A program made the translations under genes and the position numbers. A DNA stretch of 56,279 nucleotides. Source: a virus. Its lineage: Duplodnaviria; Caudoviricetes. The notes below the pieces were generated by a model. The model worked only from the letters and a program-made list of their open reading frames with translations, ran no database searches and was not told where the DNA came from. Below, piece after piece: positions 1-56,279 of this stretch (its first letter is position 1; every line of letters begins with the position of its first letter). The stretch lies in the IMG/VR virus record IMGVR_UViG_3300027365_000016, positions 1-56,279 of that record; one strand, written 5' to 3'.

Positions 1-134
1 ATTTTGAAAAATGTGCAGTAAAACTCCCCGTTCGTTCGACAAAACCGAACGGTCGATGTTTTTCATATCGACAGAATCGAATGAAGCCCGCTGATTTGCG
101 GGCTCCAAGAGAGGCGAGGCGACGGTCAGCCGGG

Positions 135-425
135 CTACCCCGCGACGAGGTCGGGGTCGCTGGGGTCCGGATAGCCGAATTTCTGGAAGCTCGATTTCAC
201 GTAGGCCTCTACGACTGCGTGGTCCCCGTCGAGGATCCGCTTGAACGCTGTGTCTCGCTTCCCGTAGCCCTCGTCCGTGTCGGGGAAGCCGATCGTGGTC
301 TCGACCAGGCCGACAGCCGACAGGAAGGACATACGGATGCCCGGATTGCAGTCGCTGTCCTGGGCGGACATCACGACGACCTGATGTTCGTCGATTTCGA
401 GGGTTTTCGCGAAAATGCCTTTCAT
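135..425 (-). CDS. hypothetical protein (96 aa)
   Basis: Last gene of the leftward operon; phage-like codon usage. Confidence 0.6.
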   Translation of the reverse strand: MKGIFAKTLEIDEHQVVVMSAQDSDCNPGIRMSFLSAVGLVETTIGFPDTDEGYGKRDTAFKRILDGDHAVVEAYVKSSFQKFGYPDPSDPDLVAG

Positions 426-446
426 GGGGTGCTCCAGATGTCGGGT

Positions 447-680
447 TTACCAGGGCGAGGCCGTGGCTACGGTCCAGACCCAGGTGAATAACGCGCTGAT
501 GTAGGCGGTCAGGCCGAGCAGCATCAGCGAGAAGCCGATCACCACCTGCACCCGCTGCCGGGGTCTCAGGTAGGAGAAAATTCGCGTGCAGCTATTGGCC
601 AGAACGTCGAGGTAGAGAAACGAGCCGAGTGCGAAGAGCAACGGCGCGGCGGCGAACAGGGCTACCAGAAGGGGGTCCAT
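447..680 (-). CDS. small membrane protein (2 predicted TM segments)
   Basis: Two hydrophobic stretches; GGAG upstream; follows thyX. Confidence 0.6.
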   Translation of the reverse strand: MDPLLVALFAAAPLLFALGSFLYLDVLANSCTRIFSYLRPRQRVQVVIGFSLMLLGLTAYISALFTWVWTVATASPW

Positions 681-692
681 GTCGAGCTCCAG

Positions 693-1496
693 TCAGGCGG
701 TGAGAGCGGCCCAGCTAACGGGGAAGAGGGGCCTGATGATGGCGGCGATCTCGTCGGCCAGGTCGGCAATCTCGCCTTGGGCGTGCGAGCGATCGCTGCG
801 CTTGTTGAAGAACTCGGCATAGGCGTAGAGCGAGCCGGTCCAGACCCAGTTGACGTAGACGCCCTGGGGCAGCACGAAGCGGGCCTGTTCGGGAGCGATA
901 CCGTCCAGAATCATGGCTTCGTAGCATTCAATGGCATCCCCGCAGAGACGTTTGTAGGTAGCCTTCCATGACTTGCGGGCGGGGTGAGGCCCGCCGGACC
1001 CCTGCTTGATCGACCCCTCGGGACGGCTGCGGAACTCGGGAATGAACAGCTCCGGCGTGGAGTCGATGTACCGCCGGCTCTCCTCGTTCTCGACGAATCC
1101 GATCTTCGACTTGTAGGCCTGCGTGCGGATAGGCACCGGCGCCTTCAGCCGTAGTTTGACCACCTGCTGCCCGAAAGGGGTCCAGTGGGTGGGCATGCGG
1201 CGAAGGTGGTTGAGAAGCGTCTCGATCTGATCGGTGCCGTAGACATCGCGGAGCTCAGAAACGTAGCGCTCCCAGTCAGCCTGGCGGCAGCCGCGCGCAA
1301 GGAATCGGATCAGCCCCACGTCGGCCAGGCACAATTCCGGGGTTCTGGCAGTGCGTTGCGCGGCGTTTTCGCAGGGGTGGGGGATGTCGACCTCATGCCA
1401 GCGCCGAGCCTCGCTGGCTGCGGCAAAACTGATCCGAGCGTCATTGACGACCTCGAGATCGCTGCCCATGTGGTTGCGATAGAAAACGTCACTCAT
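693..1496 (-). CDS. thyX: flavin-dependent thymidylate synthase
   Basis: GSDLEVVNDARISF, HWTPFGQ, NEESRRY and APEQARFVLPQ motifs. Start placed at MSDVFY (1496), overlapping the upstream stop. Confidence 0.9.
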   Translation of the reverse strand: MSDVFYRNHMGSDLEVVNDARISFAAASEARRWHEVDIPHPCENAAQRTARTPELCLADVGLIRFLARGCRQADWERYVSELRDVYGTDQIETLLNHLRRMPTHWTPFGQQVVKLRLKAPVPIRTQAYKSKIGFVENEESRRYIDSTPELFIPEFRSRPEGSIKQGSGGPHPARKSWKATYKRLCGDAIECYEAMILDGIAPEQARFVLPQGVYVNWVWTGSLYAYAEFFNKRSDRSHAQGEIADLADEIAAIIRPLFPVSWAALTA

Positions 1497-1834
1497 GATT
1501 CGTCTCCTCGTGGCTCCCGGCCCAGCGATAGCCGGGCGTCGTGAATGGCCTGGCGGGCTTCCGCGATGCCGTGCAGCAAGTGGCACTGACGAGGCCTGCC
1601 GGGTTGCCGGAAGGTCTCGTAGAGCAGGAAGCTCCAGCCGTCGGGGTGGTCGCTTTTCAACGGCCGGATTGACAGGGTTCGCAGCGGGGCCGGTATCTCG
1701 AAGTAGGGCCAGCCGTGGGGTGTGGCATAGGGCCCGCTCTTCGGTGTGACCCCGGACAGCACCCGACGCAGCGCCAAGTAGGCATTGCGCTTGTTGGGCG
1801 TGTTCTTGTGCGAGCGAAAGCGCCGTCGGCTCAT
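1493..1834 (-). CDS. hypothetical protein (113 aa)
   Basis: 4-bp overlaps with both neighbours. Confidence 0.6.
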   Translation of the reverse strand: MSRRRFRSHKNTPNKRNAYLALRRVLSGVTPKSGPYATPHGWPYFEIPAPLRTLSIRPLKSDHPDGWSFLLYETFRQPGRPRQCHLLHGIAEARQAIHDARLSLGREPRGDES

Positions 1835-2052
1835 CGGAGTTTCTTGGCGGCCAGGTAATCGGCCTCGTTGTAGGGCTTGTCCCGGCCCACGGCGCGCTCG
1901 AGGCGCTTGGCGATCTCGTTGGCCTCGACCGGATCGTAGGTCACCCCGCCGCCGGGAATCGCCCAGCCGCCGTCGGCGTGGGCGCGCAGGGTGACGTTGG
2001 GGAGCATGATGTCGGCCTGGGGCTTGATCTCGACGGTCATCGGCTGCCTCAC
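1831..2052 (-). CDS. hypothetical protein (73 aa)
   Basis: Translationally coupled within the operon. Confidence 0.6.
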   Translation of the reverse strand: MRQPMTVEIKPQADIMLPNVTLRAHADGGWAIPGGGVTYDPVEANEIAKRLERAVGRDKPYNEADYLAAKKLR

Positions 2053-2642
2053 CGCTCGCGATTGTTCTTCGGTGGTGGGCGCCTCGACAGGCTTCCGCCG
2101 CAGGCGAACTGATCGCGGATTACCCGCTCGTCGTCGTCGTGCTCCCTGGGGTCGAGAGTCGAGGGCGGGAAGGCGTTGGCACAGATCCCGCCGGTGCCGA
2201 AGCGACGTCGGGTGCTACCCGTGGCACCTTCGGCAGCACACGCTTCGAGCAGCGCCTGCACGCGTGCCAGGACGTCGGCCTTGGAAGCCCGGAGGCAAAC
2301 GCGGATGTGCGGTTTCCGGTCTGCCCCCGAGGTTGTTGCGGGGACGCGAACTCGGGGCCTCCGCCCGGCTTTCCAGTCCTCCCAGGAGTGGAGAATGTGG
2401 TGAGGTCGCCAGGCGACGATGTCGTTGTGTGGCATGTCCTCCTGCCAGGCCCAGCCGAGGTCGGCGGCGACCGCGCCGATCAGGTTGATCCCCTCTCGGG
2501 TGATCACGTCGACGTAGCCCTCGGTCTGTTTCGGCACGCAGGCGGGGTGACGACCGGCGCCGTCCCAGGGCAGGTAGTGGCGATCAGTCGGCATCTCGGT
2601 CCTCCAGGCGGAATACCCGCAGTCCGTGTTGTTCGGCGTCAT
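2049..2642 (-). CDS. hypothetical protein (up to 197 aa)
   Basis: ORF fills the operon gap; start uncertain. Confidence 0.5.
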   Translation of the reverse strand: MTPNNTDCGYSAWRTEMPTDRHYLPWDGAGRHPACVPKQTEGYVDVITREGINLIGAVAADLGWAWQEDMPHNDIVAWRPHHILHSWEDWKAGRRPRVRVPATTSGADRKPHIRVCLRASKADVLARVQALLEACAAEGATGSTRRRFGTGGICANAFPPSTLDPREHDDDERVIRDQFACGGSLSRRPPPKNNRER

Positions 2643-2862
2643 AACGGATTGTGAAGTGGTGCGCGGGGTGCTGACGGTAGAAGCGCGAGACGGCCGCCTG
2701 GATGGGGCCGCGGGCCTGGCTGACGGTGCGGCCCTCGGGGATGGGGACGAAGAAACTCTGCCCGATCGCCATGTCGCTCAGCGGATAGCGCTGTTTGCGC
2801 TTGCCGCCGCGAGGCGCTTCCGGGATGTCCTCGGGCCGTACCCCGTCTTCGATCTCGTACAT
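2584..2862 (-). CDS. conserved small phage protein (YPxxxMxIGQSFFVP type), probable DNA-binding
   Basis: MYEIEDG start with GAGG RBS; motif common in phage early genes. Confidence 0.6.
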   Translation of the reverse strand: MYEIEDGVRPEDIPEAPRGGKRKQRYPLSDMAIGQSFFVPIPEGRTVSQARGPIQAAVSRFYRQHPAHHFTIRYDAEQHGLRVFRLEDRDAD

Positions 2863-2991
2863 GGTTCCCGACCTCGTAAATCTACCGTTGGTTGAATGGT
2901 CCGGCGTGAAAAGAGGCCCGCAGGGCGGGCCAAGGTACGCAGGGATCTCGAAGGGTCGCGAATCCGGTGTCTCCACGGGATCGCCCTTGCG

Positions 2992-3031
2992 ATACTAGGT
3001 AACGTTGTGTGTAAAGTCAACTAATAGTTGA
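2992..3031 (-). promoter_or_regulatory. leftward sigma70-like promoter overlapped by operator TCAACTAATAGTTGA
   Basis: Minus strand TTGACT-17bp-TAGTAT; palindrome at 3017-3031 overlaps the -35 box. Confidence 0.7.
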
Positions 3032-3043
3032 AAGGAGGTCGCA

Positions 3044-3331
3044 GTGAATCCTTCGCGAGACCGTTTCCGACTCCGCCGGGCCCTGGCCGTCTGGGCCTTT
3101 GCGGCGATCCTGGTAACGCTGGCGGCGACCCTGGTGCTGATCTTCGTCGGCGGCCAGTACATGGGCGACAAGCTGCTGCAGGGTAGCGGGCTGCTCGGCC
3201 CCATCATCGCCTGCCTGACGGCGTTGATCTGGAAGTATTTCGGTGACGTAACCCAAACCGACCTGGAGGAGATCCGCAATGCTGGGGACGCGATTTCTGC
3301 TCGGCGTGATAGCGGCCCTGGTGATCGCTAG
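3044..3331 (+). CDS. putative holin (2 TM segments)
   Basis: AAGGAGG RBS, two hydrophobic helices, charged C-terminus, directly upstream of the spanin pair. Confidence 0.65.
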   Translation: MNPSRDRFRLRRALAVWAFAAILVTLAATLVLIFVGGQYMGDKLLQGSGLLGPIIACLTALIWKYFGDVTQTDLEEIRNAGDAISARRDSGPGDR

Positions 3332-3731
3332 TGCCGGGCTGGGATGGATGTGGCTGGACTCCCGCGAGAGCGCTCGGAGTGCGGCCCAGGGGCTCCGCGA
3401 CGCGACGCAGCGGCTCGCTGATGCCCAGGACGACGCTAAACGCGCTCAGCGGCTCGCTGATGCCCTGAGCGGCGCTCTGGCGGCGCGAGAGGACCTGTAC
3501 GAGGCGTCACGGCGTTCTCTCGCCGGGCAGCGCCGCGACCTGACTGACATCCGGGAGACTGCCCGGAAGGAGACTGCCGATGACAATCTGGCGTGTGCTG
3601 TGCGCAGTGTGCCTGGCTCCGTTGATCGCCTCCTGCGCGGGGCAGCCGACGACCCGGGTGGAATACCGACTGGTGACGCCGCCGGCGCATCTGATGGCGA
3701 GCACGCCGGTGCCGGCATGGGCGGGGGGTGA
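3279..3731 (+). CDS. inner-membrane spanin (Rz-like)
   Basis: N-terminal TM followed by an Ala-rich coiled coil and a single Cys; overlapped by a lipoprotein gene. Confidence 0.8.
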   Translation: MLGTRFLLGVIAALVIASAGLGWMWLDSRESARSAAQGLRDATQRLADAQDDAKRAQRLADALSGALAAREDLYEASRRSLAGQRRDLTDIRETARKETADDNLACAVRSVPGSVDRLLRGAADDPGGIPTGDAAGASDGEHAGAGMGGG

Positions 3732-3858
3732 CTGGGCCGCGGTGGCCGATCTGGCCGAGAGCCGCAAGGCCGCCCTGCAGCAGTGCAATGCCGACAAGGC
3801 GTCGATCCTCGACTACGTGCGTCATGCTCAAGCGCTCTACGACCCCGACGCAGAGTGA
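3580..3858 (+). CDS. outer-membrane lipoprotein spanin (Rz1-like)
   Basis: Lipobox LIASC, Pro-rich segment, C-terminal QCNADK; +1 frame overlap with Rz. Confidence 0.8.
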   Translation: MTIWRVLCAVCLAPLIASCAGQPTTRVEYRLVTPPAHLMASTPVPAWAGGDWAAVADLAESRKAALQQCNADKASILDYVRHAQALYDPDAE

Positions 3859-3874
3859 TCTCGCCGGGTCGATC

Positions 3875-3896
3875 AGCCGCCTTCGGGCGGCTTTTT
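3875..3896 (+). terminator. intrinsic terminator
   Basis: AGCCGCC-TTCG-GGCGGCT followed by a T run. Confidence 0.85.
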
Positions 3897-3899
3897 CGT

Positions 3900-4300
3900 G
3901 TGTTCCCGTTAGATTTCGGCCTATTTATCAGCGCAATCAATAGCTTGGCGAAATCTGTTCCTGTTTATGTTCCCGTATCGAATCAAAGGGTAACGCCGAT
4001 TTTCCTTTCCGGTCAGTGGGTTACGGCGTTCTGTTCAAGATACGCCTGTTTCCACTTCACTCATACTATACACGCGCGTAACACGCGCATGCGTAACGCA
4101 CGCATACCGCGTCTACACGGGCTCTCTACACCTCTCTTATTTTTCTCTACGCGTAAGAGTTAGTAGTTAATAGGAAAAGTGGAACAGTAAAGGGGTTGCG
4201 GCCGTCAACGGCGGGGTCTCCAGCCGGTTCCGCATTTTTCAGGAAAGTGGAATTAAACGGGAACAAGCGCCCGAAACGGGAACAACTCAGGCCGTTCAGA
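3900..4300. other. putative replication origin
   Basis: AT-richer non-coding gap downstream of primase. TGTTCCCGT x2 (3901, 3968) faces ACGGGAACA x2 (4257, 4276). IHF consensus at 3935-3947. Central alternating purine-pyrimidine tract. Confidence 0.55.
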
Positions 4301-4361
4301 CGCAAAAACGCCGCCCGGAGGCGGCGAGTTGGGGATTTTCCGAATCCAGAAATGTCGAAAT

Positions 4362-7217
4362 TCAGTTTTTGCGCAACGGGATGACGTTGCCGAAGTCCGA
4401 ATCGCCGAGTTCGTCGATTTCCGCCCATCGCTCCACGGCCGAGTCGAGCGCGTCTTTGCCGGCCTTGGACAGCACTACGCCGCGCCCCTTGGTCGTCGGG
4501 TCCCGTGACCAGATCCAGCCCTGCTTACCCTCGAAGCGCTCCTTGCCGGCGCGAATGAATCCCATGTCATTCATCATCGACGACACCGCTCGCCCGGTCA
4601 TGCGGTTGCGCGGGAACGATATGTCGAGCAACTGCTTGAACCGCCACCAGACGAAGACCTTCTCCGTGAGCAGCGGCTCCTCCTCGCGGGCCAGCACGTC
4701 CTCCAGCAGTTGACGCTCGTCGGACTTGGCGTCTTCGACCATCTCGGCCTTGAAGCGGGTCTCCGGGGCGCGGGCGTTGGGATTGTAGTGCTCGCTGAAT
4801 TCCCGCTGCTCGAAGAAGCGGCGGAACTGGTAGGGGTGATCGCGCAGTTCCTCGTAGAGGGCTTCGTGGAAGTCGTAGCCGTGCTCGTTCTGCCACTCCG
4901 CCTTCCAAGCCAGGAGTTCGTCCTCGGTCTGAAAGCGGGTGCAGAGCAGCAGATAGCGGTTCTCGCCGGCGGTGATCGGCAATGCGTCGGCGTAGTTGGT
5001 GGTCATGAAGAAGTTGGCGAAGTTGCGCACCGAGATGACGTCCTTGCCCTTCTTCTCGATGGCCACCGTGGAGTTGGTGATCAGCGCCTTGAGGTTGTTC
5101 ATGACCTCGAAGGCGTCGGCACCGTGTTGCTTGACCTCCTCGACCCCGCAGAGGATCGTCTCGGCGGCCCAGCCGTTGAAACGCTGCTTGAGCATGCTCG
5201 AGAGCACATCCTTGCAGTTGGCCTCGCCAAGGATCGTCCGCATCAGTTCGATGAAGAAGGTCTTGCCGTCCTGGCGAACGCCCTTGAGCAGGCAGGCGTA
5301 CATCAGCTTGCGCTCGGGGTTCTGGACGATGTGGGTCAGGAAGTCCAGGAGCAGCGCCTGGTCGCGCTCTTCCGGCAGGATGTTGGCGACGTGGCGAAGC
5401 AGCAGCTTGACGCCGCGGTCTCCAGTGTAGCCGTCCGGCGTGCAACCGGTGTCGCGGTAGGTGTTGGCGTATTCCAGGCCCTGATGCTCGTAGAGGGCCC
5501 CGCGCCCCGGCCAATATTGTTCCCGGAACGGCTTGGGGACCTCGAAGAGGGTGGTGGCCGCCTCGCTGGCGTGGATCTTCGGCAGCCCGGTGTCCTCGGA
5601 CGGGTAGTCCTCGGCACAGCGCGCGTCGAACTTGGCATCGAAGGCCGTGGCGCTGATCCGCTCACCGCTGCCCAGGCTGAGGAATTTCTCCTCGCCGGTA
5701 AGGTAGACCCAGCTTTCCATCCAGGCCGGCATGCCCTGCTTGACGACAGCCTCGCGCGAGGCCTTTTCCGACGGCTTGAGGTGCTTCTTCGCGTCGCCAC
5801 GGGTCAGCGTGTAGCGGCCGTCGGAGAGCGTCTTGATCCGGCGTAGGTAAACGTCAGCCAGGCGGTCACGGTACCGCGCGCCGAAGTCGAGCATGGCGAC
5901 GTCCTGGACTCGCCGGGCGATCTTGTCGAGGTCGCCGATGGTCTCGGCAAGCAGCATCCGCTCCGAGAGAAATTCGAGCAGTTCGTCGGCGTTGCGCGGC
6001 CTCGCCTTGGGCTCCGCGGCCGGCAACTCGAAGCCGCCCAGGTCGTCGAGTTCGTCGTCGCCGGTACCGGTCTCGCCCAGGTCGTCGAACAGGTCTCCCA
6101 GGTCACCGCAGCGCTGGGCGAAGGCCTCCTGCTCGACCTCCTCGAGATGCGACTTGACTCGGCTGTCGCCCTCAGCGAGTTCCTGCATGGCCTTGTAGGA
6201 GGGCCAACTCGCCAACGGAGTCAGCGTGAAGTCGATGCCCCGGTCGAGCTCGCCGTAGAGGTGGATGCGAACCAGGTCAAAAGCGTGGTGCTGGCCGCGC
6301 GCCGGGTCGGTGTCGTGCTCGGAATGCAGGTAGAGCCCGTCATCGTAAACGCGTGCGCCGGCGGCCGAGGTGCCGCGGACGTAGGTGTAGCGATCCTCGG
6401 CGTGGCCGGTGGCTTCGTCGTAGACGTCCGGCAGGAAGGTCTCAATCGCCTCGTGAACGTCGTAGGCCCGGCAGAAGGCCGCCACCACCGGGGCGTTAAT
6501 GCGCTGACGGGGGTCCTCGCGGCGCACCGTCTCGCCGGCGTTGCCGTGCAGGTGTTCGTCCTCGCGCTTAGGCCACTCGGCCGGATCTTCCCAGACCAGA
6601 TACTCCAGCAGCACGTCTTCCGGATCGAGAATGCGACCCTCATTGCGGTGGAAGACGAACTCCCCGTCAGCGCACCGAGACGGCCAGAACATCGGCTGGG
6701 CGGCCACGAAGCTGACCCGGTCGACGAGCGACATGTCCGGGTTGAGCCAGGAGGCCACCATGCGCGAGATCGGTTCATACTGGGCCGGAGGGATGTCGCG
6801 GGCCAACGGCAGCAGCACCCGCACGCGGATATTCTCGGGCGCCGCGTGGGAGCGGGTCGAGTGGATGCCGTATTCGTAACCGGCGAGCGGGGAGGTGCCG
6901 TCGAGCAGGGACCGGAAGACCGCTTCGGGAATGTCGTCGAGATCGAGACTGACCAGGCAGCGGTGCTCGAGATGGGTCGTGCGGCGGATGCCGTCGCGGA
7001 AGTGCCCGGCGACGTAGTAGCCGACGTTCTTGAGCGCTAGGCGCTCCTCCTTGGACAGCGAACGGTACTCGGCCAGGGTTTCGCGGCTGACTTCGGCAAC
7101 GCTCAACTTCTCGAGCAGGGTCCCCCAGGTCCAGGTCTCGTTGTGGACCCGACCACGATGGCGCCGGCTGACGCTGAGGCGCAGCGGGAGATCGGTTGTT
7201 ATTGTGTCGGTGGTCAT
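4362..7217 (-). CDS. DNA primase-helicase (AEP-like N-terminus, P-loop helicase C-terminus)
   Basis: SLDLDD and HSTRSH primase motifs, HDTDPA, Walker A GVRQDGKT, VEEV Walker B, FMTTN. Confidence 0.85.
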   Translation of the reverse strand: MTTDTITTDLPLRLSVSRRHRGRVHNETWTWGTLLEKLSVAEVSRETLAEYRSLSKEERLALKNVGYYVAGHFRDGIRRTTHLEHRCLVSLDLDDIPEAVFRSLLDGTSPLAGYEYGIHSTRSHAAPENIRVRVLLPLARDIPPAQYEPISRMVASWLNPDMSLVDRVSFVAAQPMFWPSRCADGEFVFHRNEGRILDPEDVLLEYLVWEDPAEWPKREDEHLHGNAGETVRREDPRQRINAPVVAAFCRAYDVHEAIETFLPDVYDEATGHAEDRYTYVRGTSAAGARVYDDGLYLHSEHDTDPARGQHHAFDLVRIHLYGELDRGIDFTLTPLASWPSYKAMQELAEGDSRVKSHLEEVEQEAFAQRCGDLGDLFDDLGETGTGDDELDDLGGFELPAAEPKARPRNADELLEFLSERMLLAETIGDLDKIARRVQDVAMLDFGARYRDRLADVYLRRIKTLSDGRYTLTRGDAKKHLKPSEKASREAVVKQGMPAWMESWVYLTGEEKFLSLGSGERISATAFDAKFDARCAEDYPSEDTGLPKIHASEAATTLFEVPKPFREQYWPGRGALYEHQGLEYANTYRDTGCTPDGYTGDRGVKLLLRHVANILPEERDQALLLDFLTHIVQNPERKLMYACLLKGVRQDGKTFFIELMRTILGEANCKDVLSSMLKQRFNGWAAETILCGVEEVKQHGADAFEVMNNLKALITNSTVAIEKKGKDVISVRNFANFFMTTNYADALPITAGENRYLLLCTRFQTEDELLAWKAEWQNEHGYDFHEALYEELRDHPYQFRRFFEQREFSEHYNPNARAPETRFKAEMVEDAKSDERQLLEDVLAREEEPLLTEKVFVWWRFKQLLDISFPRNRMTGRAVSSMMNDMGFIRAGKERFEGKQGWIWSRDPTTKGRGVVLSKAGKDALDSAVERWAEIDELGDSDFGNVIPLRKN

Positions 7218-7414
7218 GCAGTCCCCCGCAGGTTGAGTTTGCTGATCTGCTCCTCGAGGCGGTCGAGCCGGTTCTGCGGGATCACGTCCTTGCAGCTAAG
7301 GCACTTCCAGTTCGATACGGTGCGCGGGGAGACGCCGGCGAGCCGGCCGACCAGCAGCGGGGTAAGAAAGTGCTCCGTCATCAATTCGCGGAGCCGTTTC
7401 GTGCGTTGGTCCAT
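7214..7414 (-). CDS. small HTH protein
   Basis: LAGVSPRTVSNW HTH signature. Confidence 0.7.
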   Translation of the reverse strand: MDQRTKRLRELMTEHFLTPLLVGRLAGVSPRTVSNWKCLSCKDVIPQNRLDRLEEQISKLNLRGTA

Positions 7415-7506
7415 GCGGGATATCCTGCCGGAATCATCGGGCGGTCATGATGTTCCTGTCAGGATAATCCACCAACGGTTGAAATAACAACTTTCGAGAA
7501 AGCGGG

Positions 7507-7764
7507 TTACGCGAAGAGAGGGTTGAGTTGCCCGGCCGCTACACGGACCTCGCCGAAAGCGGTCTCCTGCAACTCGATCAATTCCGGCACGCGCCGCGGC
7601 GGAACCTTGTTGTCGTGGATCCACTTGTAGAGGCCGAAGCTGGACATGGAAAGGTGCCCGGCCAGGACAGCGACGCTCACGTTGCCGTCCGCATCCGGCG
7701 GGCAGAGCTCCAGCAGCCGGTCATGCAACGGCCCGAGGTGCTTGTACCGTCTTACTCCGTTCAT
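7507..7764 (-). CDS. Cro-like HTH protein
   Basis: LAGHLSMSSFGLYKWI...VPPRRV; first gene of the leftward primase operon; start uncertain. Confidence 0.65.
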   Translation of the reverse strand: MNGVRRYKHLGPLHDRLLELCPPDADGNVSVAVLAGHLSMSSFGLYKWIHDNKVPPRRVPELIELQETAFGEVRVAAGQLNPLFA

Positions 7765-7861
7765 GGCAATTCTCAACAAAAAGTTGGCTGGCTCATTCTA
7801 CTGACGGCCGCGAACGGCCTGCAAGGCGATACTCGCAGGCTGGCAACCGCAGAATGACTTT

Positions 7862-7901
7862 TCAACCAATAGTTGACAGTTCAATTGGGCGGTGCTGTAA
7901 T
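7862..7901 (+). promoter_or_regulatory. rightward sigma70 promoter of the replication operon, overlapped by an operator
   Basis: TTGACA (7873)-17bp-TGTAAT with extended TG; TCAACCAATAGTTGA at 7862-7876. Confidence 0.75.
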
Positions 7902-7951
7902 CCGTCAGGCCTAGCAACGCACAACCTGAAATCCGTCACGAGGTACCCCGA

Positions 7952-8611
7952 ATGAGTCTCGAGCAGCAGATCGCCCGCCTGGCTGAAGCCGTCGAAAAGA
8001 ACAACGAACTGCTGGCCGCCGGCCATGGCGCCACCGTCCCGGCCAGCGCGCCGAAGGGCGGCTCCGACAGCGGGCAGGAAACCCAGAAGGCCGAAAACAC
8101 AACCGACAGCAAGTCCGAGGGCGAGCCGGAGATCATCTGGTACCACAACCCGGACGAGAAGAAGGTCTGGTCCGAGGAGGGCCCGGCGAAGCGCCGCAAG
8201 GGCATCGTCAAGGTCGACGAGACCACCGCGCAACGCCTGGTCAAGAAGTACGAGGGGGAATCCGCGGAAGAAGCCGAGCAGGAAGAGGCTACCGACACCG
8301 CAAACGACCTCGACGACGGCTTCGACCTGGGTGGCGGCGAAGAGGACAGCGGCGACGCGTTCGACGAATCCGAGCCCATGGACAACGAAACCTTCTCCGG
8401 GCACTGGAACGACTGGACCAAGGCGGCCATCAAGCATGCCCTGGAGAACGGCGCCGCCGATCAGGCCGCCGCGCAGACCGAGGTCAAGAAGTTCATCGTG
8501 CCGGTGGTCAAGTCCTTCGTCGGCAAGGACGAGCAGCCCAAGGTTGCCAGCATCCCCGAAGAGAGCCGCGCCCGCTTCCTGAACAAGGCGCACGACTTCT
8601 TCAACGGCTGA
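7952..8611 (+). CDS. acidic hypothetical protein preceding DUF2800
   Basis: MSLEQQIARLAEAV start typical of this synteny; strong codon bias. Confidence 0.75.
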   Translation: MSLEQQIARLAEAVEKNNELLAAGHGATVPASAPKGGSDSGQETQKAENTTDSKSEGEPEIIWYHNPDEKKVWSEEGPAKRRKGIVKVDETTAQRLVKKYEGESAEEAEQEEATDTANDLDDGFDLGGGEEDSGDAFDESEPMDNETFSGHWNDWTKAAIKHALENGAADQAAAQTEVKKFIVPVVKSFVGKDEQPKVASIPEESRARFLNKAHDFFNG

Positions 8612-8668
8612 TCCCCGCCCCCTGACCTGGCGTCCCGCCCTTGTGCGGGGCGTCAGCGGAGACCGCTC

Positions 8669-8947
8669 GTGGAAAAACGCAGCCTGATTCGCGCCATCGC
8701 CGGCGCATTCGCCCAGCCCGACGACCTGATCGAGAGATTCACCATGGAAGAGAACGAGATCCGCCCGCCATCGCTCACCGGCGACAAGCCCCTGCCCAAG
8801 CGCAAGCGGCGCTTTCATGCCAACGCTATCCGTCGCGCCGATCGCAACTTCCGCGGCCTGAACAAGATCCTCCGCTTGCTCGAACCCGCCGGGGTCCGCC
8901 ACGACGGCCGGGCCATGTGGGCCGCCCAGCAGAAATTCGGACTCTGA
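8669..8947 (+). CDS. hypothetical protein (92 aa)
   Basis: GGAG RBS; in-operon position. Confidence 0.6.
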   Translation: MEKRSLIRAIAGAFAQPDDLIERFTMEENEIRPPSLTGDKPLPKRKRRFHANAIRRADRNFRGLNKILRLLEPAGVRHDGRAMWAAQQKFGL

Positions 8948-8955
8948 GGTACGTC

Positions 8956-10221
8956 GTGACTCCGACCGAGAACGAACACTCCCTTTACGGCCCGTCGGCG
9001 GCGCACCGCCGGATCGCCTGCCGCGGCTCGGCCAGTGCCGAGCGCGGGGTGCCGGAGGAGACCAGCGAAGAGTCGGCAGACGGTAGTGCCCACCACGCCG
9101 TCCTCGAGCAGGTGCTGCTCGGCAAGGGCAACGCGTTCGCGCACGTCACGAAAGAGTTCACCTACGGCGAGCACACCATCCGCATCGACCGGGATAGGGC
9201 ACGCGTCGTCCAGGCGGTGGCCGACCGGGTCGACGAGGTCAACGGCACGGTCTACCCCGAGGTTCGCGTGTCTCTGGCGGCCTGGATTCCCGGCCAGTTC
9301 GGGACCTCGGACATCGCGATTCGCCGCCCCGACAGCCTGCGTATCCGCGATGCCAAGTTCGGCCGCGGCGCCATCGTCCTCGCCAAGCGCAACCCGCAGT
9401 GCATGCTCTACGCCGCCGGGTTCTGGGATTCCGTGCTGCGCGAGGATCCTGACGTCGACCCGGACTGGCTTGCCCGCCTGGAGGCCGGCGAGATCCCCGT
9501 GCTGCTGGAGATCGACCAGCCGTACCGCGGCAACTTCGACGTCTGGGAGACCACGCTCCCCGAAATCCTGCGCTTCGCCGAAGAATACGTGGCCGTTTAC
9601 CACGAGGCCGAGCAGCCGGATGCGCCGCGCACCGCCGGGCCCAGCCAATGCGAATACTGCAAGGCCAAGCCCACCTGCAAACCGTTCACCGACTACTGCC
9701 TGGATGCCCTTGGAATGTCGACCGACGACCTGGACCTCGACCTCGACGAGATCAAGCAGACCCGGCTCAACCCCGACACGCTGACCGCCGAGCAACGAGC
9801 ACGGCTCTACCAGGCCAAGGGGCTGATCACCAAGCTGCTCGACATCACCGAAGAGACGCTGCGCCACGACTATATGGCCGGCAAGCCCACCGGGGGCATG
9901 AAGCTGATTCCCGGGCGCTCGCTGCGCGTCTGGCATGACGAGGACGAGGCCCGTGCGGCGCTGACCAAGCGCTTCAAGAAGGAAGAGGTGATCAAGGAAT
10001 CGCTGATCTCGCCGGCCAAGGCCCTCGATCTCGCCGGCCCGCGCGTCGTCAAGAAGATCGAGCCGCTGATCACCACCCGCGAAAGCAAGCCCTCGATCGT
10101 CCCCGAGGACCACAAGACCCCGGGTCTGACCCGCACCGTCGACGTGTTCGACGACCTGGACGCCGACCTCGACGGTTTCGACATGGCCGCCGACCTCGAC
10201 GACTTCTCACTGGATCTCTAA
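8956..10221 (+). CDS. DUF2800 PD-(D/E)XK (Cas4-like) exonuclease
   Basis: HSLYGPSAAHR..C, FGTSD, IRDAKFGRG, NPQCMLYA, CEYCKAKPTC; GTG start after GAGGT. Confidence 0.85.
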   Translation: MTPTENEHSLYGPSAAHRRIACRGSASAERGVPEETSEESADGSAHHAVLEQVLLGKGNAFAHVTKEFTYGEHTIRIDRDRARVVQAVADRVDEVNGTVYPEVRVSLAAWIPGQFGTSDIAIRRPDSLRIRDAKFGRGAIVLAKRNPQCMLYAAGFWDSVLREDPDVDPDWLARLEAGEIPVLLEIDQPYRGNFDVWETTLPEILRFAEEYVAVYHEAEQPDAPRTAGPSQCEYCKAKPTCKPFTDYCLDALGMSTDDLDLDLDEIKQTRLNPDTLTAEQRARLYQAKGLITKLLDITEETLRHDYMAGKPTGGMKLIPGRSLRVWHDEDEARAALTKRFKKEEVIKESLISPAKALDLAGPRVVKKIEPLITTRESKPSIVPEDHKTPGLTRTVDVFDDLDADLDGFDMAADLDDFSLDL

Positions 10222-10233
10222 GGAGCCGACATC

Positions 10234-10878
10234 ATGGCCGACAAGCAATCCAACCCCACGCAAGTCATTCTCAAGAATGTTCGCCTGTCCTTTCCACGCC
10301 TGTTCAAAGCCGAGGCGAGCGTGGAGGGCAGCGACCCCAAGTTCTCCGCCGGCTTCCTGATGGACCCTACCACCGACATCGGCAAGGCCAACTACCAGGC
10401 CTGCGCCCGCGCGGTGAAGCACGTCTCCCAGCAGGAGTGGGGCGACGAGAACTTCTACAAGAAGATCAAGGCCGACCGTATCGCCCTGGCCAACGGCAAC
10501 GACCAGACCAACCAGGAGACCGGCGAGGTCTACCCCGGCTACGAGGGCCAGAAGGTCGTCAAAGGAACCAGCAAGAAGCGCCCGCAGGTCGTTGATCGCC
10601 GGCGCAGCCCGGTCACCGAGGAGGACAACCTCTTCTACGGCGGCTGCCGCGTCAACGCGGTGATCCGCTTCTACGCCGTGAAGGGCAAGGAGAAGGGCGG
10701 CAACGGTATTTTCGCCAGTCTCGAGGCGGTGCAGTTCTACCGCGACGACGAAGCGTTCGGCGCCGGCCCGGTCGATCCGGATAGCGTCTTCGACGATCTG
10801 GGCGACGACTTCGGCGACGACGGGGATGGCGGTCTCGGCGACGGTCTCGACGAGGAAGAGGGCGGCCTCGACCTCTGA
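10234..10878 (+). CDS. DUF2815 / T7 gp2.5-like single-stranded DNA-binding protein
   Basis: NVRLSFPRLF, FYGGCRVNA, LEAVQF, acidic C-terminal tail. Confidence 0.85.
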   Translation: MADKQSNPTQVILKNVRLSFPRLFKAEASVEGSDPKFSAGFLMDPTTDIGKANYQACARAVKHVSQQEWGDENFYKKIKADRIALANGNDQTNQETGEVYPGYEGQKVVKGTSKKRPQVVDRRRSPVTEEDNLFYGGCRVNAVIRFYAVKGKEKGGNGIFASLEAVQFYRDDEAFGAGPVDPDSVFDDLGDDFGDDGDGGLGDGLDEEEGGLDL

Positions 10879-10893
10879 GCCGATCCTGGACGG

Positions 10894-10916
10894 CGGCCCC
10901 TGCGGGGGCCGTTTCT
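10894..10916 (+). terminator. weak intrinsic terminator
   Basis: CGGCCCC-TGCG-GGGGCCG-TTTCT. Confidence 0.6.
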
Positions 10917-10940
10917 CTGCCCGACCGACGAGACGACGCC

Positions 10941-13070
10941 ATGCCTGCACCCTCCCCCTGTGAAACTCGCGAGCGCTTCCTCGCCGCGCTCGATCGCATG
11001 CGGCTCTGGGGCGTGCCCGAACTCCACGCCGACACCTCCTGGGACTTCGAGACCTTCTCCGAGGCCGACCTCAAGAAAGTCGGCGGCTCGCGCTACGCCC
11101 GCCATCCCTCGACCGAGGTGCTTATGCTCTCGGTACGTACCGATGAGGAGGAGGTGCAGTGGGTCCCCGCCGAAGGCGAAGAGTGCCCCGACCGTATTCT
11201 GACCTGGCTTCTCGACCCCACCACCCGCAAGCAGGCCTGGAACGCCCGGTTCGAGCTCGACATTTTCGAGCATGTCCTCGGCTACCGGCCGCCGCTCGAG
11301 GAGTGGAAGTGCGTGATGGTGATGGCCGCCTCGCTGTCGCTGCCGATGGACCTGGCCACCGCCGGCGTGGTCCTGCGGATCCCCGAGGAACATCTCAAGA
11401 TCAAGGACGGCAAACGCCTGATCAAGAAGTTCTCGGCCCCGCGCAAACCGACGAAGAAGGACAAGCGCACGCGCTGGCAGCCGGAGGACGACCCCGAGGA
11501 CTGGGCCAACTACAAGACCTACAACCGAGGCGACACTCTGACCGAACGGATGGCACTGCGCCGGATGCGCAAGTGGGACATGCCTGAGCACGAATGGGAC
11601 CTCTGGCGCATCGACCAGGAGATCAACGCCGCCGGCATCCCGATCAATCGCCGGATGGTCGAGAACGCGATCCGCATCTACAACGACGTCTATGCCGACC
11701 GCATCGAGCGGATGAAGCAGATCACCGGCCTCGACAACCCCAACAGCCAGCAGCAGTTGCTCCCCTGGCTGCAGACACGCGGCTACCCGTGGGAAGACCT
11801 CAAGAAGGGCCACGTCAAGCGCGCGATCCAGGAGGCGGACACCTACGGCTTCGACGAGGCGACTCGCCGCGTGCTGGTGATGCGCTCCGAGATCAGCCGT
11901 ACCTCGGTCAAGAAATACCCGGCACTGCTCGAGGCCTTGGACGACGACGACCGGCTGCGCGGCTGCCTGCAGTTCTGCGGTGCCGGACGCACCTGGCGCT
12001 GGTCGGGGCGGCGTTTCCAGCCGCAGAACCTCGCGCGGCCGACCAAGGAGTATGAGGATCGCATCCACTACGCCGCGGACATGGTCGAGAACTCCTGTGC
12101 CTGGGCGATCGAGCAGATGCACGACACGCCCATCGACCTGCTGTCGTCGTGTGTACGCAGCGCGGTGCAGGCGCCGCCGGGCTGGGAGTTTCAGGACGCC
12201 GACCTCAACGCCATCGAAAACCGCGTGCTCGGCTGGGTCGCCTACTGCGACAAGATCCTGCAGGTCTTCCGCGACGGCAAGTGCCCCTACGTTTCTTTTG
12301 CCACCTACATGTACGGCACGCCCTACGACGTGCTCTTCGCCGAGTACAAGGGCGGCGACAAGTCCAAGCGCACCATCGCCAAGCCGGCGGTACTCGGCGC
12401 TGGCTACATGCTCAGCGGCGGCTTCGAGAAGGAGAACAGGAAGACCGGCGAGATCGAGCGCACCGGCCTCTGGGGGTACGCCTACAGCATGGGCATCGAC
12501 ATGACCCAGGAGCAGGCCAACGACTCGGTGACCATCTTCCGCGAGACCTACTCCGAGGTCGTCGAGACCTGGTGGGCGCTGGACCGCGCCGTGCGTCAGG
12601 TGATCACCACCGGCCAGCCGCTGCGCGTGGGCCGGGTGGTCATCGACAAGTCCGGCCCTTTCATGCGGATCGTCCTGCCCAGCGGTCGGGCGCTCCACTA
12701 CCTGCGTCCCAAGTTGTTGCAGAAACCGACGCCGTGGGGCGCGCTGCGCTGGCAGGTGACCTACGAGGGCAAGGATCAGGTCACCGGCAAATGGACCCGG
12801 ATCAGCACGCACCCGGGCAAGATCGTCGAGAACATCGTCCAGGCGATCGCCCGCGACCTGCTGGCCCACGGCATCAAGCTGGCCCACCGCAAGCACGGCC
12901 TGCGCATCGTGCTCCACGTTCACGACGAAATCCTCACCATGGCCGGCGCCACCGAGTCCAACGAGACCCTGGAAATTCTCACCGCCTGCATGGCCGATCA
13001 CCCGGCCTGGGCGGAGGACCTGCCGCTGGCCGCCGAAGGCTTCACCGAAACCCTGTTCAAGAAGGACTGA
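10941..13070 (+). CDS. DNA polymerase family A
   Basis: Exo DFETFS, motif A DLNAIENRV, motif B KPAVLGAGY, ENIVQAIARD, motif C VHDEI. Confidence 0.95.
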   Translation: MPAPSPCETRERFLAALDRMRLWGVPELHADTSWDFETFSEADLKKVGGSRYARHPSTEVLMLSVRTDEEEVQWVPAEGEECPDRILTWLLDPTTRKQAWNARFELDIFEHVLGYRPPLEEWKCVMVMAASLSLPMDLATAGVVLRIPEEHLKIKDGKRLIKKFSAPRKPTKKDKRTRWQPEDDPEDWANYKTYNRGDTLTERMALRRMRKWDMPEHEWDLWRIDQEINAAGIPINRRMVENAIRIYNDVYADRIERMKQITGLDNPNSQQQLLPWLQTRGYPWEDLKKGHVKRAIQEADTYGFDEATRRVLVMRSEISRTSVKKYPALLEALDDDDRLRGCLQFCGAGRTWRWSGRRFQPQNLARPTKEYEDRIHYAADMVENSCAWAIEQMHDTPIDLLSSCVRSAVQAPPGWEFQDADLNAIENRVLGWVAYCDKILQVFRDGKCPYVSFATYMYGTPYDVLFAEYKGGDKSKRTIAKPAVLGAGYMLSGGFEKENRKTGEIERTGLWGYAYSMGIDMTQEQANDSVTIFRETYSEVVETWWALDRAVRQVITTGQPLRVGRVVIDKSGPFMRIVLPSGRALHYLRPKLLQKPTPWGALRWQVTYEGKDQVTGKWTRISTHPGKIVENIVQAIARDLLAHGIKLAHRKHGLRIVLHVHDEILTMAGATESNETLEILTACMADHPAWAEDLPLAAEGFTETLFKKD

Positions 13071-13073
13071 GAG

Positions 13074-13352
13074 ATGGCCGACCTACTCGAACTGCAGATC
13101 GAGAACCCCGTCGTCAAGGCGGCGAAGGAGAACGGTTTCAAGGTGCGCAAGGTCTGCTGGTTCGGCGGCCGCAACGCCCCGGATCGGCTGTTCATGAAGC
13201 CCGGTCGCGGCTTCTTCGTCGAGTTCAAGGCGCCGGGTGAGACGCCCCGCCCCGGGCAGGAGCGTGAGATCGCCCGGATGCGCGCTGCCGGCTTCGAGGT
13301 GCATGTGATCGACGACCTGGAAGAGGGGTTGCGCCTTGTCACTCAAGACTGA
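13074..13352 (+). CDS. VRR-NUC nuclease
   Basis: APDRLF...FVEFKAPG..PRPGQ. Confidence 0.9.
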   Translation: MADLLELQIENPVVKAAKENGFKVRKVCWFGGRNAPDRLFMKPGRGFFVEFKAPGETPRPGQEREIARMRAAGFEVHVIDDLEEGLRLVTQD

Positions 13353-14745
13353 GGACATGCTGCTGCCTCACCAGGAGAAGATGATCCGCTTCTCGCTGGC
13401 CAACCGTCATTGCGCGCTCTGGGCCGGCATGGGGCTGTTCAAGACCGTGTCGACCCTGACCGCGCTGCGCACCATGCTGGTCAGCGGCGACACCGAACGC
13501 ATCCTCGTCACCGCGCCCAAGCTGGTCGCCGAGGAGACTTGGCCCGACGAGCTCGACGAGTGGGAGCATCTGCGCGGGCTGCGCTACCAGCGGCTGACCG
13601 GGCCGCTCAAGCGGCGTACCGACGCGCTCGAAAGCACGGCGCCGATCCACATCATCAACCACGAAAACCTGGTCTGGTTGTGGAAGCACCTCGGCAAGGA
13701 TCGCTGGCCCTACGACACCATCGTCATCGACGAGTCGAGCCGCGGCTACAAGAACCCGCGTCGCTACAATCAGAAGAAGCTGCCGCCGAAACCCGGCGGG
13801 CCCAAGGTCAAACGCACGCTGACCCGCTTCGGGGCGGCGGTGAACATCCGCTCGCTGCCGGTCAACCACCGGATCATCGAGCTCACCGGCACGCCGGCGC
13901 CCAACGGCTACCAGGATCTCTGGAGCCAGATCTATCTCCTCGACCAGGGCGAGCGTCTGGGCCGCACCTACGAGGCCTTCAAGCAGGCCTACTTCATCGA
14001 GAACCCGTTTTCCTACGACATCCAGCCCCGGCCCGGCGCCGAGGCCGAAATCGACGCCAAGATCGCCGACATCGTGATTTCGCTGTCGGAGGAGGATCAC
14101 CTCAACCTGCCCGAGCGCATCTACCAGAATGTTGTCGTCCGGCTTCCTGCCAAGGCGCAGGAGCAGTACGACTACATGCGCCGGCACTTCGTCATGGAGC
14201 ACTACGACGACGTCGAGGCCGTGAACTCGGGAGTGCTGACCAACAAGCTGCTGCAGCTCGCCAACGGCTCGGTCTACAGCGACACTGGCGAGGACCACCC
14301 GATCCACGAGGCCAAGCTGGAGGCGCTGGCCCGGATCATCGAGGACGCGGAAGCCGAGGGGGAGCAGGTACTGGTGGCCTACTCCTTCGAGTTTGATAAG
14401 GCGCGGATCCGCAAGCGCTTCCCCAAGGCGGTGATCCTCGGCGAGGACAAGGATGCGATCCGCAAGTGGAAGGCCCGCAAGGCCGGCGTCATGCTCTGCC
14501 ACCCGGCGAGTGCGGGGCACGGCCTCAATCTGCAGAAGGGCGGCCGGCTATGCGTCTGGTACGGGCTGACCTGGGATCTCGAACTCTACCTGCAACTCAA
14601 CAAACGGTTGCACCGCGGCGAACAATCCCAACCTGTTATTATCAAGCATATTATTGCGGAGAAAACCGAGGACGAACGCGTACTTCCGGTGCTCCGCGGC
14701 AAGAATGCCACTCAAGAAAGTCTTAGACGGGCCGTTCGGTGGTAG
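13336..14745 (+). CDS. SNF2-family helicase
   Basis: MGLFKT, VIDESS, LTGTP, SAGHGLNLQ, QLNKRLHR. Confidence 0.9.
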   Translation: MSLKTEDMLLPHQEKMIRFSLANRHCALWAGMGLFKTVSTLTALRTMLVSGDTERILVTAPKLVAEETWPDELDEWEHLRGLRYQRLTGPLKRRTDALESTAPIHIINHENLVWLWKHLGKDRWPYDTIVIDESSRGYKNPRRYNQKKLPPKPGGPKVKRTLTRFGAAVNIRSLPVNHRIIELTGTPAPNGYQDLWSQIYLLDQGERLGRTYEAFKQAYFIENPFSYDIQPRPGAEAEIDAKIADIVISLSEEDHLNLPERIYQNVVVRLPAKAQEQYDYMRRHFVMEHYDDVEAVNSGVLTNKLLQLANGSVYSDTGEDHPIHEAKLEALARIIEDAEAEGEQVLVAYSFEFDKARIRKRFPKAVILGEDKDAIRKWKARKAGVMLCHPASAGHGLNLQKGGRLCVWYGLTWDLELYLQLNKRLHRGEQSQPVIIKHIIAEKTEDERVLPVLRGKNATQESLRRAVRW

Positions 14746-14820
14746 GTTATTTTCGTACTTATTAACGTCCGCTGATTGATTTTTCAACCGTACTCTATCA
14801 ACATTAGGTTGACAGTCGTC

Positions 14821-15528
14821 ATGGAGCGAAAAGTAATGACCGAGCCGAAACACCGAGATTTCGCCGATCGCCTGAAACAGGCGTGCGACGGAAACCCCGA
14901 TGTGCCCGCGCCCTATCGTGGTCGACAGTCCTGGGTCGCGGAAAAACTCAAGATCAGCCACGAAGCCAGTCGCAAATGGTTCGCCGGCCTGTCCCGCCCG
15001 CGTTCCGACAAGATGCGTGAACTCGCGAAGCTGCTCAACGTCGATGAGGCCTGGCTGGCACTCGGCCAGACACCGACGCTGGATCCGCGCGAGCGCAGAG
15101 CCCAAGCCAACGCGGCGTCCGGGGCCGTCGAGGTCGTCGCCGGGCTGGTCGAACTCAACGGCGGTAAAGTTGCTTTTCCGCGCGACGACGATCCGCAGCG
15201 CGGCTTCGTCCACTTCCACGCGATCATCGACGGGGTCTGGTCGTCGTTCCACATCGCGTTGGGCAAGCCGGTCGATGATAATCACTACCGCTTCGACGTG
15301 CCGGCGGAACACGAGCGCTGCACGGTGCTGGGGTTTATCCACTCGCGCCCGCTGCGCCCTCAGTTGATCCGGATGGCCCCCGAGTTGGTCAACCGGCACG
15401 GCATCAACCACGGTGGCTACATCGAGATCACCGTCGCCAGCGACGACGGGCTCTATACCACCGGCGAGGATACCTGGCCGCGCGTCGTCTCGTTCTCCGG
15501 GGTGACCGACAAGCAGGGGGTCGCGTAA
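14821..15528 (+). CDS. repressor-like protein with N-terminal XRE HTH
   Basis: FADRLKQAC...ISHEASRKWFAG..RPR...LAKLLNVDEAWL; operator immediately upstream (14798-14812). Confidence 0.8.
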   Translation: MERKVMTEPKHRDFADRLKQACDGNPDVPAPYRGRQSWVAEKLKISHEASRKWFAGLSRPRSDKMRELAKLLNVDEAWLALGQTPTLDPRERRAQANAASGAVEVVAGLVELNGGKVAFPRDDDPQRGFVHFHAIIDGVWSSFHIALGKPVDDNHYRFDVPAEHERCTVLGFIHSRPLRPQLIRMAPELVNRHGINHGGYIEITVASDDGLYTTGEDTWPRVVSFSGVTDKQGVA

Positions 15529-15530
15529 CG

Positions 15531-15558
15531 CCCTCGCGCTCGGCGCGAGGGTTGTTTT
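15531..15558 (+). terminator. intrinsic terminator after the repressor
   Basis: CCCTCGCGC-TCG-GCGCGAGGG-TTGTTTT. Confidence 0.7.
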
Positions 15559-15621
15559 CAACTAGACGGTGCTGATTCAACCGGTAAACTGGGTGTGTCC
15601 ACGCAGCCAGGGGATACCGGC

Positions 15622-16035
15622 ATGCCTCGATACAGCGAGACCTCCCGCGCCCGTCTCGACACCTGCCACCGGGACCTCCGAGCCATCTTCGATGAAGTGA
15701 TCCAGCACTTCGACCACACCATCGTTGTCGGTCATCGTTCCCGGGAAGACCAGAACCGCGCCTACGCGGAGGGCAAGTCGCAACTACGCTGGCCCGACAG
15801 CAAGCACAATGGCTCACCGAGCATGGCGGTCGACGTCGTGCCGTACCCCATCGACTGGTCGGATCGCGAGCGCATGACGCTGTTCGCGGGCTACGTCATT
15901 GGTGTGGCCGACCAACTCTTTGATCTCGGCACCATTCAGCACCGCATTCGCTGGGGCGGCGACTGGGACCGGGATAGCCAGACCTGCGACAACTCCTTCG
16001 ACGACCTGGCTCACTTCGAGCTCGCGAAACCCTGA
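15622..16035 (+). CDS. endolysin, peptidase M15 (L-Ala-D-Glu peptidase type)
   Basis: GHRS..DQ, SKH....MAVD, WGGDW, DLAHFEL zinc motifs. Confidence 0.9.
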   Translation: MPRYSETSRARLDTCHRDLRAIFDEVIQHFDHTIVVGHRSREDQNRAYAEGKSQLRWPDSKHNGSPSMAVDVVPYPIDWSDRERMTLFAGYVIGVADQLFDLGTIQHRIRWGGDWDRDSQTCDNSFDDLAHFELAKP

Positions 16036-16065
16036 ATCGCTAGGCAGGCGTGCCCGCGACGGTTG

Positions 16066-16091
16066 CCCCGGCCTTGTGCCGGGGATTTTTT
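16066..16091 (+). terminator. intrinsic terminator after the endolysin
   Basis: CCCCGGC-CTTGT-GCCGGGG-ATTTTTT. Confidence 0.75.
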
Positions 16092-16142
16092 GCTCGTATG
16101 ATTCAACTAAAAGTTGATAATTATCTATTCGAGAGCTCATCC

Positions 16143-16601
16143 ATGCACCACCCCGAGTACATCGCCGACTGGGATGACTTCTACCTGGGCTTGGCGCGCT
16201 ACATGGCTCGCAAGTCCAAGGACCCGTCGACGCAGGTCGGCGCGGTCATCGTGCGCCCGGATCGTACCGTCGCCTCGGTCGGCTACAACGGGTTGCCCCG
16301 GGGCATCGCCGATAGTCCCGCCCGCCTGGAAAACCGCGAGCTCAAGCTGCAGTTGATCCGCCACGCCGAGGCCAATGCCTGCGCCTTCGCCCGCGAACCG
16401 CTGGACGGTTGCACGCTCTACGTCTGGCCGATCCCGCCCTGCGCGCAGTGCGCCGCGGCGCTGGTCGCCCACGGCGTTCAGCGGGTCGTCGCCCCGGAGG
16501 TACCGCGCGAGTCGCGCTGGTGGGATTCGGCGATGCTCGGTGATCAGGTGCTGCGCGAGGCAGGGGTGGAGACTGAATGGAAGGAGCCCCGGACGCCATG
16601 A
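16143..16601 (+). CDS. dCMP deaminase
   Basis: SKDPSTQVGAVIV, GYNG, HAEANA, PCAQC. Confidence 0.92.
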   Translation: MHHPEYIADWDDFYLGLARYMARKSKDPSTQVGAVIVRPDRTVASVGYNGLPRGIADSPARLENRELKLQLIRHAEANACAFAREPLDGCTLYVWPIPPCAQCAAALVAHGVQRVVAPEVPRESRWWDSAMLGDQVLREAGVETEWKEPRTP

Positions 16602-17353
16602 GCGACCTCGACAACTTCGACCTCGACACGCCTCTCGGCGAGATGGAAAAGCCCAAGCGCAAGCCGGGCCGGCCGAAGAGTGCCCGAACGCTCGCCCGCG
16701 AGGCCCGCGAGGCCCGGAGCGAGGAAGCCGCACAGATCGAGCAGGCCCGCCGGGAGACCGACGATGGCTCGCTGCAGACGGCCTCGGCCTACGGCAACGT
16801 CGAGGCATTCCTCAAGCCGTTGACCGCCAGCCAACTCGGCCAGGTCTTCGGCATGGACCGCAAGACGGTGCAGATCCGCATGCGCAACTGTCCGGCGGTC
16901 GCCAAGACCTCGCGCGGCGCCTTTCTCTATGAGCTCCGCACGGCGGCGCAGTATCTGGTCGAGCCCAAGGTCGACGTCGAGGCCTACATCAAGAAGCTGC
17001 GACCCAACGACCTGCCGCCCTACCTGCACGACGCCTACTGGGCAGCGCTCGAGAAGCGCCAGAAAGTCGAACAGCGCGCCGGCGAGCTCTGGGAAACCGA
17101 GAAGGTGATCGAGGTCTACGGCGAACTCGCCAAGCGCATCAAGTCCTCGGTGACGCTCTGGACCGACCAACTCGAGCAGATCGAACGTCTCACCCCGGAG
17201 CAACGGAAATTCCTCACCGACAAGTGCGACGGCCTGCTGAGCATGGTCTTCGACGTCTTCACCAGCCTCCGCGACGAATCCGAGACCGGCAATCTCCAGG
17301 AGCGCTATCGGGCGGAGACCACCGGCGGCAAACAGGAGAAGTCCGATGAGTAG
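16598..17353 (+). CDS. terminase small subunit (DUF1441/Nu1-like)
   Basis: wHTH LGQVFGMDRKTV, DLPP...AYW, RAGELW; position before TerL. Confidence 0.8.
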   Translation: MSDLDNFDLDTPLGEMEKPKRKPGRPKSARTLAREAREARSEEAAQIEQARRETDDGSLQTASAYGNVEAFLKPLTASQLGQVFGMDRKTVQIRMRNCPAVAKTSRGAFLYELRTAAQYLVEPKVDVEAYIKKLRPNDLPPYLHDAYWAALEKRQKVEQRAGELWETEKVIEVYGELAKRIKSSVTLWTDQLEQIERLTPEQRKFLTDKCDGLLSMVFDVFTSLRDESETGNLQERYRAETTGGKQEKSDE

Positions 17354-18059
17354 AACGATCGACCGGTTCACCGGCGCCAACGCCTGGTTGAGCAACTTCG
17401 CCCCGGCACCCGTGGTCCTCGACGGCGAGACCTACCCGACGGTCGAGCACGCCTACCAGGCGGCCAAGTTCCGCGAGACCGCGATCCGCGACAAGCTGCG
17501 CAAGCTGCCGTCGCCGGGTAGCGCCAAACAGCAAGCCCGGCTCTGGCCGATCACCATCCCCGGCTGGGACGAGCGCCGCCTCGCGGTCATGGCCGACCTG
17601 CTGACCCAGAAGTTCGACCAGCAACGCTACGCGAGGCGGCTGCTGGATACCGGCGATGCCCGACTCATCGAGGGCAATCACTGGGGCGATGAGTTCTGGG
17701 GCGTGTGCAACGATCGCGGCGAGAACCATCTGGGCCGACTGCTGATGGAGCAGCGCGCCCGACTCGGCGGCACCGGCGTCATCGAACCGGTGCCCGCGAT
17801 CGACCTCAACGCCGACCTGGGCGATTTCGACCAGGATCTCGATGACCTCGCGGATCTGGGCATCGACTTCGATACCCCGCAGGAGGGCCCCTGGTATTTC
17901 CACCACCCGGAGTCGGACTGTGTCTGGCAGGAGACCGACTGGCGCGAGGCCGAGAACGTGCTCGAGGACGGACTGGTCATCGAGATCGACGAGACGGAGT
18001 ACCACCGCCTGAACGGCCGTTCCGAGGCTCACGATTTCGATCTCGAAGGCGGGCTATGA
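17346..18059 (+). CDS. NADAR (YbiA/DUF1768) hydrolase with acidic C-terminal extension
   Basis: LSNF, YPTVEHAYQAAKF, KF.Q, LLDTG, LIEGNHWGDEFWG, GENHLGRLLM. Confidence 0.9.
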   Translation: MSRTIDRFTGANAWLSNFAPAPVVLDGETYPTVEHAYQAAKFRETAIRDKLRKLPSPGSAKQQARLWPITIPGWDERRLAVMADLLTQKFDQQRYARRLLDTGDARLIEGNHWGDEFWGVCNDRGENHLGRLLMEQRARLGGTGVIEPVPAIDLNADLGDFDQDLDDLADLGIDFDTPQEGPWYFHHPESDCVWQETDWREAENVLEDGLVIEIDETEYHRLNGRSEAHDFDLEGGL

Positions 18060-18376
18060 CGGTCCTTAACTTGCGACAGGATCAGATCCCTCGGGAAGCC
18101 GTCTACATCGGCCGTCTCAGCAAGGGGCGCAGCCCATGGGGCAACCCTTTCATGATCGGCCGCGACGGCAATCGCGAGCAGGTGATCGAGGCCTATCGCC
18201 AGAAGCTATACGCCGACATCGAATCGGGGGCGATACCGCTCGAGCGACTGGCCGCGCTGGCGGACAAGGACCTGGTCTGCTTCTGTGCCCCGCAGGCGTG
18301 TCATGGCCATGTCCTCGAAGCGGCAGCGGCGTGGGCCAAAGAGATCCTGTCTTTCGATCTGGAGGCCCTGCCATGA
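18056..18376 (+). CDS. DUF4326 protein
   Basis: VYIGR...SPWGNPF, DLVCFCAPQACHGHVL. Confidence 0.85.
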   Translation: MTVLNLRQDQIPREAVYIGRLSKGRSPWGNPFMIGRDGNREQVIEAYRQKLYADIESGAIPLERLAALADKDLVCFCAPQACHGHVLEAAAAWAKEILSFDLEALP

Positions 18377-20433
18377 GCCAGTTCCGCTCCCTCGAGGAAA
18401 TCCTCGCCTCGGTCGCCGAAGGCGTGCGCCCGCCGGAGCGGCTAACCGTAGTCGAGGCTACCGAGCGTTACCGCTACATCGACAATCCGGCGGTCCACGT
18501 CGGCAAATGGTCCCGTGAGCTCGCGCCCTACATGAACGAGCCGATGGAGACCCTGACGTCGCTCGAGCACAAGGCAATGATTCTGGTCGGCCCGGCGCAG
18601 GCCTCGAAGACCGATCCGGTACTCAACTGGGTGCTCTACTCGGGGATCTGTGACCCGGCCGACATGTCGATCGTCCACCCGACTCAGGTCGCGGCCCGCG
18701 ACTTCACCCGCCGCCGTGTCGACCGTCTTCACCGCGAGAGCAAGGAACTCAAGCGCCGGCTGGTTCGCAAGCGCGATGCCGACAGTGTCTTCTACAAGCA
18801 GTACCGCTCCGGGATGCTGCTCAACCAGTCCTGGCCGACGATCAGCGAGCTCTCGGGCCGCCCCATCGGGCGCATCTGGCTGACCGACTACGACCGCATG
18901 GTGGAGGACGTTGACGGCGAGGGCAGCCCCTTCGACCTGGCGCGCAAACGTAACACCACCTTTGGCCGCTACGGCATGACGGTGGCCGAGTCGTCGCCCG
19001 GGCGGATCATCACCAATCCCAAGTGGATCCCGCCGTCCCCGCACACCGCGCCGCCCACCACGGGCATCCTCGCGCTCTACAATCGCGGCGACCGGCGACG
19101 CTACTACTGGAAGTGCCCGCAGTGCCGGCGACGCTTCGAGCCGACGTTCGATCTGCTGCAGTACCCGGATTGCGACGACGAGATGGAGGCCGCCGAGCAG
19201 GTCACGATGGCATGTCCGTGCTGCGGCTTCATGCACATCACGCACGAGATGAAGAAGGAACTGCTCAACCCCGGCGGCATCTGGCTCAAAGACGGCCAGC
19301 GTTTCGTCGATGACGGAAGCGACCGGATCGTCGGCCACGGGCTGCGCTCGGACATCGCCAGCTTCTGGGTCATGGGCGTCGCCGCGGCGTTCGCCGACTG
19401 GCAGACCCTGGTGCTGAACTACCTCAAGGCCGAGAAGGAGTACGAGAGCACCGGTGACCAGGAGGCGTTGAAGACCACGGTCAACACCGACCAGGGAATG
19501 CCCTACATGCCCCGCGGCATGGAGTCCGACCGGCTGCCCGAAGTGCTCAAGTCGCGCGCCCGGGATCTCGGCGAGCGCGCGGTTCCGCCGGGGGCCCGCT
19601 TCCTGCTGGCCACGGTCGACGTGCAGAAGAACCGCTTCGAGGTGCAGGTGCAGGGCGTCGGCGAAGGGGGCGACGTCTTCGTGGTCGACCGTTTCGCGAT
19701 CCGCAAGTCGGAGCGCCTGGACGACGACGGCGATCCATGGCCGGTCAACCCGGCGGCCTACCCCGAGGACTGGGAACTGATCAAGACGCAGGTAATGGAG
19801 CGGACCTACCCGCTCGACGACGACAGCGGACGGCGCATGATGATCCGCATGACGGCCTGCGACTCGGGCGGCAAGATGGGCGTGACCACCCGCGCCTACG
19901 AGTTCTACCGCTGGCTCAAGGAGCAGCATCTCCACCAGCGCTTCATCCTGCTCAAGGGCGCCTCGCACAAGACCGCGCCGCGCGTGCAGATCTCCTACCC
20001 GGACTCCGACCGCAAGGACCGCCACGCCGGCGCCCGCGGCGAGATCCCGGTGATGCTGATCAACGGCAACTTGCTCAAGGACCAACTCAACGCGATGCTC
20101 GATCGCGAGGAGCCGTTCGGCGGGATGGTGCATTTTCCGGACTGGCTGCCCGACGAGTTCTACATGGAACTCACTGCCGAGACGCGTACCGAGAAGGGCT
20201 GGGAGAACCCGCGCAAGCTGCGCAACGAGGCCTGGGATCTGCTGGTCTACGTGCTCGCGCTGTGCCGATCGCCTTTCGTCCGTCTCGACCGGATCGACTG
20301 GGCAGACCCGCCAAGCTGGGCGGCGCCGTGGAGCGAGAACGATCTTGTGCTTGCCGAAGAAAGCAACAAACGGTTTGAAGCGCAACCTAAAGCTGATTAC
20401 GATTTCAGCAAATACGCGGAGGCCCTGGCATGA
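18373..20433 (+). CDS. terminase large subunit (lambda gpA family)
   Basis: Walker A GPAQASKT, LTDYD, ESSPG, CPQC/CPCC, TVDVQ, RNEAWD. Confidence 0.95.
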   Translation: MSQFRSLEEILASVAEGVRPPERLTVVEATERYRYIDNPAVHVGKWSRELAPYMNEPMETLTSLEHKAMILVGPAQASKTDPVLNWVLYSGICDPADMSIVHPTQVAARDFTRRRVDRLHRESKELKRRLVRKRDADSVFYKQYRSGMLLNQSWPTISELSGRPIGRIWLTDYDRMVEDVDGEGSPFDLARKRNTTFGRYGMTVAESSPGRIITNPKWIPPSPHTAPPTTGILALYNRGDRRRYYWKCPQCRRRFEPTFDLLQYPDCDDEMEAAEQVTMACPCCGFMHITHEMKKELLNPGGIWLKDGQRFVDDGSDRIVGHGLRSDIASFWVMGVAAAFADWQTLVLNYLKAEKEYESTGDQEALKTTVNTDQGMPYMPRGMESDRLPEVLKSRARDLGERAVPPGARFLLATVDVQKNRFEVQVQGVGEGGDVFVVDRFAIRKSERLDDDGDPWPVNPAAYPEDWELIKTQVMERTYPLDDDSGRRMMIRMTACDSGGKMGVTTRAYEFYRWLKEQHLHQRFILLKGASHKTAPRVQISYPDSDRKDRHAGARGEIPVMLINGNLLKDQLNAMLDREEPFGGMVHFPDWLPDEFYMELTAETRTEKGWENPRKLRNEAWDLLVYVLALCRSPFVRLDRIDWADPPSWAAPWSENDLVLAEESNKRFEAQPKADYDFSKYAEALA

Positions 20434-20636
20434 CCCTGACCGAACAACTCGCCGACGCTCAGCAGAAGTACCACCTGCTGGTAGCCGGACAGGCGGCCCG
20501 TGTTGTCGTCGACCAGAACGGCGAGCGTGTCGAATTCACCTCGGCGAACCCGGGGCGCCTGCAAGCCTACATCCATGACCTCAAGCGGCAACTCGGCCAG
20601 TTGAGTTGCCCGGGGCCGATGACGCCGTACTTCTGA
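20430..20636 (+). CDS. head-tail joining protein (gpW-like)
   Basis: VVDQNGERVEF...LQAYI..L; lies between TerL and portal. Confidence 0.85.
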   Translation: MTLTEQLADAQQKYHLLVAGQAARVVVDQNGERVEFTSANPGRLQAYIHDLKRQLGQLSCPGPMTPYF

Positions 20637-20640
20637 GCCT

Positions 20641-22287
20641 ATGACGACCACGACTGCGAAAGAGATTGCCGACTTCGACCTGGGGCCGATGCCCACCAAG
20701 GCGAACGGCGGCTACGAGGGCGCCCAGCGGCTATCGCAGTCGCTGGCGTCGTGGAACCCCGCCGACCTGGCGCCCGACGTGTCGATCGGCCGCGGCAAGC
20801 GCCTGGCCGACTCGCGTGCCCAGGACAGCGTGCGTAACGACGGTTACGTGGCCGGCGGAGCCGACATCCTGCGCGACAGCATCGTCGGCAGTTTCTTCCG
20901 GCTCAACGCCAAGCCGCAGCATCGCGTGCTGGGCCTCGACGATACCTGGGCAGAGGAGTTCCAGGAGGAGGTCGAGACCAAGTTCTCGCTGTTCGCCGAG
21001 TCGCCGGAGAACTGGATCGACGCTCAGCGCATGAACACCCTGACCGGGCTGGTCCGGCTGGCGATCGCCGTCCACCTGCAGCACGGCGAGGCGCTGGCCA
21101 CGGCGGAGTGGATCCGCGAGTGGCGCCGACCCTACAACACGGCAATCCAGATGGTCTCGCCGTCGCGGCTGTCGAACCCGGACGGGCGCACCAATGATCG
21201 CCTGCTGCGCAACGGCGTGGAGCGCAATGTCTGGGGGGCGCCGGTCGCCTACCACATCCGACAGGCCCACCCGAGCGAATACTGGGACTCCAACGCCTAT
21301 GTCTGGCGGCGAGTGCCGATTCGCAAGCCGTGGGGTCGGCTGCAGGTACTGCACATTCTCGAACAGGGCCAGCCCGACCAGTCGCGCGGCATCACGCAGA
21401 TGGTCTCGGCGCTGAAAGAGATGAACATGACTCGCAAGTTCCGGGACGTGACGCTCCAGCAAGCCGTGCTCAACGCCACCTACGCGGCGACAATCGAGTC
21501 CGAGATGCCGCCGGAGGCGGTCCACGCGGCGCTGGGCGGCGGGACAGGCTCGATGGCAGAGGCACTGGACCCGTGGCTGTCCGCGCTGGCGGCCTACAGC
21601 GGCGGCGCCAAGGGGCTGCACATCGACGGGGTGAAGATCCCGCACCTATTCCCCGGCACCAAGCTGAACCTCAATCAGGCCGGTGACCCGGGCGGCGTGG
21701 GCTCGGACTTCGAGCAGAGCCTGCTTCGCTACGTGTCGGCGATGCTCGGCGTCAGCTACGAGCAGCTTTCCCACGACTACTCGAAGACCAACTATTCGTC
21801 GGCGCGCGCGGCGGCGGCGGAGACCGAGAAGCACATGAAGGCGCGCAAGAAGATGATCGCCGATCGCTTCGCGTCGCTGGTCTACCGGTTGTGGTTCGAG
21901 GAGGCGATGAACAAGGGCGAGATCACCTCGCTGCCGCGTCGCGCGCCCAACTACTACGAGGGCATGAACGCCGACGCCTACACCGCCTGCGATTGGATCG
22001 GCGCCTCCAAGGGCCAGATCGACGAGCTCAAGGAAACCCAGGCGGCCAAGCTGCGTCGAGAGTCCGGGCTTTCGACGCTCGAGGAAGAGTGCGCGCGCCG
22101 CGGCCTCGACTACCGCGATGTGCTTCGTCAGCAGGCCCGCGAGCGTCGCCTGCTCGAGGGTTACGGCCTCGACTTCTCCGACGCCGGCACCGGCAAGGCG
22201 CCCAATTCACCGGCGGTACCCGGCGCGCAGGACGACCCGAACCGCCAGGACACCGCAGACAATGAGGAGCGCTCCAATGCTGCGTAA
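20641..22287 (+). CDS. portal protein (lambda family)
   Basis: QSRG, YEQLSHDYSKTNYSSARA, IDELKE. Confidence 0.95.
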   Translation: MTTTTAKEIADFDLGPMPTKANGGYEGAQRLSQSLASWNPADLAPDVSIGRGKRLADSRAQDSVRNDGYVAGGADILRDSIVGSFFRLNAKPQHRVLGLDDTWAEEFQEEVETKFSLFAESPENWIDAQRMNTLTGLVRLAIAVHLQHGEALATAEWIREWRRPYNTAIQMVSPSRLSNPDGRTNDRLLRNGVERNVWGAPVAYHIRQAHPSEYWDSNAYVWRRVPIRKPWGRLQVLHILEQGQPDQSRGITQMVSALKEMNMTRKFRDVTLQQAVLNATYAATIESEMPPEAVHAALGGGTGSMAEALDPWLSALAAYSGGAKGLHIDGVKIPHLFPGTKLNLNQAGDPGGVGSDFEQSLLRYVSAMLGVSYEQLSHDYSKTNYSSARAAAAETEKHMKARKKMIADRFASLVYRLWFEEAMNKGEITSLPRRAPNYYEGMNADAYTACDWIGASKGQIDELKETQAAKLRRESGLSTLEEECARRGLDYRDVLRQQARERRLLEGYGLDFSDAGTGKAPNSPAVPGAQDDPNRQDTADNEERSNAA

Positions 22288-23614
22288 CCCGCTCGAGAAC
22301 AACCCCTACGTGGCGCGTTTCGCCAACCAGCCCGCGCTCCTCCAGCCCGGGGCCGAAACCTGGCTGGCGTCCTGTCTCCAGGCGCGAGCCGAGTTCGACC
22401 CCGGGGCCGAGAAGGACTTCATGGGGCCCTTCGGCTTCGGCGAGCGCGGGGCCCGCGCCGATCGCCGCTACGCGATGATCGGCAACATCGCCGTGATCCC
22501 GATTCGCGGGGCGCTGCTGCACGGCTCGATGGATCGCTACTCGTTCTCGACGGGCTACGACTACATCCGACTCGCCGCCTTCGAGGCCGAACAGGACGAC
22601 GAGGTCGCCGGCATCGCCTATCTGCACAACTCCAACGGCGGCGAGGTCGCGGGCAACTTCGATCTGGTCGACGACCTGGCCAAGTTGACCAAGCCGAGCG
22701 TGGCAATCGTCGACGAGAACAGCTACAGCGCGTCCTACTCGCTGGCCAGCGCCGCCGACCGGATCGTCGTCGCTACCACCGGCGGGGTCGGCAGCATCGG
22801 CGTGCTCACCGCGCACATCGACCTGAGCCAGGCGCTCAAGAATTTCGGCGTGGTGTTCACCTTCATCCACGCCGGCAAGCACAAGGTCGACGGCAACCCG
22901 ATGGAGCCGCTGGGCGAAGACACGAAAAACAGGATGCAGGGCCGAATTGACGGACTTTACAATCAATTCGTTGCAACCGTTGCTCGCAATCGCAACTTGA
23001 GTGAGCAGGTTGTGAGGGACACCGAGGCCCTGACGTACCCGGCGGCGGATGCCGTGGAGATGGGTCTGGCGGACGCCGTCATGGCGCCGCGCGAGGCGCT
23101 GGCCGCCTTTGTTGACGAGCTAAACAGGAAACCCACGGGAGCCAATACGATGAGCACCGAAAAGCAGCAGACGCCGGCTCAGACGCAGGGCGCCGATACC
23201 GCCCAGACCACACCGGCCGCCGATCTGGACGCCGCCCGGGCCGAGGGCGCCAACGCCGAGCGCGAGCGCATCCAGGGCATCATGGCCTGCGACGAGGCCA
23301 AGACCCGACCGGCGGCCGCCCAGCAACTGGCCTACAAGACCGGCATGAGTGTCGAGGATGCGTCGGCCTTCCTGGCCGGGCTGCCCGAAGAGAAGCCGGC
23401 GGCCGCCAAGCCCGAGGGCAAAAGCGAGCAGGCGGCACCGCAGAAGCAGCCGGGTGCCGAAACGGCCCGCACGCCATTCCAGCAGGCGATGGACTCCTCG
23501 GAGAACCCGAACATCATGGCCGACGGTGCGGGCGCCGACGGTCAGGTCTCGGCGGCGGATCGCATCATCGCCAGCCACTCCGGCGTCACGGGCTACAAGC
23601 CCCAGGCCCACTAA
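22277..23614 (+). CDS. prohead protease S49 (lambda gpC-like)
   Basis: NSNGG, SASYSLAS, VGSIGV, HAGKHKVDGNP; GAGGAG RBS before ATG 22277. Confidence 0.92.
   Translation: MLRNPLENNPYVARFANQPALLQPGAETWLASCLQARAEFDPGAEKDFMGPFGFGERGARADRRYAMIGNIAVIPIRGALLHGSMDRYSFSTGYDYIRLAAFEAEQDDEVAGIAYLHNSNGGEVAGNFDLVDDLAKLTKPSVAIVDENSYSASYSLASAADRIVVATTGGVGSIGVLTAHIDLSQALKNFGVVFTFIHAGKHKVDGNPMEPLGEDTKNRMQGRIDGLYNQFVATVARNRNLSEQVVRDTEALTYPAADAVEMGLADAVMAPREALAAFVDELNRKPTGANTMSTEKQQTPAQTQGADTAQTTPAADLDAARAEGANAERERIQGIMACDEAKTRPAAAQQLAYKTGMSVEDASAFLAGLPEEKPAAAKPEGKSEQAAPQKQPGAETARTPFQQAMDSSENPNIMADGAGADGQVSAADRIIASHSGVTGYKPQAH
23150..23614 (+). CDS. probable nested in-frame scaffolding protein (Nu3-like)
   Basis: GGGAG RBS then in-frame ATG (MSTEKQQ); Ala/Gln-rich with AERERIQGI. 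Confidence 0.65.
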   Translation: MSTEKQQTPAQTQGADTAQTTPAADLDAARAEGANAERERIQGIMACDEAKTRPAAAQQLAYKTGMSVEDASAFLAGLPEEKPAAAKPEGKSEQAAPQKQPGAETARTPFQQAMDSSENPNIMADGAGADGQVSAADRIIASHSGVTGYKPQAH

Positions 23615-23641
23615 ACCATCCCCGCCCAGGAGGATTGAATC

Positions 23642-24049
23642 ATGGCAGGACAACTGGATACGACCCGGGCCGGGATTGCGGCCTTCGAGGACGGCGATTC
23701 GTTCACTGACGTTCCGCTGTTCACCGGCGAGCGCCGGGTCTACACCGATTCCGGCACCTTTGCCGCCGACCAGACCGTCGCAGCGTTGACCGTGCTGGCC
23801 TACGACGCCTCGAGCAACCTGGTCCCGTGCGTCAACGGTGCCGGTGACTCCACCGCTACGCCGGTGGCGATCGCCATGGTCGCGGTCGATACCACGGACG
23901 GCAGCACCAAGCCGGCGCCGTGCTACTGGTCGGGCTGCTTCAACCCGGATCGTCTGGTCTGGGATGACAGCTTCGACACCGAGGCGAAGAAGATGGCGGC
24001 GTTCGGGGTACCGAGCACGTCGAACATCGCCGTTAAGAAAATGCGCTGA
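23642..24049 (+). CDS. head decoration protein (gpD-like)
   Basis: YWSGCFNPDRLVW; lies between protease and capsid. Confidence 0.85.
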   Translation: MAGQLDTTRAGIAAFEDGDSFTDVPLFTGERRVYTDSGTFAADQTVAALTVLAYDASSNLVPCVNGAGDSTATPVAIAMVAVDTTDGSTKPAPCYWSGCFNPDRLVWDDSFDTEAKKMAAFGVPSTSNIAVKKMR

Positions 24050-24063
24050 GGGAGACTGCCGAC

Positions 24064-25101
24064 ATGGCGTTTGAACTGTACGACACTCACACGCTGCTCC
24101 CTGTCCAGGAGCACTTCGACCCGATGCCCAGCTTTTGGCTGGACCTGCTGTTCCGGGAAGAAATGCGTTTCGACAGCGAGTGGATCGACCTGGAGAAGAT
24201 CAGCGGCAACCGCAGCCTGGCGCCGCTGGTCATCCCGACCGCCGAAGGCGTGCCGATCTACAAGCGCGCTTCCGAGGCCCAGCGCTTCCGTGCGGCCTAC
24301 CTCAAGCCCAAGGACCCCGTGACCCCGGATCGCGCGATCAAGCGTCGCCCGGGCGAGGCACTGGGCGGCTCGATGAGCATGCAGCAGCGCGAGGACGCCA
24401 TCGTGGCGGATATCCTGCGCGAGCATCGCCAGTCCGTGGAGCGCCGCTGGGAGGTGATGGCCGCCCGCGCGATCATCGACGGCAAGGTCACCCTGGTCGG
24501 CGAGGATTACCCGGAGACGGTCATCGACTTCCGCCGCGACAGCGGCCACACCGTCACTCTCGGCGCCGGCCTGGGCTGGAACGAGTCAGGTGCCGACGTG
24601 ATCGGTAACCTCAACGCCTGGCGGGAACTGGCCCGTCGCGCCAAGTTCGGCGGTCGCGTCGACAACCTGGTGCTGGGCAAGAACGTGCCGACCCACTTCC
24701 TGAACGCGGTTCGCGACACCGGGCTGCTCGATACCCAGGTGCGCGGTACCGAGGGCAACACTTTCAACATCGGCGTGCGCTCGATGGAAGAGGTGGAGTA
24801 CCTGGGACGCTTCGACGGCGGTCTCGACGTCTGGGTCTACTCGGGCTACTACGAGGACGTCGACGGCAACCAGGTCGACGTTCTGGACCCGGACAGCATC
24901 GTCATGGCCGGCCCCGGTACCCGCGGCGTGCGCTGCTTCGGCGCGATCATGGATCGCAAGGCCGGCTACCAGCCCGCGTCGATGTTCCCGAAAATGTGGG
25001 AGCAGGAAGACCCGGCCGGGCTCTGGCTGATGACTCAGTCGGCGCCGCTGATGGTGCCCATGCGGCCCAACTGCACGCTGACCGCCAAGGTCATCAACTA
25101 A
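24064..25101 (+). CDS. major capsid protein (lambda gpE family)
   Basis: LAPLV, AYLKPK, MTQSAPLMVP. Confidence 0.95.
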   Translation: MAFELYDTHTLLPVQEHFDPMPSFWLDLLFREEMRFDSEWIDLEKISGNRSLAPLVIPTAEGVPIYKRASEAQRFRAAYLKPKDPVTPDRAIKRRPGEALGGSMSMQQREDAIVADILREHRQSVERRWEVMAARAIIDGKVTLVGEDYPETVIDFRRDSGHTVTLGAGLGWNESGADVIGNLNAWRELARRAKFGGRVDNLVLGKNVPTHFLNAVRDTGLLDTQVRGTEGNTFNIGVRSMEEVEYLGRFDGGLDVWVYSGYYEDVDGNQVDVLDPDSIVMAGPGTRGVRCFGAIMDRKAGYQPASMFPKMWEQEDPAGLWLMTQSAPLMVPMRPNCTLTAKVIN

Positions 25102-25119
25102 CACACGGCACTGATCGAG

Positions 25120-25140
25120 GGCGGCCTGCGGGCCGCCTTT
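25120..25140 (+). terminator. weak terminator after the capsid gene
   Basis: GGCGGCC-TGCG-GGCCGCC-TTT. Confidence 0.6.
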
Positions 25141-25164
25141 CAACCATCGCGAGGGTAATCAACC

Positions 25165-25494
25165 ATGGCCAACGTCAACGCGATCGCGCTGCACACCATC
25201 CACCGCCCCGGCAAGCGCAAGGGCGAGCAGGAAGTCGTGCGCCCCAACAGCCCCTTCACCTGCCCGGCGGAGGAGTTCGAGACCCTGCAGGCCCGTGGCG
25301 CCGCCAAGCGCGACACCAGCAAAGCCGGACCGGCCAGCGAACCGACCAAGTCCTCCGGCAAGGGCAAGCAGACGCAGAAAGCCGGCGAGCAGAAAGCCGA
25401 GAGCACCGGCGAGCAGAAAGCCGAGAGCACCGGCGAGCAGAAGCCCGGCGAGCAGAAATCCGAGAACGCCGGCGACGACGGCCTCGGGGTCTGA
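25165..25494 (+). CDS. head-associated protein (gpFI position) with repetitive C-terminus
   Basis: Position after capsid; GEQKAEST repeats. Confidence 0.7.
   Translation: MANVNAIALHTIHRPGKRKGEQEVVRPNSPFTCPAEEFETLQARGAAKRDTSKAGPASEPTKSSGKGKQTQKAGEQKAESTGEQKAESTGEQKPGEQKSENAGDDGLGV
25382..25475 (+). repeat. 24-bp in-frame tandem repeat (CCGGCGAGCAGAAAGCCGAGAGCA x2 plus degenerate copies)
   Basis: Read directly from the sequence. Confidence 0.9.
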
Positions 25495-25496
25495 GC

Positions 25497-25901
25497 ATGG
25501 ACTGGCGTCAGCAGATTCGAGATACCCGGCGCGTCGTTCACGAAACGATGGCGCTGGACTGCTGGCACTGCAGCCCGGACGGCAGCCAACGGGTGGCCGC
25601 CCGGGTCCGCTATCACTATAGCCGTGGGGCTCTGGGGCAACTCCCGGGGGCCGACGGGTATGGCGAGCGCGCCGAGAACTTCACCACGGTCGTCTACGAC
25701 GTCGACGCCCTGACGCTGTCGCACGGCGACCTGCTGGTATTCGAGTCCGGCGAGGTCGTCCAGGTCGGCAACCGTCTTCCGCGCGACGTTCGCACGGCCT
25801 TCGCCCAGGCGGAGGTCGCGCAACTCGGCGAGGCGGTCTTCGCCCGTTACTCCTTCCTGACACCCGGCCAGGCGTGGGCCGGGTTGCCACCCGTTACCTG
25901 A
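25497..25901 (+). CDS. head-tail joining protein (gpFII position)
   Basis: MDWRQQ..RRVVHETM start; synteny. Confidence 0.7.
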   Translation: MDWRQQIRDTRRVVHETMALDCWHCSPDGSQRVAARVRYHYSRGALGQLPGADGYGERAENFTTVVYDVDALTLSHGDLLVFESGEVVQVGNRLPRDVRTAFAQAEVAQLGEAVFARYSFLTPGQAWAGLPPVT

Positions 25902-25915
25902 AAGAGGACGTCGCC

Positions 25916-26227
25916 ATGCAGGTACTCGACACTCTGACCGCCGATGGCTCCAGCGATGCCTTCAAGCATTTCGGGGGAGCGTCCGGGCTGATGAACCTTT
26001 ACGTGGCCGGCAATCTGGGCGGCGGTACCCTGACCCTCGAAGCGGAAACTCCCGACGAGAGCGCCTATGTGCCGGTCGCCGAGATTACCGACCCGGGCAT
26101 GCACGTTGTTTCGGCGGCGCCGTTCGTCGGCCGTGTGACTCTGACCGGGGGCACGAGCCCATCGCTGTCGGTCTGGGTCGAAGCCGAAGCCGCCTCGCTG
26201 AGTCAGCGGGTCCGGGAGGACGACTGA
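25916..26227 (+). CDS. small beta-rich virion protein, possibly neck/collar
   Basis: GAGGA RBS; GNLGGGTLTLE; inserted among neck genes. Confidence 0.65.
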   Translation: MQVLDTLTADGSSDAFKHFGGASGLMNLYVAGNLGGGTLTLEAETPDESAYVPVAEITDPGMHVVSAAPFVGRVTLTGGTSPSLSVWVEAEAASLSQRVREDD

Positions 26228-26379
26228 TGCTCCGTCCCGCACTGCGCTCGGCGACGCAGACTGTGCTCCGGGCCGGGCTGTTGGCCCCGCGCGGCCCGAA
26301 GCTGCTCGCGCCGACGGCCTTGTCCGGCGAGTACGTGCCGGTCTTCGCCCCCGCCGACATCACGCTGGCCCAGGACTGA
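26227..26379 (+). CDS. 50-aa protein with two C-terminal 13-aa APxx(L/I) repeats (absent from the ORF track)
   Basis: TGATG coupling, GGAGGA RBS, fills the gap exactly; MLRPAL...KLLAPTALSGEYVPVFAPADITLAQD. Confidence 0.7.
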   Translation: MLRPALRSATQTVLRAGLLAPRGPKLLAPTALSGEYVPVFAPADITLAQD

Positions 26380-26382
26380 TCC

Positions 26383-27000
26383 GTGCTCGGCTCGATCGTG
26401 GTGGCCGTCGACGGCATCGAGACGTTACCCGACATCGACGGCATGACGCCGGCGATCCTGCGGGCCGCCCGCCAGGCGGTCAACGCCGCCGCCGACCGGG
26501 GGCGTTCCTGGAGCGCCGCGGAGATGCGCAAGCAGGTCAACTTCCCGGCGAGTTACCTGCGCGGCCAGAACAGCCGGCTCAAGGTCACCCAGCGCGCGAA
26601 GGGCAAGGAACTGGAGTCGGTCATCCAGGGGCGTTTCGAGCCGACCTCGCTCGCCCGTTTCGCCAAGGGCAGCCGGTCATCGCACAAGAAGGCCGGCGGC
26701 GTCACGCTCGAGATCAACCCCGGCACGGCGACCTTCATGCGCCGGGCCTTCCTGATCCGCCTGCGTTCCGGGGTCAATTTCTCCGCCGAGGCGTTCAATC
26801 TCGGCCTGGCGCTGCGCGTCCCCCGGGGCCAACGACCGGACAAGGCCTACAAGCCGAAGAAACTGGCCGACGGGCTTTTCCTGCTCTACGGCCCGTCGGT
26901 CGACCAGGTGTTCCGGTCGGTCTCGGCCGACGTCGAGCCGCGCGTCTCCGACTACCTCAACGACGAATTCCTTCGCCTGATGGAGCTCGACAATGGCTGA
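26383..27000 (+). CDS. tail completion/neck protein (gpZ-like)
   Basis: Basic protein with PTSLARF and LYGPSVDQVF. Confidence 0.75.
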   Translation: MLGSIVVAVDGIETLPDIDGMTPAILRAARQAVNAAADRGRSWSAAEMRKQVNFPASYLRGQNSRLKVTQRAKGKELESVIQGRFEPTSLARFAKGSRSSHKKAGGVTLEINPGTATFMRRAFLIRLRSGVNFSAEAFNLGLALRVPRGQRPDKAYKPKKLADGLFLLYGPSVDQVFRSVSADVEPRVSDYLNDEFLRLMELDNG

Positions 27001-27502
27001 TGACACGATCCCCAAGCGCCTGCGGATCCTGCGCGCGCTGACCGAGAAGCTGACAGAGATCACCCCGACCAACGGCTACCAGACCAACGTCAGCGAGAAC
27101 GTCTACCGCGGGCGCGCACGCTTCGGCGAGGGCGATCCGGTACCGATGATCGCCATCCTGCAGTCGCCGCGCACGCTCGACATTCCTCCGTCGCCGGGGG
27201 CGGGGGCGATCCGCAAGACGCCACTGGAACTGCTGATCCAGGGCTTCTGCGTCGACGACTTCCAGCACCCGACGGACCCGGCCGAGGTGATGATGGCCGA
27301 TACCAAGCGCTGCCTGGCCGAGATCATCGCTGCGCTGGGCAAGCGACCCTACGTGTGGAACGAGATCGAGACCCTGAGCATTGGCCCCGGCGTGTGCCGG
27401 CCGCCGGACGAGGAAATCTCCGCGGTGGCGTATTTCTGGTTGAGCGTCACCATCGAGTTCACTGAGAATGTGACCGACCCCTACGCCGTTCCCGCGGCGT
27501 GA
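26993..27502 (+). CDS. tail terminator (gpU-like)
   Basis: ITPTNGY, VYRGR..FG, HPTDPA; precedes the tail tube gene. Confidence 0.75.
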   Translation: MADDTIPKRLRILRALTEKLTEITPTNGYQTNVSENVYRGRARFGEGDPVPMIAILQSPRTLDIPPSPGAGAIRKTPLELLIQGFCVDDFQHPTDPAEVMMADTKRCLAEIIAALGKRPYVWNEIETLSIGPGVCRPPDEEISAVAYFWLSVTIEFTENVTDPYAVPAA

Positions 27503-27543
27503 TATTCAACCGATAGTCCTGAAATCAACTAGAGGTTACGGAC

Positions 27544-28311
27544 ATGATCGAGAAGCAGAATTACACGCTCGGCCGCGGCGAACTGTATTTCGACGACGGC
27601 TCCGGCGAGCGCTACATCGGCAACACGCCCGAATTCACGCTCTCCACGGCGACCGAGACGCTGGAGCACTACAACTCGGACAAGGGCCTGCGTAACCGCG
27701 ACCGCAACATCGTGACCCAGGTCACCTACTCCGGGTCGTTCACTACCGATCACATTTCGCCGGAAAACCTGGCGATGCTGTTCATGGGCACGGCCGACAC
27801 GCTGACCCAGTCGGCGCTCACCGGTGAGTCGGATGTTTTCGACAGCGTGTCGCCGATGCTCTGGTACCAACTCGGTACCTCCGACGCCGCCCCGGCCGGG
27901 GTGCGCGGCGTGTCCAACGTCAGTGTCGAGGGCGCCGGCGCGACCACGCTGACCGAGGGCTCCGACTACGAACTCGACGCGCAACTCGGCCGCCTGCAGA
28001 TCCTGCCCGACGGCAACGTGAGCGACGGCGACTCGATCACCGTGACCTACGACGTCGACGCCACCACGCGCAGCCAGGTGGTCTCGGGGACCAAGCAGGT
28101 CAACGGCAAGCTGCGCTACGTGTCGTTCAACCCGGAAGGCGCCGGTGCCCAGCGCGATTACTTCATGCCCTCGGTGACGCTATCCGCCAACGGCGACTTC
28201 GCGCTCAAGGCCGAGAGCGACTGGCAGGCGATCCCGTTCAGCGCGGAGATCTCCAAGACCGAGACCTCGGAAGCCGTCTACGCCGACGGCCGCCCGTTCT
28301 CGGCCAACTGA
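27544..28311 (+). CDS. major tail tube protein
   Basis: NYTLGRGELYF, YIGNTPEF, NGDFALK. Confidence 0.9.
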   Translation: MIEKQNYTLGRGELYFDDGSGERYIGNTPEFTLSTATETLEHYNSDKGLRNRDRNIVTQVTYSGSFTTDHISPENLAMLFMGTADTLTQSALTGESDVFDSVSPMLWYQLGTSDAAPAGVRGVSNVSVEGAGATTLTEGSDYELDAQLGRLQILPDGNVSDGDSITVTYDVDATTRSQVVSGTKQVNGKLRYVSFNPEGAGAQRDYFMPSVTLSANGDFALKAESDWQAIPFSAEISKTETSEAVYADGRPFSAN

Positions 28312-28326
28312 TAGCGAGGGGATCGT

Positions 28327-28809
28327 ATGGCACTGAAAGATTGGTCGCTGCCGACCTCTTCTTTCCCGCTTCCGGGCGGCGGCGAGATCGCCGTCCGGGG
28401 CGTGTCTGCAGAGCAGGTAGCCGCGCTGGTCCGCGAGGACCGGGACACCCTGCGGGCGATCTACGCGCAGGTCACCGACCGCGACGATGTCCAGCAGGTC
28501 GCCCAGGCGGTCGAGACCGGCGAGGAGACCCCGGACGTGGCGGGTCTCGATATGCCGGATGTCGCCAACGAACTGTTGAACACGGCGCCGCAACTGGTGG
28601 CGAAGGTCATCGCCTGGGCTGCCGGTGAACCCGACCAGGTAGAAGCGGCTCGGCAGATTCCGATGCCCAGCCAGCTTGAGATCCTGGTCGAGATCGGCCG
28701 GCTGACCTTCGAGACGACCTCGCCGGGAAAGTTTCTCGAGGCCGTCATCGCGATCGCGAGAGCCGGGAACGCCGGCCTGGCGAGCGCCAGGCAGATTCAG
28801 CACGGATAG
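28327..28809 (+). CDS. tail assembly chaperone (gpG-like)
   Basis: VRGVS motif; lies between tube and TMP; contains the slippery site. Confidence 0.85.
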   Translation: MALKDWSLPTSSFPLPGGGEIAVRGVSAEQVAALVREDRDTLRAIYAQVTDRDDVQQVAQAVETGEETPDVAGLDMPDVANELLNTAPQLVAKVIAWAAGEPDQVEAARQIPMPSQLEILVEIGRLTFETTSPGKFLEAVIAIARAGNAGLASARQIQHG

Positions 28810-29057
28810 GGCTGGACGAATGGCTCTGGGGGCTGCGCAAGCAAGTCAGCCTGCTTCGCTCGCAGGGCCATCCCGACGCCGGCGACTACCCGGTCGCCAA
28901 AGTCTGGGAGGAATGCGCGATCGTCGCGCAGCGACAAAACCAGATGCTGGCCACGGGCGTCGGGCTTCTGCAGATGACGGTCGGATCTCTGCTTAGCAAG
29001 GAGGCCAGCAAGCAACTGAAAGAAACGATCGAGGGCCTGACGGATGGCGAAGTCTAA
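28725..29057 (+). CDS. -1 frameshift extension of the tail chaperone (gpGT-like)
   Basis: G GGA AAG at 28725-28731; -1 frame open to TAA 29057 (LRKQVSLLRSQGHPDAGDYP). Confidence 0.85.
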   Translation, partial: GKVSRGRHRDRESRERRPGERQADSARIGLDEWLWGLRKQVSLLRSQGHPDAGDYPVAKVWEECAIVAQRQNQMLATGVGLLQMTVGSLLSKEASKQLKETIEGLTDGEV

Positions 29058-32000
29058 CGTAGAACTGGTGATCCGGGCTCGCAACGAAGCGAGCAAAGCC
29101 CTCCGCTCGATCTCAGATGCCATCAAGGATGTCACCAAGGACCAGAAGACCCTCGCCGGCCAGGCAGGGTCCACCGAATCCCGCCTCGGGGAACTCGGCC
29201 GAGAACTCGGCAGTCTCGACGAACGGCTGAAATCCCTGCGCTCCGCCGGCCGCCTGGCCGGCGATCTCGACAAGACCACCACGGCACTCAACCGCCAGAA
29301 GGCCGCGACCCAGCAGGCCCAGCTTCGCTATACCGAACTGGCCAAAACGGTCAGCGATACCGAGCGCCCGACCAAGCGCCTGCAGAACCAGTTGGCGGCC
29401 GCCGAGCGCCGCCTGGCCTCCAACCGAGAGAAGACGGCAGCCCTCGAGCAGACGGTTGCCGGTCTTGCCCAGCAGTACGACGCAGCCCGCGCGGATCTCG
29501 GCGGAATGGTCGCCAGCGAGGACGACCTGGCGCGCAGTACCGCCCGCGCAGCGGCCGAGTTCACCGCGCTGCAGACCCAGATCCGCGAACTTCGCAAGGT
29601 CTCCAAGGGGGCGGCAGCCGCCGACCTGTCCGGGCTCGACGTACCGGGGCTGGCCCGTGCCGGGGAGGCGATCAGCAGCGTCGGCCGCCGGGTGCGCGAG
29701 GCCGGCAACGCGGCCGACCTGACGGCCGTGGACCTCAAGACGCTGTCTGCCGAGGTCGACCAACTCGAAGGCGTGGCCAAGGACATTGGCGAACTGCGCC
29801 AGATGGCCGCGACCTTCGCCGAGATGCGCCGCGAGTCGCTGGAGACCCGGCGGGTCTGGAAGGAACTCGAGGGCCAGACAAAGGCGCTCGCCCAGGAATT
29901 CGCAGCCGCCGACCAGCCCAGCCAGGAGCTCGCCCAGCGTCTCGGCGAGGCCCGTGCCGCTTCCCGGCAGGCCAAGTCCACCTACGAGCAGACCCGGGCC
30001 AGCGTGAAGCAGTTCGGCGACGTCCTGCGCGCGGCGGGGGTCGACGTTTCCGACATGGCCGCCGCCCAGAAGACGCTCGACGCCCAACTCGAGACTACCG
30101 CTCAGGTAATGGCGCGCAGCCGGGTCGAACTCGACCGGCTCAGCGACGAGCAGGCGTCACTTGCGAAGGCTCAGGGCGAGGCCGCCGCCGCCTCCGAGAA
30201 GGAGCAGGAGGCCCGCCAGGAAGCGCTCAAGGCCGGCTCCCGGGCGCTGCGGGTCTACCGCCAGACAAAGGGGGCGGTGGAAGAAGCGCGCACCGCCTAC
30301 GAGGACGCGACGAAACAGGTCACCCGGATCGCCACGGCAATGCGCGAGGCCGATCAGCCGACCGCCGCGATGACCCGCGAGTTCGAGAAGGCCAAGAAGC
30401 GCGCCGGCGAACTCAAGGACAATTTCCGCGCGGTGCAGCAGGCATCCGGGCTGCTCGCCCGTACCCTGCGCGAGAACAAGGATGACGCGGAGGCGCTGGT
30501 TGCCAGTCAGCAGCAACTCGAGACGGCCCTCGACCGCAGCGCCTCGCGGCTGAACAAGGCCGGCACCGAAGCCAGCGCGGCCGAGCAACGCCTCCAGGAG
30601 TTTCGCGACGAGACGGAGCGGGCACGCAAGGCGGCGACCGAACTGGGGCAGGGCGCCGAGGCCGCCGGGCAGGGCGTCGACCGGTTCGCCGAGCAGGCGC
30701 GTCAGGCCGAGGCGGCGATGCGGGCCTTCCGCGACCAGGGGCGCACCACGCTGTCGTTGCTACAGCGCATGCGCGGCCAGGTTCTGGCTCTGGCATCGGC
30801 CTACGTGGGTCTTTACGGCGTGGGTTCCGGGGTGGCCAGCGTGGCGGATGCCCAGATCGGCCTCGAGGCGACTCAGTCGCGGCTCCGGGTGGCGGTCGGC
30901 GACGATCCGGAGAAGGTCGCCGAGGAACTGAAATTCGTCCGCCAGGTCGCCGACGAGTTGAAACTCGAGTTCCGCGGCCTCTCCGAGGAGTACAGTAAGT
31001 TCGCCGCCGCCTCGCGCGGGGCCGGGGCCTCCGCCGAGGAGACCCGGGCGATCTTCCTTGCGCTGGCCAAGGCCGGGCGTGTCAACAAGCTCTCGTCCGA
31101 CGAGATGCGCCGGGCGATCAACGCTGTTACGCAGATGATGTCGAAGGGCAAGATTTCCGCTGAGGAACTGCGTCAGCAGTTGGGCGAGGTTCTGCCGGGC
31201 GCCTTCGACATTTTCGCCAAGTCGATCGGCGTCACCGGCGGCGAGCTCGACAAGATGCTCAAGGAAGGCTCGGTGCGCGCCGACTCGCTGGTCTACTTCG
31301 CCCGCGAGCTCGAAAAGCGCTTCGGCGAGGCCTTGCCCGGTGCCGTCGAGTCGACCTCGGCGAAGATCGCCGAATTCCGCAATACCATCTACGACCTCAA
31401 GCTGATCATCGCGCAGTCCGGCTTCATCGACTCGCTGGGCGACTCCCTGGAGCGGGTGACCGAGGAACTGGCCAAGCCGGAAGCCCAGGAGGGCGCGCGC
31501 GAGCTCGGCCGGGCGATCGGTTCGCTGATCGAGTCGATGGTCGACATGCTCGACTACATGGACGAGCTCATTCTCGGCCTCAAGCTGCTCGCCGCGGCGC
31601 TGGGGGTGAAGTGGGGGCTCAACCTGGTCGCCGGGATTGCCGAGGCGATCCGGTCGCTGCGCAAGTTCCGGGCCGCGGCGGGGCTGGCCACGGTGGCCGT
31701 GCGCGGGTTATGGCAGGCGATCACCGGCATCGGGCTGCTGCTCGCAGGCTGGTCGATCGCCGAGTGGGCGGCCAAGGAGTTTCCGGCCTTCGGGCGCTAC
31801 TGGGCGGCCTTCAAGGCGACGCTGTTCACCGGCCTGCTCGATCTCAAGGCCAAGTTCCAGGTCACCGCGGTCGAGATCAAGGACGTCTTCTCGGGCAACA
31901 TCAAGGCGCTCGGCTCGATCATCCTCAAGGCGGTGGCAAGCTGGGCCGAGAGGCTGAGCAAGCTGTTCAGTTTCGTCGGCGCGGACAGCATCGCCGACGG

Positions 32001-33759
32001 CCTCAAAAGCCTCAGCAGCACGGTCGAGGAGTACGCGTTCGACGGCTTGAGCGACGCTGCGCAGAAGAAGGTCGCCGAGATCAAGGCGGAACTGGCCAAG
32101 GCCAAGAAGGAGCTCGACGACAAGTATTTCGCCGAGTTCCAGCAGCGCACCAAGGCCCTGACCGGGGGCAGCGGCACCGGGCCGAGCCTGACGCCGGCCG
32201 CCGTGAAAAGTGCGGGTCAGGTGACCGGCCTGACGGTCGAGGGGATCCTCGGCCACGAGATCAACCCCAGCGACTACAACTCGGGTGACGGCGACACCGA
32301 GCAGCAGGCCAAGGAGCGTGCCGACGCGGTGATCGCCGAGGCGAAGCGGGTGACGGCCGCGGTCAACGCGGAACTCGAACGCCAGAAGGCCGAACTCGAG
32401 CGGACCTACGACGATTCGCTGATCACGGTGCAGGAGTATTACGACGAGCGCACCCGGATCGCCAAGGAGAAGATCGACGCTGAGATCCGCCAGCTTCGCA
32501 CGCAGATGGCGGAGTTGCAGCGCGCCGACCCCGCAGCCACCAACGACAGCCAGATCCGTCGCCAGTCCCAGATCGCCGACATCCAGGCCCGGATCGTTCA
32601 GCTTACCCGGGACAAGGCCGAGGCCGAGAAGCAGTTCGCCCACATGGCGCAACAGGCCCGAGCCGACCTGCTCGACCAGGCCCGGCGCCTACGCAATCAG
32701 GTGCTGATCGAGCAGGGCAACGAACTGCAGGCGCAGTTGAACCGCAACCAGGATCAGTACGAAAAGCTGATCAAGGCCGCGGAGAAGCTGTCGGGCGTCG
32801 AAGGCGAGCGGATGCGCAAGAACGCTGAAATCTGGAAGAGCCTGTCAGACCAGAGTGCGGCGATCACTGCGGCCCGGCGCCATGCCGACGACGTGGCCCG
32901 CGCGGCCCAGGCGGCGTCGGCGATCATGGATGCGATGCTGGAAGCCGGCAAGACCGCGGGCGACATCACCGACCTCGAGGCCCTGCGTATCGAGGGGCAT
33001 ATCAACGAGGAGAAGATTCGCGAACTGGAGAAGGTCAAGCAGGCCTATGCGGGCGCCGGCAAGGAAGGGGCGGCGGCGGCGATGCGTGTCCAGGCGCAGA
33101 TCATCAAGCTCAAGGCCGAACTGGACCCGCTCGCCAACAAGATCCGCGGCATCTTCGAGGACCAGTTCACGACGATGTTCAAGGAACTGGGCCAGGCCAT
33201 CGCCAATGGCGAGTCCTCGCTCAAGGACGTCTTCCGCAACCTCGGCGCCAATCTGGCCGGCGAGTTCGCCGACATGTTCGCCAAGGAAGCCAGCCAGCAA
33301 CTCATGAAGGCCTTCAAGGAAGCCGGGCTGTTCGACTTCCTGAGCGGTCTGATCATCAACAAGGACTGGGGTACCAAGATCGCCAAGGTCGGCGCCAGTG
33401 TATTCAGTTCGTTGGCCTACCACGACGGCGGGATTGCCGGTAGCCCCGGCCAGGGCCAGCGTCGGATGGTCTCGCCGTCATGGTTCTCCAACGCCGTGCG
33501 CTATCACGAGGGCGGCATCGCTGGCCTGCGCCCCGGCGAGGTCCCGGCAATCCTCGAACGTGGCGAGGAGGTACTGACCAAGGATAACCCTCGTCATTCA
33601 ACTAACGGTGGCGGAGGCAACCAGGGGGCCATTAAGATAGTCAACACCTTCGACGCCGGCGAGATGGTGTCGGCAGGACTGAACACCTCGGCCGGCGAGA
33701 AGGTGATCATGAACTTCATGTCGCGCAACCGGCAGAAGATCAAGCGGACACTGGGGTAA
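29044..33759 (+). CDS. tape measure protein (1571 aa)
   Basis: Ala-rich helical sequence, QMMSKGKISAEELRQQLGE, C-terminal YHEGG..GEVPAILERGE. Confidence 0.95.
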   Translation: MAKSNVELVIRARNEASKALRSISDAIKDVTKDQKTLAGQAGSTESRLGELGRELGSLDERLKSLRSAGRLAGDLDKTTTALNRQKAATQQAQLRYTELAKTVSDTERPTKRLQNQLAAAERRLASNREKTAALEQTVAGLAQQYDAARADLGGMVASEDDLARSTARAAAEFTALQTQIRELRKVSKGAAAADLSGLDVPGLARAGEAISSVGRRVREAGNAADLTAVDLKTLSAEVDQLEGVAKDIGELRQMAATFAEMRRESLETRRVWKELEGQTKALAQEFAAADQPSQELAQRLGEARAASRQAKSTYEQTRASVKQFGDVLRAAGVDVSDMAAAQKTLDAQLETTAQVMARSRVELDRLSDEQASLAKAQGEAAAASEKEQEARQEALKAGSRALRVYRQTKGAVEEARTAYEDATKQVTRIATAMREADQPTAAMTREFEKAKKRAGELKDNFRAVQQASGLLARTLRENKDDAEALVASQQQLETALDRSASRLNKAGTEASAAEQRLQEFRDETERARKAATELGQGAEAAGQGVDRFAEQARQAEAAMRAFRDQGRTTLSLLQRMRGQVLALASAYVGLYGVGSGVASVADAQIGLEATQSRLRVAVGDDPEKVAEELKFVRQVADELKLEFRGLSEEYSKFAAASRGAGASAEETRAIFLALAKAGRVNKLSSDEMRRAINAVTQMMSKGKISAEELRQQLGEVLPGAFDIFAKSIGVTGGELDKMLKEGSVRADSLVYFARELEKRFGEALPGAVESTSAKIAEFRNTIYDLKLIIAQSGFIDSLGDSLERVTEELAKPEAQEGARELGRAIGSLIESMVDMLDYMDELILGLKLLAAALGVKWGLNLVAGIAEAIRSLRKFRAAAGLATVAVRGLWQAITGIGLLLAGWSIAEWAAKEFPAFGRYWAAFKATLFTGLLDLKAKFQVTAVEIKDVFSGNIKALGSIILKAVASWAERLSKLFSFVGADSIADGLKSLSSTVEEYAFDGLSDAAQKKVAEIKAELAKAKKELDDKYFAEFQQRTKALTGGSGTGPSLTPAAVKSAGQVTGLTVEGILGHEINPSDYNSGDGDTEQQAKERADAVIAEAKRVTAAVNAELERQKAELERTYDDSLITVQEYYDERTRIAKEKIDAEIRQLRTQMAELQRADPAATNDSQIRRQSQIADIQARIVQLTRDKAEAEKQFAHMAQQARADLLDQARRLRNQVLIEQGNELQAQLNRNQDQYEKLIKAAEKLSGVEGERMRKNAEIWKSLSDQSAAITAARRHADDVARAAQAASAIMDAMLEAGKTAGDITDLEALRIEGHINEEKIRELEKVKQAYAGAGKEGAAAAMRVQAQIIKLKAELDPLANKIRGIFEDQFTTMFKELGQAIANGESSLKDVFRNLGANLAGEFADMFAKEASQQLMKAFKEAGLFDFLSGLIINKDWGTKIAKVGASVFSSLAYHDGGIAGSPGQGQRRMVSPSWFSNAVRYHEGGIAGLRPGEVPAILERGEEVLTKDNPRHSTNGGGGNQGAIKIVNTFDAGEMVSAGLNTSAGEKVIMNFMSRNRQKIKRTLG

Positions 33760-33764
33760 CGGGC

Positions 33765-34730
33765 ATGGCCTACGAGAAAGGGACGGCGTCGGGTTACGTC
33801 GACTTCTACAACAAGCTCTACAGCTTCCTCACCAGCAACGCCGACCTGGTGGCCGCCGATCAGCACTGGAGTCTCGCCTGGGGGACGGCACCGCCGCTCT
33901 CCGGGACGCCCAGCGGGCAGGAGACCGATCTGGTACTGCGCGGGCCGGGGCTGGCGGGCAATGACGCCGTCTTCGTGGCGATGCGGCTTTTCCGGGACGC
34001 CGACGACGACGTTCACGGCATCTACATGCGCAGTTGCGATTCGGTATTGCCGTCCGCAGCCGCCTATGACGAGCATGTCAACGCGTCATCGTGGGTCTGG
34101 ACGCCACTTTTCGACGACACCATGACCTACTGGTTCATCGCCAACGGTCGGCGCTTCATCGCGGTGGCCAAGCTGTCGACGGTTTACGAGGCGATGTACG
34201 GCGGGCTGTTCAAGCCGTTCTCGCCGCCCTCGGGGTACCCTTACCCGGTCTGCGTGGGCGGCTCCAGCGCCACCTTCCTGCGCTACTCGATCGCCGACTA
34301 CCGGCACACGCACTTCGTTGACCCGGGACCTCGTGACGGCACCGCGGACGACGCCTCCAGCACCAACTCCACCGGCGGCGAGTCGTTGATCGTTCGCGAG
34401 CCCGGCGGAGCCTGGCAGAAGTTCACCAATCTCGACGGGCAAGGCACGGGCAAGACCTATCCCTGGGCTACCGCCAACTTCACCAGTGACAACTTCCTCG
34501 AGCGCTGCACGCCCTTGCTGGGCGGGGGGTATCTACTGACGCCGGTGACGCTGACCATCGACGTCGACTCGGTGCGCGGGGCGCTGGGCGTGCTGGACGG
34601 AGTCTACCATGTCGCCGGCTACGGCAACGCTGCCGAAAACATCATCACCCTTAACGGCCAGGACTACCTCGTGGTGCAGAACGTCTATCGTACCGACCTC
34701 GAGGGTTACTGGGCCTTGAAGCTGGAGTAA
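33765..34730 (+). CDS. virion structural/baseplate protein
   Basis: First post-TMP gene; YWFIANGRRFI, YPYP, GVLDGV, YLVVQNVYRT. Confidence 0.75.
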   Translation: MAYEKGTASGYVDFYNKLYSFLTSNADLVAADQHWSLAWGTAPPLSGTPSGQETDLVLRGPGLAGNDAVFVAMRLFRDADDDVHGIYMRSCDSVLPSAAAYDEHVNASSWVWTPLFDDTMTYWFIANGRRFIAVAKLSTVYEAMYGGLFKPFSPPSGYPYPVCVGGSSATFLRYSIADYRHTHFVDPGPRDGTADDASSTNSTGGESLIVREPGGAWQKFTNLDGQGTGKTYPWATANFTSDNFLERCTPLLGGGYLLTPVTLTIDVDSVRGALGVLDGVYHVAGYGNAAENIITLNGQDYLVVQNVYRTDLEGYWALKLE

Positions 34731-34736
34731 CCGCCC

Positions 34737-35690
34737 ATGGCCTATACTTCGTTCTCGCCCTCCGGTTTCGCCGAGACGCTGTCGCAGATCGCCGCCTTTC
34801 TGTCATCGGATATGGGCTGGTCAGCCAGCTACGACAGCGGTGCGGAGCAGGCGACCATCGTGCCGAAGGCCAACGAGGCGACCTTCGTACTGGGGTATTA
34901 TTACGACGACGAGTACACGGGGAACTGGATCACCTGCCAGGTCTCCAAGGGCGGCAACGTCTTCACCGCCAACGTCAACATGATGCCGGCAGTGTCGAAG
35001 GTGTGGATCTTCGCCGGAAGCACGCCGGAGCCCTGGTGCCATGTCGTTATTCGCTCTGCGCCCGGTGACTACCACCACCTCTATTTCGGCTATCTCGAGC
35101 GCTACGGCGCCTGGTCCTGCGGTGCGGTGGCCGACGGCACGCTCTGGGACTCGAGTTATCGTTATCGGGAAAGCGCATTCCACGTCCACAACCACATGCT
35201 GTTCAGCGGGGAGAGCTACTGGGCGTTCAGCACTGCTGCCGAGAAGATGGGAGGGGTGCTGCTCGAAGGAGTCAATGTCTCGAAGGGCATCGCCCGGTTC
35301 GCGAGAGCGACCGGCAGCTATTCGATCTCCAGTTACCCGGATGACGCGTCCGCATACGCTGCCGCCTACGGGGGGTTCAAGGACCACGCCAACGGCGGGC
35401 TGGTCAGCCAGGGCACCCCTTTGCACAACGGCATCACGCCGATGACGCCGATCCTGCTGACGGCGGACTTCGACCTTAACGGGAACCGGACACCGATCGG
35501 GTCCCCGCCCGGGGTCCGCATGGTCAACATCACCGACTACAACCCCGAGGACGTGGTGACCTTCGGCGCGGACCAGTACCAGCTATTCCCGCTGGCCAAC
35601 AAGACTCGGCCTTTGAATCTCTACGATGACCTTCCGACGGGGGTGATCGGCGGCTCGTCTTGGATGGGCGTCGCCGTGAAGCGGGTGTGA
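34737..35690 (+). CDS. virion structural protein (paralog-like of the preceding gene)
   Basis: YHHLYFG, aromatic-rich; synteny. Confidence 0.7.
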   Translation: MAYTSFSPSGFAETLSQIAAFLSSDMGWSASYDSGAEQATIVPKANEATFVLGYYYDDEYTGNWITCQVSKGGNVFTANVNMMPAVSKVWIFAGSTPEPWCHVVIRSAPGDYHHLYFGYLERYGAWSCGAVADGTLWDSSYRYRESAFHVHNHMLFSGESYWAFSTAAEKMGGVLLEGVNVSKGIARFARATGSYSISSYPDDASAYAAAYGGFKDHANGGLVSQGTPLHNGITPMTPILLTADFDLNGNRTPIGSPPGVRMVNITDYNPEDVVTFGADQYQLFPLANKTRPLNLYDDLPTGVIGGSSWMGVAVKRV

Positions 35691-35691
35691 C

Positions 35692-37386
35692 ATGGCGATG
35701 ATCATGGAGCCGTGGGTCGAGTGGTCGGCCGAATCCGTTCAGGGCGGCGATTCGCTGCCGGTGCCCGTGCCGGGGGCCGTCAGCCCTTATGCGATCGACC
35801 CGGCCTTGCCGGCATCAGGGTTCGGCGACAGACTGCCGGTGCCAGTGCGGCCGCAGGCCCGGGTAGCCGGCACGACCGGCGCCTCGCCGCTCGACGATAT
35901 TTACGACACGCTCTGGGTCGTGCCCGGCGAGATCAACGTCGGCAGCCTGACCGCGACGGTGAGTCGCGAGGTGGAGGTCTGGAACGCCTACCCGGGAGCG
36001 GACAAGACTCTCTCGGCGATCAGCGTGTCCGGCGGCGAAGGCATCAACGTCACCGGGCCGGCGGCCCCCCACACCTTCGCCCCCCTGGAGAGCCAGGTCT
36101 TTGCCGTCGAGGTGACCCCGGCCGGGCCGGCGACCATCGACGCGCGTTACGACCTGACCTTCGACGGCGTGACGAATGTGCCGTTCTGGACGGTGGTCGG
36201 CCGGCGCATCATCGAGTGGGATGTCCCGCCCAACTGGGCGGCCGGCTACAACGAGACCCTGTCTTTCAAGACCGAGGTGCTGACCGCCTTCGACGGCACG
36301 GAGCAACGCCTCGCTCTGCGCCACCGGCCGCGTCGCGAGATCGAGTTCGAGCCGGTCTTCGCGGGGGACGCCGGCCGGCGGGCGAAGCGGCTGCTCGCCA
36401 CCTGGCAGAACCGCAACTTTGCCATGGCCGACTGGGCCCGCGGCGTACATTGCGCCGGGCTCCCGGCCGGTACCACCTCGGTAACGCTCGATGAGCCGAT
36501 CCCGGAGCTCGCGGTCGGCGACCTGATCGTCCTGCGCGGCGAGGGTGTCTCCCAGGCGATCGAGGTCGCGGCGATCGACGGGCTCGAGATAACGCTCAAC
36601 TCGCCGGTAGCGGCCAGCTTCCCGGTGGGCACGCGCGCCTATCCCGGCCTGGTCGTTCACGCCGCGGCGTCGCTGACCGATCGTCGGCTGACCTCGGATG
36701 CCGGCCGGACCAGCATGCAGTTCCGCCAGGCTTACGCGACCGGGAAGCTGGATGCCGGCAGCGCCGCGACGACCTGGCGAGGCCTCGAGGTATTCCTGGC
36801 TCGGGCCAACTGGGCGCAGAATGTCGAGCTCGATCACGTATTCAACTTCACCTGGCTGGACAACGAGCGGGGGCTGTTCGCCTTCCGGACGCCGGAAGAC
36901 TCGCCCAAGGACGTGCGCAAGATCACCGTGCTCAGCGCCTCGCGCGGCGAGGTCCGGGCACTGACGGACTTCTTTAAGCGTTGTCGGGGGCGCCGCGGCG
37001 AGTTCTACGCCCCGACCTGGGATCTCGACCTGCGGGTGCCCGACGGCGAGGTGCTGCTCTCCGGGGGATTCACGCTGCCGGTCAGCGACACCGGCGAGGT
37101 GGACCGGGTCGGGCAGGATCTCGTCTACCGCAACCTGTACGTGCGGCTTACCGATGGCACCGAGCTCTTCCGGCGGGTGACATCGGCGGACCTCGGCCCG
37201 GACGGCACGCCACGGCTGGCCCTCGACGCCGGCTGGCCGCGCAACGTCAAGGCTCACGAGGTCGCGTTGATCTGCTGGATGCCGCGCTGCCGGCTGGCCA
37301 GTGACCAACTGACCATCGAGTGGAAGACCGACGGGCTGGCGGAAGCCAGCATCGCCATGCAGACGCTGGAGGATCCCGACGAATGA
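35692..37386 (+). CDS. tail-tip structural protein (Ig-like N-terminus plus distal-tail-like region)
   Basis: VWNAY, PNW, EQRLALR..PRR, RGRRGEFY.P. Confidence 0.75.
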   Translation: MAMIMEPWVEWSAESVQGGDSLPVPVPGAVSPYAIDPALPASGFGDRLPVPVRPQARVAGTTGASPLDDIYDTLWVVPGEINVGSLTATVSREVEVWNAYPGADKTLSAISVSGGEGINVTGPAAPHTFAPLESQVFAVEVTPAGPATIDARYDLTFDGVTNVPFWTVVGRRIIEWDVPPNWAAGYNETLSFKTEVLTAFDGTEQRLALRHRPRREIEFEPVFAGDAGRRAKRLLATWQNRNFAMADWARGVHCAGLPAGTTSVTLDEPIPELAVGDLIVLRGEGVSQAIEVAAIDGLEITLNSPVAASFPVGTRAYPGLVVHAAASLTDRRLTSDAGRTSMQFRQAYATGKLDAGSAATTWRGLEVFLARANWAQNVELDHVFNFTWLDNERGLFAFRTPEDSPKDVRKITVLSASRGEVRALTDFFKRCRGRRGEFYAPTWDLDLRVPDGEVLLSGGFTLPVSDTGEVDRVGQDLVYRNLYVRLTDGTELFRRVTSADLGPDGTPRLALDAGWPRNVKAHEVALICWMPRCRLASDQLTIEWKTDGLAEASIAMQTLEDPDE

Positions 37387-38231
37387 CCAACAACGAGATC
37401 GAGATCAGCGACGCGCTCGGCGAGCCGATCGACCTTTATCAGTTCTCCTACGGGGCAGGGTCGGCGACCCGGCTGCTCTACTGCGACTCGGACTTCGAGA
37501 TCACCGTCGGCGCCGAGGTCTACTACCCCGGGTACATCGACCGGGACGCGATCAATACCTCGGGCAGCCTCGACAAGTCGGAGCTCGAGGTGACCGTGGC
37601 CGAGGACTCGCACATCGCCGAGTGGTTCCTGGTCTACCCGCCCTCCGAGGTGGTCGGACTGGTGATCTCGCGCTGTCACTATGACGATAGCACCGGCGAA
37701 GCGACAACTCCGCAGGTGATGTGGTCGGGACGGGTGCTGGCCTGCTCCCGCGAGGGCTACAACGCGAAGCTGCGTTGCGAGCCGGTGGCGACCTCGATGC
37801 GCCGCGTCGGCCTGAGACGGCACTACCAGTACATGTGTCCGCACGTCCTCTACGGCACCGACTGCCGGGCCAGTCGAGTCGCCAACACGACGGGCAATAC
37901 CGCTCGGGCCGTCGGCCCGCGCACGGTCAAGGTGGACGGCAACGTGGGCGATCAGTACCGCGGCGGCATGCTCTCCTGGACGCCTGTCGGCAAGCCCGTG
38001 GAGCGGCGCACCGTGCTCAACGTCAGCTACGACGACACCAGCAATCAGACCCTGCTGACCGTGGCCGGTAACCCGACGACGCTGAACCCGGGTGACTCGG
38101 TCGAACTGGCCAAGGGGTGCCGGCACACGCTCGACGATTGCCACGGGGTCTTCGACAACGCGGTGAATTTCGGCGGTATGCCGTACATCCCGACGCAAAA
38201 TCCGCATGGCACGACGTCGATCTATACCTGA
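37383..38231 (+). CDS. tail hub protein (DUF2163/BR0599, gpL-like)
   Basis: CPHVLYG..C, GC.HT..DC, NFGGMPYIP..NP. Confidence 0.85.
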   Translation: MTNNEIEISDALGEPIDLYQFSYGAGSATRLLYCDSDFEITVGAEVYYPGYIDRDAINTSGSLDKSELEVTVAEDSHIAEWFLVYPPSEVVGLVISRCHYDDSTGEATTPQVMWSGRVLACSREGYNAKLRCEPVATSMRRVGLRRHYQYMCPHVLYGTDCRASRVANTTGNTARAVGPRTVKVDGNVGDQYRGGMLSWTPVGKPVERRTVLNVSYDDTSNQTLLTVAGNPTTLNPGDSVELAKGCRHTLDDCHGVFDNAVNFGGMPYIPTQNPHGTTSIYT

Positions 38232-38273
38232 TAATGCAACCATAAGTTGCTTTTTCGACTGACGAGGTGAGCG

Positions 38274-38501
38274 ATGGGATTCTGGTTCGCGCTGGCGATG
38301 ACGCTGATCTTCAACGTGATCTCTTACATCCTGCGCCCCAAGCCGGATACCTCTGGGGACTGGCAGTCCCAGGACCTGCGGGCGCCGACCGCCGATGCCG
38401 GCAAGCCGGTACCGGTGGTGTTCGGCGAGATAACCGTCGTCTCGCCCAACGTGATGTTCTACGGCGACATCGACAAGGACGACTACGAGGTGGATGCATG
38501 A
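38274..38501 (+). CDS. small tail assembly protein
   Basis: PTADAGKPVPVVFG...PNV..YGD. Confidence 0.8.
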   Translation: MGFWFALAMTLIFNVISYILRPKPDTSGDWQSQDLRAPTADAGKPVPVVFGEITVVSPNVMFYGDIDKDDYEVDA

Positions 38502-38692
38502 CGGTGACCATCGACGATATTCGCCGATTCCACTGCACGCGCGGGATCCGGCGCTGGTTCGAGAGTCAGGGCCTGGACTTCCGGGCATTCCTGTGCAGCG
38601 GCATCGCCGCCGATCGGTTGCTCGCGACCGGGGACGCTCGGGCTAAGCAGGTGATCGACGCCAAACGGGCTGCGCAGGAGGCGGATCGGTGA
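38498..38692 (+). CDS. small tail assembly chaperone
   Basis: CTRGIRRWF...GLDFRAFL..GI....L.ATGDA. Confidence 0.8.
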   Translation: MTVTIDDIRRFHCTRGIRRWFESQGLDFRAFLCSGIAADRLLATGDARAKQVIDAKRAAQEADR

Positions 38693-41037
38693 GCATCGGA
38701 GGCGGCGGCGATGCCAAGCAGTCGGTCACCGACTATTTCGCGTCGGTCCATTACGGCGTGTGCGCCGGGCCGGTGGATGCCGTTACGCAAGTCTGGTACG
38801 GCGAGAAGCTGGCATGGAAGGGCAACGTCACCGGCTCGCAGGCGGTCGCCATCGACAAGGAAGGGCTGTTCGGCGGCAACAAGTCCGAGGGAGGGCTGGT
38901 CGGCACACTGGAGATGCTGCTCGGTAACGACGACCAGGTTCTGCCTGCGTCCGCCGTCGAGGTGCTGCGTCGCAACGGGGCGACCGGCCAGACCGACCCG
39001 CAGAAGGTGCCGGCCTATCGTAAGATCCTGTCGGTGTTCATGCACGGTGGATCCGAGGGCGCCAATATCGGCTCGAACACGGGCTACATCAAGGCGTTCT
39101 GGTTTCGCGTTCGTCGGGCCCCCAAAGGCTGCCCGTTCGAGCCGACAATCATCGTCAACGACATGCACCTGGCTAACCCGGCGGCGATCATCTGGGAGTG
39201 CCTGGCCAACGGCGTGTGGGGCATGGGCGCCCCGGTCAGTTTGATCGACGCCGATTCGTTCGTCGCCGCGGCGCAGACCCTCGCGAACGAGAAATTCGGC
39301 CTGGCGATGATGTGGAAGGAGCAGGAGTCGATCGAGGACTTCGTCGCCCGGGTACTCGACCACATCGAGGGGTCGCTGGCCGTCGACCCGTTCACCGGGC
39401 TGTTCCGCCTCAAGCTGGTTCGCGACGACTACAACGTCGAGGACCTGCCGGTCTTCGGGCCGCACAACGCTCGGCTCAACAGCTTCGAGCGCCGGGCCTG
39501 GGGCGAGACCACCAACGAGATTAACGTGTCGTGGACCAACCCGGAGAACGAACAGACGGAGACCGTCACCGTCCACGACACCGCCAACGTCAACCTGCAG
39601 GGCGGCACGGTGGTCTCCGAGACCAAGAACTACTCCGGTATCCGCGACGTCGACCTGGCATTGCGCACCGCGACGCGCGACCTGCTGGCTTCGGCGTCGG
39701 CCCTCGCCAGTGCCGAATTGCAGGTCAATCGCCAGGCGTGGCGGATCCTGCCCGGCGACGTGATTGCCTTGACCTGGCCGGCTTACGATTACGAAAGGGT
39801 CCCGATGCGAGTGTCGAGTGTCGACTACGGCAAGCCCGGCGACAGCACGATCACGCTCTCGCTGCTCGAGGATGTCTTCGGCATGCCGGCCCAGACGTAT
39901 GTCGAGTCGACCGGCTCGGCCTGGGTCAACCCGGCTGTTCAGCCGTCGTCGCTGCCCTACCGGCAGGTCACCTCGGTTCCCTACTACGTGGCGGTCCAGA
40001 AGGCCGGCGAGGCGGCGAGCGAGGCGATCGCGGATACCTCCGACTACGACGTGGCGTTCGGCTCCCACCCGCAGCGTGGCGTGTTCAAGTTTGATCTGGC
40101 GGTCCAGCAACCCGACGCCAACGGGGATCTCGCCTGGGTCGGCCGCGGATCGGCAAATCTTTCCGCCTACGGGGCGCTGCTCGACGACCTGCCGGCGGAG
40201 ACCACCAGCGTCATACCTGAGATCGACGATCTGGTGCAGGGCGGTCGAGCGATCGCCGGCGCGCTGGCATGGATCGGCCCCGTCGACCAGACCGGCGAAC
40301 TCGCGCTGATCAAGGCCGTGGACGGTACCGGCTATACCCTGACCCGCGGCGTGCTGGATACCGTACCCAAGGCCTGGCCGGCGTCGACCCCGGTTTGGAT
40401 CATCCCGGCGGCGTCATGGGCGACCACCGGCATCGAGCGGGCGATCGGCGAGACGGCCTCGATGCGCTTTCTGCCGACGACGGCGCTGGGCCGGCTGGCA
40501 ATCGGCGACGCCAGCGACGTCACCGGCAGCATGTCCGGCCGTTTGCACCGGCCCTACCGGCCGGCGAAGGTGCAGATCGCCGGAGAAACCTGGCCGTCGG
40601 CGGAGACGGCACGCAGTTTCCCTCTCACCGTTACATGGGTCGGCCGCAACCGGCTCGAGGAGACGACGCTGGTCAACGACTGGGAGGACGGCGCGGTCGC
40701 CCCCGAGGACGGCGTCACCTACACGGTGGAACTGTTCGGCGAGGACGGCGCGGGCAACGTCACCAGCTACCACGTCGAGGACGTAGGCACGGCCACCAGC
40801 TACTCGATCGACGTGGCAGCCGACCCGCCCCCGGCCGGGGCGGTGTATTTGCAGATCGAGGTCCGCTCGGTACGCGACGGGCTGGCCTGCTGGCAGGCGA
40901 TCCGCCATCGCATACGCCTGTTTAACCCGCCGAGCACCATCAACGCCGTCCGCATCGACCTCTACGGGCCCGGCGACCTGCTGGCCGCCGCCATCGACCT
41001 CATCGCCCCCACCGATATCACCGCCACGGAGACCTGA
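38689..41037 (+). CDS. tail tip / central tail protein (J-like)
   Basis: H.GVCAGPVD, NPAAIIWECL, LKLVRDDY, LPGDVI, RGVLDTVP, RPYRP. Confidence 0.88.
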   Translation: MSIGGGGDAKQSVTDYFASVHYGVCAGPVDAVTQVWYGEKLAWKGNVTGSQAVAIDKEGLFGGNKSEGGLVGTLEMLLGNDDQVLPASAVEVLRRNGATGQTDPQKVPAYRKILSVFMHGGSEGANIGSNTGYIKAFWFRVRRAPKGCPFEPTIIVNDMHLANPAAIIWECLANGVWGMGAPVSLIDADSFVAAAQTLANEKFGLAMMWKEQESIEDFVARVLDHIEGSLAVDPFTGLFRLKLVRDDYNVEDLPVFGPHNARLNSFERRAWGETTNEINVSWTNPENEQTETVTVHDTANVNLQGGTVVSETKNYSGIRDVDLALRTATRDLLASASALASAELQVNRQAWRILPGDVIALTWPAYDYERVPMRVSSVDYGKPGDSTITLSLLEDVFGMPAQTYVESTGSAWVNPAVQPSSLPYRQVTSVPYYVAVQKAGEAASEAIADTSDYDVAFGSHPQRGVFKFDLAVQQPDANGDLAWVGRGSANLSAYGALLDDLPAETTSVIPEIDDLVQGGRAIAGALAWIGPVDQTGELALIKAVDGTGYTLTRGVLDTVPKAWPASTPVWIIPAASWATTGIERAIGETASMRFLPTTALGRLAIGDASDVTGSMSGRLHRPYRPAKVQIAGETWPSAETARSFPLTVTWVGRNRLEETTLVNDWEDGAVAPEDGVTYTVELFGEDGAGNVTSYHVEDVGTATSYSIDVAADPPPAGAVYLQIEVRSVRDGLACWQAIRHRIRLFNPPSTINAVRIDLYGPGDLLAAAIDLIAPTDITATET

Positions 41038-41038
41038 C

Positions 41039-41788
41039 ATGGCCCTCAACATCACCTGGACCGACACCAACGAAAGCGAAGACGGCTACAACGTCTATAT
41101 CCGCGACACCCCGATGACCTGGCCCAGCGACGTGCCGGCACCGGTCGTCACCAATGCCGACACGACATCCTACGCCGCCAACGTGGACACCACGGTGGAT
41201 CAATATGTGATCGTCACCGCTGTCAAAGGCGGAATCGAGGTCGCCGCCGAACAGGTCCACTTCGACCCCGCGGGTTCTGGCGGAGGCGGCACCGACGACT
41301 TCTCAAGCGCGCAGATCGGCGACCGGATCGGCGGCGGGATCTATGCAGGCATCGACACTATCGGCGGCACCGATTACCACATCGTCTCAGGCGACGCCGC
41401 TTCCGAGGCATACGGGCTGGAGTGGAAGACCTCGCGCACGACGACCTCGGGAACCGGCAGCGACACCGACGGCCTGGCCAACACCCAGGCGATGGAAGCG
41501 GCAGGCATCGCCGATCACCCGGCGGCGCAGCACTGCGTCAACTACACCGGCGGCGGGCACACCGACTGGCACATGCCGGCGCACAGCCAGCTCACGCTGA
41601 TGTATGGCAACCTGGCCGGCCACGCCGAGTTCGCCGATAACGTCAGCTCCGGCGATTACACCTGGGCTTCCACGGAGTACTCGTCGACCAACGCCTGGGG
41701 TCTGAGGTTCTCCGACGGTAACGAGAGCACCGGCGGCAAGGACGCCACCATTCTACGGGTTCGTCCGGTCCGCAGGGTCGCGGTTTAA
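41039..41788 (+). CDS. DGR target: N-truncated FN3-like domain, Gly linker and C-type-lectin-fold (DUF1566-like) variable domain; probable receptor-binding protein
   Basis: ITWTD..ESEDGYNVY; GSGGGG; GGIYAG, GLANT, GGHTDWHMP, WASTE, VRPVRR; 3' end matches TR. Confidence 0.9.
   Translation: MALNITWTDTNESEDGYNVYIRDTPMTWPSDVPAPVVTNADTTSYAANVDTTVDQYVIVTAVKGGIEVAAEQVHFDPAGSGGGGTDDFSSAQIGDRIGGGIYAGIDTIGGTDYHIVSGDAASEAYGLEWKTSRTTTSGTGSDTDGLANTQAMEAAGIADHPAAQHCVNYTGGGHTDWHMPAHSQLTLMYGNLAGHAEFADNVSSGDYTWASTEYSSTNAWGLRFSDGNESTGGKDATILRVRPVRRVAV
41671..41776 (+). repeat. DGR variable repeat (VR)
   Basis: 106-bp ungapped match to 42399-42504 with 15 mismatches, 13 opposite TR adenines. Confidence 0.97.
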
Positions 41789-41795
41789 TTCTCAG

Positions 41796-41839
41796 CCGGC
41801 GCCGACAGGCGCCGGTACTCACGCCGGGCGCAGCCCGGC
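41796..41839 (+). other. DGR target-recognition hairpins
   Basis: CCGGCGCC-GACA-GGCGCCGG (41796-41815) and GCCGGGC-GCA-GCCCGGC (41823-41839) just after the VR. Confidence 0.8.
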
Positions 41840-41851
41840 TAAGGCGAGGAC

Positions 41852-42238
41852 GTGTCCAGCATCACCCAACACCTTCCGATCTACAGGACCACCTATGCGC
41901 TGCTGCAGGTGGTGATGAAGGGTCTCAAGCACTTCTCGCGAGACCTTCGCCCCACTCTCGGCAACCGCCTCCTCAACGAAGTGCTGCGGCTGATCACCGC
42001 GATCTACCGCGCCCGAGCCACCCGGGATGACCGTTCGCGGGTTAAGCATCTTCGTGCTATATTAGAAACTATTGAAGTTGTCGAGCCGCTGCTGCAACTG
42101 TGTCATGACATGCAGCTCCTCCCGCGCGAGGTCTACGCGGAGACGGTCGAGCTCACCAGCAGCATCGGTCGCCAGGCCGGGGGCTGGTTACGTGACGCCC
42201 AGCAAAGCCTCGACGACCGCCCGTTGCATGCCGGGTAG
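41852..42238 (+). CDS. avd: DGR accessory variability determinant (four-helix bundle)
   Basis: LPIYR..Y.L, R.TLG.R, IGRQAGGW; lies between target and TR. Confidence 0.88.
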   Translation: MSSITQHLPIYRTTYALLQVVMKGLKHFSRDLRPTLGNRLLNEVLRLITAIYRARATRDDRSRVKHLRAILETIEVVEPLLQLCHDMQLLPREVYAETVELTSSIGRQAGGWLRDAQQSLDDRPLHAG

Positions 42239-42398
42239 TGCCGGCGCCCGTTCTATGGCGGCTACGGCTGCCTCAGCAGTGCGCATTACCTGGTCGCGCC
42301 CATGCCACAAGGCATGACAGGCCCCTCCCGCGGTAGGGGCAACTTCCCGGCTGATCGGCACTGCCTTCGGCGGGGCGGCGTGAAGGCGCGATGAAACT

Positions 42399-42504
42399 CA
42401 CGGAGAACTCGTCGAACAACGCCTGGGATCGGAGGTTCTCCGACGGTAACGAGAACAACAACAACAAGGACAACACCAATCGACGGGTTCGTCCGGTCCG
42501 CAAG
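42399..42504 (+). ncRNA. DGR template repeat (TR)
   Basis: 33 adenines; 9 AAC and 1 AAT codons in the VR frame. Confidence 0.95.
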
Positions 42505-42523
42505 TAATCAGGATGCTCCCGGC

Positions 42524-43660
42524 ATGCAGCCCACGTTCCAGGAAGTCACGCTCGCCTACCTCGACTGCCGCCGGCACAAGCGCAGCACCGAAGCTGCTAT
42601 GCACTTCGAGAATCACCTGGCAGGCAACCTTCGGCGACTGCACGGCGAGCTATGTGACGGCAGCTACCGGATCGGCCCATCTCGCTGTTTCGTGGTGCTG
42701 CACCCCAAGCCCCGTGAGGTGTGGGCGGGTGCCTTCAGGGACCGGATCGTCCACCACCTGGCCTACAACCGGCTGTCGCCCAAGGCGTATCGCACTTTCT
42801 CCGCCGATTCTTGCGCGTGCATCCCGGGGCGGGGCACCCTCTACGGTGCCAACCGGTTAGGGGGTCACATTCGCTCGGCGACCAAGAACTGGTCGAAGCG
42901 GGTCTACTACCTCAAGATGGACCTCAGCAACTTCTTCGTCAGCATCCACAAACCGACCCTGGCGAACTTGCTGGAGCCTTTGTTCGAGGACGACTTCACC
43001 CGTGATCTGGCACGGCAGATTCTCTTTCACGACCCCACGCGATCCGTCGAGATTCGCAGCCCGCGCTGGAAGATGAACCGGGTGCCGCGCCACAAGAGCC
43101 TGTTCAACGCTCCGCACGGCTGCGGCCTAGCCATCGGCAACCTGCCCTCCCAGTTCGAGGCCAACGTCTACCTGAATCTGCTTGACCAGTTGGTCAACCA
43201 TCGGCTCAAGCCCGCCGGTTATATCCGCTATGTCGACGACTTCATCCTGCTGCACGAGGACCGCGACTGGTTGCTGTCCGCCCAGGCGCAGATCGAGGCG
43301 TTCCTATGGCAGCGCCTGCGGCTCCAGGCCAACCCACGCAAGACGGTGATCAACACCTGTGAGCGAGGCGTCGATTTCGTGGGGCAGGTGATCAAGCCCT
43401 GGCACCGGGTCGCCCGGAGCACCCTATACCCCGCCGCGAAACGAGCGATACGCCAGGCGCCCGACGACACGACACGCTGCGCCTCGGCCAACAGCTATTT
43501 GGGTATTCTGGGTCAGACGGCCAGCTACCGACAACGGGTGGCGCTTTGCGAAACGGCCGCGGCCTACGGGCACCCGGTTGACCCGGAGAGGCGGAAGGTG
43601 CTCGCCGAGCAGAAACCGGCTGCGACTCAGCCTGCACCTGCGCTAGGCTCACGGCAGTAA
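42524..43660 (+). CDS. DGR reverse transcriptase
   Basis: KPRE, FRDRIVHH, KMDLSNFF.SI, GLAIGNLPSQ (SQ signature), RYVDDF, GVDFVG. Confidence 0.95.
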   Translation: MQPTFQEVTLAYLDCRRHKRSTEAAMHFENHLAGNLRRLHGELCDGSYRIGPSRCFVVLHPKPREVWAGAFRDRIVHHLAYNRLSPKAYRTFSADSCACIPGRGTLYGANRLGGHIRSATKNWSKRVYYLKMDLSNFFVSIHKPTLANLLEPLFEDDFTRDLARQILFHDPTRSVEIRSPRWKMNRVPRHKSLFNAPHGCGLAIGNLPSQFEANVYLNLLDQLVNHRLKPAGYIRYVDDFILLHEDRDWLLSAQAQIEAFLWQRLRLQANPRKTVINTCERGVDFVGQVIKPWHRVARSTLYPAAKRAIRQAPDDTTRCASANSYLGILGQTASYRQRVALCETAAAYGHPVDPERRKVLAEQKPAATQPAPALGSRQ

Positions 43661-43685
43661 TGGTTCCGGTCGACGAGGGCATACT

Positions 43686-44036
43686 ATGCCGCCAGAAAGC
43701 ATCGAGCAGCGACTCTCCGATCTCGCGACCTCCCAGGTCCAACTCGACGGGAAGGTCACCGCCATCAGCAAGAACATGGAAGAGATCAACGTCACCCTCG
43801 GCCAGGTGGCGGAGGCGCTGACCACGATTGCCGTACAAGGCGAGCAGGTCATGGCGCTGCGGCGAACCGTTGACCAACTCACCGGCGACATGAAGGTCCT
43901 CACGGATCGGCAGCGGGAACTCGAAGTCGAGGTGGCCCAGAACACGGCGCTGCGGACCTGGTCGTTCCGGCTGGCTCTGGGCGGGGCGATCGCCGTCGTC
44001 GGCTTCGTCTGGAAGAAGGTCACCGACGGCATTTGA
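43686..44036 (+). CDS. coiled-coil protein with C-terminal TM (holin/antiholin-like)
   Basis: Heptad pattern followed by LALGGAIAVVGFVW; end of the late operon. Confidence 0.55.
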   Translation: MPPESIEQRLSDLATSQVQLDGKVTAISKNMEEINVTLGQVAEALTTIAVQGEQVMALRRTVDQLTGDMKVLTDRQRELEVEVAQNTALRTWSFRLALGGAIAVVGFVWKKVTDGI

Positions 44037-44048
44037 CCGCAGTTTCAA

Positions 44049-44279
44049 CTATTTGTTGAATTTACGCCGACGCTTACGCGGCTTCTCGAAGTGGGTCGGT
44101 CGAACTACCAGGAAGGCCAGCATCGGCAGCCATAGGGCGCAGAGCAGCATCGCGCTGAACAGCGGCTTCACCTTGCGCTCGCGCAGCGCCGGCCGGGACA
44201 TCGGGTGACGAGCGACCACGGCCAGGGCAAAGGCCACGGCCAGGGCGCCGCCGGCGTACATCGTGATCAGGGCGTTCAT
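44049..44279 (-). CDS. small membrane protein
   Basis: Two hydrophobic segments and a basic tail. Confidence 0.6.
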   Translation of the reverse strand: MNALITMYAGGALAVAFALAVVARHPMSRPALRERKVKPLFSAMLLCALWLPMLAFLVVRPTHFEKPRKRRRKFNK

Positions 44280-44408
44280 TCAGGTCTCCAGATAGAGCGC
44301 GGTCAGCGCGACAAGCAGGGACAGGGCGAGCAAGCGGCCCCGCCAGACGGGGAACACGAGTGCGTCGATCAGCAGGACGAGACTGGTCACTCCGAGCAGG
44401 GCCGGCAT
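44280..44408 (-). CDS. small hydrophobic protein (42 aa)
   Basis: GGGAG RBS; adjoins neighbours. Confidence 0.5.
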   Translation of the reverse strand: MPALLGVTSLVLLIDALVFPVWRGRLLALSLLVALTALYLET

Positions 44409-44410
44409 GG

Positions 44411-44590
44411 TTATCTCCCGGTGTCGGGGTCGTTGTTGTCGCGGACCGCGAGCGTGGCGTGATAGACCGTGTCGCACCATCGACATTGTCGCGTCTCGTG
44501 GCGCTGCCCGGTGTACGGGCTGAGGTAGGTCTCAAGGACCCGGTATTCGCACCGGGTCGGGGCCTCGCAGGACGAGTCACGGCGGGGCAT
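44411..44590 (-). CDS. small Cys-containing hypothetical protein
   Basis: TGATG coupling; CRWC. Confidence 0.5.
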   Translation of the reverse strand: MPRRDSSCEAPTRCEYRVLETYLSPYTGQRHETRQCRWCDTVYHATLAVRDNNDPDTGR

Positions 44591-45192
44591 CAGGCGGCCT
44601 CGACTCGAGTCATCTTCGCCAGGAACTGGACGAGGGGTTTCGACCAGACCCGTCCATCCTCGCCTCGGTAGCAGACAGTGATCGGGTAGCCGGGGCGCTG
44701 GCTGTTCGTGTTGGTGACCAGTTCGACGCGATACCGTTTGCCGTTCTCGTGACGGTAGGTGTCCCACACTACGGGTATCCGGGGCGGCTCGAAGCCCCGC
44801 TCGAGCGGAGAATCGGCGGCGGCTTGCGGGGCTTGCTCGTTCGCTTCCAGGCGCCGGATCGCCTCGTCGCAGATCAGTAGAATCTCGACCTCGCCGCCCG
44901 CGAACTTGTCCTCGTGCTCGTCGATCAGCAGTCCGCCAACCCAGGCAGCCCCCTCGGAACGCTTGGCGTAGTCGCGCGAAGCGAGGTTGTCCTCGGGCGC
45001 CGAATTGAGCGCCGACATGACGTGCGGGCTGTCGGCAAGGTGGCTGTTGCTGATGATGTTCTCCAGCATCCTTGCGCGCGTCGACATGGCGGCTAGCTGG
45101 TCGGTCGTCTCTTCAAGCTGCACACAGACTCGGTCGAGATCATCGTTCTCGGCGCGGGCCCGATCGCTGGGCCATACGAAGTCGTTAGACAC
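44590..45192 (-). CDS. hypothetical protein with DUF1653-like C-terminal domain
   Basis: YRHENGKRYRV...V.Y...DGRVWSKPL..F. Confidence 0.65.
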   Translation of the reverse strand: MSNDFVWPSDRARAENDDLDRVCVQLEETTDQLAAMSTRARMLENIISNSHLADSPHVMSALNSAPEDNLASRDYAKRSEGAAWVGGLLIDEHEDKFAGGEVEILLICDEAIRRLEANEQAPQAAADSPLERGFEPPRIPVVWDTYRHENGKRYRVELVTNTNSQRPGYPITVCYRGEDGRVWSKPLVQFLAKMTRVEAA

Positions 45193-45211
45193 GGGGTTCT
45201 CCTTTCGCTGT

Positions 45212-45436
45212 TCAGTGGTCGCCGTCTATCGGGTCGGCGTCGAGGGTATTGCCGTCGGTGTCTATCTCCTGGGCGTACCATTCGACGTTCTCCAGCGCGG
45301 CCTCGCGCACGGCATCTTCCCGTTGCTGGGTTGTCATCGCGTCCCAGTCCTCGCGCGGCATGCCGATTTCATCGGTCGTGACGCAGCCGACCAGACCCAT
45401 TCGGGTCGTGACGCGAATACGAATACCGTCAGGCAC
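45212..45436 (-). CDS. acidic hypothetical protein
   Basis: AAGGAG RBS; operon fit. Confidence 0.6.
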   Translation of the reverse strand: MPDGIRIRVTTRMGLVGCVTTDEIGMPREDWDAMTTQQREDAVREAALENVEWYAQEIDTDGNTLDADPIDGDH

Positions 45437-45827
45437 GGGGGCTCTCCTTTCGCGATTGGCGAATCTCGTCGCGGCGTTCGCAGACGCGTTGCCAGGTGGC
45501 GCAGAAGCCGCAGGGTTGATTGGCGCGGTCGCCGTTGTCCCAGTCCCAGAAGCCGGGGACGCTATGCGAGTGCCCCGGGGCCTGACTGGAATCTCGGCAG
45601 TGGCGGTGCTTGTCTTCGAGGTGGCTCATCAGCGCGAGCAGCAGCACGCGATCCCGGTGAGAGTCATCGTGGGCGGTGTCGCGCTGCTCGTAGAGCTCGC
45701 CCAGGCGGATCCGCTGGGTCTCCATCTCGGCATAGGCCTCGGTAAGAGCCTTGTCGGCCGTGAGGCACCGCCGGGCCAGTTCGTCCTTCGTCAGGCGCAT
45801 CAGATCGCGCTTGGTTTCGGTGGTCAT
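45429..45827 (-). CDS. hypothetical protein (APGHSH..PG.WD.DN, CxxC)
   Basis: Overlaps neighbours. Confidence 0.6.
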   Translation of the reverse strand: MTTETKRDLMRLTKDELARRCLTADKALTEAYAEMETQRIRLGELYEQRDTAHDDSHRDRVLLLALMSHLEDKHRHCRDSSQAPGHSHSVPGFWDWDNGDRANQPCGFCATWQRVCERRDEIRQSRKESPRA

Positions 45828-46546
45828 GACATGTCCTCGGCTTGGCGGCGTTCCGCGATACGTTCGATCTTGGCGGCGCGTTCCATGAGGAAACGAGCGG
45901 CTTCGCTATTGCCCATTTCCAGGGCCGCAGATTTCAGCGCCTCCGCCTTGGCTTGGGCGATGATGCGGGCGAGGCTGGTTTCGGGAGTTTCGTCCAGCAA
46001 GTCTCGCATCCAGCTCCAGCGCAGCGTCGAGAATGCCCGCACATACCCTTCACGTAGCCGCTCCACATACGCCGCCAGCGCGACGCGCTCGGCAAAAGCC
46101 TCAAGCAAGACGCTGACGGAATCGACCACACTGGCCGGCAAAGTGCCGGCGTCAATGTGTGGCTGCAGAATCTCGGCGGCTTGCCAGTAGTGCTCAGATG
46201 CCGCCCGCGGGTCGCCGGATAGCGATCGGTCTTCCAGTTCTGCGGTCAGTGTATCTACCTTCGCCGCCATCGCGTCGCGCTCGTCAGCCCAAGCAACATA
46301 GTCGCGGCCCAGTTCCTCGCCTCTGGCCTGATGCTCCTGCCCGATGGATGGACGGCCCGCGGCGTAGCGCTCGACGTTGGCCCAGGTCTCCTCATAGATC
46401 GGCTCCCAGTCAGGCTCGACGACCACACACTCACGGGTGCGTATGTCCTTTACGGACAGATAGCGGCGCAAGTCCTTTTGGTCTGCTTCCGCCAGATCCG
46501 CCAGCTTCACGACGATATAGCGTTCTTCACGTTGAAAGTCGCTCAT
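45824..46546 (-). CDS. hypothetical mosaic (Ead/Ea22-like) phage protein
   Basis: FQREERYIVVKL...ECVVVEPDW module followed by a coiled coil. Confidence 0.65.
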   Translation of the reverse strand: MSDFQREERYIVVKLADLAEADQKDLRRYLSVKDIRTRECVVVEPDWEPIYEETWANVERYAAGRPSIGQEHQARGEELGRDYVAWADERDAMAAKVDTLTAELEDRSLSGDPRAASEHYWQAAEILQPHIDAGTLPASVVDSVSVLLEAFAERVALAAYVERLREGYVRAFSTLRWSWMRDLLDETPETSLARIIAQAKAEALKSAALEMGNSEAARFLMERAAKIERIAERRQAEDMS

Positions 46547-46740
46547 TCCACATCCTCCCCTTGCGCTTGGCGGCGGTTATTCCTGTTACGGTCCGTGGCT
46601 TCTGAGTTCTTTCGGATAGCCCACATTTTCACCGGCCGGCCGATTTCATGCGACGCTACTCGTAACCAGTCACTTAAGGTAAACAGGGTTATCTGAACCT
46701 TATCCACGGTTAGGTAAACGATTTCATACCGCTTAATCAT
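46543..46740 (-). CDS. hypothetical protein (low GC)
   Basis: ATGA overlaps on both sides. Confidence 0.5.
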   Translation of the reverse strand: MIKRYEIVYLTVDKVQITLFTLSDWLRVASHEIGRPVKMWAIRKNSEATDRNRNNRRQAQGEDVE

Positions 46741-46979
46741 TGCTCGTTCTCCGGTAGTTCGGTGCCGGCCCGTCTCGCGGAATACCCTTTGGCTACGATG
46801 TCGATTGCAATTTCCGAGAGCGTCGATCGCCAGACCTCCACGCCGTTCTTGCAGCACGCCACGCCGGCGATTCCACCGGCGTCGTCGTAGATGATCTCGG
46901 CAGAGCAACGATTGGATAGCGGCCCGTGAACTTTCTCGAAAAGCCTCAAGACTTCCGCCTCTTCCAGCAGGAGCATCAC
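46737..46979 (-). CDS. hypothetical protein
   Basis: Operon fit. Confidence 0.55.
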   Translation of the reverse strand: MMLLLEEAEVLRLFEKVHGPLSNRCSAEIIYDDAGGIAGVACCKNGVEVWRSTLSEIAIDIVAKGYSARRAGTELPENEQ

Positions 46980-47293
46980 TCTTCTCCGTCGTCGATTTCG
47001 GGTTTTAGCACCGCCGCTACCTCCTCGCCCAGCGAGTCGACCTCGGCCTGCCAGCGGCTAATCTGGGTCTCGATGACCCGCTTGATCAGGTCGTTATCGA
47101 TGTTGGCGGTGACGACAGGACCTCTATGTATCGGGACGGCGATCTGGAGGACTCCTGTGTCCGGGACCTGCTGCAGGCAGGCCTCTCCCCGGGATATGCG
47201 GTCGCGCAGAGTCTGACGACGGGTGACCTTCTCCCAGGCTTCCTGGAGGCGCTGCTCTATCTTGTCGATGTTCCGGCGGCATTCGTGGCTCAT
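46976..47293 (-). CDS. hypothetical protein
   Basis: Operon fit. Confidence 0.6.
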   Translation of the reverse strand: MSHECRRNIDKIEQRLQEAWEKVTRRQTLRDRISRGEACLQQVPDTGVLQIAVPIHRGPVVTANIDNDLIKRVIETQISRWQAEVDSLGEEVAAVLKPEIDDGEE

Positions 47294-47775
47294 GGCAGTG
47301 GCTCCCAGCGGGTAAGGGGTTGATCAGCGCGGATATACAGCGGGTGCCTCGGGGCGCCGGACTTCGTGGACCCGAGACACCAGAGCCGGGCTCCGACCTC
47401 GGACAGGGCCTCCGCGACCTCCGCCACCCGTTCGGTCCTGGCGTTGGCGCCCCAGGCGCAAATCACGTCACCGTGCTCACGGGCGAGACGGGCGAGCCAG
47501 CTATCGTTTTCCGGGCCGACCGGATCATCCTGCAGCCATAAGTCCTTCGGGTGGGTCGCGCGAAAGGCGTAGAGATTGGCCACGATCAGGCCGTTGCACC
47601 CCCAGGTCTTCGCGAAGCCCCGGCAACGACGGATGGTCGGGTCATCCATCTCGGCGTCGGCGGTACTCGGGTTGAGCATCAGGAACAAAGCGGTGCTGCG
47701 CTCCGGGTTATCGACTTCGCTCGGCCGGCTGAGGACATAGCGGTACCGGCCGCAGGAACTGATGACCGCGCTCAC
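47290..47775 (-). CDS. DUF1643 protein
   Basis: YRY.L.R, MLNPSTAD..DDPTIRRC, NLYA.RAT.P, AWG, PRHPLY. Confidence 0.9.
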   Translation of the reverse strand: MSAVISSCGRYRYVLSRPSEVDNPERSTALFLMLNPSTADAEMDDPTIRRCRGFAKTWGCNGLIVANLYAFRATHPKDLWLQDDPVGPENDSWLARLAREHGDVICAWGANARTERVAEVAEALSEVGARLWCLGSTKSGAPRHPLYIRADQPLTRWEPLP

Positions 47776-48722
47776 GAGTCACCTCCGTCCGTTGTTCCCA
47801 GATCGCCACTGAGGTCGAACTCTTCCTCCGGCTGCTTGTACTCGAGCAGATCGACCAGCGCGTCGACGACATCGCCGATCAGCTTGAGTTCGATGGCGCT
47901 GGTGGTCTCCCAGACGTAGACCGGGTCGTCGTCCTCCTCGTCGATCTCGACCTCCGGCCAGGAGAACGACTTGAGTGCGAAGTCCTCGGTCAGCTTGAAG
48001 CCGAACCCGTCCAGGGCGAGGCGCATGTCGACGACCCGGAACCCCACGGCAAGCTGGTCGCGGATCTCCTGACTGGTGACCAGGTCGACACCGGCATAGG
48101 TAACGGTCTCGGTCTCCTCGCCGCGGCGTTTCAACTTGACGGCGTCGCCCACGTTGAAGCGGCCGAACGGCTGGACCTCGGGGTCGGTCGTGTCGATCTC
48201 CTCGATCAGCTTGGCGCTGAGGCCGCGGCTGATCTCGCTGACGTGGATCGTGCGGGTCTGCAGGGCTTCCATGACCTGCACCAGGCGCTGCAGCACCGGG
48301 TCGGCACCCTTGCGGCTGGCTGCGTCGACGATCAGGTACTGGCGCTCGGTGTCGTAGAAGGCGTAGGTCAGCAGGGTGCGGACAAGGGCGGTCTGCGCCA
48401 GTCTGCGGATCAAGCCCTCGCGCAGTTCCTGCTTCTCGACCTTGGTCACCTTGCGGCCCGTCGCCTTCTCCTGGGCCTCGACGTCCTCGCTGAGCATCCG
48501 CGAGACGATCGACGGCGGGATCACCCGTTCGTCGGTGCGCAGGATGAACGCATATCCGTTGGGGAAGCGGGTAACCAGCTTGCCGGTGATCGGGTTCTCG
48601 ACGAAGGCGTGGCGCCGCAGTTCGCCGGGCTGAATCGGCGCATACGGCAGTTCAGCGAGGTGACCCTCCAGCGTGGCGGCATCGGGCAACTCCGTGCTGT
48701 AGACGCGAGCGTTACGGATCAT
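47772..48722 (-). CDS. rdgC: recombination-associated protein RdgC (phage type)
   Basis: MIRNARVY, ERVIPPSIV, K.EK.ELRE, LIVDAAS.K.AD, FKLTEDF.LK. Confidence 0.8.
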   Translation of the reverse strand: MIRNARVYSTELPDAATLEGHLAELPYAPIQPGELRRHAFVENPITGKLVTRFPNGYAFILRTDERVIPPSIVSRMLSEDVEAQEKATGRKVTKVEKQELREGLIRRLAQTALVRTLLTYAFYDTERQYLIVDAASRKGADPVLQRLVQVMEALQTRTIHVSEISRGLSAKLIEEIDTTDPEVQPFGRFNVGDAVKLKRRGEETETVTYAGVDLVTSQEIRDQLAVGFRVVDMRLALDGFGFKLTEDFALKSFSWPEVEIDEEDDDPVYVWETTSAIELKLIGDVVDALVDLLEYKQPEEEFDLSGDLGTTDGGDS

Positions 48723-48751
48723 GAGTTGAATAATCTCTCTATGGTTGAAAT

Positions 48752-48997
48752 TCACCACACAGTTAGGCAGCCGGAATGCCGGGGGCCGTACCCCGCGACG
48801 AGCCGGGCTTGGAAGTGGCGCTTGGTGGTTCGGCCGGCGACCTGCGCGCCGGTTTCGATACGGTCAAGGTCGGCGGTTTCGAGCCCGACCAGGGTCAGTG
48901 GCGGAAGCTGGCTGAGGATCTTCCGGGCAACCTTGTACCGGCTCGGCTTCATCCGGTAGAGCGCCGGCAGGCTGCCGACCTGAGCCGCGGTAATCAT
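48752..48997 (-). CDS. hypothetical protein
   Basis: ATGA coupling with the upstream gene. Confidence 0.5.
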   Translation of the reverse strand: MITAAQVGSLPALYRMKPSRYKVARKILSQLPPLTLVGLETADLDRIETGAQVAGRTTKRHFQARLVAGYGPRHSGCLTVW

Positions 48998-49380
48998 CGA
49001 GCCGTCTCCGCTTCCAGCGTCAGCATCGGCGCCGCCTGTTGCCAGGGCAGGTCGGCAAGCTGGTGATTCGGCTTGCTGCTCAGGTGGAAGCCGTGGCAGA
49101 CGTGGCAGGGGTAGAGGCTTTGCTCGCGCCTGCAAGGGTCGCGCCGGATCCGTGCCAGGGCCTCGGCGGCGTCGATGCGAGTGGCATAGCGCTTCTTGAC
49201 GCAGAACACGTCGCCGGAGGGAAGGCGATAAGCGATGGGCGGGCGGCTCTCGTCGAGGACGACCGGTTCGGCATCGAACAGGGCGACCAGGTGGGCCATC
49301 TTGCGCTCCCGCTGGCTACGACTCGGGGCGCACTGGGCCGCTTCCCAGCGGCGACGGAATTTGCAGACGCTCATCTTCAT
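48994..49380 (-). CDS. hypothetical Zn-binding protein
   Basis: C.KKRY.T...A ... YPCHVCHGFHLSS; start uncertain. Confidence 0.6.
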   Translation of the reverse strand: MKMSVCKFRRRWEAAQCAPSRSQRERKMAHLVALFDAEPVVLDESRPPIAYRLPSGDVFCVKKRYATRIDAAEALARIRRDPCRREQSLYPCHVCHGFHLSSKPNHQLADLPWQQAAPMLTLEAETAR

Positions 49381-49456
49381 CGACTTCGCTCCTCCATCCG
49401 GCGATGATCGCAGATTAGGGCACCGCCGGATGAGATGTCAACTTTTAGTTGAAAAG

Positions 49457-49702
49457 TCAGCCGCGACGATGCCGCCCGTTGCGACGCAGAGCCGCCTCCT
49501 CGGCTTCGTAGTCGTCGCGGCACCCCGGCAGGCCGGGCACCTCGGGCGGACAGAACGACAGTTCCTTGTCGATCACCTCGTTGCAGTAGAGGCACCGTCC
49601 GGTCGGCCGTTTGCGAGCCCGGGAGGCCGTCTCGGCGATCTGGCTGTCGAGTACCTGCTGCGCCAGTTCCATCTCTCGGTCGAGGATCTTTTCGTCAGTC
49701 AC
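49457..49702 (-). CDS. TraR/DksA-like C4 zinc-finger protein
   Basis: N-terminal helix D..LDRE.E, CLYC, FC...CRDDYE. Confidence 0.6.
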   Translation of the reverse strand: MTDEKILDREMELAQQVLDSQIAETASRARKRPTGRCLYCNEVIDKELSFCPPEVPGLPGCRDDYEAEEAALRRNGRHRRG

Positions 49703-50168
49703 GGTGGCCACCCTTGCGGTTGCTGTCGGAGAAGACGCCAGGGGCAATGAGCTCGGCAGAGCGTTCGGCGCGGAACAGAATCATCCCCAGGGTGTAGACG
49801 ATCGCGCCGCGCAGTTCGTGGACCGCCTTCTCCGGCTTCATGGCACGGCTCTCCTGCGTTTTCTTGCAGACCTGGTAGGCCATGCCGCCGTCGTCGTCGA
49901 GTTGCCGGCTGATGGAGAGCATGCGCTGATTAACGAACGGCAAGTCGTTGGCGTGACGTTCCCGGCCCTTGCCGAGGGCCATCTGCTCATAGGCGCCGAG
50001 CAACGCGCAGGCGGATTCATGGTAGGGGTGCCCCGGGTCGGCGAATGCGTCGATGAGATCTTTTCGGGCCTCTCGGAAATTGAGAGTGAGGGCGTCAGCC
50101 ACCCCGGACGGTACCGGAGCCTGTTCGGTGGGGAGGCTTGCTCGAGTTGGATGCTGCGGATCAGACAC
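49695..50168 (-). CDS. conserved all-helical phage protein
   Basis: GKGRERHANDLPF..Q.M, YQVCKK, ELRGAIVY; AGGAG RBS before GTG. Confidence 0.65.
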   Translation of the reverse strand: MSDPQHPTRASLPTEQAPVPSGVADALTLNFREARKDLIDAFADPGHPYHESACALLGAYEQMALGKGRERHANDLPFVNQRMLSISRQLDDDGGMAYQVCKKTQESRAMKPEKAVHELRGAIVYTLGMILFRAERSAELIAPGVFSDSNRKGGHRD

Positions 50169-50367
50169 GGTCTTGCTCCTGCGGTGAGTGAACGGTTGCC
50201 ATGTACCAGCAATATGACGTTTGACTATCAACTAAAAGTTGACTAGAGTCAACGCCGAACCCTTACGGAACTGAGTGATTATCGGCGGCAGGCCCCATGA
50301 AAACGCCTTCGTGCGTATGAGTGTGCCCGGATCTGCAACTGGTAGTTGCAAGGTGGAGGAAAGTGAG

Positions 50368-50703
50368 ATGCGTCAGCAGCCTCGTAACCACCGCAGGCCC
50401 TGGACCGACGAAGCCCGGGGGCGGCTACTCGCCAAATGGCGCAAGGGCCGCACGCCGGCGCAGATCGGCCACGACATGGGGCGAACCGTGCAGGCGATAC
50501 GTGAGGAGTTGCGTCTGCTGGGCATCGACCCGGAGACGTCGACAGCGGAAACCCTGCAGGGGGTCGTCTCTCCGAAGCCTGCCCCTTATCAGGAGGGTCA
50601 GACATCGGCACACGAGAGCGACTGCCCCTACGGGGTCAGCACCTCCGAAGAGCGGGTCAACCGCGGCTGGTGGCTGGCGGGGTTTCACGACCGACGATCT
50701 TGA
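50368..50703 (+). CDS. HTH (GcrA/Myb-like) protein with RMF-like C-terminal motif
   Basis: PWTDE...G.T..QIG..MGRT; YQEG...CPY...WWLAGF. Confidence 0.6.
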   Translation: MRQQPRNHRRPWTDEARGRLLAKWRKGRTPAQIGHDMGRTVQAIREELRLLGIDPETSTAETLQGVVSPKPAPYQEGQTSAHESDCPYGVSTSEERVNRGWWLAGFHDRRS

Positions 50704-50875
50704 CGATGGCGAAGCGCCGTCGTCACCGATTCGACGCGTCCTCAAATACCCACACGTTTTGTAGGACATTGCCTATACAGCGGCTAGTCTACGCTAGGTA
50801 TTCTGAGCAAACTGGACATGCATACAGTAAAATGTACGCGGGAAATTAACCTCATAAAAATCGCTCGAGGTCTCG

Positions 50876-51076
50876 ATGCGGGAAATCTACCTAATGCAAA
50901 TCGCGCTCTACGCCGAGTTCTACGAGAACGAGTACGGCCGGAAGCCGAGAGTTCTTTACGTTCGCCGGCCGGTATGGGAGTGCCTGGGGCAGCCCGACAT
51001 CGCGTCGGGGGTCCGGGTCGTCCCGGCGGACGAGATGACGGACCTGGTGACCGCGGAAAGCGGCAGGAAGGTGTAA
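50876..51076 (+). CDS. hypothetical protein
   Basis: GAGGT RBS. Confidence 0.5.
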   Translation: MREIYLMQIALYAEFYENEYGRKPRVLYVRRPVWECLGQPDIASGVRVVPADEMTDLVTAESGRKV

Positions 51077-51255
51077 CCGGTCGCCAGGCATGCGAGTGGT
51101 TGCGAAACCCTCGATTCGTGCTCACCCGCATGCCGGTCAGTCGGAGCAGCACCGGGCCGCCTCTCACCGTTACCGATTCGTCCCGTAGAAACCGCACCGA
51201 ATGACCCACCCGGCAAGGGGGCTGTAAGGCAACGGCCCCCCGCCAGGAGAAGCAG

Positions 51256-51459
51256 ATGATGAGCAGCCCGGAACGCACCCCCGAATACGATCACCTCGTC
51301 AGCCTGAAAACCTTCGCTCGTGAGCTCGGCATCAGCCGCACCACGCTCTGGCGGATGGGCCAGCGCGGAGAGATCCAGCCCCCTACCACCATCAGCCGAG
51401 GACGTGTAGGGTATCCCCGTTCAGTCCTCGAGGAACTCAAGAAGCGTCAAACGGTATGA
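51256..51459 (+). CDS. excisionase / recombination directionality factor (AlpA-like)
   Basis: LGISRTTLWRM..RG....P..IS.GRVGY; adjacent to attP and int. Confidence 0.8.
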   Translation: MMSSPERTPEYDHLVSLKTFARELGISRTTLWRMGQRGEIQPPTTISRGRVGYPRSVLEELKKRQTV

Positions 51460-51469
51460 CCGCGGTGAT

Positions 51470-51765
51470 CCGAGGGGGCTGAAACCCGAGGTTTTCAACA
51501 GCCCCCAGAACGGCCCCCTCGGAAAAAGCAGTATCCATAACCGACTGTTAATTAAAGGATTTTATTTAACTTCGGAGGTGATTGGATGTCAGATTTCCCA
51601 TTGGTTTCAAGCTGTTTCACCTTGTTTCAATACCCTTCCTGAACCCTCGCCGTTGACGTATTCTATGCTGTAAGTTGTTTCACGTTGTTGCAGGTAGTTT
51701 CACTCCTACAGCCCCCGGCAAAGGGTCACAACAGCCCCCACGCCCTGATCGCTTACAGCCCCCTT
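51470..51765. other. attP-like region
   Basis: ACAGCCCCC arm-type repeats (51498, 51708, 51731, 51755; inverted at 51474 and 51217). GTTTCA at 10-bp period (51604/14/24, 51677/97). IHF-like AT tract. Confidence 0.75.
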
Positions 51766-53001
51766 ATGCTCACTGACAAGAAGCTGAAATCTCTCAAGCC
51801 CCGGGACAAGGAGTACACGGTCTCGGATAACGACAGCAGCCGCGGGCAAGGCCGCCTGGTGATCCGGGTGCGGCCGAGCGGCGCCAAGGACTGGCTCTAT
51901 TTCTACTATGTCGACGGCAAGCGTCGTAAAAAGGCGCTGGGCAAGTACCCCGTGGTCTCGCTCAGCCTCGCCCGGCAGAAGGCCGCCGAGCGGGCCGAGG
52001 AGGTGGCCGACACCGGTTACATCGCCGAAGTCACCGAGCCGGCGGAGATCGGGTCCGTGGGCGAGTTGCTAACCGCATACGTCGAGGACCTGCGCGACCG
52101 CGGCAAGCGATCCGCCGATGACGTCGAGCGGTTTTTCCGCTGCTATATCGAGCGCCCTGCACCGGCTCTATGGGCAAAGCCGGCCAACGAGGCCACGCCG
52201 CACGACTTCCGCGACGTGCTGGCCCGGCACATCAAGCGCGGCGTGACGACCGCAGTCAATCGGGTCCGGGCGAATCTCCATGCCGCCTACCAATTCGCGC
52301 TGCAGGCAGAGTTCAACCCGCGGTCGCCTGGCGGCCGGCACTGGGGCCTAACCAGCAACCCGATCTCGCTGATCCCGCTGCAAGCGGACTACGAGCGCCA
52401 GGGCGAGCGCGTACTCGAGCCGGGCGAGGTAAAGGCGTTCTGGCAGGGGATCGGCAAGACGGTCAGCGTGGGGCCTCAATGCGCAGCCCTGGCGCGTCTC
52501 TGCGTGGCTACGGCCGGGCAGCGCCCGACCTCGCTGCTACGCCTGCGTGTCGAGGATCTGGACTTCGACAAGGGTCTGGTATCGGTGCCGCCGGAGTCGA
52601 CGAAGACCGGCAAGCCTCACGTCTTTCCGATGAACCGGCATTCGCGGCGGCTGCTGAGCGGTCTGGCGGCCCAGGCGAAAGACAACGGCGAGGCCCGGCT
52701 GTTCGCGAGCTCGCACAAGAAGGACAGCGCGTTGAACGTCCGGACCCTGAGTACGGCGATCGGCACATACCGCGAGCAGCACAAGGCCAAGCACTGGACG
52801 CTACGCGACGTTCGCCGCACGGCGAAGACGATCCTCGGGCAGCGGGGCATCCCGAAGGAAGATCGCGACCGGCTGCACGGCCATGCGAAGCACGACGTCT
52901 CGAGCAAGCACTACGATCGGTACGACTACCTCCCTGAGAAGCGCAAGGCGATGGCTGCCTGGGAGACTTGGCTCGACGATGTGCTGGAGACGACCAAGTA
53001 G
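51766..53001 (+). CDS. int: tyrosine integrase (P4-like, with arm-binding domain)
   Basis: MLTDKKLKSLKP, LGKYP.VSL..AR, TAGQR, TKTG, RDVRRT, HGH, HYDRYDY. Confidence 0.93.
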   Translation: MLTDKKLKSLKPRDKEYTVSDNDSSRGQGRLVIRVRPSGAKDWLYFYYVDGKRRKKALGKYPVVSLSLARQKAAERAEEVADTGYIAEVTEPAEIGSVGELLTAYVEDLRDRGKRSADDVERFFRCYIERPAPALWAKPANEATPHDFRDVLARHIKRGVTTAVNRVRANLHAAYQFALQAEFNPRSPGGRHWGLTSNPISLIPLQADYERQGERVLEPGEVKAFWQGIGKTVSVGPQCAALARLCVATAGQRPTSLLRLRVEDLDFDKGLVSVPPESTKTGKPHVFPMNRHSRRLLSGLAAQAKDNGEARLFASSHKKDSALNVRTLSTAIGTYREQHKAKHWTLRDVRRTAKTILGQRGIPKEDRDRLHGHAKHDVSSKHYDRYDYLPEKRKAMAAWETWLDDVLETTK

Positions 53002-53034
53002 GTCACACTGGAGAGAGAGAGAGGAGGACCTATC

Positions 53035-53379
53035 ATGGCTCGATACCTCAGACTCACAAGCGCTTTCGTTCTGGCCGGAGTTTTCTCGACTGCGGCGATT
53101 GCCAGCGAGAGCGCTTGCCCGGAGTGCGATACGGTCGGCGACTTGGCGGCGCAGATTACCGAGGACCGCAATCTGGGGCTGCCGGAGCCGGTCGCTCGGA
53201 TCGAAGCGCAGAACCGGGGCGGCCGCGAAGCCCGGATCGCTCAGGGGCTGATCGACGAGGCTTACTCTCGCCCGCGGACGATGCGCCTGGACGAGAGGGA
53301 AGACGACATCCGCCGCGCGCGGGAGTCCGCGCGTTTCCGATACGAAGAAGACCCGGCAAGCCTGGTGCCGGCCTGGTGA
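53035..53379 (+). CDS. exported protein with signal peptide
   Basis: GGAGG RBS; hydrophobic leader ending AIA; CPEC. Confidence 0.65.
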   Translation: MARYLRLTSAFVLAGVFSTAAIASESACPECDTVGDLAAQITEDRNLGLPEPVARIEAQNRGGREARIAQGLIDEAYSRPRTMRLDEREDDIRRARESARFRYEEDPASLVPAW

Positions 53380-53387
53380 GGGTTCGA

Positions 53388-53794
53388 CACCGGCTGGCTT
53401 CCCGAAGTACCGGTTCTGCACCGGCTGGCATTCCGAAGTAAGCTGTCGTCCGGCACCCACAATCTGAGGACTCCCGTCATGCCCGATGGCCCCCGCGGCG
53501 ACCTGGGCCGCAAGGTTCGTGCAATCCGTGAATCCGAAGGTCTGGGGCGTCAGGCTTTCAGCGATCTCACGGGGATCCCCAAGCAGACCCTGATCAACAT
53601 CGAGAATTGCCGCAGCGCCCCCACCGGCGATCACCTGGCGAGGGTCTGCAGTGCTTTCGAGCAGTACACGCTCTGGCTGATGACGGATCGTACGATCGAC
53701 GCCGCCGACCAGGTGCGCCCCTCCTCCTCCGAGACTCCCTGCACCGGCTGACCCTGCGAAGTACCGGCTCGACACCGGCTGACCCTGCAAAGTA
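53388..53794 (+). repeat. four CACCGGCTG-N7-RAAGTA repeats in two pairs with 31-bp period
   Basis: Units start at 53388, 53419, 53742 and 53773. Confidence 0.85.
53479..53751 (+). CDS. XRE HTH repressor (P2 C-like)
   Basis: LGRKVRAIRESEGL.R..FS.LTGIP..TL.NIE...F.QYTLWLMT. Confidence 0.8.
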   Translation: MPDGPRGDLGRKVRAIRESEGLGRQAFSDLTGIPKQTLINIENCRSAPTGDHLARVCSAFEQYTLWLMTDRTIDAADQVRPSSSETPCTG

Positions 53795-53825
53795 CGAGAC
53801 TCCCGGGTGGCGCTTGCCCCCGGGA

Positions 53826-53899
53826 GGTGCGGGCGTGCGCGTGCGCGTGCGCGTATGCAGTCCGGTGCGGGCGTGCGCGTGCGCGTGCGCGTATGCAGT
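53826..53899 (+). repeat. perfect 36-bp direct repeat x2, largely alternating purine-pyrimidine
   Basis: GGTGCGGGCGTGCGCGTGCGCGTGCGCGTATGCAGT at 53826 and 53864. Confidence 0.95.
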
Positions 53900-53936
53900 G
53901 AGGACGGTCAGCCGCCGGCAATCTGAAATTTAATTT

Positions 53937-53976
53937 TCAACTAACGGTTGATTTGGCGAGACGGGTCCGCTATCGT
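53937..53976 (+). promoter_or_regulatory. promoter of the right-end operon overlapped by an operator
   Basis: TCAACTAACGGTTGA at 53937-53951; TTGATT-17bp-TATCGT. Confidence 0.65.
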
Positions 53977-54028
53977 TTGGGGCATACGGTTAAACAAACG
54001 CCAGAACATACGATCAGGGGAAACAACA

Positions 54029-54496
54029 ATGTCAGACACCGCACTCGACCAAGCGAACGCGCAAATGGCGTCAATCCGCGAGATGGCCGCCGCGCTCGAC
54101 GTTGACTATGACCGCCTCGAAGAATTGCGCGACGGGCAAGATGAATGCCCGTTATCGACTAGCGAACGCCAGGAACTCGCCGCGCTCGAAAAAGCCGCCG
54201 GCGACTGCGAAAACCGCGAAGACGCTGAGCAACGCATTCACGAAGACGCCCTAAGCGTTGAAGTCCGCAGCGACTGGCGCGTCGTCGGCGGGGACAGCGA
54301 GCCGTCAGAATTCCGGATTGTCGTTTGTACTGGCGGCCCACATGTGGAGATTCGCGGCGAGCTCGAAAGCGGCGAGCCGACGCGCGCTTGGCTACAGTAT
54401 AACGATTGGTTCCAAGGCATGCGCGAGCGCGCAAACGACGAAGGCGACAGCGAGGTGTTACTTGCCTACGCGGGTTGCTTTTTCTTCGGGGAATAG
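54029..54496 (+). CDS. conserved hypothetical phage protein (TGGP motif)
   Basis: LSVEVRSDW, EFRIVVCTGGP..EIRGEL. Confidence 0.7.
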   Translation: MSDTALDQANAQMASIREMAAALDVDYDRLEELRDGQDECPLSTSERQELAALEKAAGDCENREDAEQRIHEDALSVEVRSDWRVVGGDSEPSEFRIVVCTGGPHVEIRGELESGEPTRAWLQYNDWFQGMRERANDEGDSEVLLAYAGCFFFGE

Positions 54497-54534
54497 TGCG
54501 CCTGTAATTTCAACTAAAGCGAGGGTTTTCAACT

Positions 54535-54798
54535 ATGTATGTTGCCGGATTTAATCGGCCAGGGTATTTGCCGGAAAGCGAGCCTGTCGAATTCTCATCC
54601 TTCGACGCGGCAAAAGCCTACTTGATCGACGAAATAAAGCGCGCCGAAGATTCCGCGGGCGAAGCGGGCGACGAAGAAACCGCCGAAACGCTATGCGGCG
54701 AGGCCGAAGATATCAACTTGTGGTCCTCCCCGGGGACGCTATTCGCGGCTGATGGTTACGCCTATTGGATAACAGAATACCAAGGGGGCGAGGCATGA
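54535..54798 (+). CDS. acidic hypothetical protein
   Basis: AGFN.PGYLPESEP..F..F..AK. Confidence 0.65.
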   Translation: MYVAGFNRPGYLPESEPVEFSSFDAAKAYLIDEIKRAEDSAGEAGDEETAETLCGEAEDINLWSSPGTLFAADGYAYWITEYQGGEA

Positions 54799-54968
54799 AA
54801 ACGTCACGCTATGCGCGCGTCCCCGCTCGCGGTCTGCCGATTGAAGGCCTTTCGCGGGGATCTTCAAACCGTGTTTTTCGCAAGGCATGGATCATCGCCC
54901 GCGAGGCGATACCAGGAATCCTTGTTTTCGGTTTGCTTTATGCCGCATTCATTCATGCGACAAACTAA
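54795..54968 (+). CDS. small membrane protein
   Basis: ATGA overlap; C-terminal hydrophobic helix. Confidence 0.5.
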   Translation: MKTSRYARVPARGLPIEGLSRGSSNRVFRKAWIIAREAIPGILVFGLLYAAFIHATN

Positions 54969-54984
54969 ACAGAAGGGTTTAACG

Positions 54985-55575
54985 ATGTCTTTCGAGTCTA
55001 CTGTTTTCGCTGGTTTCTCGCTGCCGCGTACCGAATGCGGGCCCACAATTTGGACCTATGCGGACAAACCGTTAGCGGCCAGGCTCGCCGACTGGCGCAA
55101 GCATGGAAAATCTCGGGGATGCATTGGCCGCGTAACATATCCGAATCGTATCCGTACCGCCGAAACCGCGAGCGACTTCAAAGGCTGGGGTTTTTATCTG
55201 CCGACAAGCGGCGCCGACGCTATGGGGATGCGTTGGGCATGGTGTGACGACGTCCCCGGGGATTGGGACGATGAAAACCCCGTTCCGACGATCGATCATC
55301 TGGGATGGTTTCTGGATGAAGATGGTTACGGCGATACCGCGCGCGGGATCGTCTGCAAACTACCAAGCGGCCGCGGTTTTCTAGCGGGGTGGTCTATGGG
55401 CGAAGGCATGGCCAGCGAGCTCGACTGTACGGTTTTTGGCGATATTACCGCAGCCGTTCGCGCAGCCGACAGCATGGCCGAAAACATCGCCGACAGCGAG
55501 CGAGAATACCGCGCGACGCATTGCCCCGAGTGCGACCAGGAAACCGACGAATGTGAATGCGGCGAGGAGGAATGA
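54985..55575 (+). CDS. hypothetical protein
   Basis: IDHLGWF.DE, RGIV..LP.GR.FLAG, C-terminal CPEC. Confidence 0.65.
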   Translation: MSFESTVFAGFSLPRTECGPTIWTYADKPLAARLADWRKHGKSRGCIGRVTYPNRIRTAETASDFKGWGFYLPTSGADAMGMRWAWCDDVPGDWDDENPVPTIDHLGWFLDEDGYGDTARGIVCKLPSGRGFLAGWSMGEGMASELDCTVFGDITAAVRAADSMAENIADSEREYRATHCPECDQETDECECGEEE

Positions 55576-55790
55576 CCATGGCCACCGGAACGTTTTTCAT
55601 CTTGCTTTCGGAACCAGCATTTAAAACCGCTGACGTTATAGGCGTTCACCACACTACGCGCCGGAAAGCGAACGACTATGCCGACCTGGCGGCGATTCGA
55701 CAGCACGTCGCCGACTTCCAGCGAGTCGAATCTATATCGCATACCGAATTGAAACAACGCCAGCGAAAAGGCTGGGATGTTTGCGCCTGA
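55572..55790 (+). CDS. hypothetical protein
   Basis: GGAGG RBS; ATGA overlap. Confidence 0.55.
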   Translation: MTMATGTFFILLSEPAFKTADVIGVHHTTRRKANDYADLAAIRQHVADFQRVESISHTELKQRQRKGWDVCA

Positions 55791-55819
55791 ACATTCAACC
55801 GAAGCGAGGACATTCAACA

Positions 55820-55954
55820 ATGGCAACCGTTACAGATGCACAAAAGGCCGAATTCTACCGGGGTTTTGTCGACGCGCTTCATCCGAAAGGAAATGCTTTC
55901 GAGCCGTACTTAGGTGACGACAGCCGGATTTATTGCGTCGGCATTGAATCCTGA
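55820..55954 (+). CDS. small hypothetical protein (44 aa, not in the ORF track)
   Basis: GAGGA RBS; MATVTDAQKAEFYRGF... Confidence 0.5.
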   Translation: MATVTDAQKAEFYRGFVDALHPKGNAFEPYLGDDSRIYCVGIES

Positions 55955-56000
55955 TTAGGTGCTAACGTGTACCTCGCCAACGGTACGCTAGGGTGCACCT

Positions 56001-56189
56001 ATGATAATTGGCGATTTGGTAATGGTCATCCTTGCGGTTTGCGAGCTCGCCCTTGCCGGTTACGTTGCTATCCAAGGGGGCACAATCCCCGCGGTTTTCC
56101 TGGCCTTGATAGGCTTGGGCATGCTGGCGTCTGGGACCAAAGGCATCAACCGCAAGGCAGAGCAAACCAGCGAGGAGAGAAACCGCTAA
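56001..56189 (+). CDS. small membrane protein
   Basis: Two hydrophobic segments. Confidence 0.5.
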   Translation: MIIGDLVMVILAVCELALAGYVAIQGGTIPAVFLALIGLGMLASGTKGINRKAEQTSEERNR

Positions 56190-56279
56190 CGAACTAAACC
56201 CTACATTCCCGCATATCCTTTCGGCGCCCATCGTGGCGCCTTTCTTTTGCGCGCTTGTCGCCCTGGCGTTGCCCCGGAT

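Follow-up and report, generated by a model that had tools for sequence, protein, structure and literature searches.

In this study, we propose that the hypervariable adhesin of a tailed virus docks on the tail tip by strand complementation, a proposal drawn from sequence comparison that we hold with slightly more confidence than doubt. The tail-tip protein and the adhesin would be two translationally coupled proteins that jointly encode one FN3 domain. The N-domain of the adhesin would form an FN3-like sandwich of strands B to G only, and the last 10-13 residues (APTDITATET) of a flexible tail-tip extension would be the equivalent of strand A. The truncated FN3 would act as a portable adaptor, or socket, for different heads, and the donor peptide as a portable plug present on two tail-tip families without detectable similarity. 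Since the N-domain appears to lack strand A, the donor resembles it, the spacing across the break matches and the split is conserved, strand complementation is the best reading. The window, i.e., the whole stretch of DNA analyzed here, comprises 56,279 nucleotides and contains the following elements.

38689..41037, + strand: tail-tip (gpJ/megatron-like) protein, 782 aa (Phage-tail_3, PHROG 1101, gene order)
40636..40917, + strand: last beta-sandwich domain of the tail tip, approximately residues 650-743 (AF2, conserved motif)
40918..40956, + strand: repeat 1, LFNPPSTINAVRI, proximal A-strand-like motif (position matrix, conservation)
40957..40995, + strand: repeat 2, DLYGPGDLLAAAI, additional repeat (position matrix 5.3, DNA repeat)
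40996..41034, + strand: repeat 3, DLIAPTDITATET, best A-strand match and proposed donor strand (position matrix 11.3)
41028..41041, + strand: coupled junction, GGAG (41028-41031), TGA, one base and ATG (sequence)
41039..41272, + strand: truncated FN3-like N-domain, target residues 1-78, predicted strands B to G (AF2, VIA-align, profile)
41273..41302, + strand: Gly-rich linker (pLDDT below 50 at target residues 79-83)
41303..41788, + strand: Lcl_C/DUF1566 head of C-type-lectin fold, with the variable repeat (Pfam, VIA, VR/TR)
41671-41774, + strand: variable repeat (VR) in the target head, 87% identical to the template repeat
41852..42238, + strand: bAvd accessory protein (Pfam bAvd, E 5.5e-11)
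42399..42502, + strand: template repeat (TR; VR/TR match)
42524..43660, + strand: DGR reverse transcriptase (Pfam RVT_1, E 1.3e-10)

The tail tip and its repeats

The product of the tail-tip gene carries a Phage-tail_3 domain at residues 211-375 (Pfam, E 4e-17) and matches PHROG 1101 'tail protein' (E 4e-213) and PHROG 31 'central tail fiber J' (E 3.9e-9). The gene is preceded by tape-measure, DUF2460-like (below the Pfam cutoff) and BR0599 hub genes; this place after tape-measure, distal-tail and hub genes, together with the Phage-tail_3 domain, characterizes the protein as gpJ/megatron-type. We take it to be trimeric in the virion, as its solved relatives are. The PHROG 1101 profile counts 1405 positions, and the window protein spans 76-810 only. 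Its closest homologue (P0037, from locus L030) is 59% identical across the whole protein. The last sandwich ends in a family-wide SVRDGxxSWQ motif, conserved across 105 tail-tip homologues, and a final strand IRHRIR. An AF2 model of residues 594-782 places strands up to fragment residue 150 with a pLDDT of 84-94 in this sandwich, followed by a 39-residue tail of low pLDDT in isolation (62, 53, 47 and 40 by block).

This tail closes the open reading frame with ...RIRLFNPPSTINAVRIDLYGPGDLLAAAIDLIAPTDITATET, and its 13-residue periodicity is non-random. The in-phase BLOSUM62 sum-of-pairs score is 33 versus -34.4 +/- 12.9 in shuffles of the same 39 residues, none of 20000 shuffles reached it, and among periods 8-18 only period 13 scores positive. 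The DNA itself also repeats: 40945-40976 and 40984-41015, offset by 39 nt, share 72% identity. Locus L030 contains three clearer repeats (score 74 versus -18.5 +/- 12.8; 0/20000 shuffles). Likeness to FN3 strand A was measured with a position matrix built from 27 cis A strands of unrelated metagenomic FN3 proteins, with a threshold of 3.59, the 99.8% quantile of 79871 background positions, at which approximately 0.07 chance matches are expected per 45-residue tail. All three repeats exceed it (4.0, 5.3 and 11.3) and the last scores highest. Repeat 1 (4.0; pLDDT ~62 in isolation) occupies a position conserved in 7/7 aligned tail tips. Repeat 2 is confined to the window and L030, and five of the seven tail tips align with a gap in its place. 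Repeat 3 (pLDDT 40-47 in isolation) carries the cis A-strand motif 'AP(S/T)(G/N)LTAT..'. Both the three terminal repeats and their resemblance to strand A, as first noticed in a sequence-only reading of this DNA, are borne out by the shuffles, the single period and the matrix scores.

The adhesin and its diversification

The downstream gene (41039-41788, + strand) encodes a DGR target of 249 aa with the N-terminus MALNITWTDTNESEDGYNVY... The AF2 model of its N-domain (mean pLDDT 92.8) consists of the B to G strands only, at residues 2-6, 16-22, 37-40, 44-48, 55-63, 66-69 and 73-75 (pLDDT 84-93); Trp and Tyr motifs mark strands B, C and F. The N-domain profile matches two solved structures, 3b4n_A (E 1.5e-4) and the Fn3-like protein 3mpc_A (E 1.3e-5), the match to the latter beginning at chain residue 24. 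In structural alignments with VIA-align, model residues 1..77-88 are superposed on 3mpc_A 20..98 (Z 9.3) and 3b4n_A 31..107 (Z 9.5), with 74-77 residues aligned at an rmsd of 2.0-2.2. Model residue 1 falls on residue 20 of 3mpc, 31 of 3b4n, 16 of 4m6a_G, 20 of 2h41, 19 of 8bw6 and 11 of 9y5y_B (Z 7.9-9.5), six entries that we interpret as single-domain or N-terminal FN3 chains. Compared to the target model, solved FN3 chains have 10-30 additional N-terminal residues. Among aligned target homologues (36-81% identical), 24/27 start 2-4 residues before the B-strand Trp. A search of a representative library gave 27021 proteins matching the N-domain at E <= 1e-3, the best 150 being multi-FN3 giants, a result that bears on the fold but gives no indication on N-terminal truncation. 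In sequence and fold the N-domain is thus similar to solved FN3 domains, yet it is not a complete seven-strand sandwich, strand A being absent from the model, the alignments and the comparison with cis relatives. Profile search, model and structural alignment therefore agree with the earlier suggestion that the adhesin is encoded without a strand A of its own, as far as sequence and prediction can tell.

The head is an Lcl_C domain (Pfam, 38.4 bits versus a cutoff of 34.9) that aligns with the Legionella Lcl C-terminal domain 8q4e_A (VIA Z 13.9, rmsd 2.2, 118 residues) and the Bacteroides ovatus fimbrial protein BACOVA_04982 (4eps; VIA Z 12.8). Of the 15 mismatches between VR and TR, 13 fall on TR adenines and two on TR guanines. 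Reverse transcriptase, bAvd, an adenine-biased TR/VR pair and a VR in the 3' lectin-fold end confirm the DGR context that had been assigned to the target.

The junction separates two proteins

The tail-tip gene stops with TGA at 41035-41037, its last codons contain GGAG, and the target ATG follows at 41039. The 249-aa frame thus starts after a single spacer base, exactly as the sequence-only reading had it. Similar junctions bearing GGAG or GAGG are found at 13 loci; their gaps range from -8 to +9 nt, and all three frame relations and all three stop codons are represented. The range of gaps and frames therefore points to two proteins, with neither a frameshift nor an error behind the break. 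The last codons also supply a Shine-Dalgarno GGAG for the downstream gene, which may account for part of the conservation of the residues that they encode (T-E-T, V-E-V).

Programmed recoding, by a +1 frameshift at ACC-TGA-C or by readthrough, would yield a covalent tail-tip-adhesin fusion. The window, L027 and L004 indeed have a TGA-C stop with the downstream frame at +1, and the L028 junction is in frame across TAG, yet close relatives differ in frame (+1, +2, 0), stop codon and spacer (-8 to +9 nt), and every downstream gene has its own ATG with GGAG/GAGG mostly 5-9 nt upstream, which makes recoding very improbable. A sequencing or assembly indel splitting a single gene would be compatible with the one-base spacer, but the identical two-gene layout recurs in independent genomes, metagenomes and cultured phages, and the 24 of 27 aligned target homologues noted above are stand-alone proteins of approximately 250 aa. 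These homologues, together with the conserved split of variable gap, refute the indel, to which we give practically no weight.

Conservation of the split in other loci

The combination of a donor tail tip and a truncated-FN3 gene is conserved in 13 loci and in Bordetella phage CN1, and the motif is retained in these 13 loci while N-domain identity drops to ~25%. The loci belong to related prophages and phages, and locus counts therefore do not represent independent events. In Halomonas phage QHHSV-1, a donor of 662 aa ends in ..IPKDQLSVEVI and the next gene starts with MARRVSWTNN..; this donor has no Pfam family and no similarity to the window tail tip (best BLASTP E 1.5), so that the donors form two families without detectable similarity. 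The heads differ as well: the truncated FN3 carries Lcl_C in the window and Laminin_G_3 elsewhere. A whole-target scan of viral contigs found no relative, a megablast of 30000-44000 against phages gave no match, and a scan of genome contigs yielded 4 loci. At G065, an '892-aa open frame' considered as a fused form proved to be an open alternative frame in GC-rich DNA; the locus is split. In phage 201phi2-1, gp442 is a virion protein with a truncated FN3 at its start, and gp443 bears an A-like motif immediately ahead of it.

Cis relatives provide the reference for the missing strand. Where this FN3 does not follow a donor, it retains its A strand, as in the 616-aa and 609-aa proteins encoded in L028 and L029, where it is internal, and in the head-tail-module DUF1566 proteins of L001 and L003; these four proteins have 20-28 additional residues that include the strand. 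In a metagenome scan, 102 of 104 domain matches in 68 loci are internal FN3s, as a rule after 'P.AP..L.A..S'; L114 is the sole split locus there, nearly all others being cis FN3 domains. In cis, the B-strand Trp lies 14 residues from the hydrophobic residue of the A motif in 1030/1289 cases and 13 in 170/1289. Across the break this distance is 12-14 residues, and 12 in the window, as counted by eye on the junction sequences. The last repeat and the target N-terminus accordingly read as one FN3, as had been claimed, at a spacing of 12 versus mostly 13-14 residues in cis. A classification of the tail-tip C-terminal tails in a set of 68 loci relied on crude patterns and visibly missed several cases. 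In it, none of the 37 GY-rich or TExG-repeat tails precedes a truncated FN3, and 5/5 truncated-FN3 next genes follow P..L-type tails, although the L028 tail lies below the matrix threshold and a sixth such gene, in L029, was missed in this count owing to a spurious ORF.

The number of motifs follows the number of truncated-FN3 genes only in part. The ratio is 1:1 in 6 loci and 2:2 in 4 loci and phage CN1, but 2:1 in L107 and 3:1 in the window and L030; group-3 donors have a single motif. A general rule that motif number equals gene number is contradicted by L107, the window and L030, and the expected co-occurrence of repeat number and truncated-FN3 genes holds for the equal loci only. Moreover, the equivalent of repeat 1 is retained in L040, where the next gene lacks a truncated FN3, so the proximal motif, at least, may serve another role. 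The earlier idea of up to three adhesin copies per tail-tip subunit is in line with the 1:1 and 2:2 loci but is weakened by the 2:1 and 3:1 loci and by the L040 motif. That several VR variants would be displayed per virion as a result of non-covalent attachment does not follow, because a cell with mixed genomes mixes any multi-copy virion protein, and mixed variants are therefore no mark of non-covalent docking.

Proposed docking by strand complementation and its alternatives

Two features of a donor-strand pair can be recognized here: the acceptor appears, from sequence and model, to be encoded without one edge strand, and the terminal extension of its partner has the pattern of the missing strand (4.0, 5.3 and 11.3 versus 3.59). 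Anatomy, spacing and the conserved split thus support in part, by comparison, the docking mode suggested by the sequence-only reading, with the peptide as a putative inserted strand. A complex prediction for tail-tip residues 650-782 with target residues 1-88, run without controls, scored 0.15 and 0.01 against a mark of 0.32, which weighs on neither side of the question of binding. By analogy, it is physically possible for another chain to supply strand A of an FN3, since the entry 4m6a, to which the best FN3 matches of the N-domain in Foldseek belong, is titled as N-terminal beta-strand swapping in a consensus-derived scaffold. We infer that the strand is physically inserted into the adhesin sandwich, and likewise which of the three repeats is used: we think that the last repeat is the working plug, with the two upstream repeats serving either as extra plugs or as a spacer.

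The split could also be the remnant of a fission, in which the A-B loop of an ancestral tail-tip-FN3-head fusion became the breakpoint, leaving the A-like peptide as a leftover or linker, the six-stranded domain stable alone and the adhesin attached by other contacts or not located on the tip. AF2 folds the N-domain confidently without strand A or a partner, so the domain may be stable alone, a confidence that says nothing firm on real stability; some tail tips are fused in cis to other C-terminal domains (Laminin_G_3 in P0079, P0113 and others), the PHROG 1101 profile extends beyond the part matched by the window protein, and the Shine-Dalgarno sequence also constrains the last codons. A useless peptide would be expected to decay, however, and the motif persists in 13 loci at N-domain identities down to ~25% and in two donor families. 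It is also duplicated to 2-3 copies with the period maintained, and a cis fusion of the N-domain to the tail tip was found in 0/105 tail-tip homologues. We consider such a remnant unlikely, though deserving of attention. Still less probable, in our view, is that the repeats belong to the fold of the tail tip itself, intertwining in the trimer as a short beta shaft or spiral on which the adhesin docks without receiving a single strand in its sandwich. Other tail classes in this family likewise consist of short tandem repeats (GYG.NYG.YYGG; TE.GD.R.TE.GD.R), each paired with next-gene N-termini of its own, which fits a general trimeric repeat tip; repeats outnumber partner genes in the window and L030, and a trimer-dependent fold would be invisible to a monomer model. 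Against such a shaft, the matrix that each repeat fits comes from ordinary monomeric FN3 domains, strand A is precisely what the acceptor is missing, the distance across the break differs from that in cis by 0-2 residues and group-3 donors bear one motif only.

Strand complementation could be one case of a wider principle, which we advance as a doubtful, speculative extension: tail-tip C-terminal peptides and downstream N-termini might form a modular plug-and-socket code, with the split FN3 as one class and distinct plug variants pairing with distinct socket paralogues. A subunit could then bear two different adhesins or, here, up to three copies of one DGR lectin head, i.e., nine per trimeric tip, and the split may extend to jumbo phages (201phi2-1). 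The plugs show a proximal pattern '..L.A.Y' and a distal pattern '..D[IV][TS]F/A..', and conservation of the two N-domain classes spans Halomonas, Bordetella phage CN1 and one metagenome locus.

Comparison with known systems

As in chaperone-usher pili and in type V pili, where a protease mediates strand exchange, an Ig-like fold without one edge strand would be completed by the terminal extension of another polypeptide, the insertion being inferred in our case. In chaperone-usher pilins the missing strand is the C-terminal strand G, whereas here it would be the N-terminal strand A of an FN3-like domain. Unlike in both types of pili, the donor strand would come from the C-terminal end of a phage tail-tip protein, the locus has no chaperone, usher or protease, and the attachment would be a one-off event without a polymer. 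The paradigm of a phage DGR target is Mtd of Bordetella phage BPP-1, a receptor-binding protein of C-type-lectin fold at the tail end, which possesses trimeric N-terminal domains, is located on tail fibres and has no FN3 adaptor; the head described here is instead of the Lcl_C/DUF1566 type.

According to the available portion of a preprint on type V pili, tip adhesins with C-type-lectin heads are DGR targets and assemble by beta-strand intercalation (bioRxiv 10.1101/2024.11.15.621889). The general idea, presented earlier as undescribed for a DGR target, consequently has a precedent, although judging from that portion neither in phage tails nor with a split FN3. The 4m6a entry, going by its title, is alike in that an FN3 sandwich takes strand A from another chain (VIA Z 8.4, model 1..77 on chain 16..90), but concerns an engineered homodimeric swap of a complete domain, as opposed to a natural split across two genes. 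Like separately encoded receptor-binding proteins that dock on the distal end of gpJ/megatron tips, the adhesin is encoded immediately downstream of a central tail-tip protein without a receptor-binding end. AF2-Multimer models of tail-tip/receptor-binding protein pairs (PMC12309495) and a fibre-binding domain in the C-terminal part of the RcGTA megatron (bioRxiv 10.64898/2026.07.19.739414) have been reported; neither source, in its available portion, describes a domain split between two proteins. The RcGTA fibre has an alpha-helical rod at its N-terminus (PMC7296036) and F-pyocin side fibres bind a coiled-coil shaft (PMC13455828), both as given in the accessible parts of these articles. Among the papers listed for donor strands or strand complementation in phage tails, none describes such a case and the two phrases have 0 occurrences; a split FN3 is likewise not described in the accessible text of work on DGR with DUF1566, the GTA megatron, QHHSV-1 and Bordetella phages.

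Implications

The same layout occurs in cultured phages, namely Halomonas phage QHHSV-1 and Bordetella Vojvodinavirus phages, which makes the model directly testable. If the strand is indeed inserted, the mechanism would account for the attachment of a hypervariable receptor-binding head, encoded by a gene of its own, to a siphophage tail tip and for the use of one small adaptor by lectin heads of different folds. It would also provide a rule by which tail-tip genes and their adhesins can be paired in metagenomes: P..L.A-type motifs at the end of the tail tip and M-x-x-x-[IVL]-x-W at the start of the next gene. A short portable tag for exchanging receptor-binding modules among phages would become available, and donor-strand complementation would extend beyond bacterial pili to virions.

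Results

Tail tip, terminal repeats and gene junction

The putative donor and acceptor are encoded by two adjacent genes:

38689-41037, + strand: tail-tip gene, 782 aa, product ending ...RIRLFNPPSTINAVRIDLYGPGDLLAAAIDLIAPTDITATET, TGA stop at 41035-41037
41039-41788, + strand: target gene, ATG at 41039, 249 aa, product starting MALNITWTDTNESEDGYNVY, one base after the tail-tip stop

The protein upstream of the target is a gpJ/megatron-type tail-tip protein. It matches Pfam Phage-tail_3 (E 4e-17) and PHROG 1101 'tail protein' (E 4e-213), and tape-measure, DUF2460-like and BR0599 hub genes precede its gene. The three 13-residue repeats that the sequence-only reading had placed at its C-terminus are not due to chance: their in-phase score is 33 versus -34.4 +/- 12.9 for shuffled sequences, 0 of 20000 shuffles scored as high, and 13 is the sole positive-scoring period. 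The closest homologue, P0037 (locus L030), ends in three clearer repeats (LLNPPTDVNALAV / DLKSVTDLTASAV / NLNAPTDVTATEA). In an AF2 model of the C-terminal part of the window tail tip alone, the last domain has a pLDDT of 84-94 and the 39-residue tail 62, 53, 47 and 40 by block.

Resemblance of the donor motif to strand A was scored with a position matrix. A metagenome scan with four N-domains (residues 1-78 in the window target) returned 71 loci, with 104 domain hits in 68 of them, of which 102 lie within large proteins as internal FN3 units. A P.AP(S/T)(G/N)LTAT.VS-like segment usually lies just N-terminal of such internal FN3s, with strand B (..I.LSWTD) starting 1-3 residues on. The matrix was built from 27 strands in cis, i.e., in the same polypeptide as their FN3, excluding a subfamily with a shorter KAPTPGVPG segment, and its threshold of 3.59 is the 99.8% quantile over 79871 tail-tip-body positions. 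Repeats 1-3 of the window score 4.0, 5.3 and 11.3, those of P0037 10.5, 7.1 and 18.5, and at least one match is present in the last 45 residues of 16/105 tail-tip homologues. Across 150 multi-FN3 proteins (1289 cases), the conserved hydrophobic residue of the A motif precedes the B-strand Trp by 14 residues 1030 times and by 13 residues 170 times. Over the gene break, counted by eye on the junction sequences, the two are 12-14 residues apart, with 12 for the window, which places the break in the A-B turn.

Putative acceptor domain without strand A

Nearly all aligned target homologues (24/27; 36-81% identical; Halomonas, Billgrantia) begin at or within a few residues of one shared Met, immediately ahead of the I-x-W strand. 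Searching with a profile from 19 N-domains gave matches to the solved Fn3-like protein 3mpc_A (E 1.3e-5; profile 5-75 on chain 24-89) and, from chain residue 35, to pectate lyase 3b4n_A in its N-terminal domain. The AF2 model of the target (alignment A1; mean pLDDT 92.8) has N-domain strands at 2-6, 16-22, 37-40, 44-48, 55-63, 66-69 and 73-75, assignable in this prediction to B, C, C', E, F and a G in two pieces, followed by a low-confidence Gly linker at residues 79-83. VIA-align superimposes model residues 1 to 77-88 on 3mpc_A 20..98 (Z 9.3), 3b4n_A 31..107 (Z 9.5) and 4m6a_G 16..90 (Z 8.4), and also on 2h41 20..95 and 8bw6 19..99. Since model residue 1 aligns to chain residues 16-31, the solved relatives own one extra N-terminal strand compared to the N-domain. 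No other part of the target occupies the strand-A position in the model. The confidence of AF2 in this six-stranded domain says little of its real stability.

Conservation of the split

An A-like motif ending one gene, with the next gene starting at strand B, is common to 13 loci, with spacers of -8 to +9 nt, every possible frame relation and TGA, TAG and TAA as stops; GGAG/GAGG often lies in the last donor codons. This variation excludes a sequencing error as the origin of the gene break and speaks against recoding at a conserved signal. The sole frame-0 junction of the 13 is found in L028 (4944-4958), where the tail-tip TAG and the next ATG, 9 nt downstream, share one frame.

Contexts of the split layout (locus handles as used here; CN1 is a cultured Bordetella phage)
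Context 1: window, L030; window-like tail tips; three motifs, one gene
Context 2: L027, L028, L029, L114, CN1; tail tips of ~950-1000 aa, some with VWA; two motifs, two consecutive truncated-FN3 genes
Context 3: L004, L005, L010, L031, L032, L033; 662-675-aa donor as in Halomonas phage QHHSV-1; one motif (..IPKDQLSVEVI), one gene

Between the QHHSV-1-type donor and the window tail tip no similarity is detectable (BLASTP E 1.5 at best), and this donor matches no Pfam family. Within context 2, the genes of the L027, L028 and L029 group bear Laminin_G_3 heads where scanned (L028), and L107 has two motifs and one gene, then host genes. The N-domain was found in cis on none of the 105 tail-tip homologues. 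Where a homologous FN3 has no such donor upstream, it keeps its own A strand, as in the internal units of the 616- and 609-aa proteins of L028 and L029, which read GFGVSVDTQADQ-TTLTW, and in the DUF1566 proteins of L001 and L003.

The tail protein of CN1 ends ..MPPSSLQAQYVSPTPPEITGFSVTP and is followed by products starting MGFRIVWKDNN.. and MKVTLFWTDPN..; CN1 genes of this layout are labelled virion structural proteins in a database note. The annotated CDS of CN1 gp78 (L185 5001-5684) starts at 5076. Both the ORF and the N-domain similarity start at an ATG at 5001, 10 nt past the stop of the tail protein, so the annotation is probably too short and would drop 25 residues including strand B. 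In Pseudomonas phage 201phi2-1 (L186 2838-3966, spanning gp443 and gp442), gp442, a virion protein by mass spectrometry according to a database note, starts with the same truncated FN3 (MLIQLKWLDPN..). The 53-aa gp443 ends one base before gp442 and has an A-strand-like 'IPPAATFQVIDV' inside. Matches beginning at query residue 1 were also obtained in jumbo phages of Erwinia and Ralstonia.

Tail classes and next genes

In all tail-tip homologues the last domain is a common one that ends SVRDG..SWQ, and the variable tail after it carries P..L.A-type motifs, GY-rich sequence (e.g., RAGYGLNYGKYYGGI) or TE.GD.R repeats. Scoring of 68 loci with crude patterns suggests that the class of tail goes with the type of N-terminus that the next gene encodes. 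A PNLGL..GW-type N-terminus follows 28/33 GY tails, several of the five misses being visibly pattern failures. Truncated FN3s follow 0/37 GY or TExG tails, and all five truncated-FN3 next genes stand after P..L-type tails, that of L028 scoring below the matrix threshold; the scoring script missed a sixth case, L029, by picking a spurious ORF. The loci are related, so the pairing is a hint and not a statistical test. A tail that serves as docking site for the product of the next gene fits this pairing, as does the C-terminal part of the RcGTA megatron, which a preprint describes as fibre-binding (bioRxiv 10.64898/2026.07.19.739414).

Partners of GY-rich tails start 'MASTDPNLGL.YGW..GE.GWN..MD.NLK' (L034-L113, e.g., L046, L068, L037, L102; P0048-P0140), and genes after 'TE.GD.R.TE.GD.R.LE' tails (L034-L113, P0048-P0140) start 'MA.K.SEL...G.ELV...Q.G'. 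Both look like further cognate docking pairs.

The variable head

The target carries a Lcl_C/DUF1566 head and belongs to a DGR, as bAvd and RT genes lie downstream. Its VR (41671-41774) is 87% identical to the TR (42399-42502); of 15 mismatches, 13 are at TR adenines and two at TR guanines (41703 and 41754; TR G, VR T). By VIA-align, the head (41303-41785) resembles the C-terminal domain of Legionella Lcl (Z 13.9). It also aligns, at Z 12.8, with a fimbrial protein of Bacteroides ovatus, BACOVA_04982 (4eps). Type V pilus tip adhesins form a further class of DGR targets (bioRxiv 10.1101/2024.11.15.621889).

The ORF list of L030 (G070, 4000-7000) has no obvious RT or Avd ORF right after the target gene, suggesting that the split adaptor is not bound to the presence of a DGR. 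DUF1566 proteins also occur in the head-tail module of L001 (3593-4492), L003 (3851-4726) and L002 (3890-4501), flanked by tail-completion-like and major tail genes, and start 'RPLWASQRGG'. Those of L001 and L003, with a complete FN3, represent an alternative mounting of the same head.

Discussion

The arrangement described in the sequence-only reading is confirmed. Based on comparative anatomy, we lean towards a model in which FN3 strand-A complementation would dock the adhesin on the tail tip. This core of the sequence-only reading is sustained by an acceptor without strand A, an A-like donor and the conserved split; its further proposals, three copies and mixed variants, fare poorly. Foldseek ranks 4m6a, an engineered strand-A-swapped FN3, first among the FN3 matches to the N-domain, and this structure shows that taking the strand from another chain is geometrically feasible.

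The number of docking sites per tail tip is a separate matter. When 17 N-domains were placed in a FastTree tree, those from first genes formed one cluster across all loci, the window among them (support 0.85), apart from those from second genes; mean identity among first-gene domains is 53%, versus 36-49% between the two genes of one locus. By eye, proximal motifs share a ..L.A.Y pattern that is absent from distal ones. Together, these differences make two plug types for two socket types plausible. The window has only a first-class socket gene, yet three motifs; the middle one is inserted in the window and L030 only, and L040 retains the proximal motif alone, before a gene that is not a truncated FN3. 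The last repeat is therefore the likely working plug. Two genes past this L040 tail tip, a 156-aa protein (7837-8307) has three tandem 19-residue repeats (ARLTSAGVEVLTDDVHEGG) before an FN3-like domain. The proposed co-occurrence of repeat number and truncated-FN3 genes holds in the 1/1 and 2/2 loci and breaks down in L107 (2/1) and in the window and L030 (3/1). Three target copies per tail-tip subunit are accordingly rather unlikely, and the case for several variants mixed on one virion is weak.

Closest by mechanism are chaperone-usher pili (donor-strand complementation) and type V pili (strand exchange). Unlike in pili, what is missing here is strand A at the N-terminus of an FN3, the proposed donor strand sits at the C-terminus of a tail tip, and there is no sign of an assembly factor. 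Models exist of separately encoded receptor-binding proteins at the ends of truncated gpJ-like spikes (PMC12309495), and other attachment modes have been solved (PMC13455828, PMC7296036); in the accessible parts of these reports, the systems have no split domain. Our literature searches turned up no account of phage tails that use a donor strand or strand complementation. The interest of the split layout lies in its being widespread, rule-like and testable in cultured phages.
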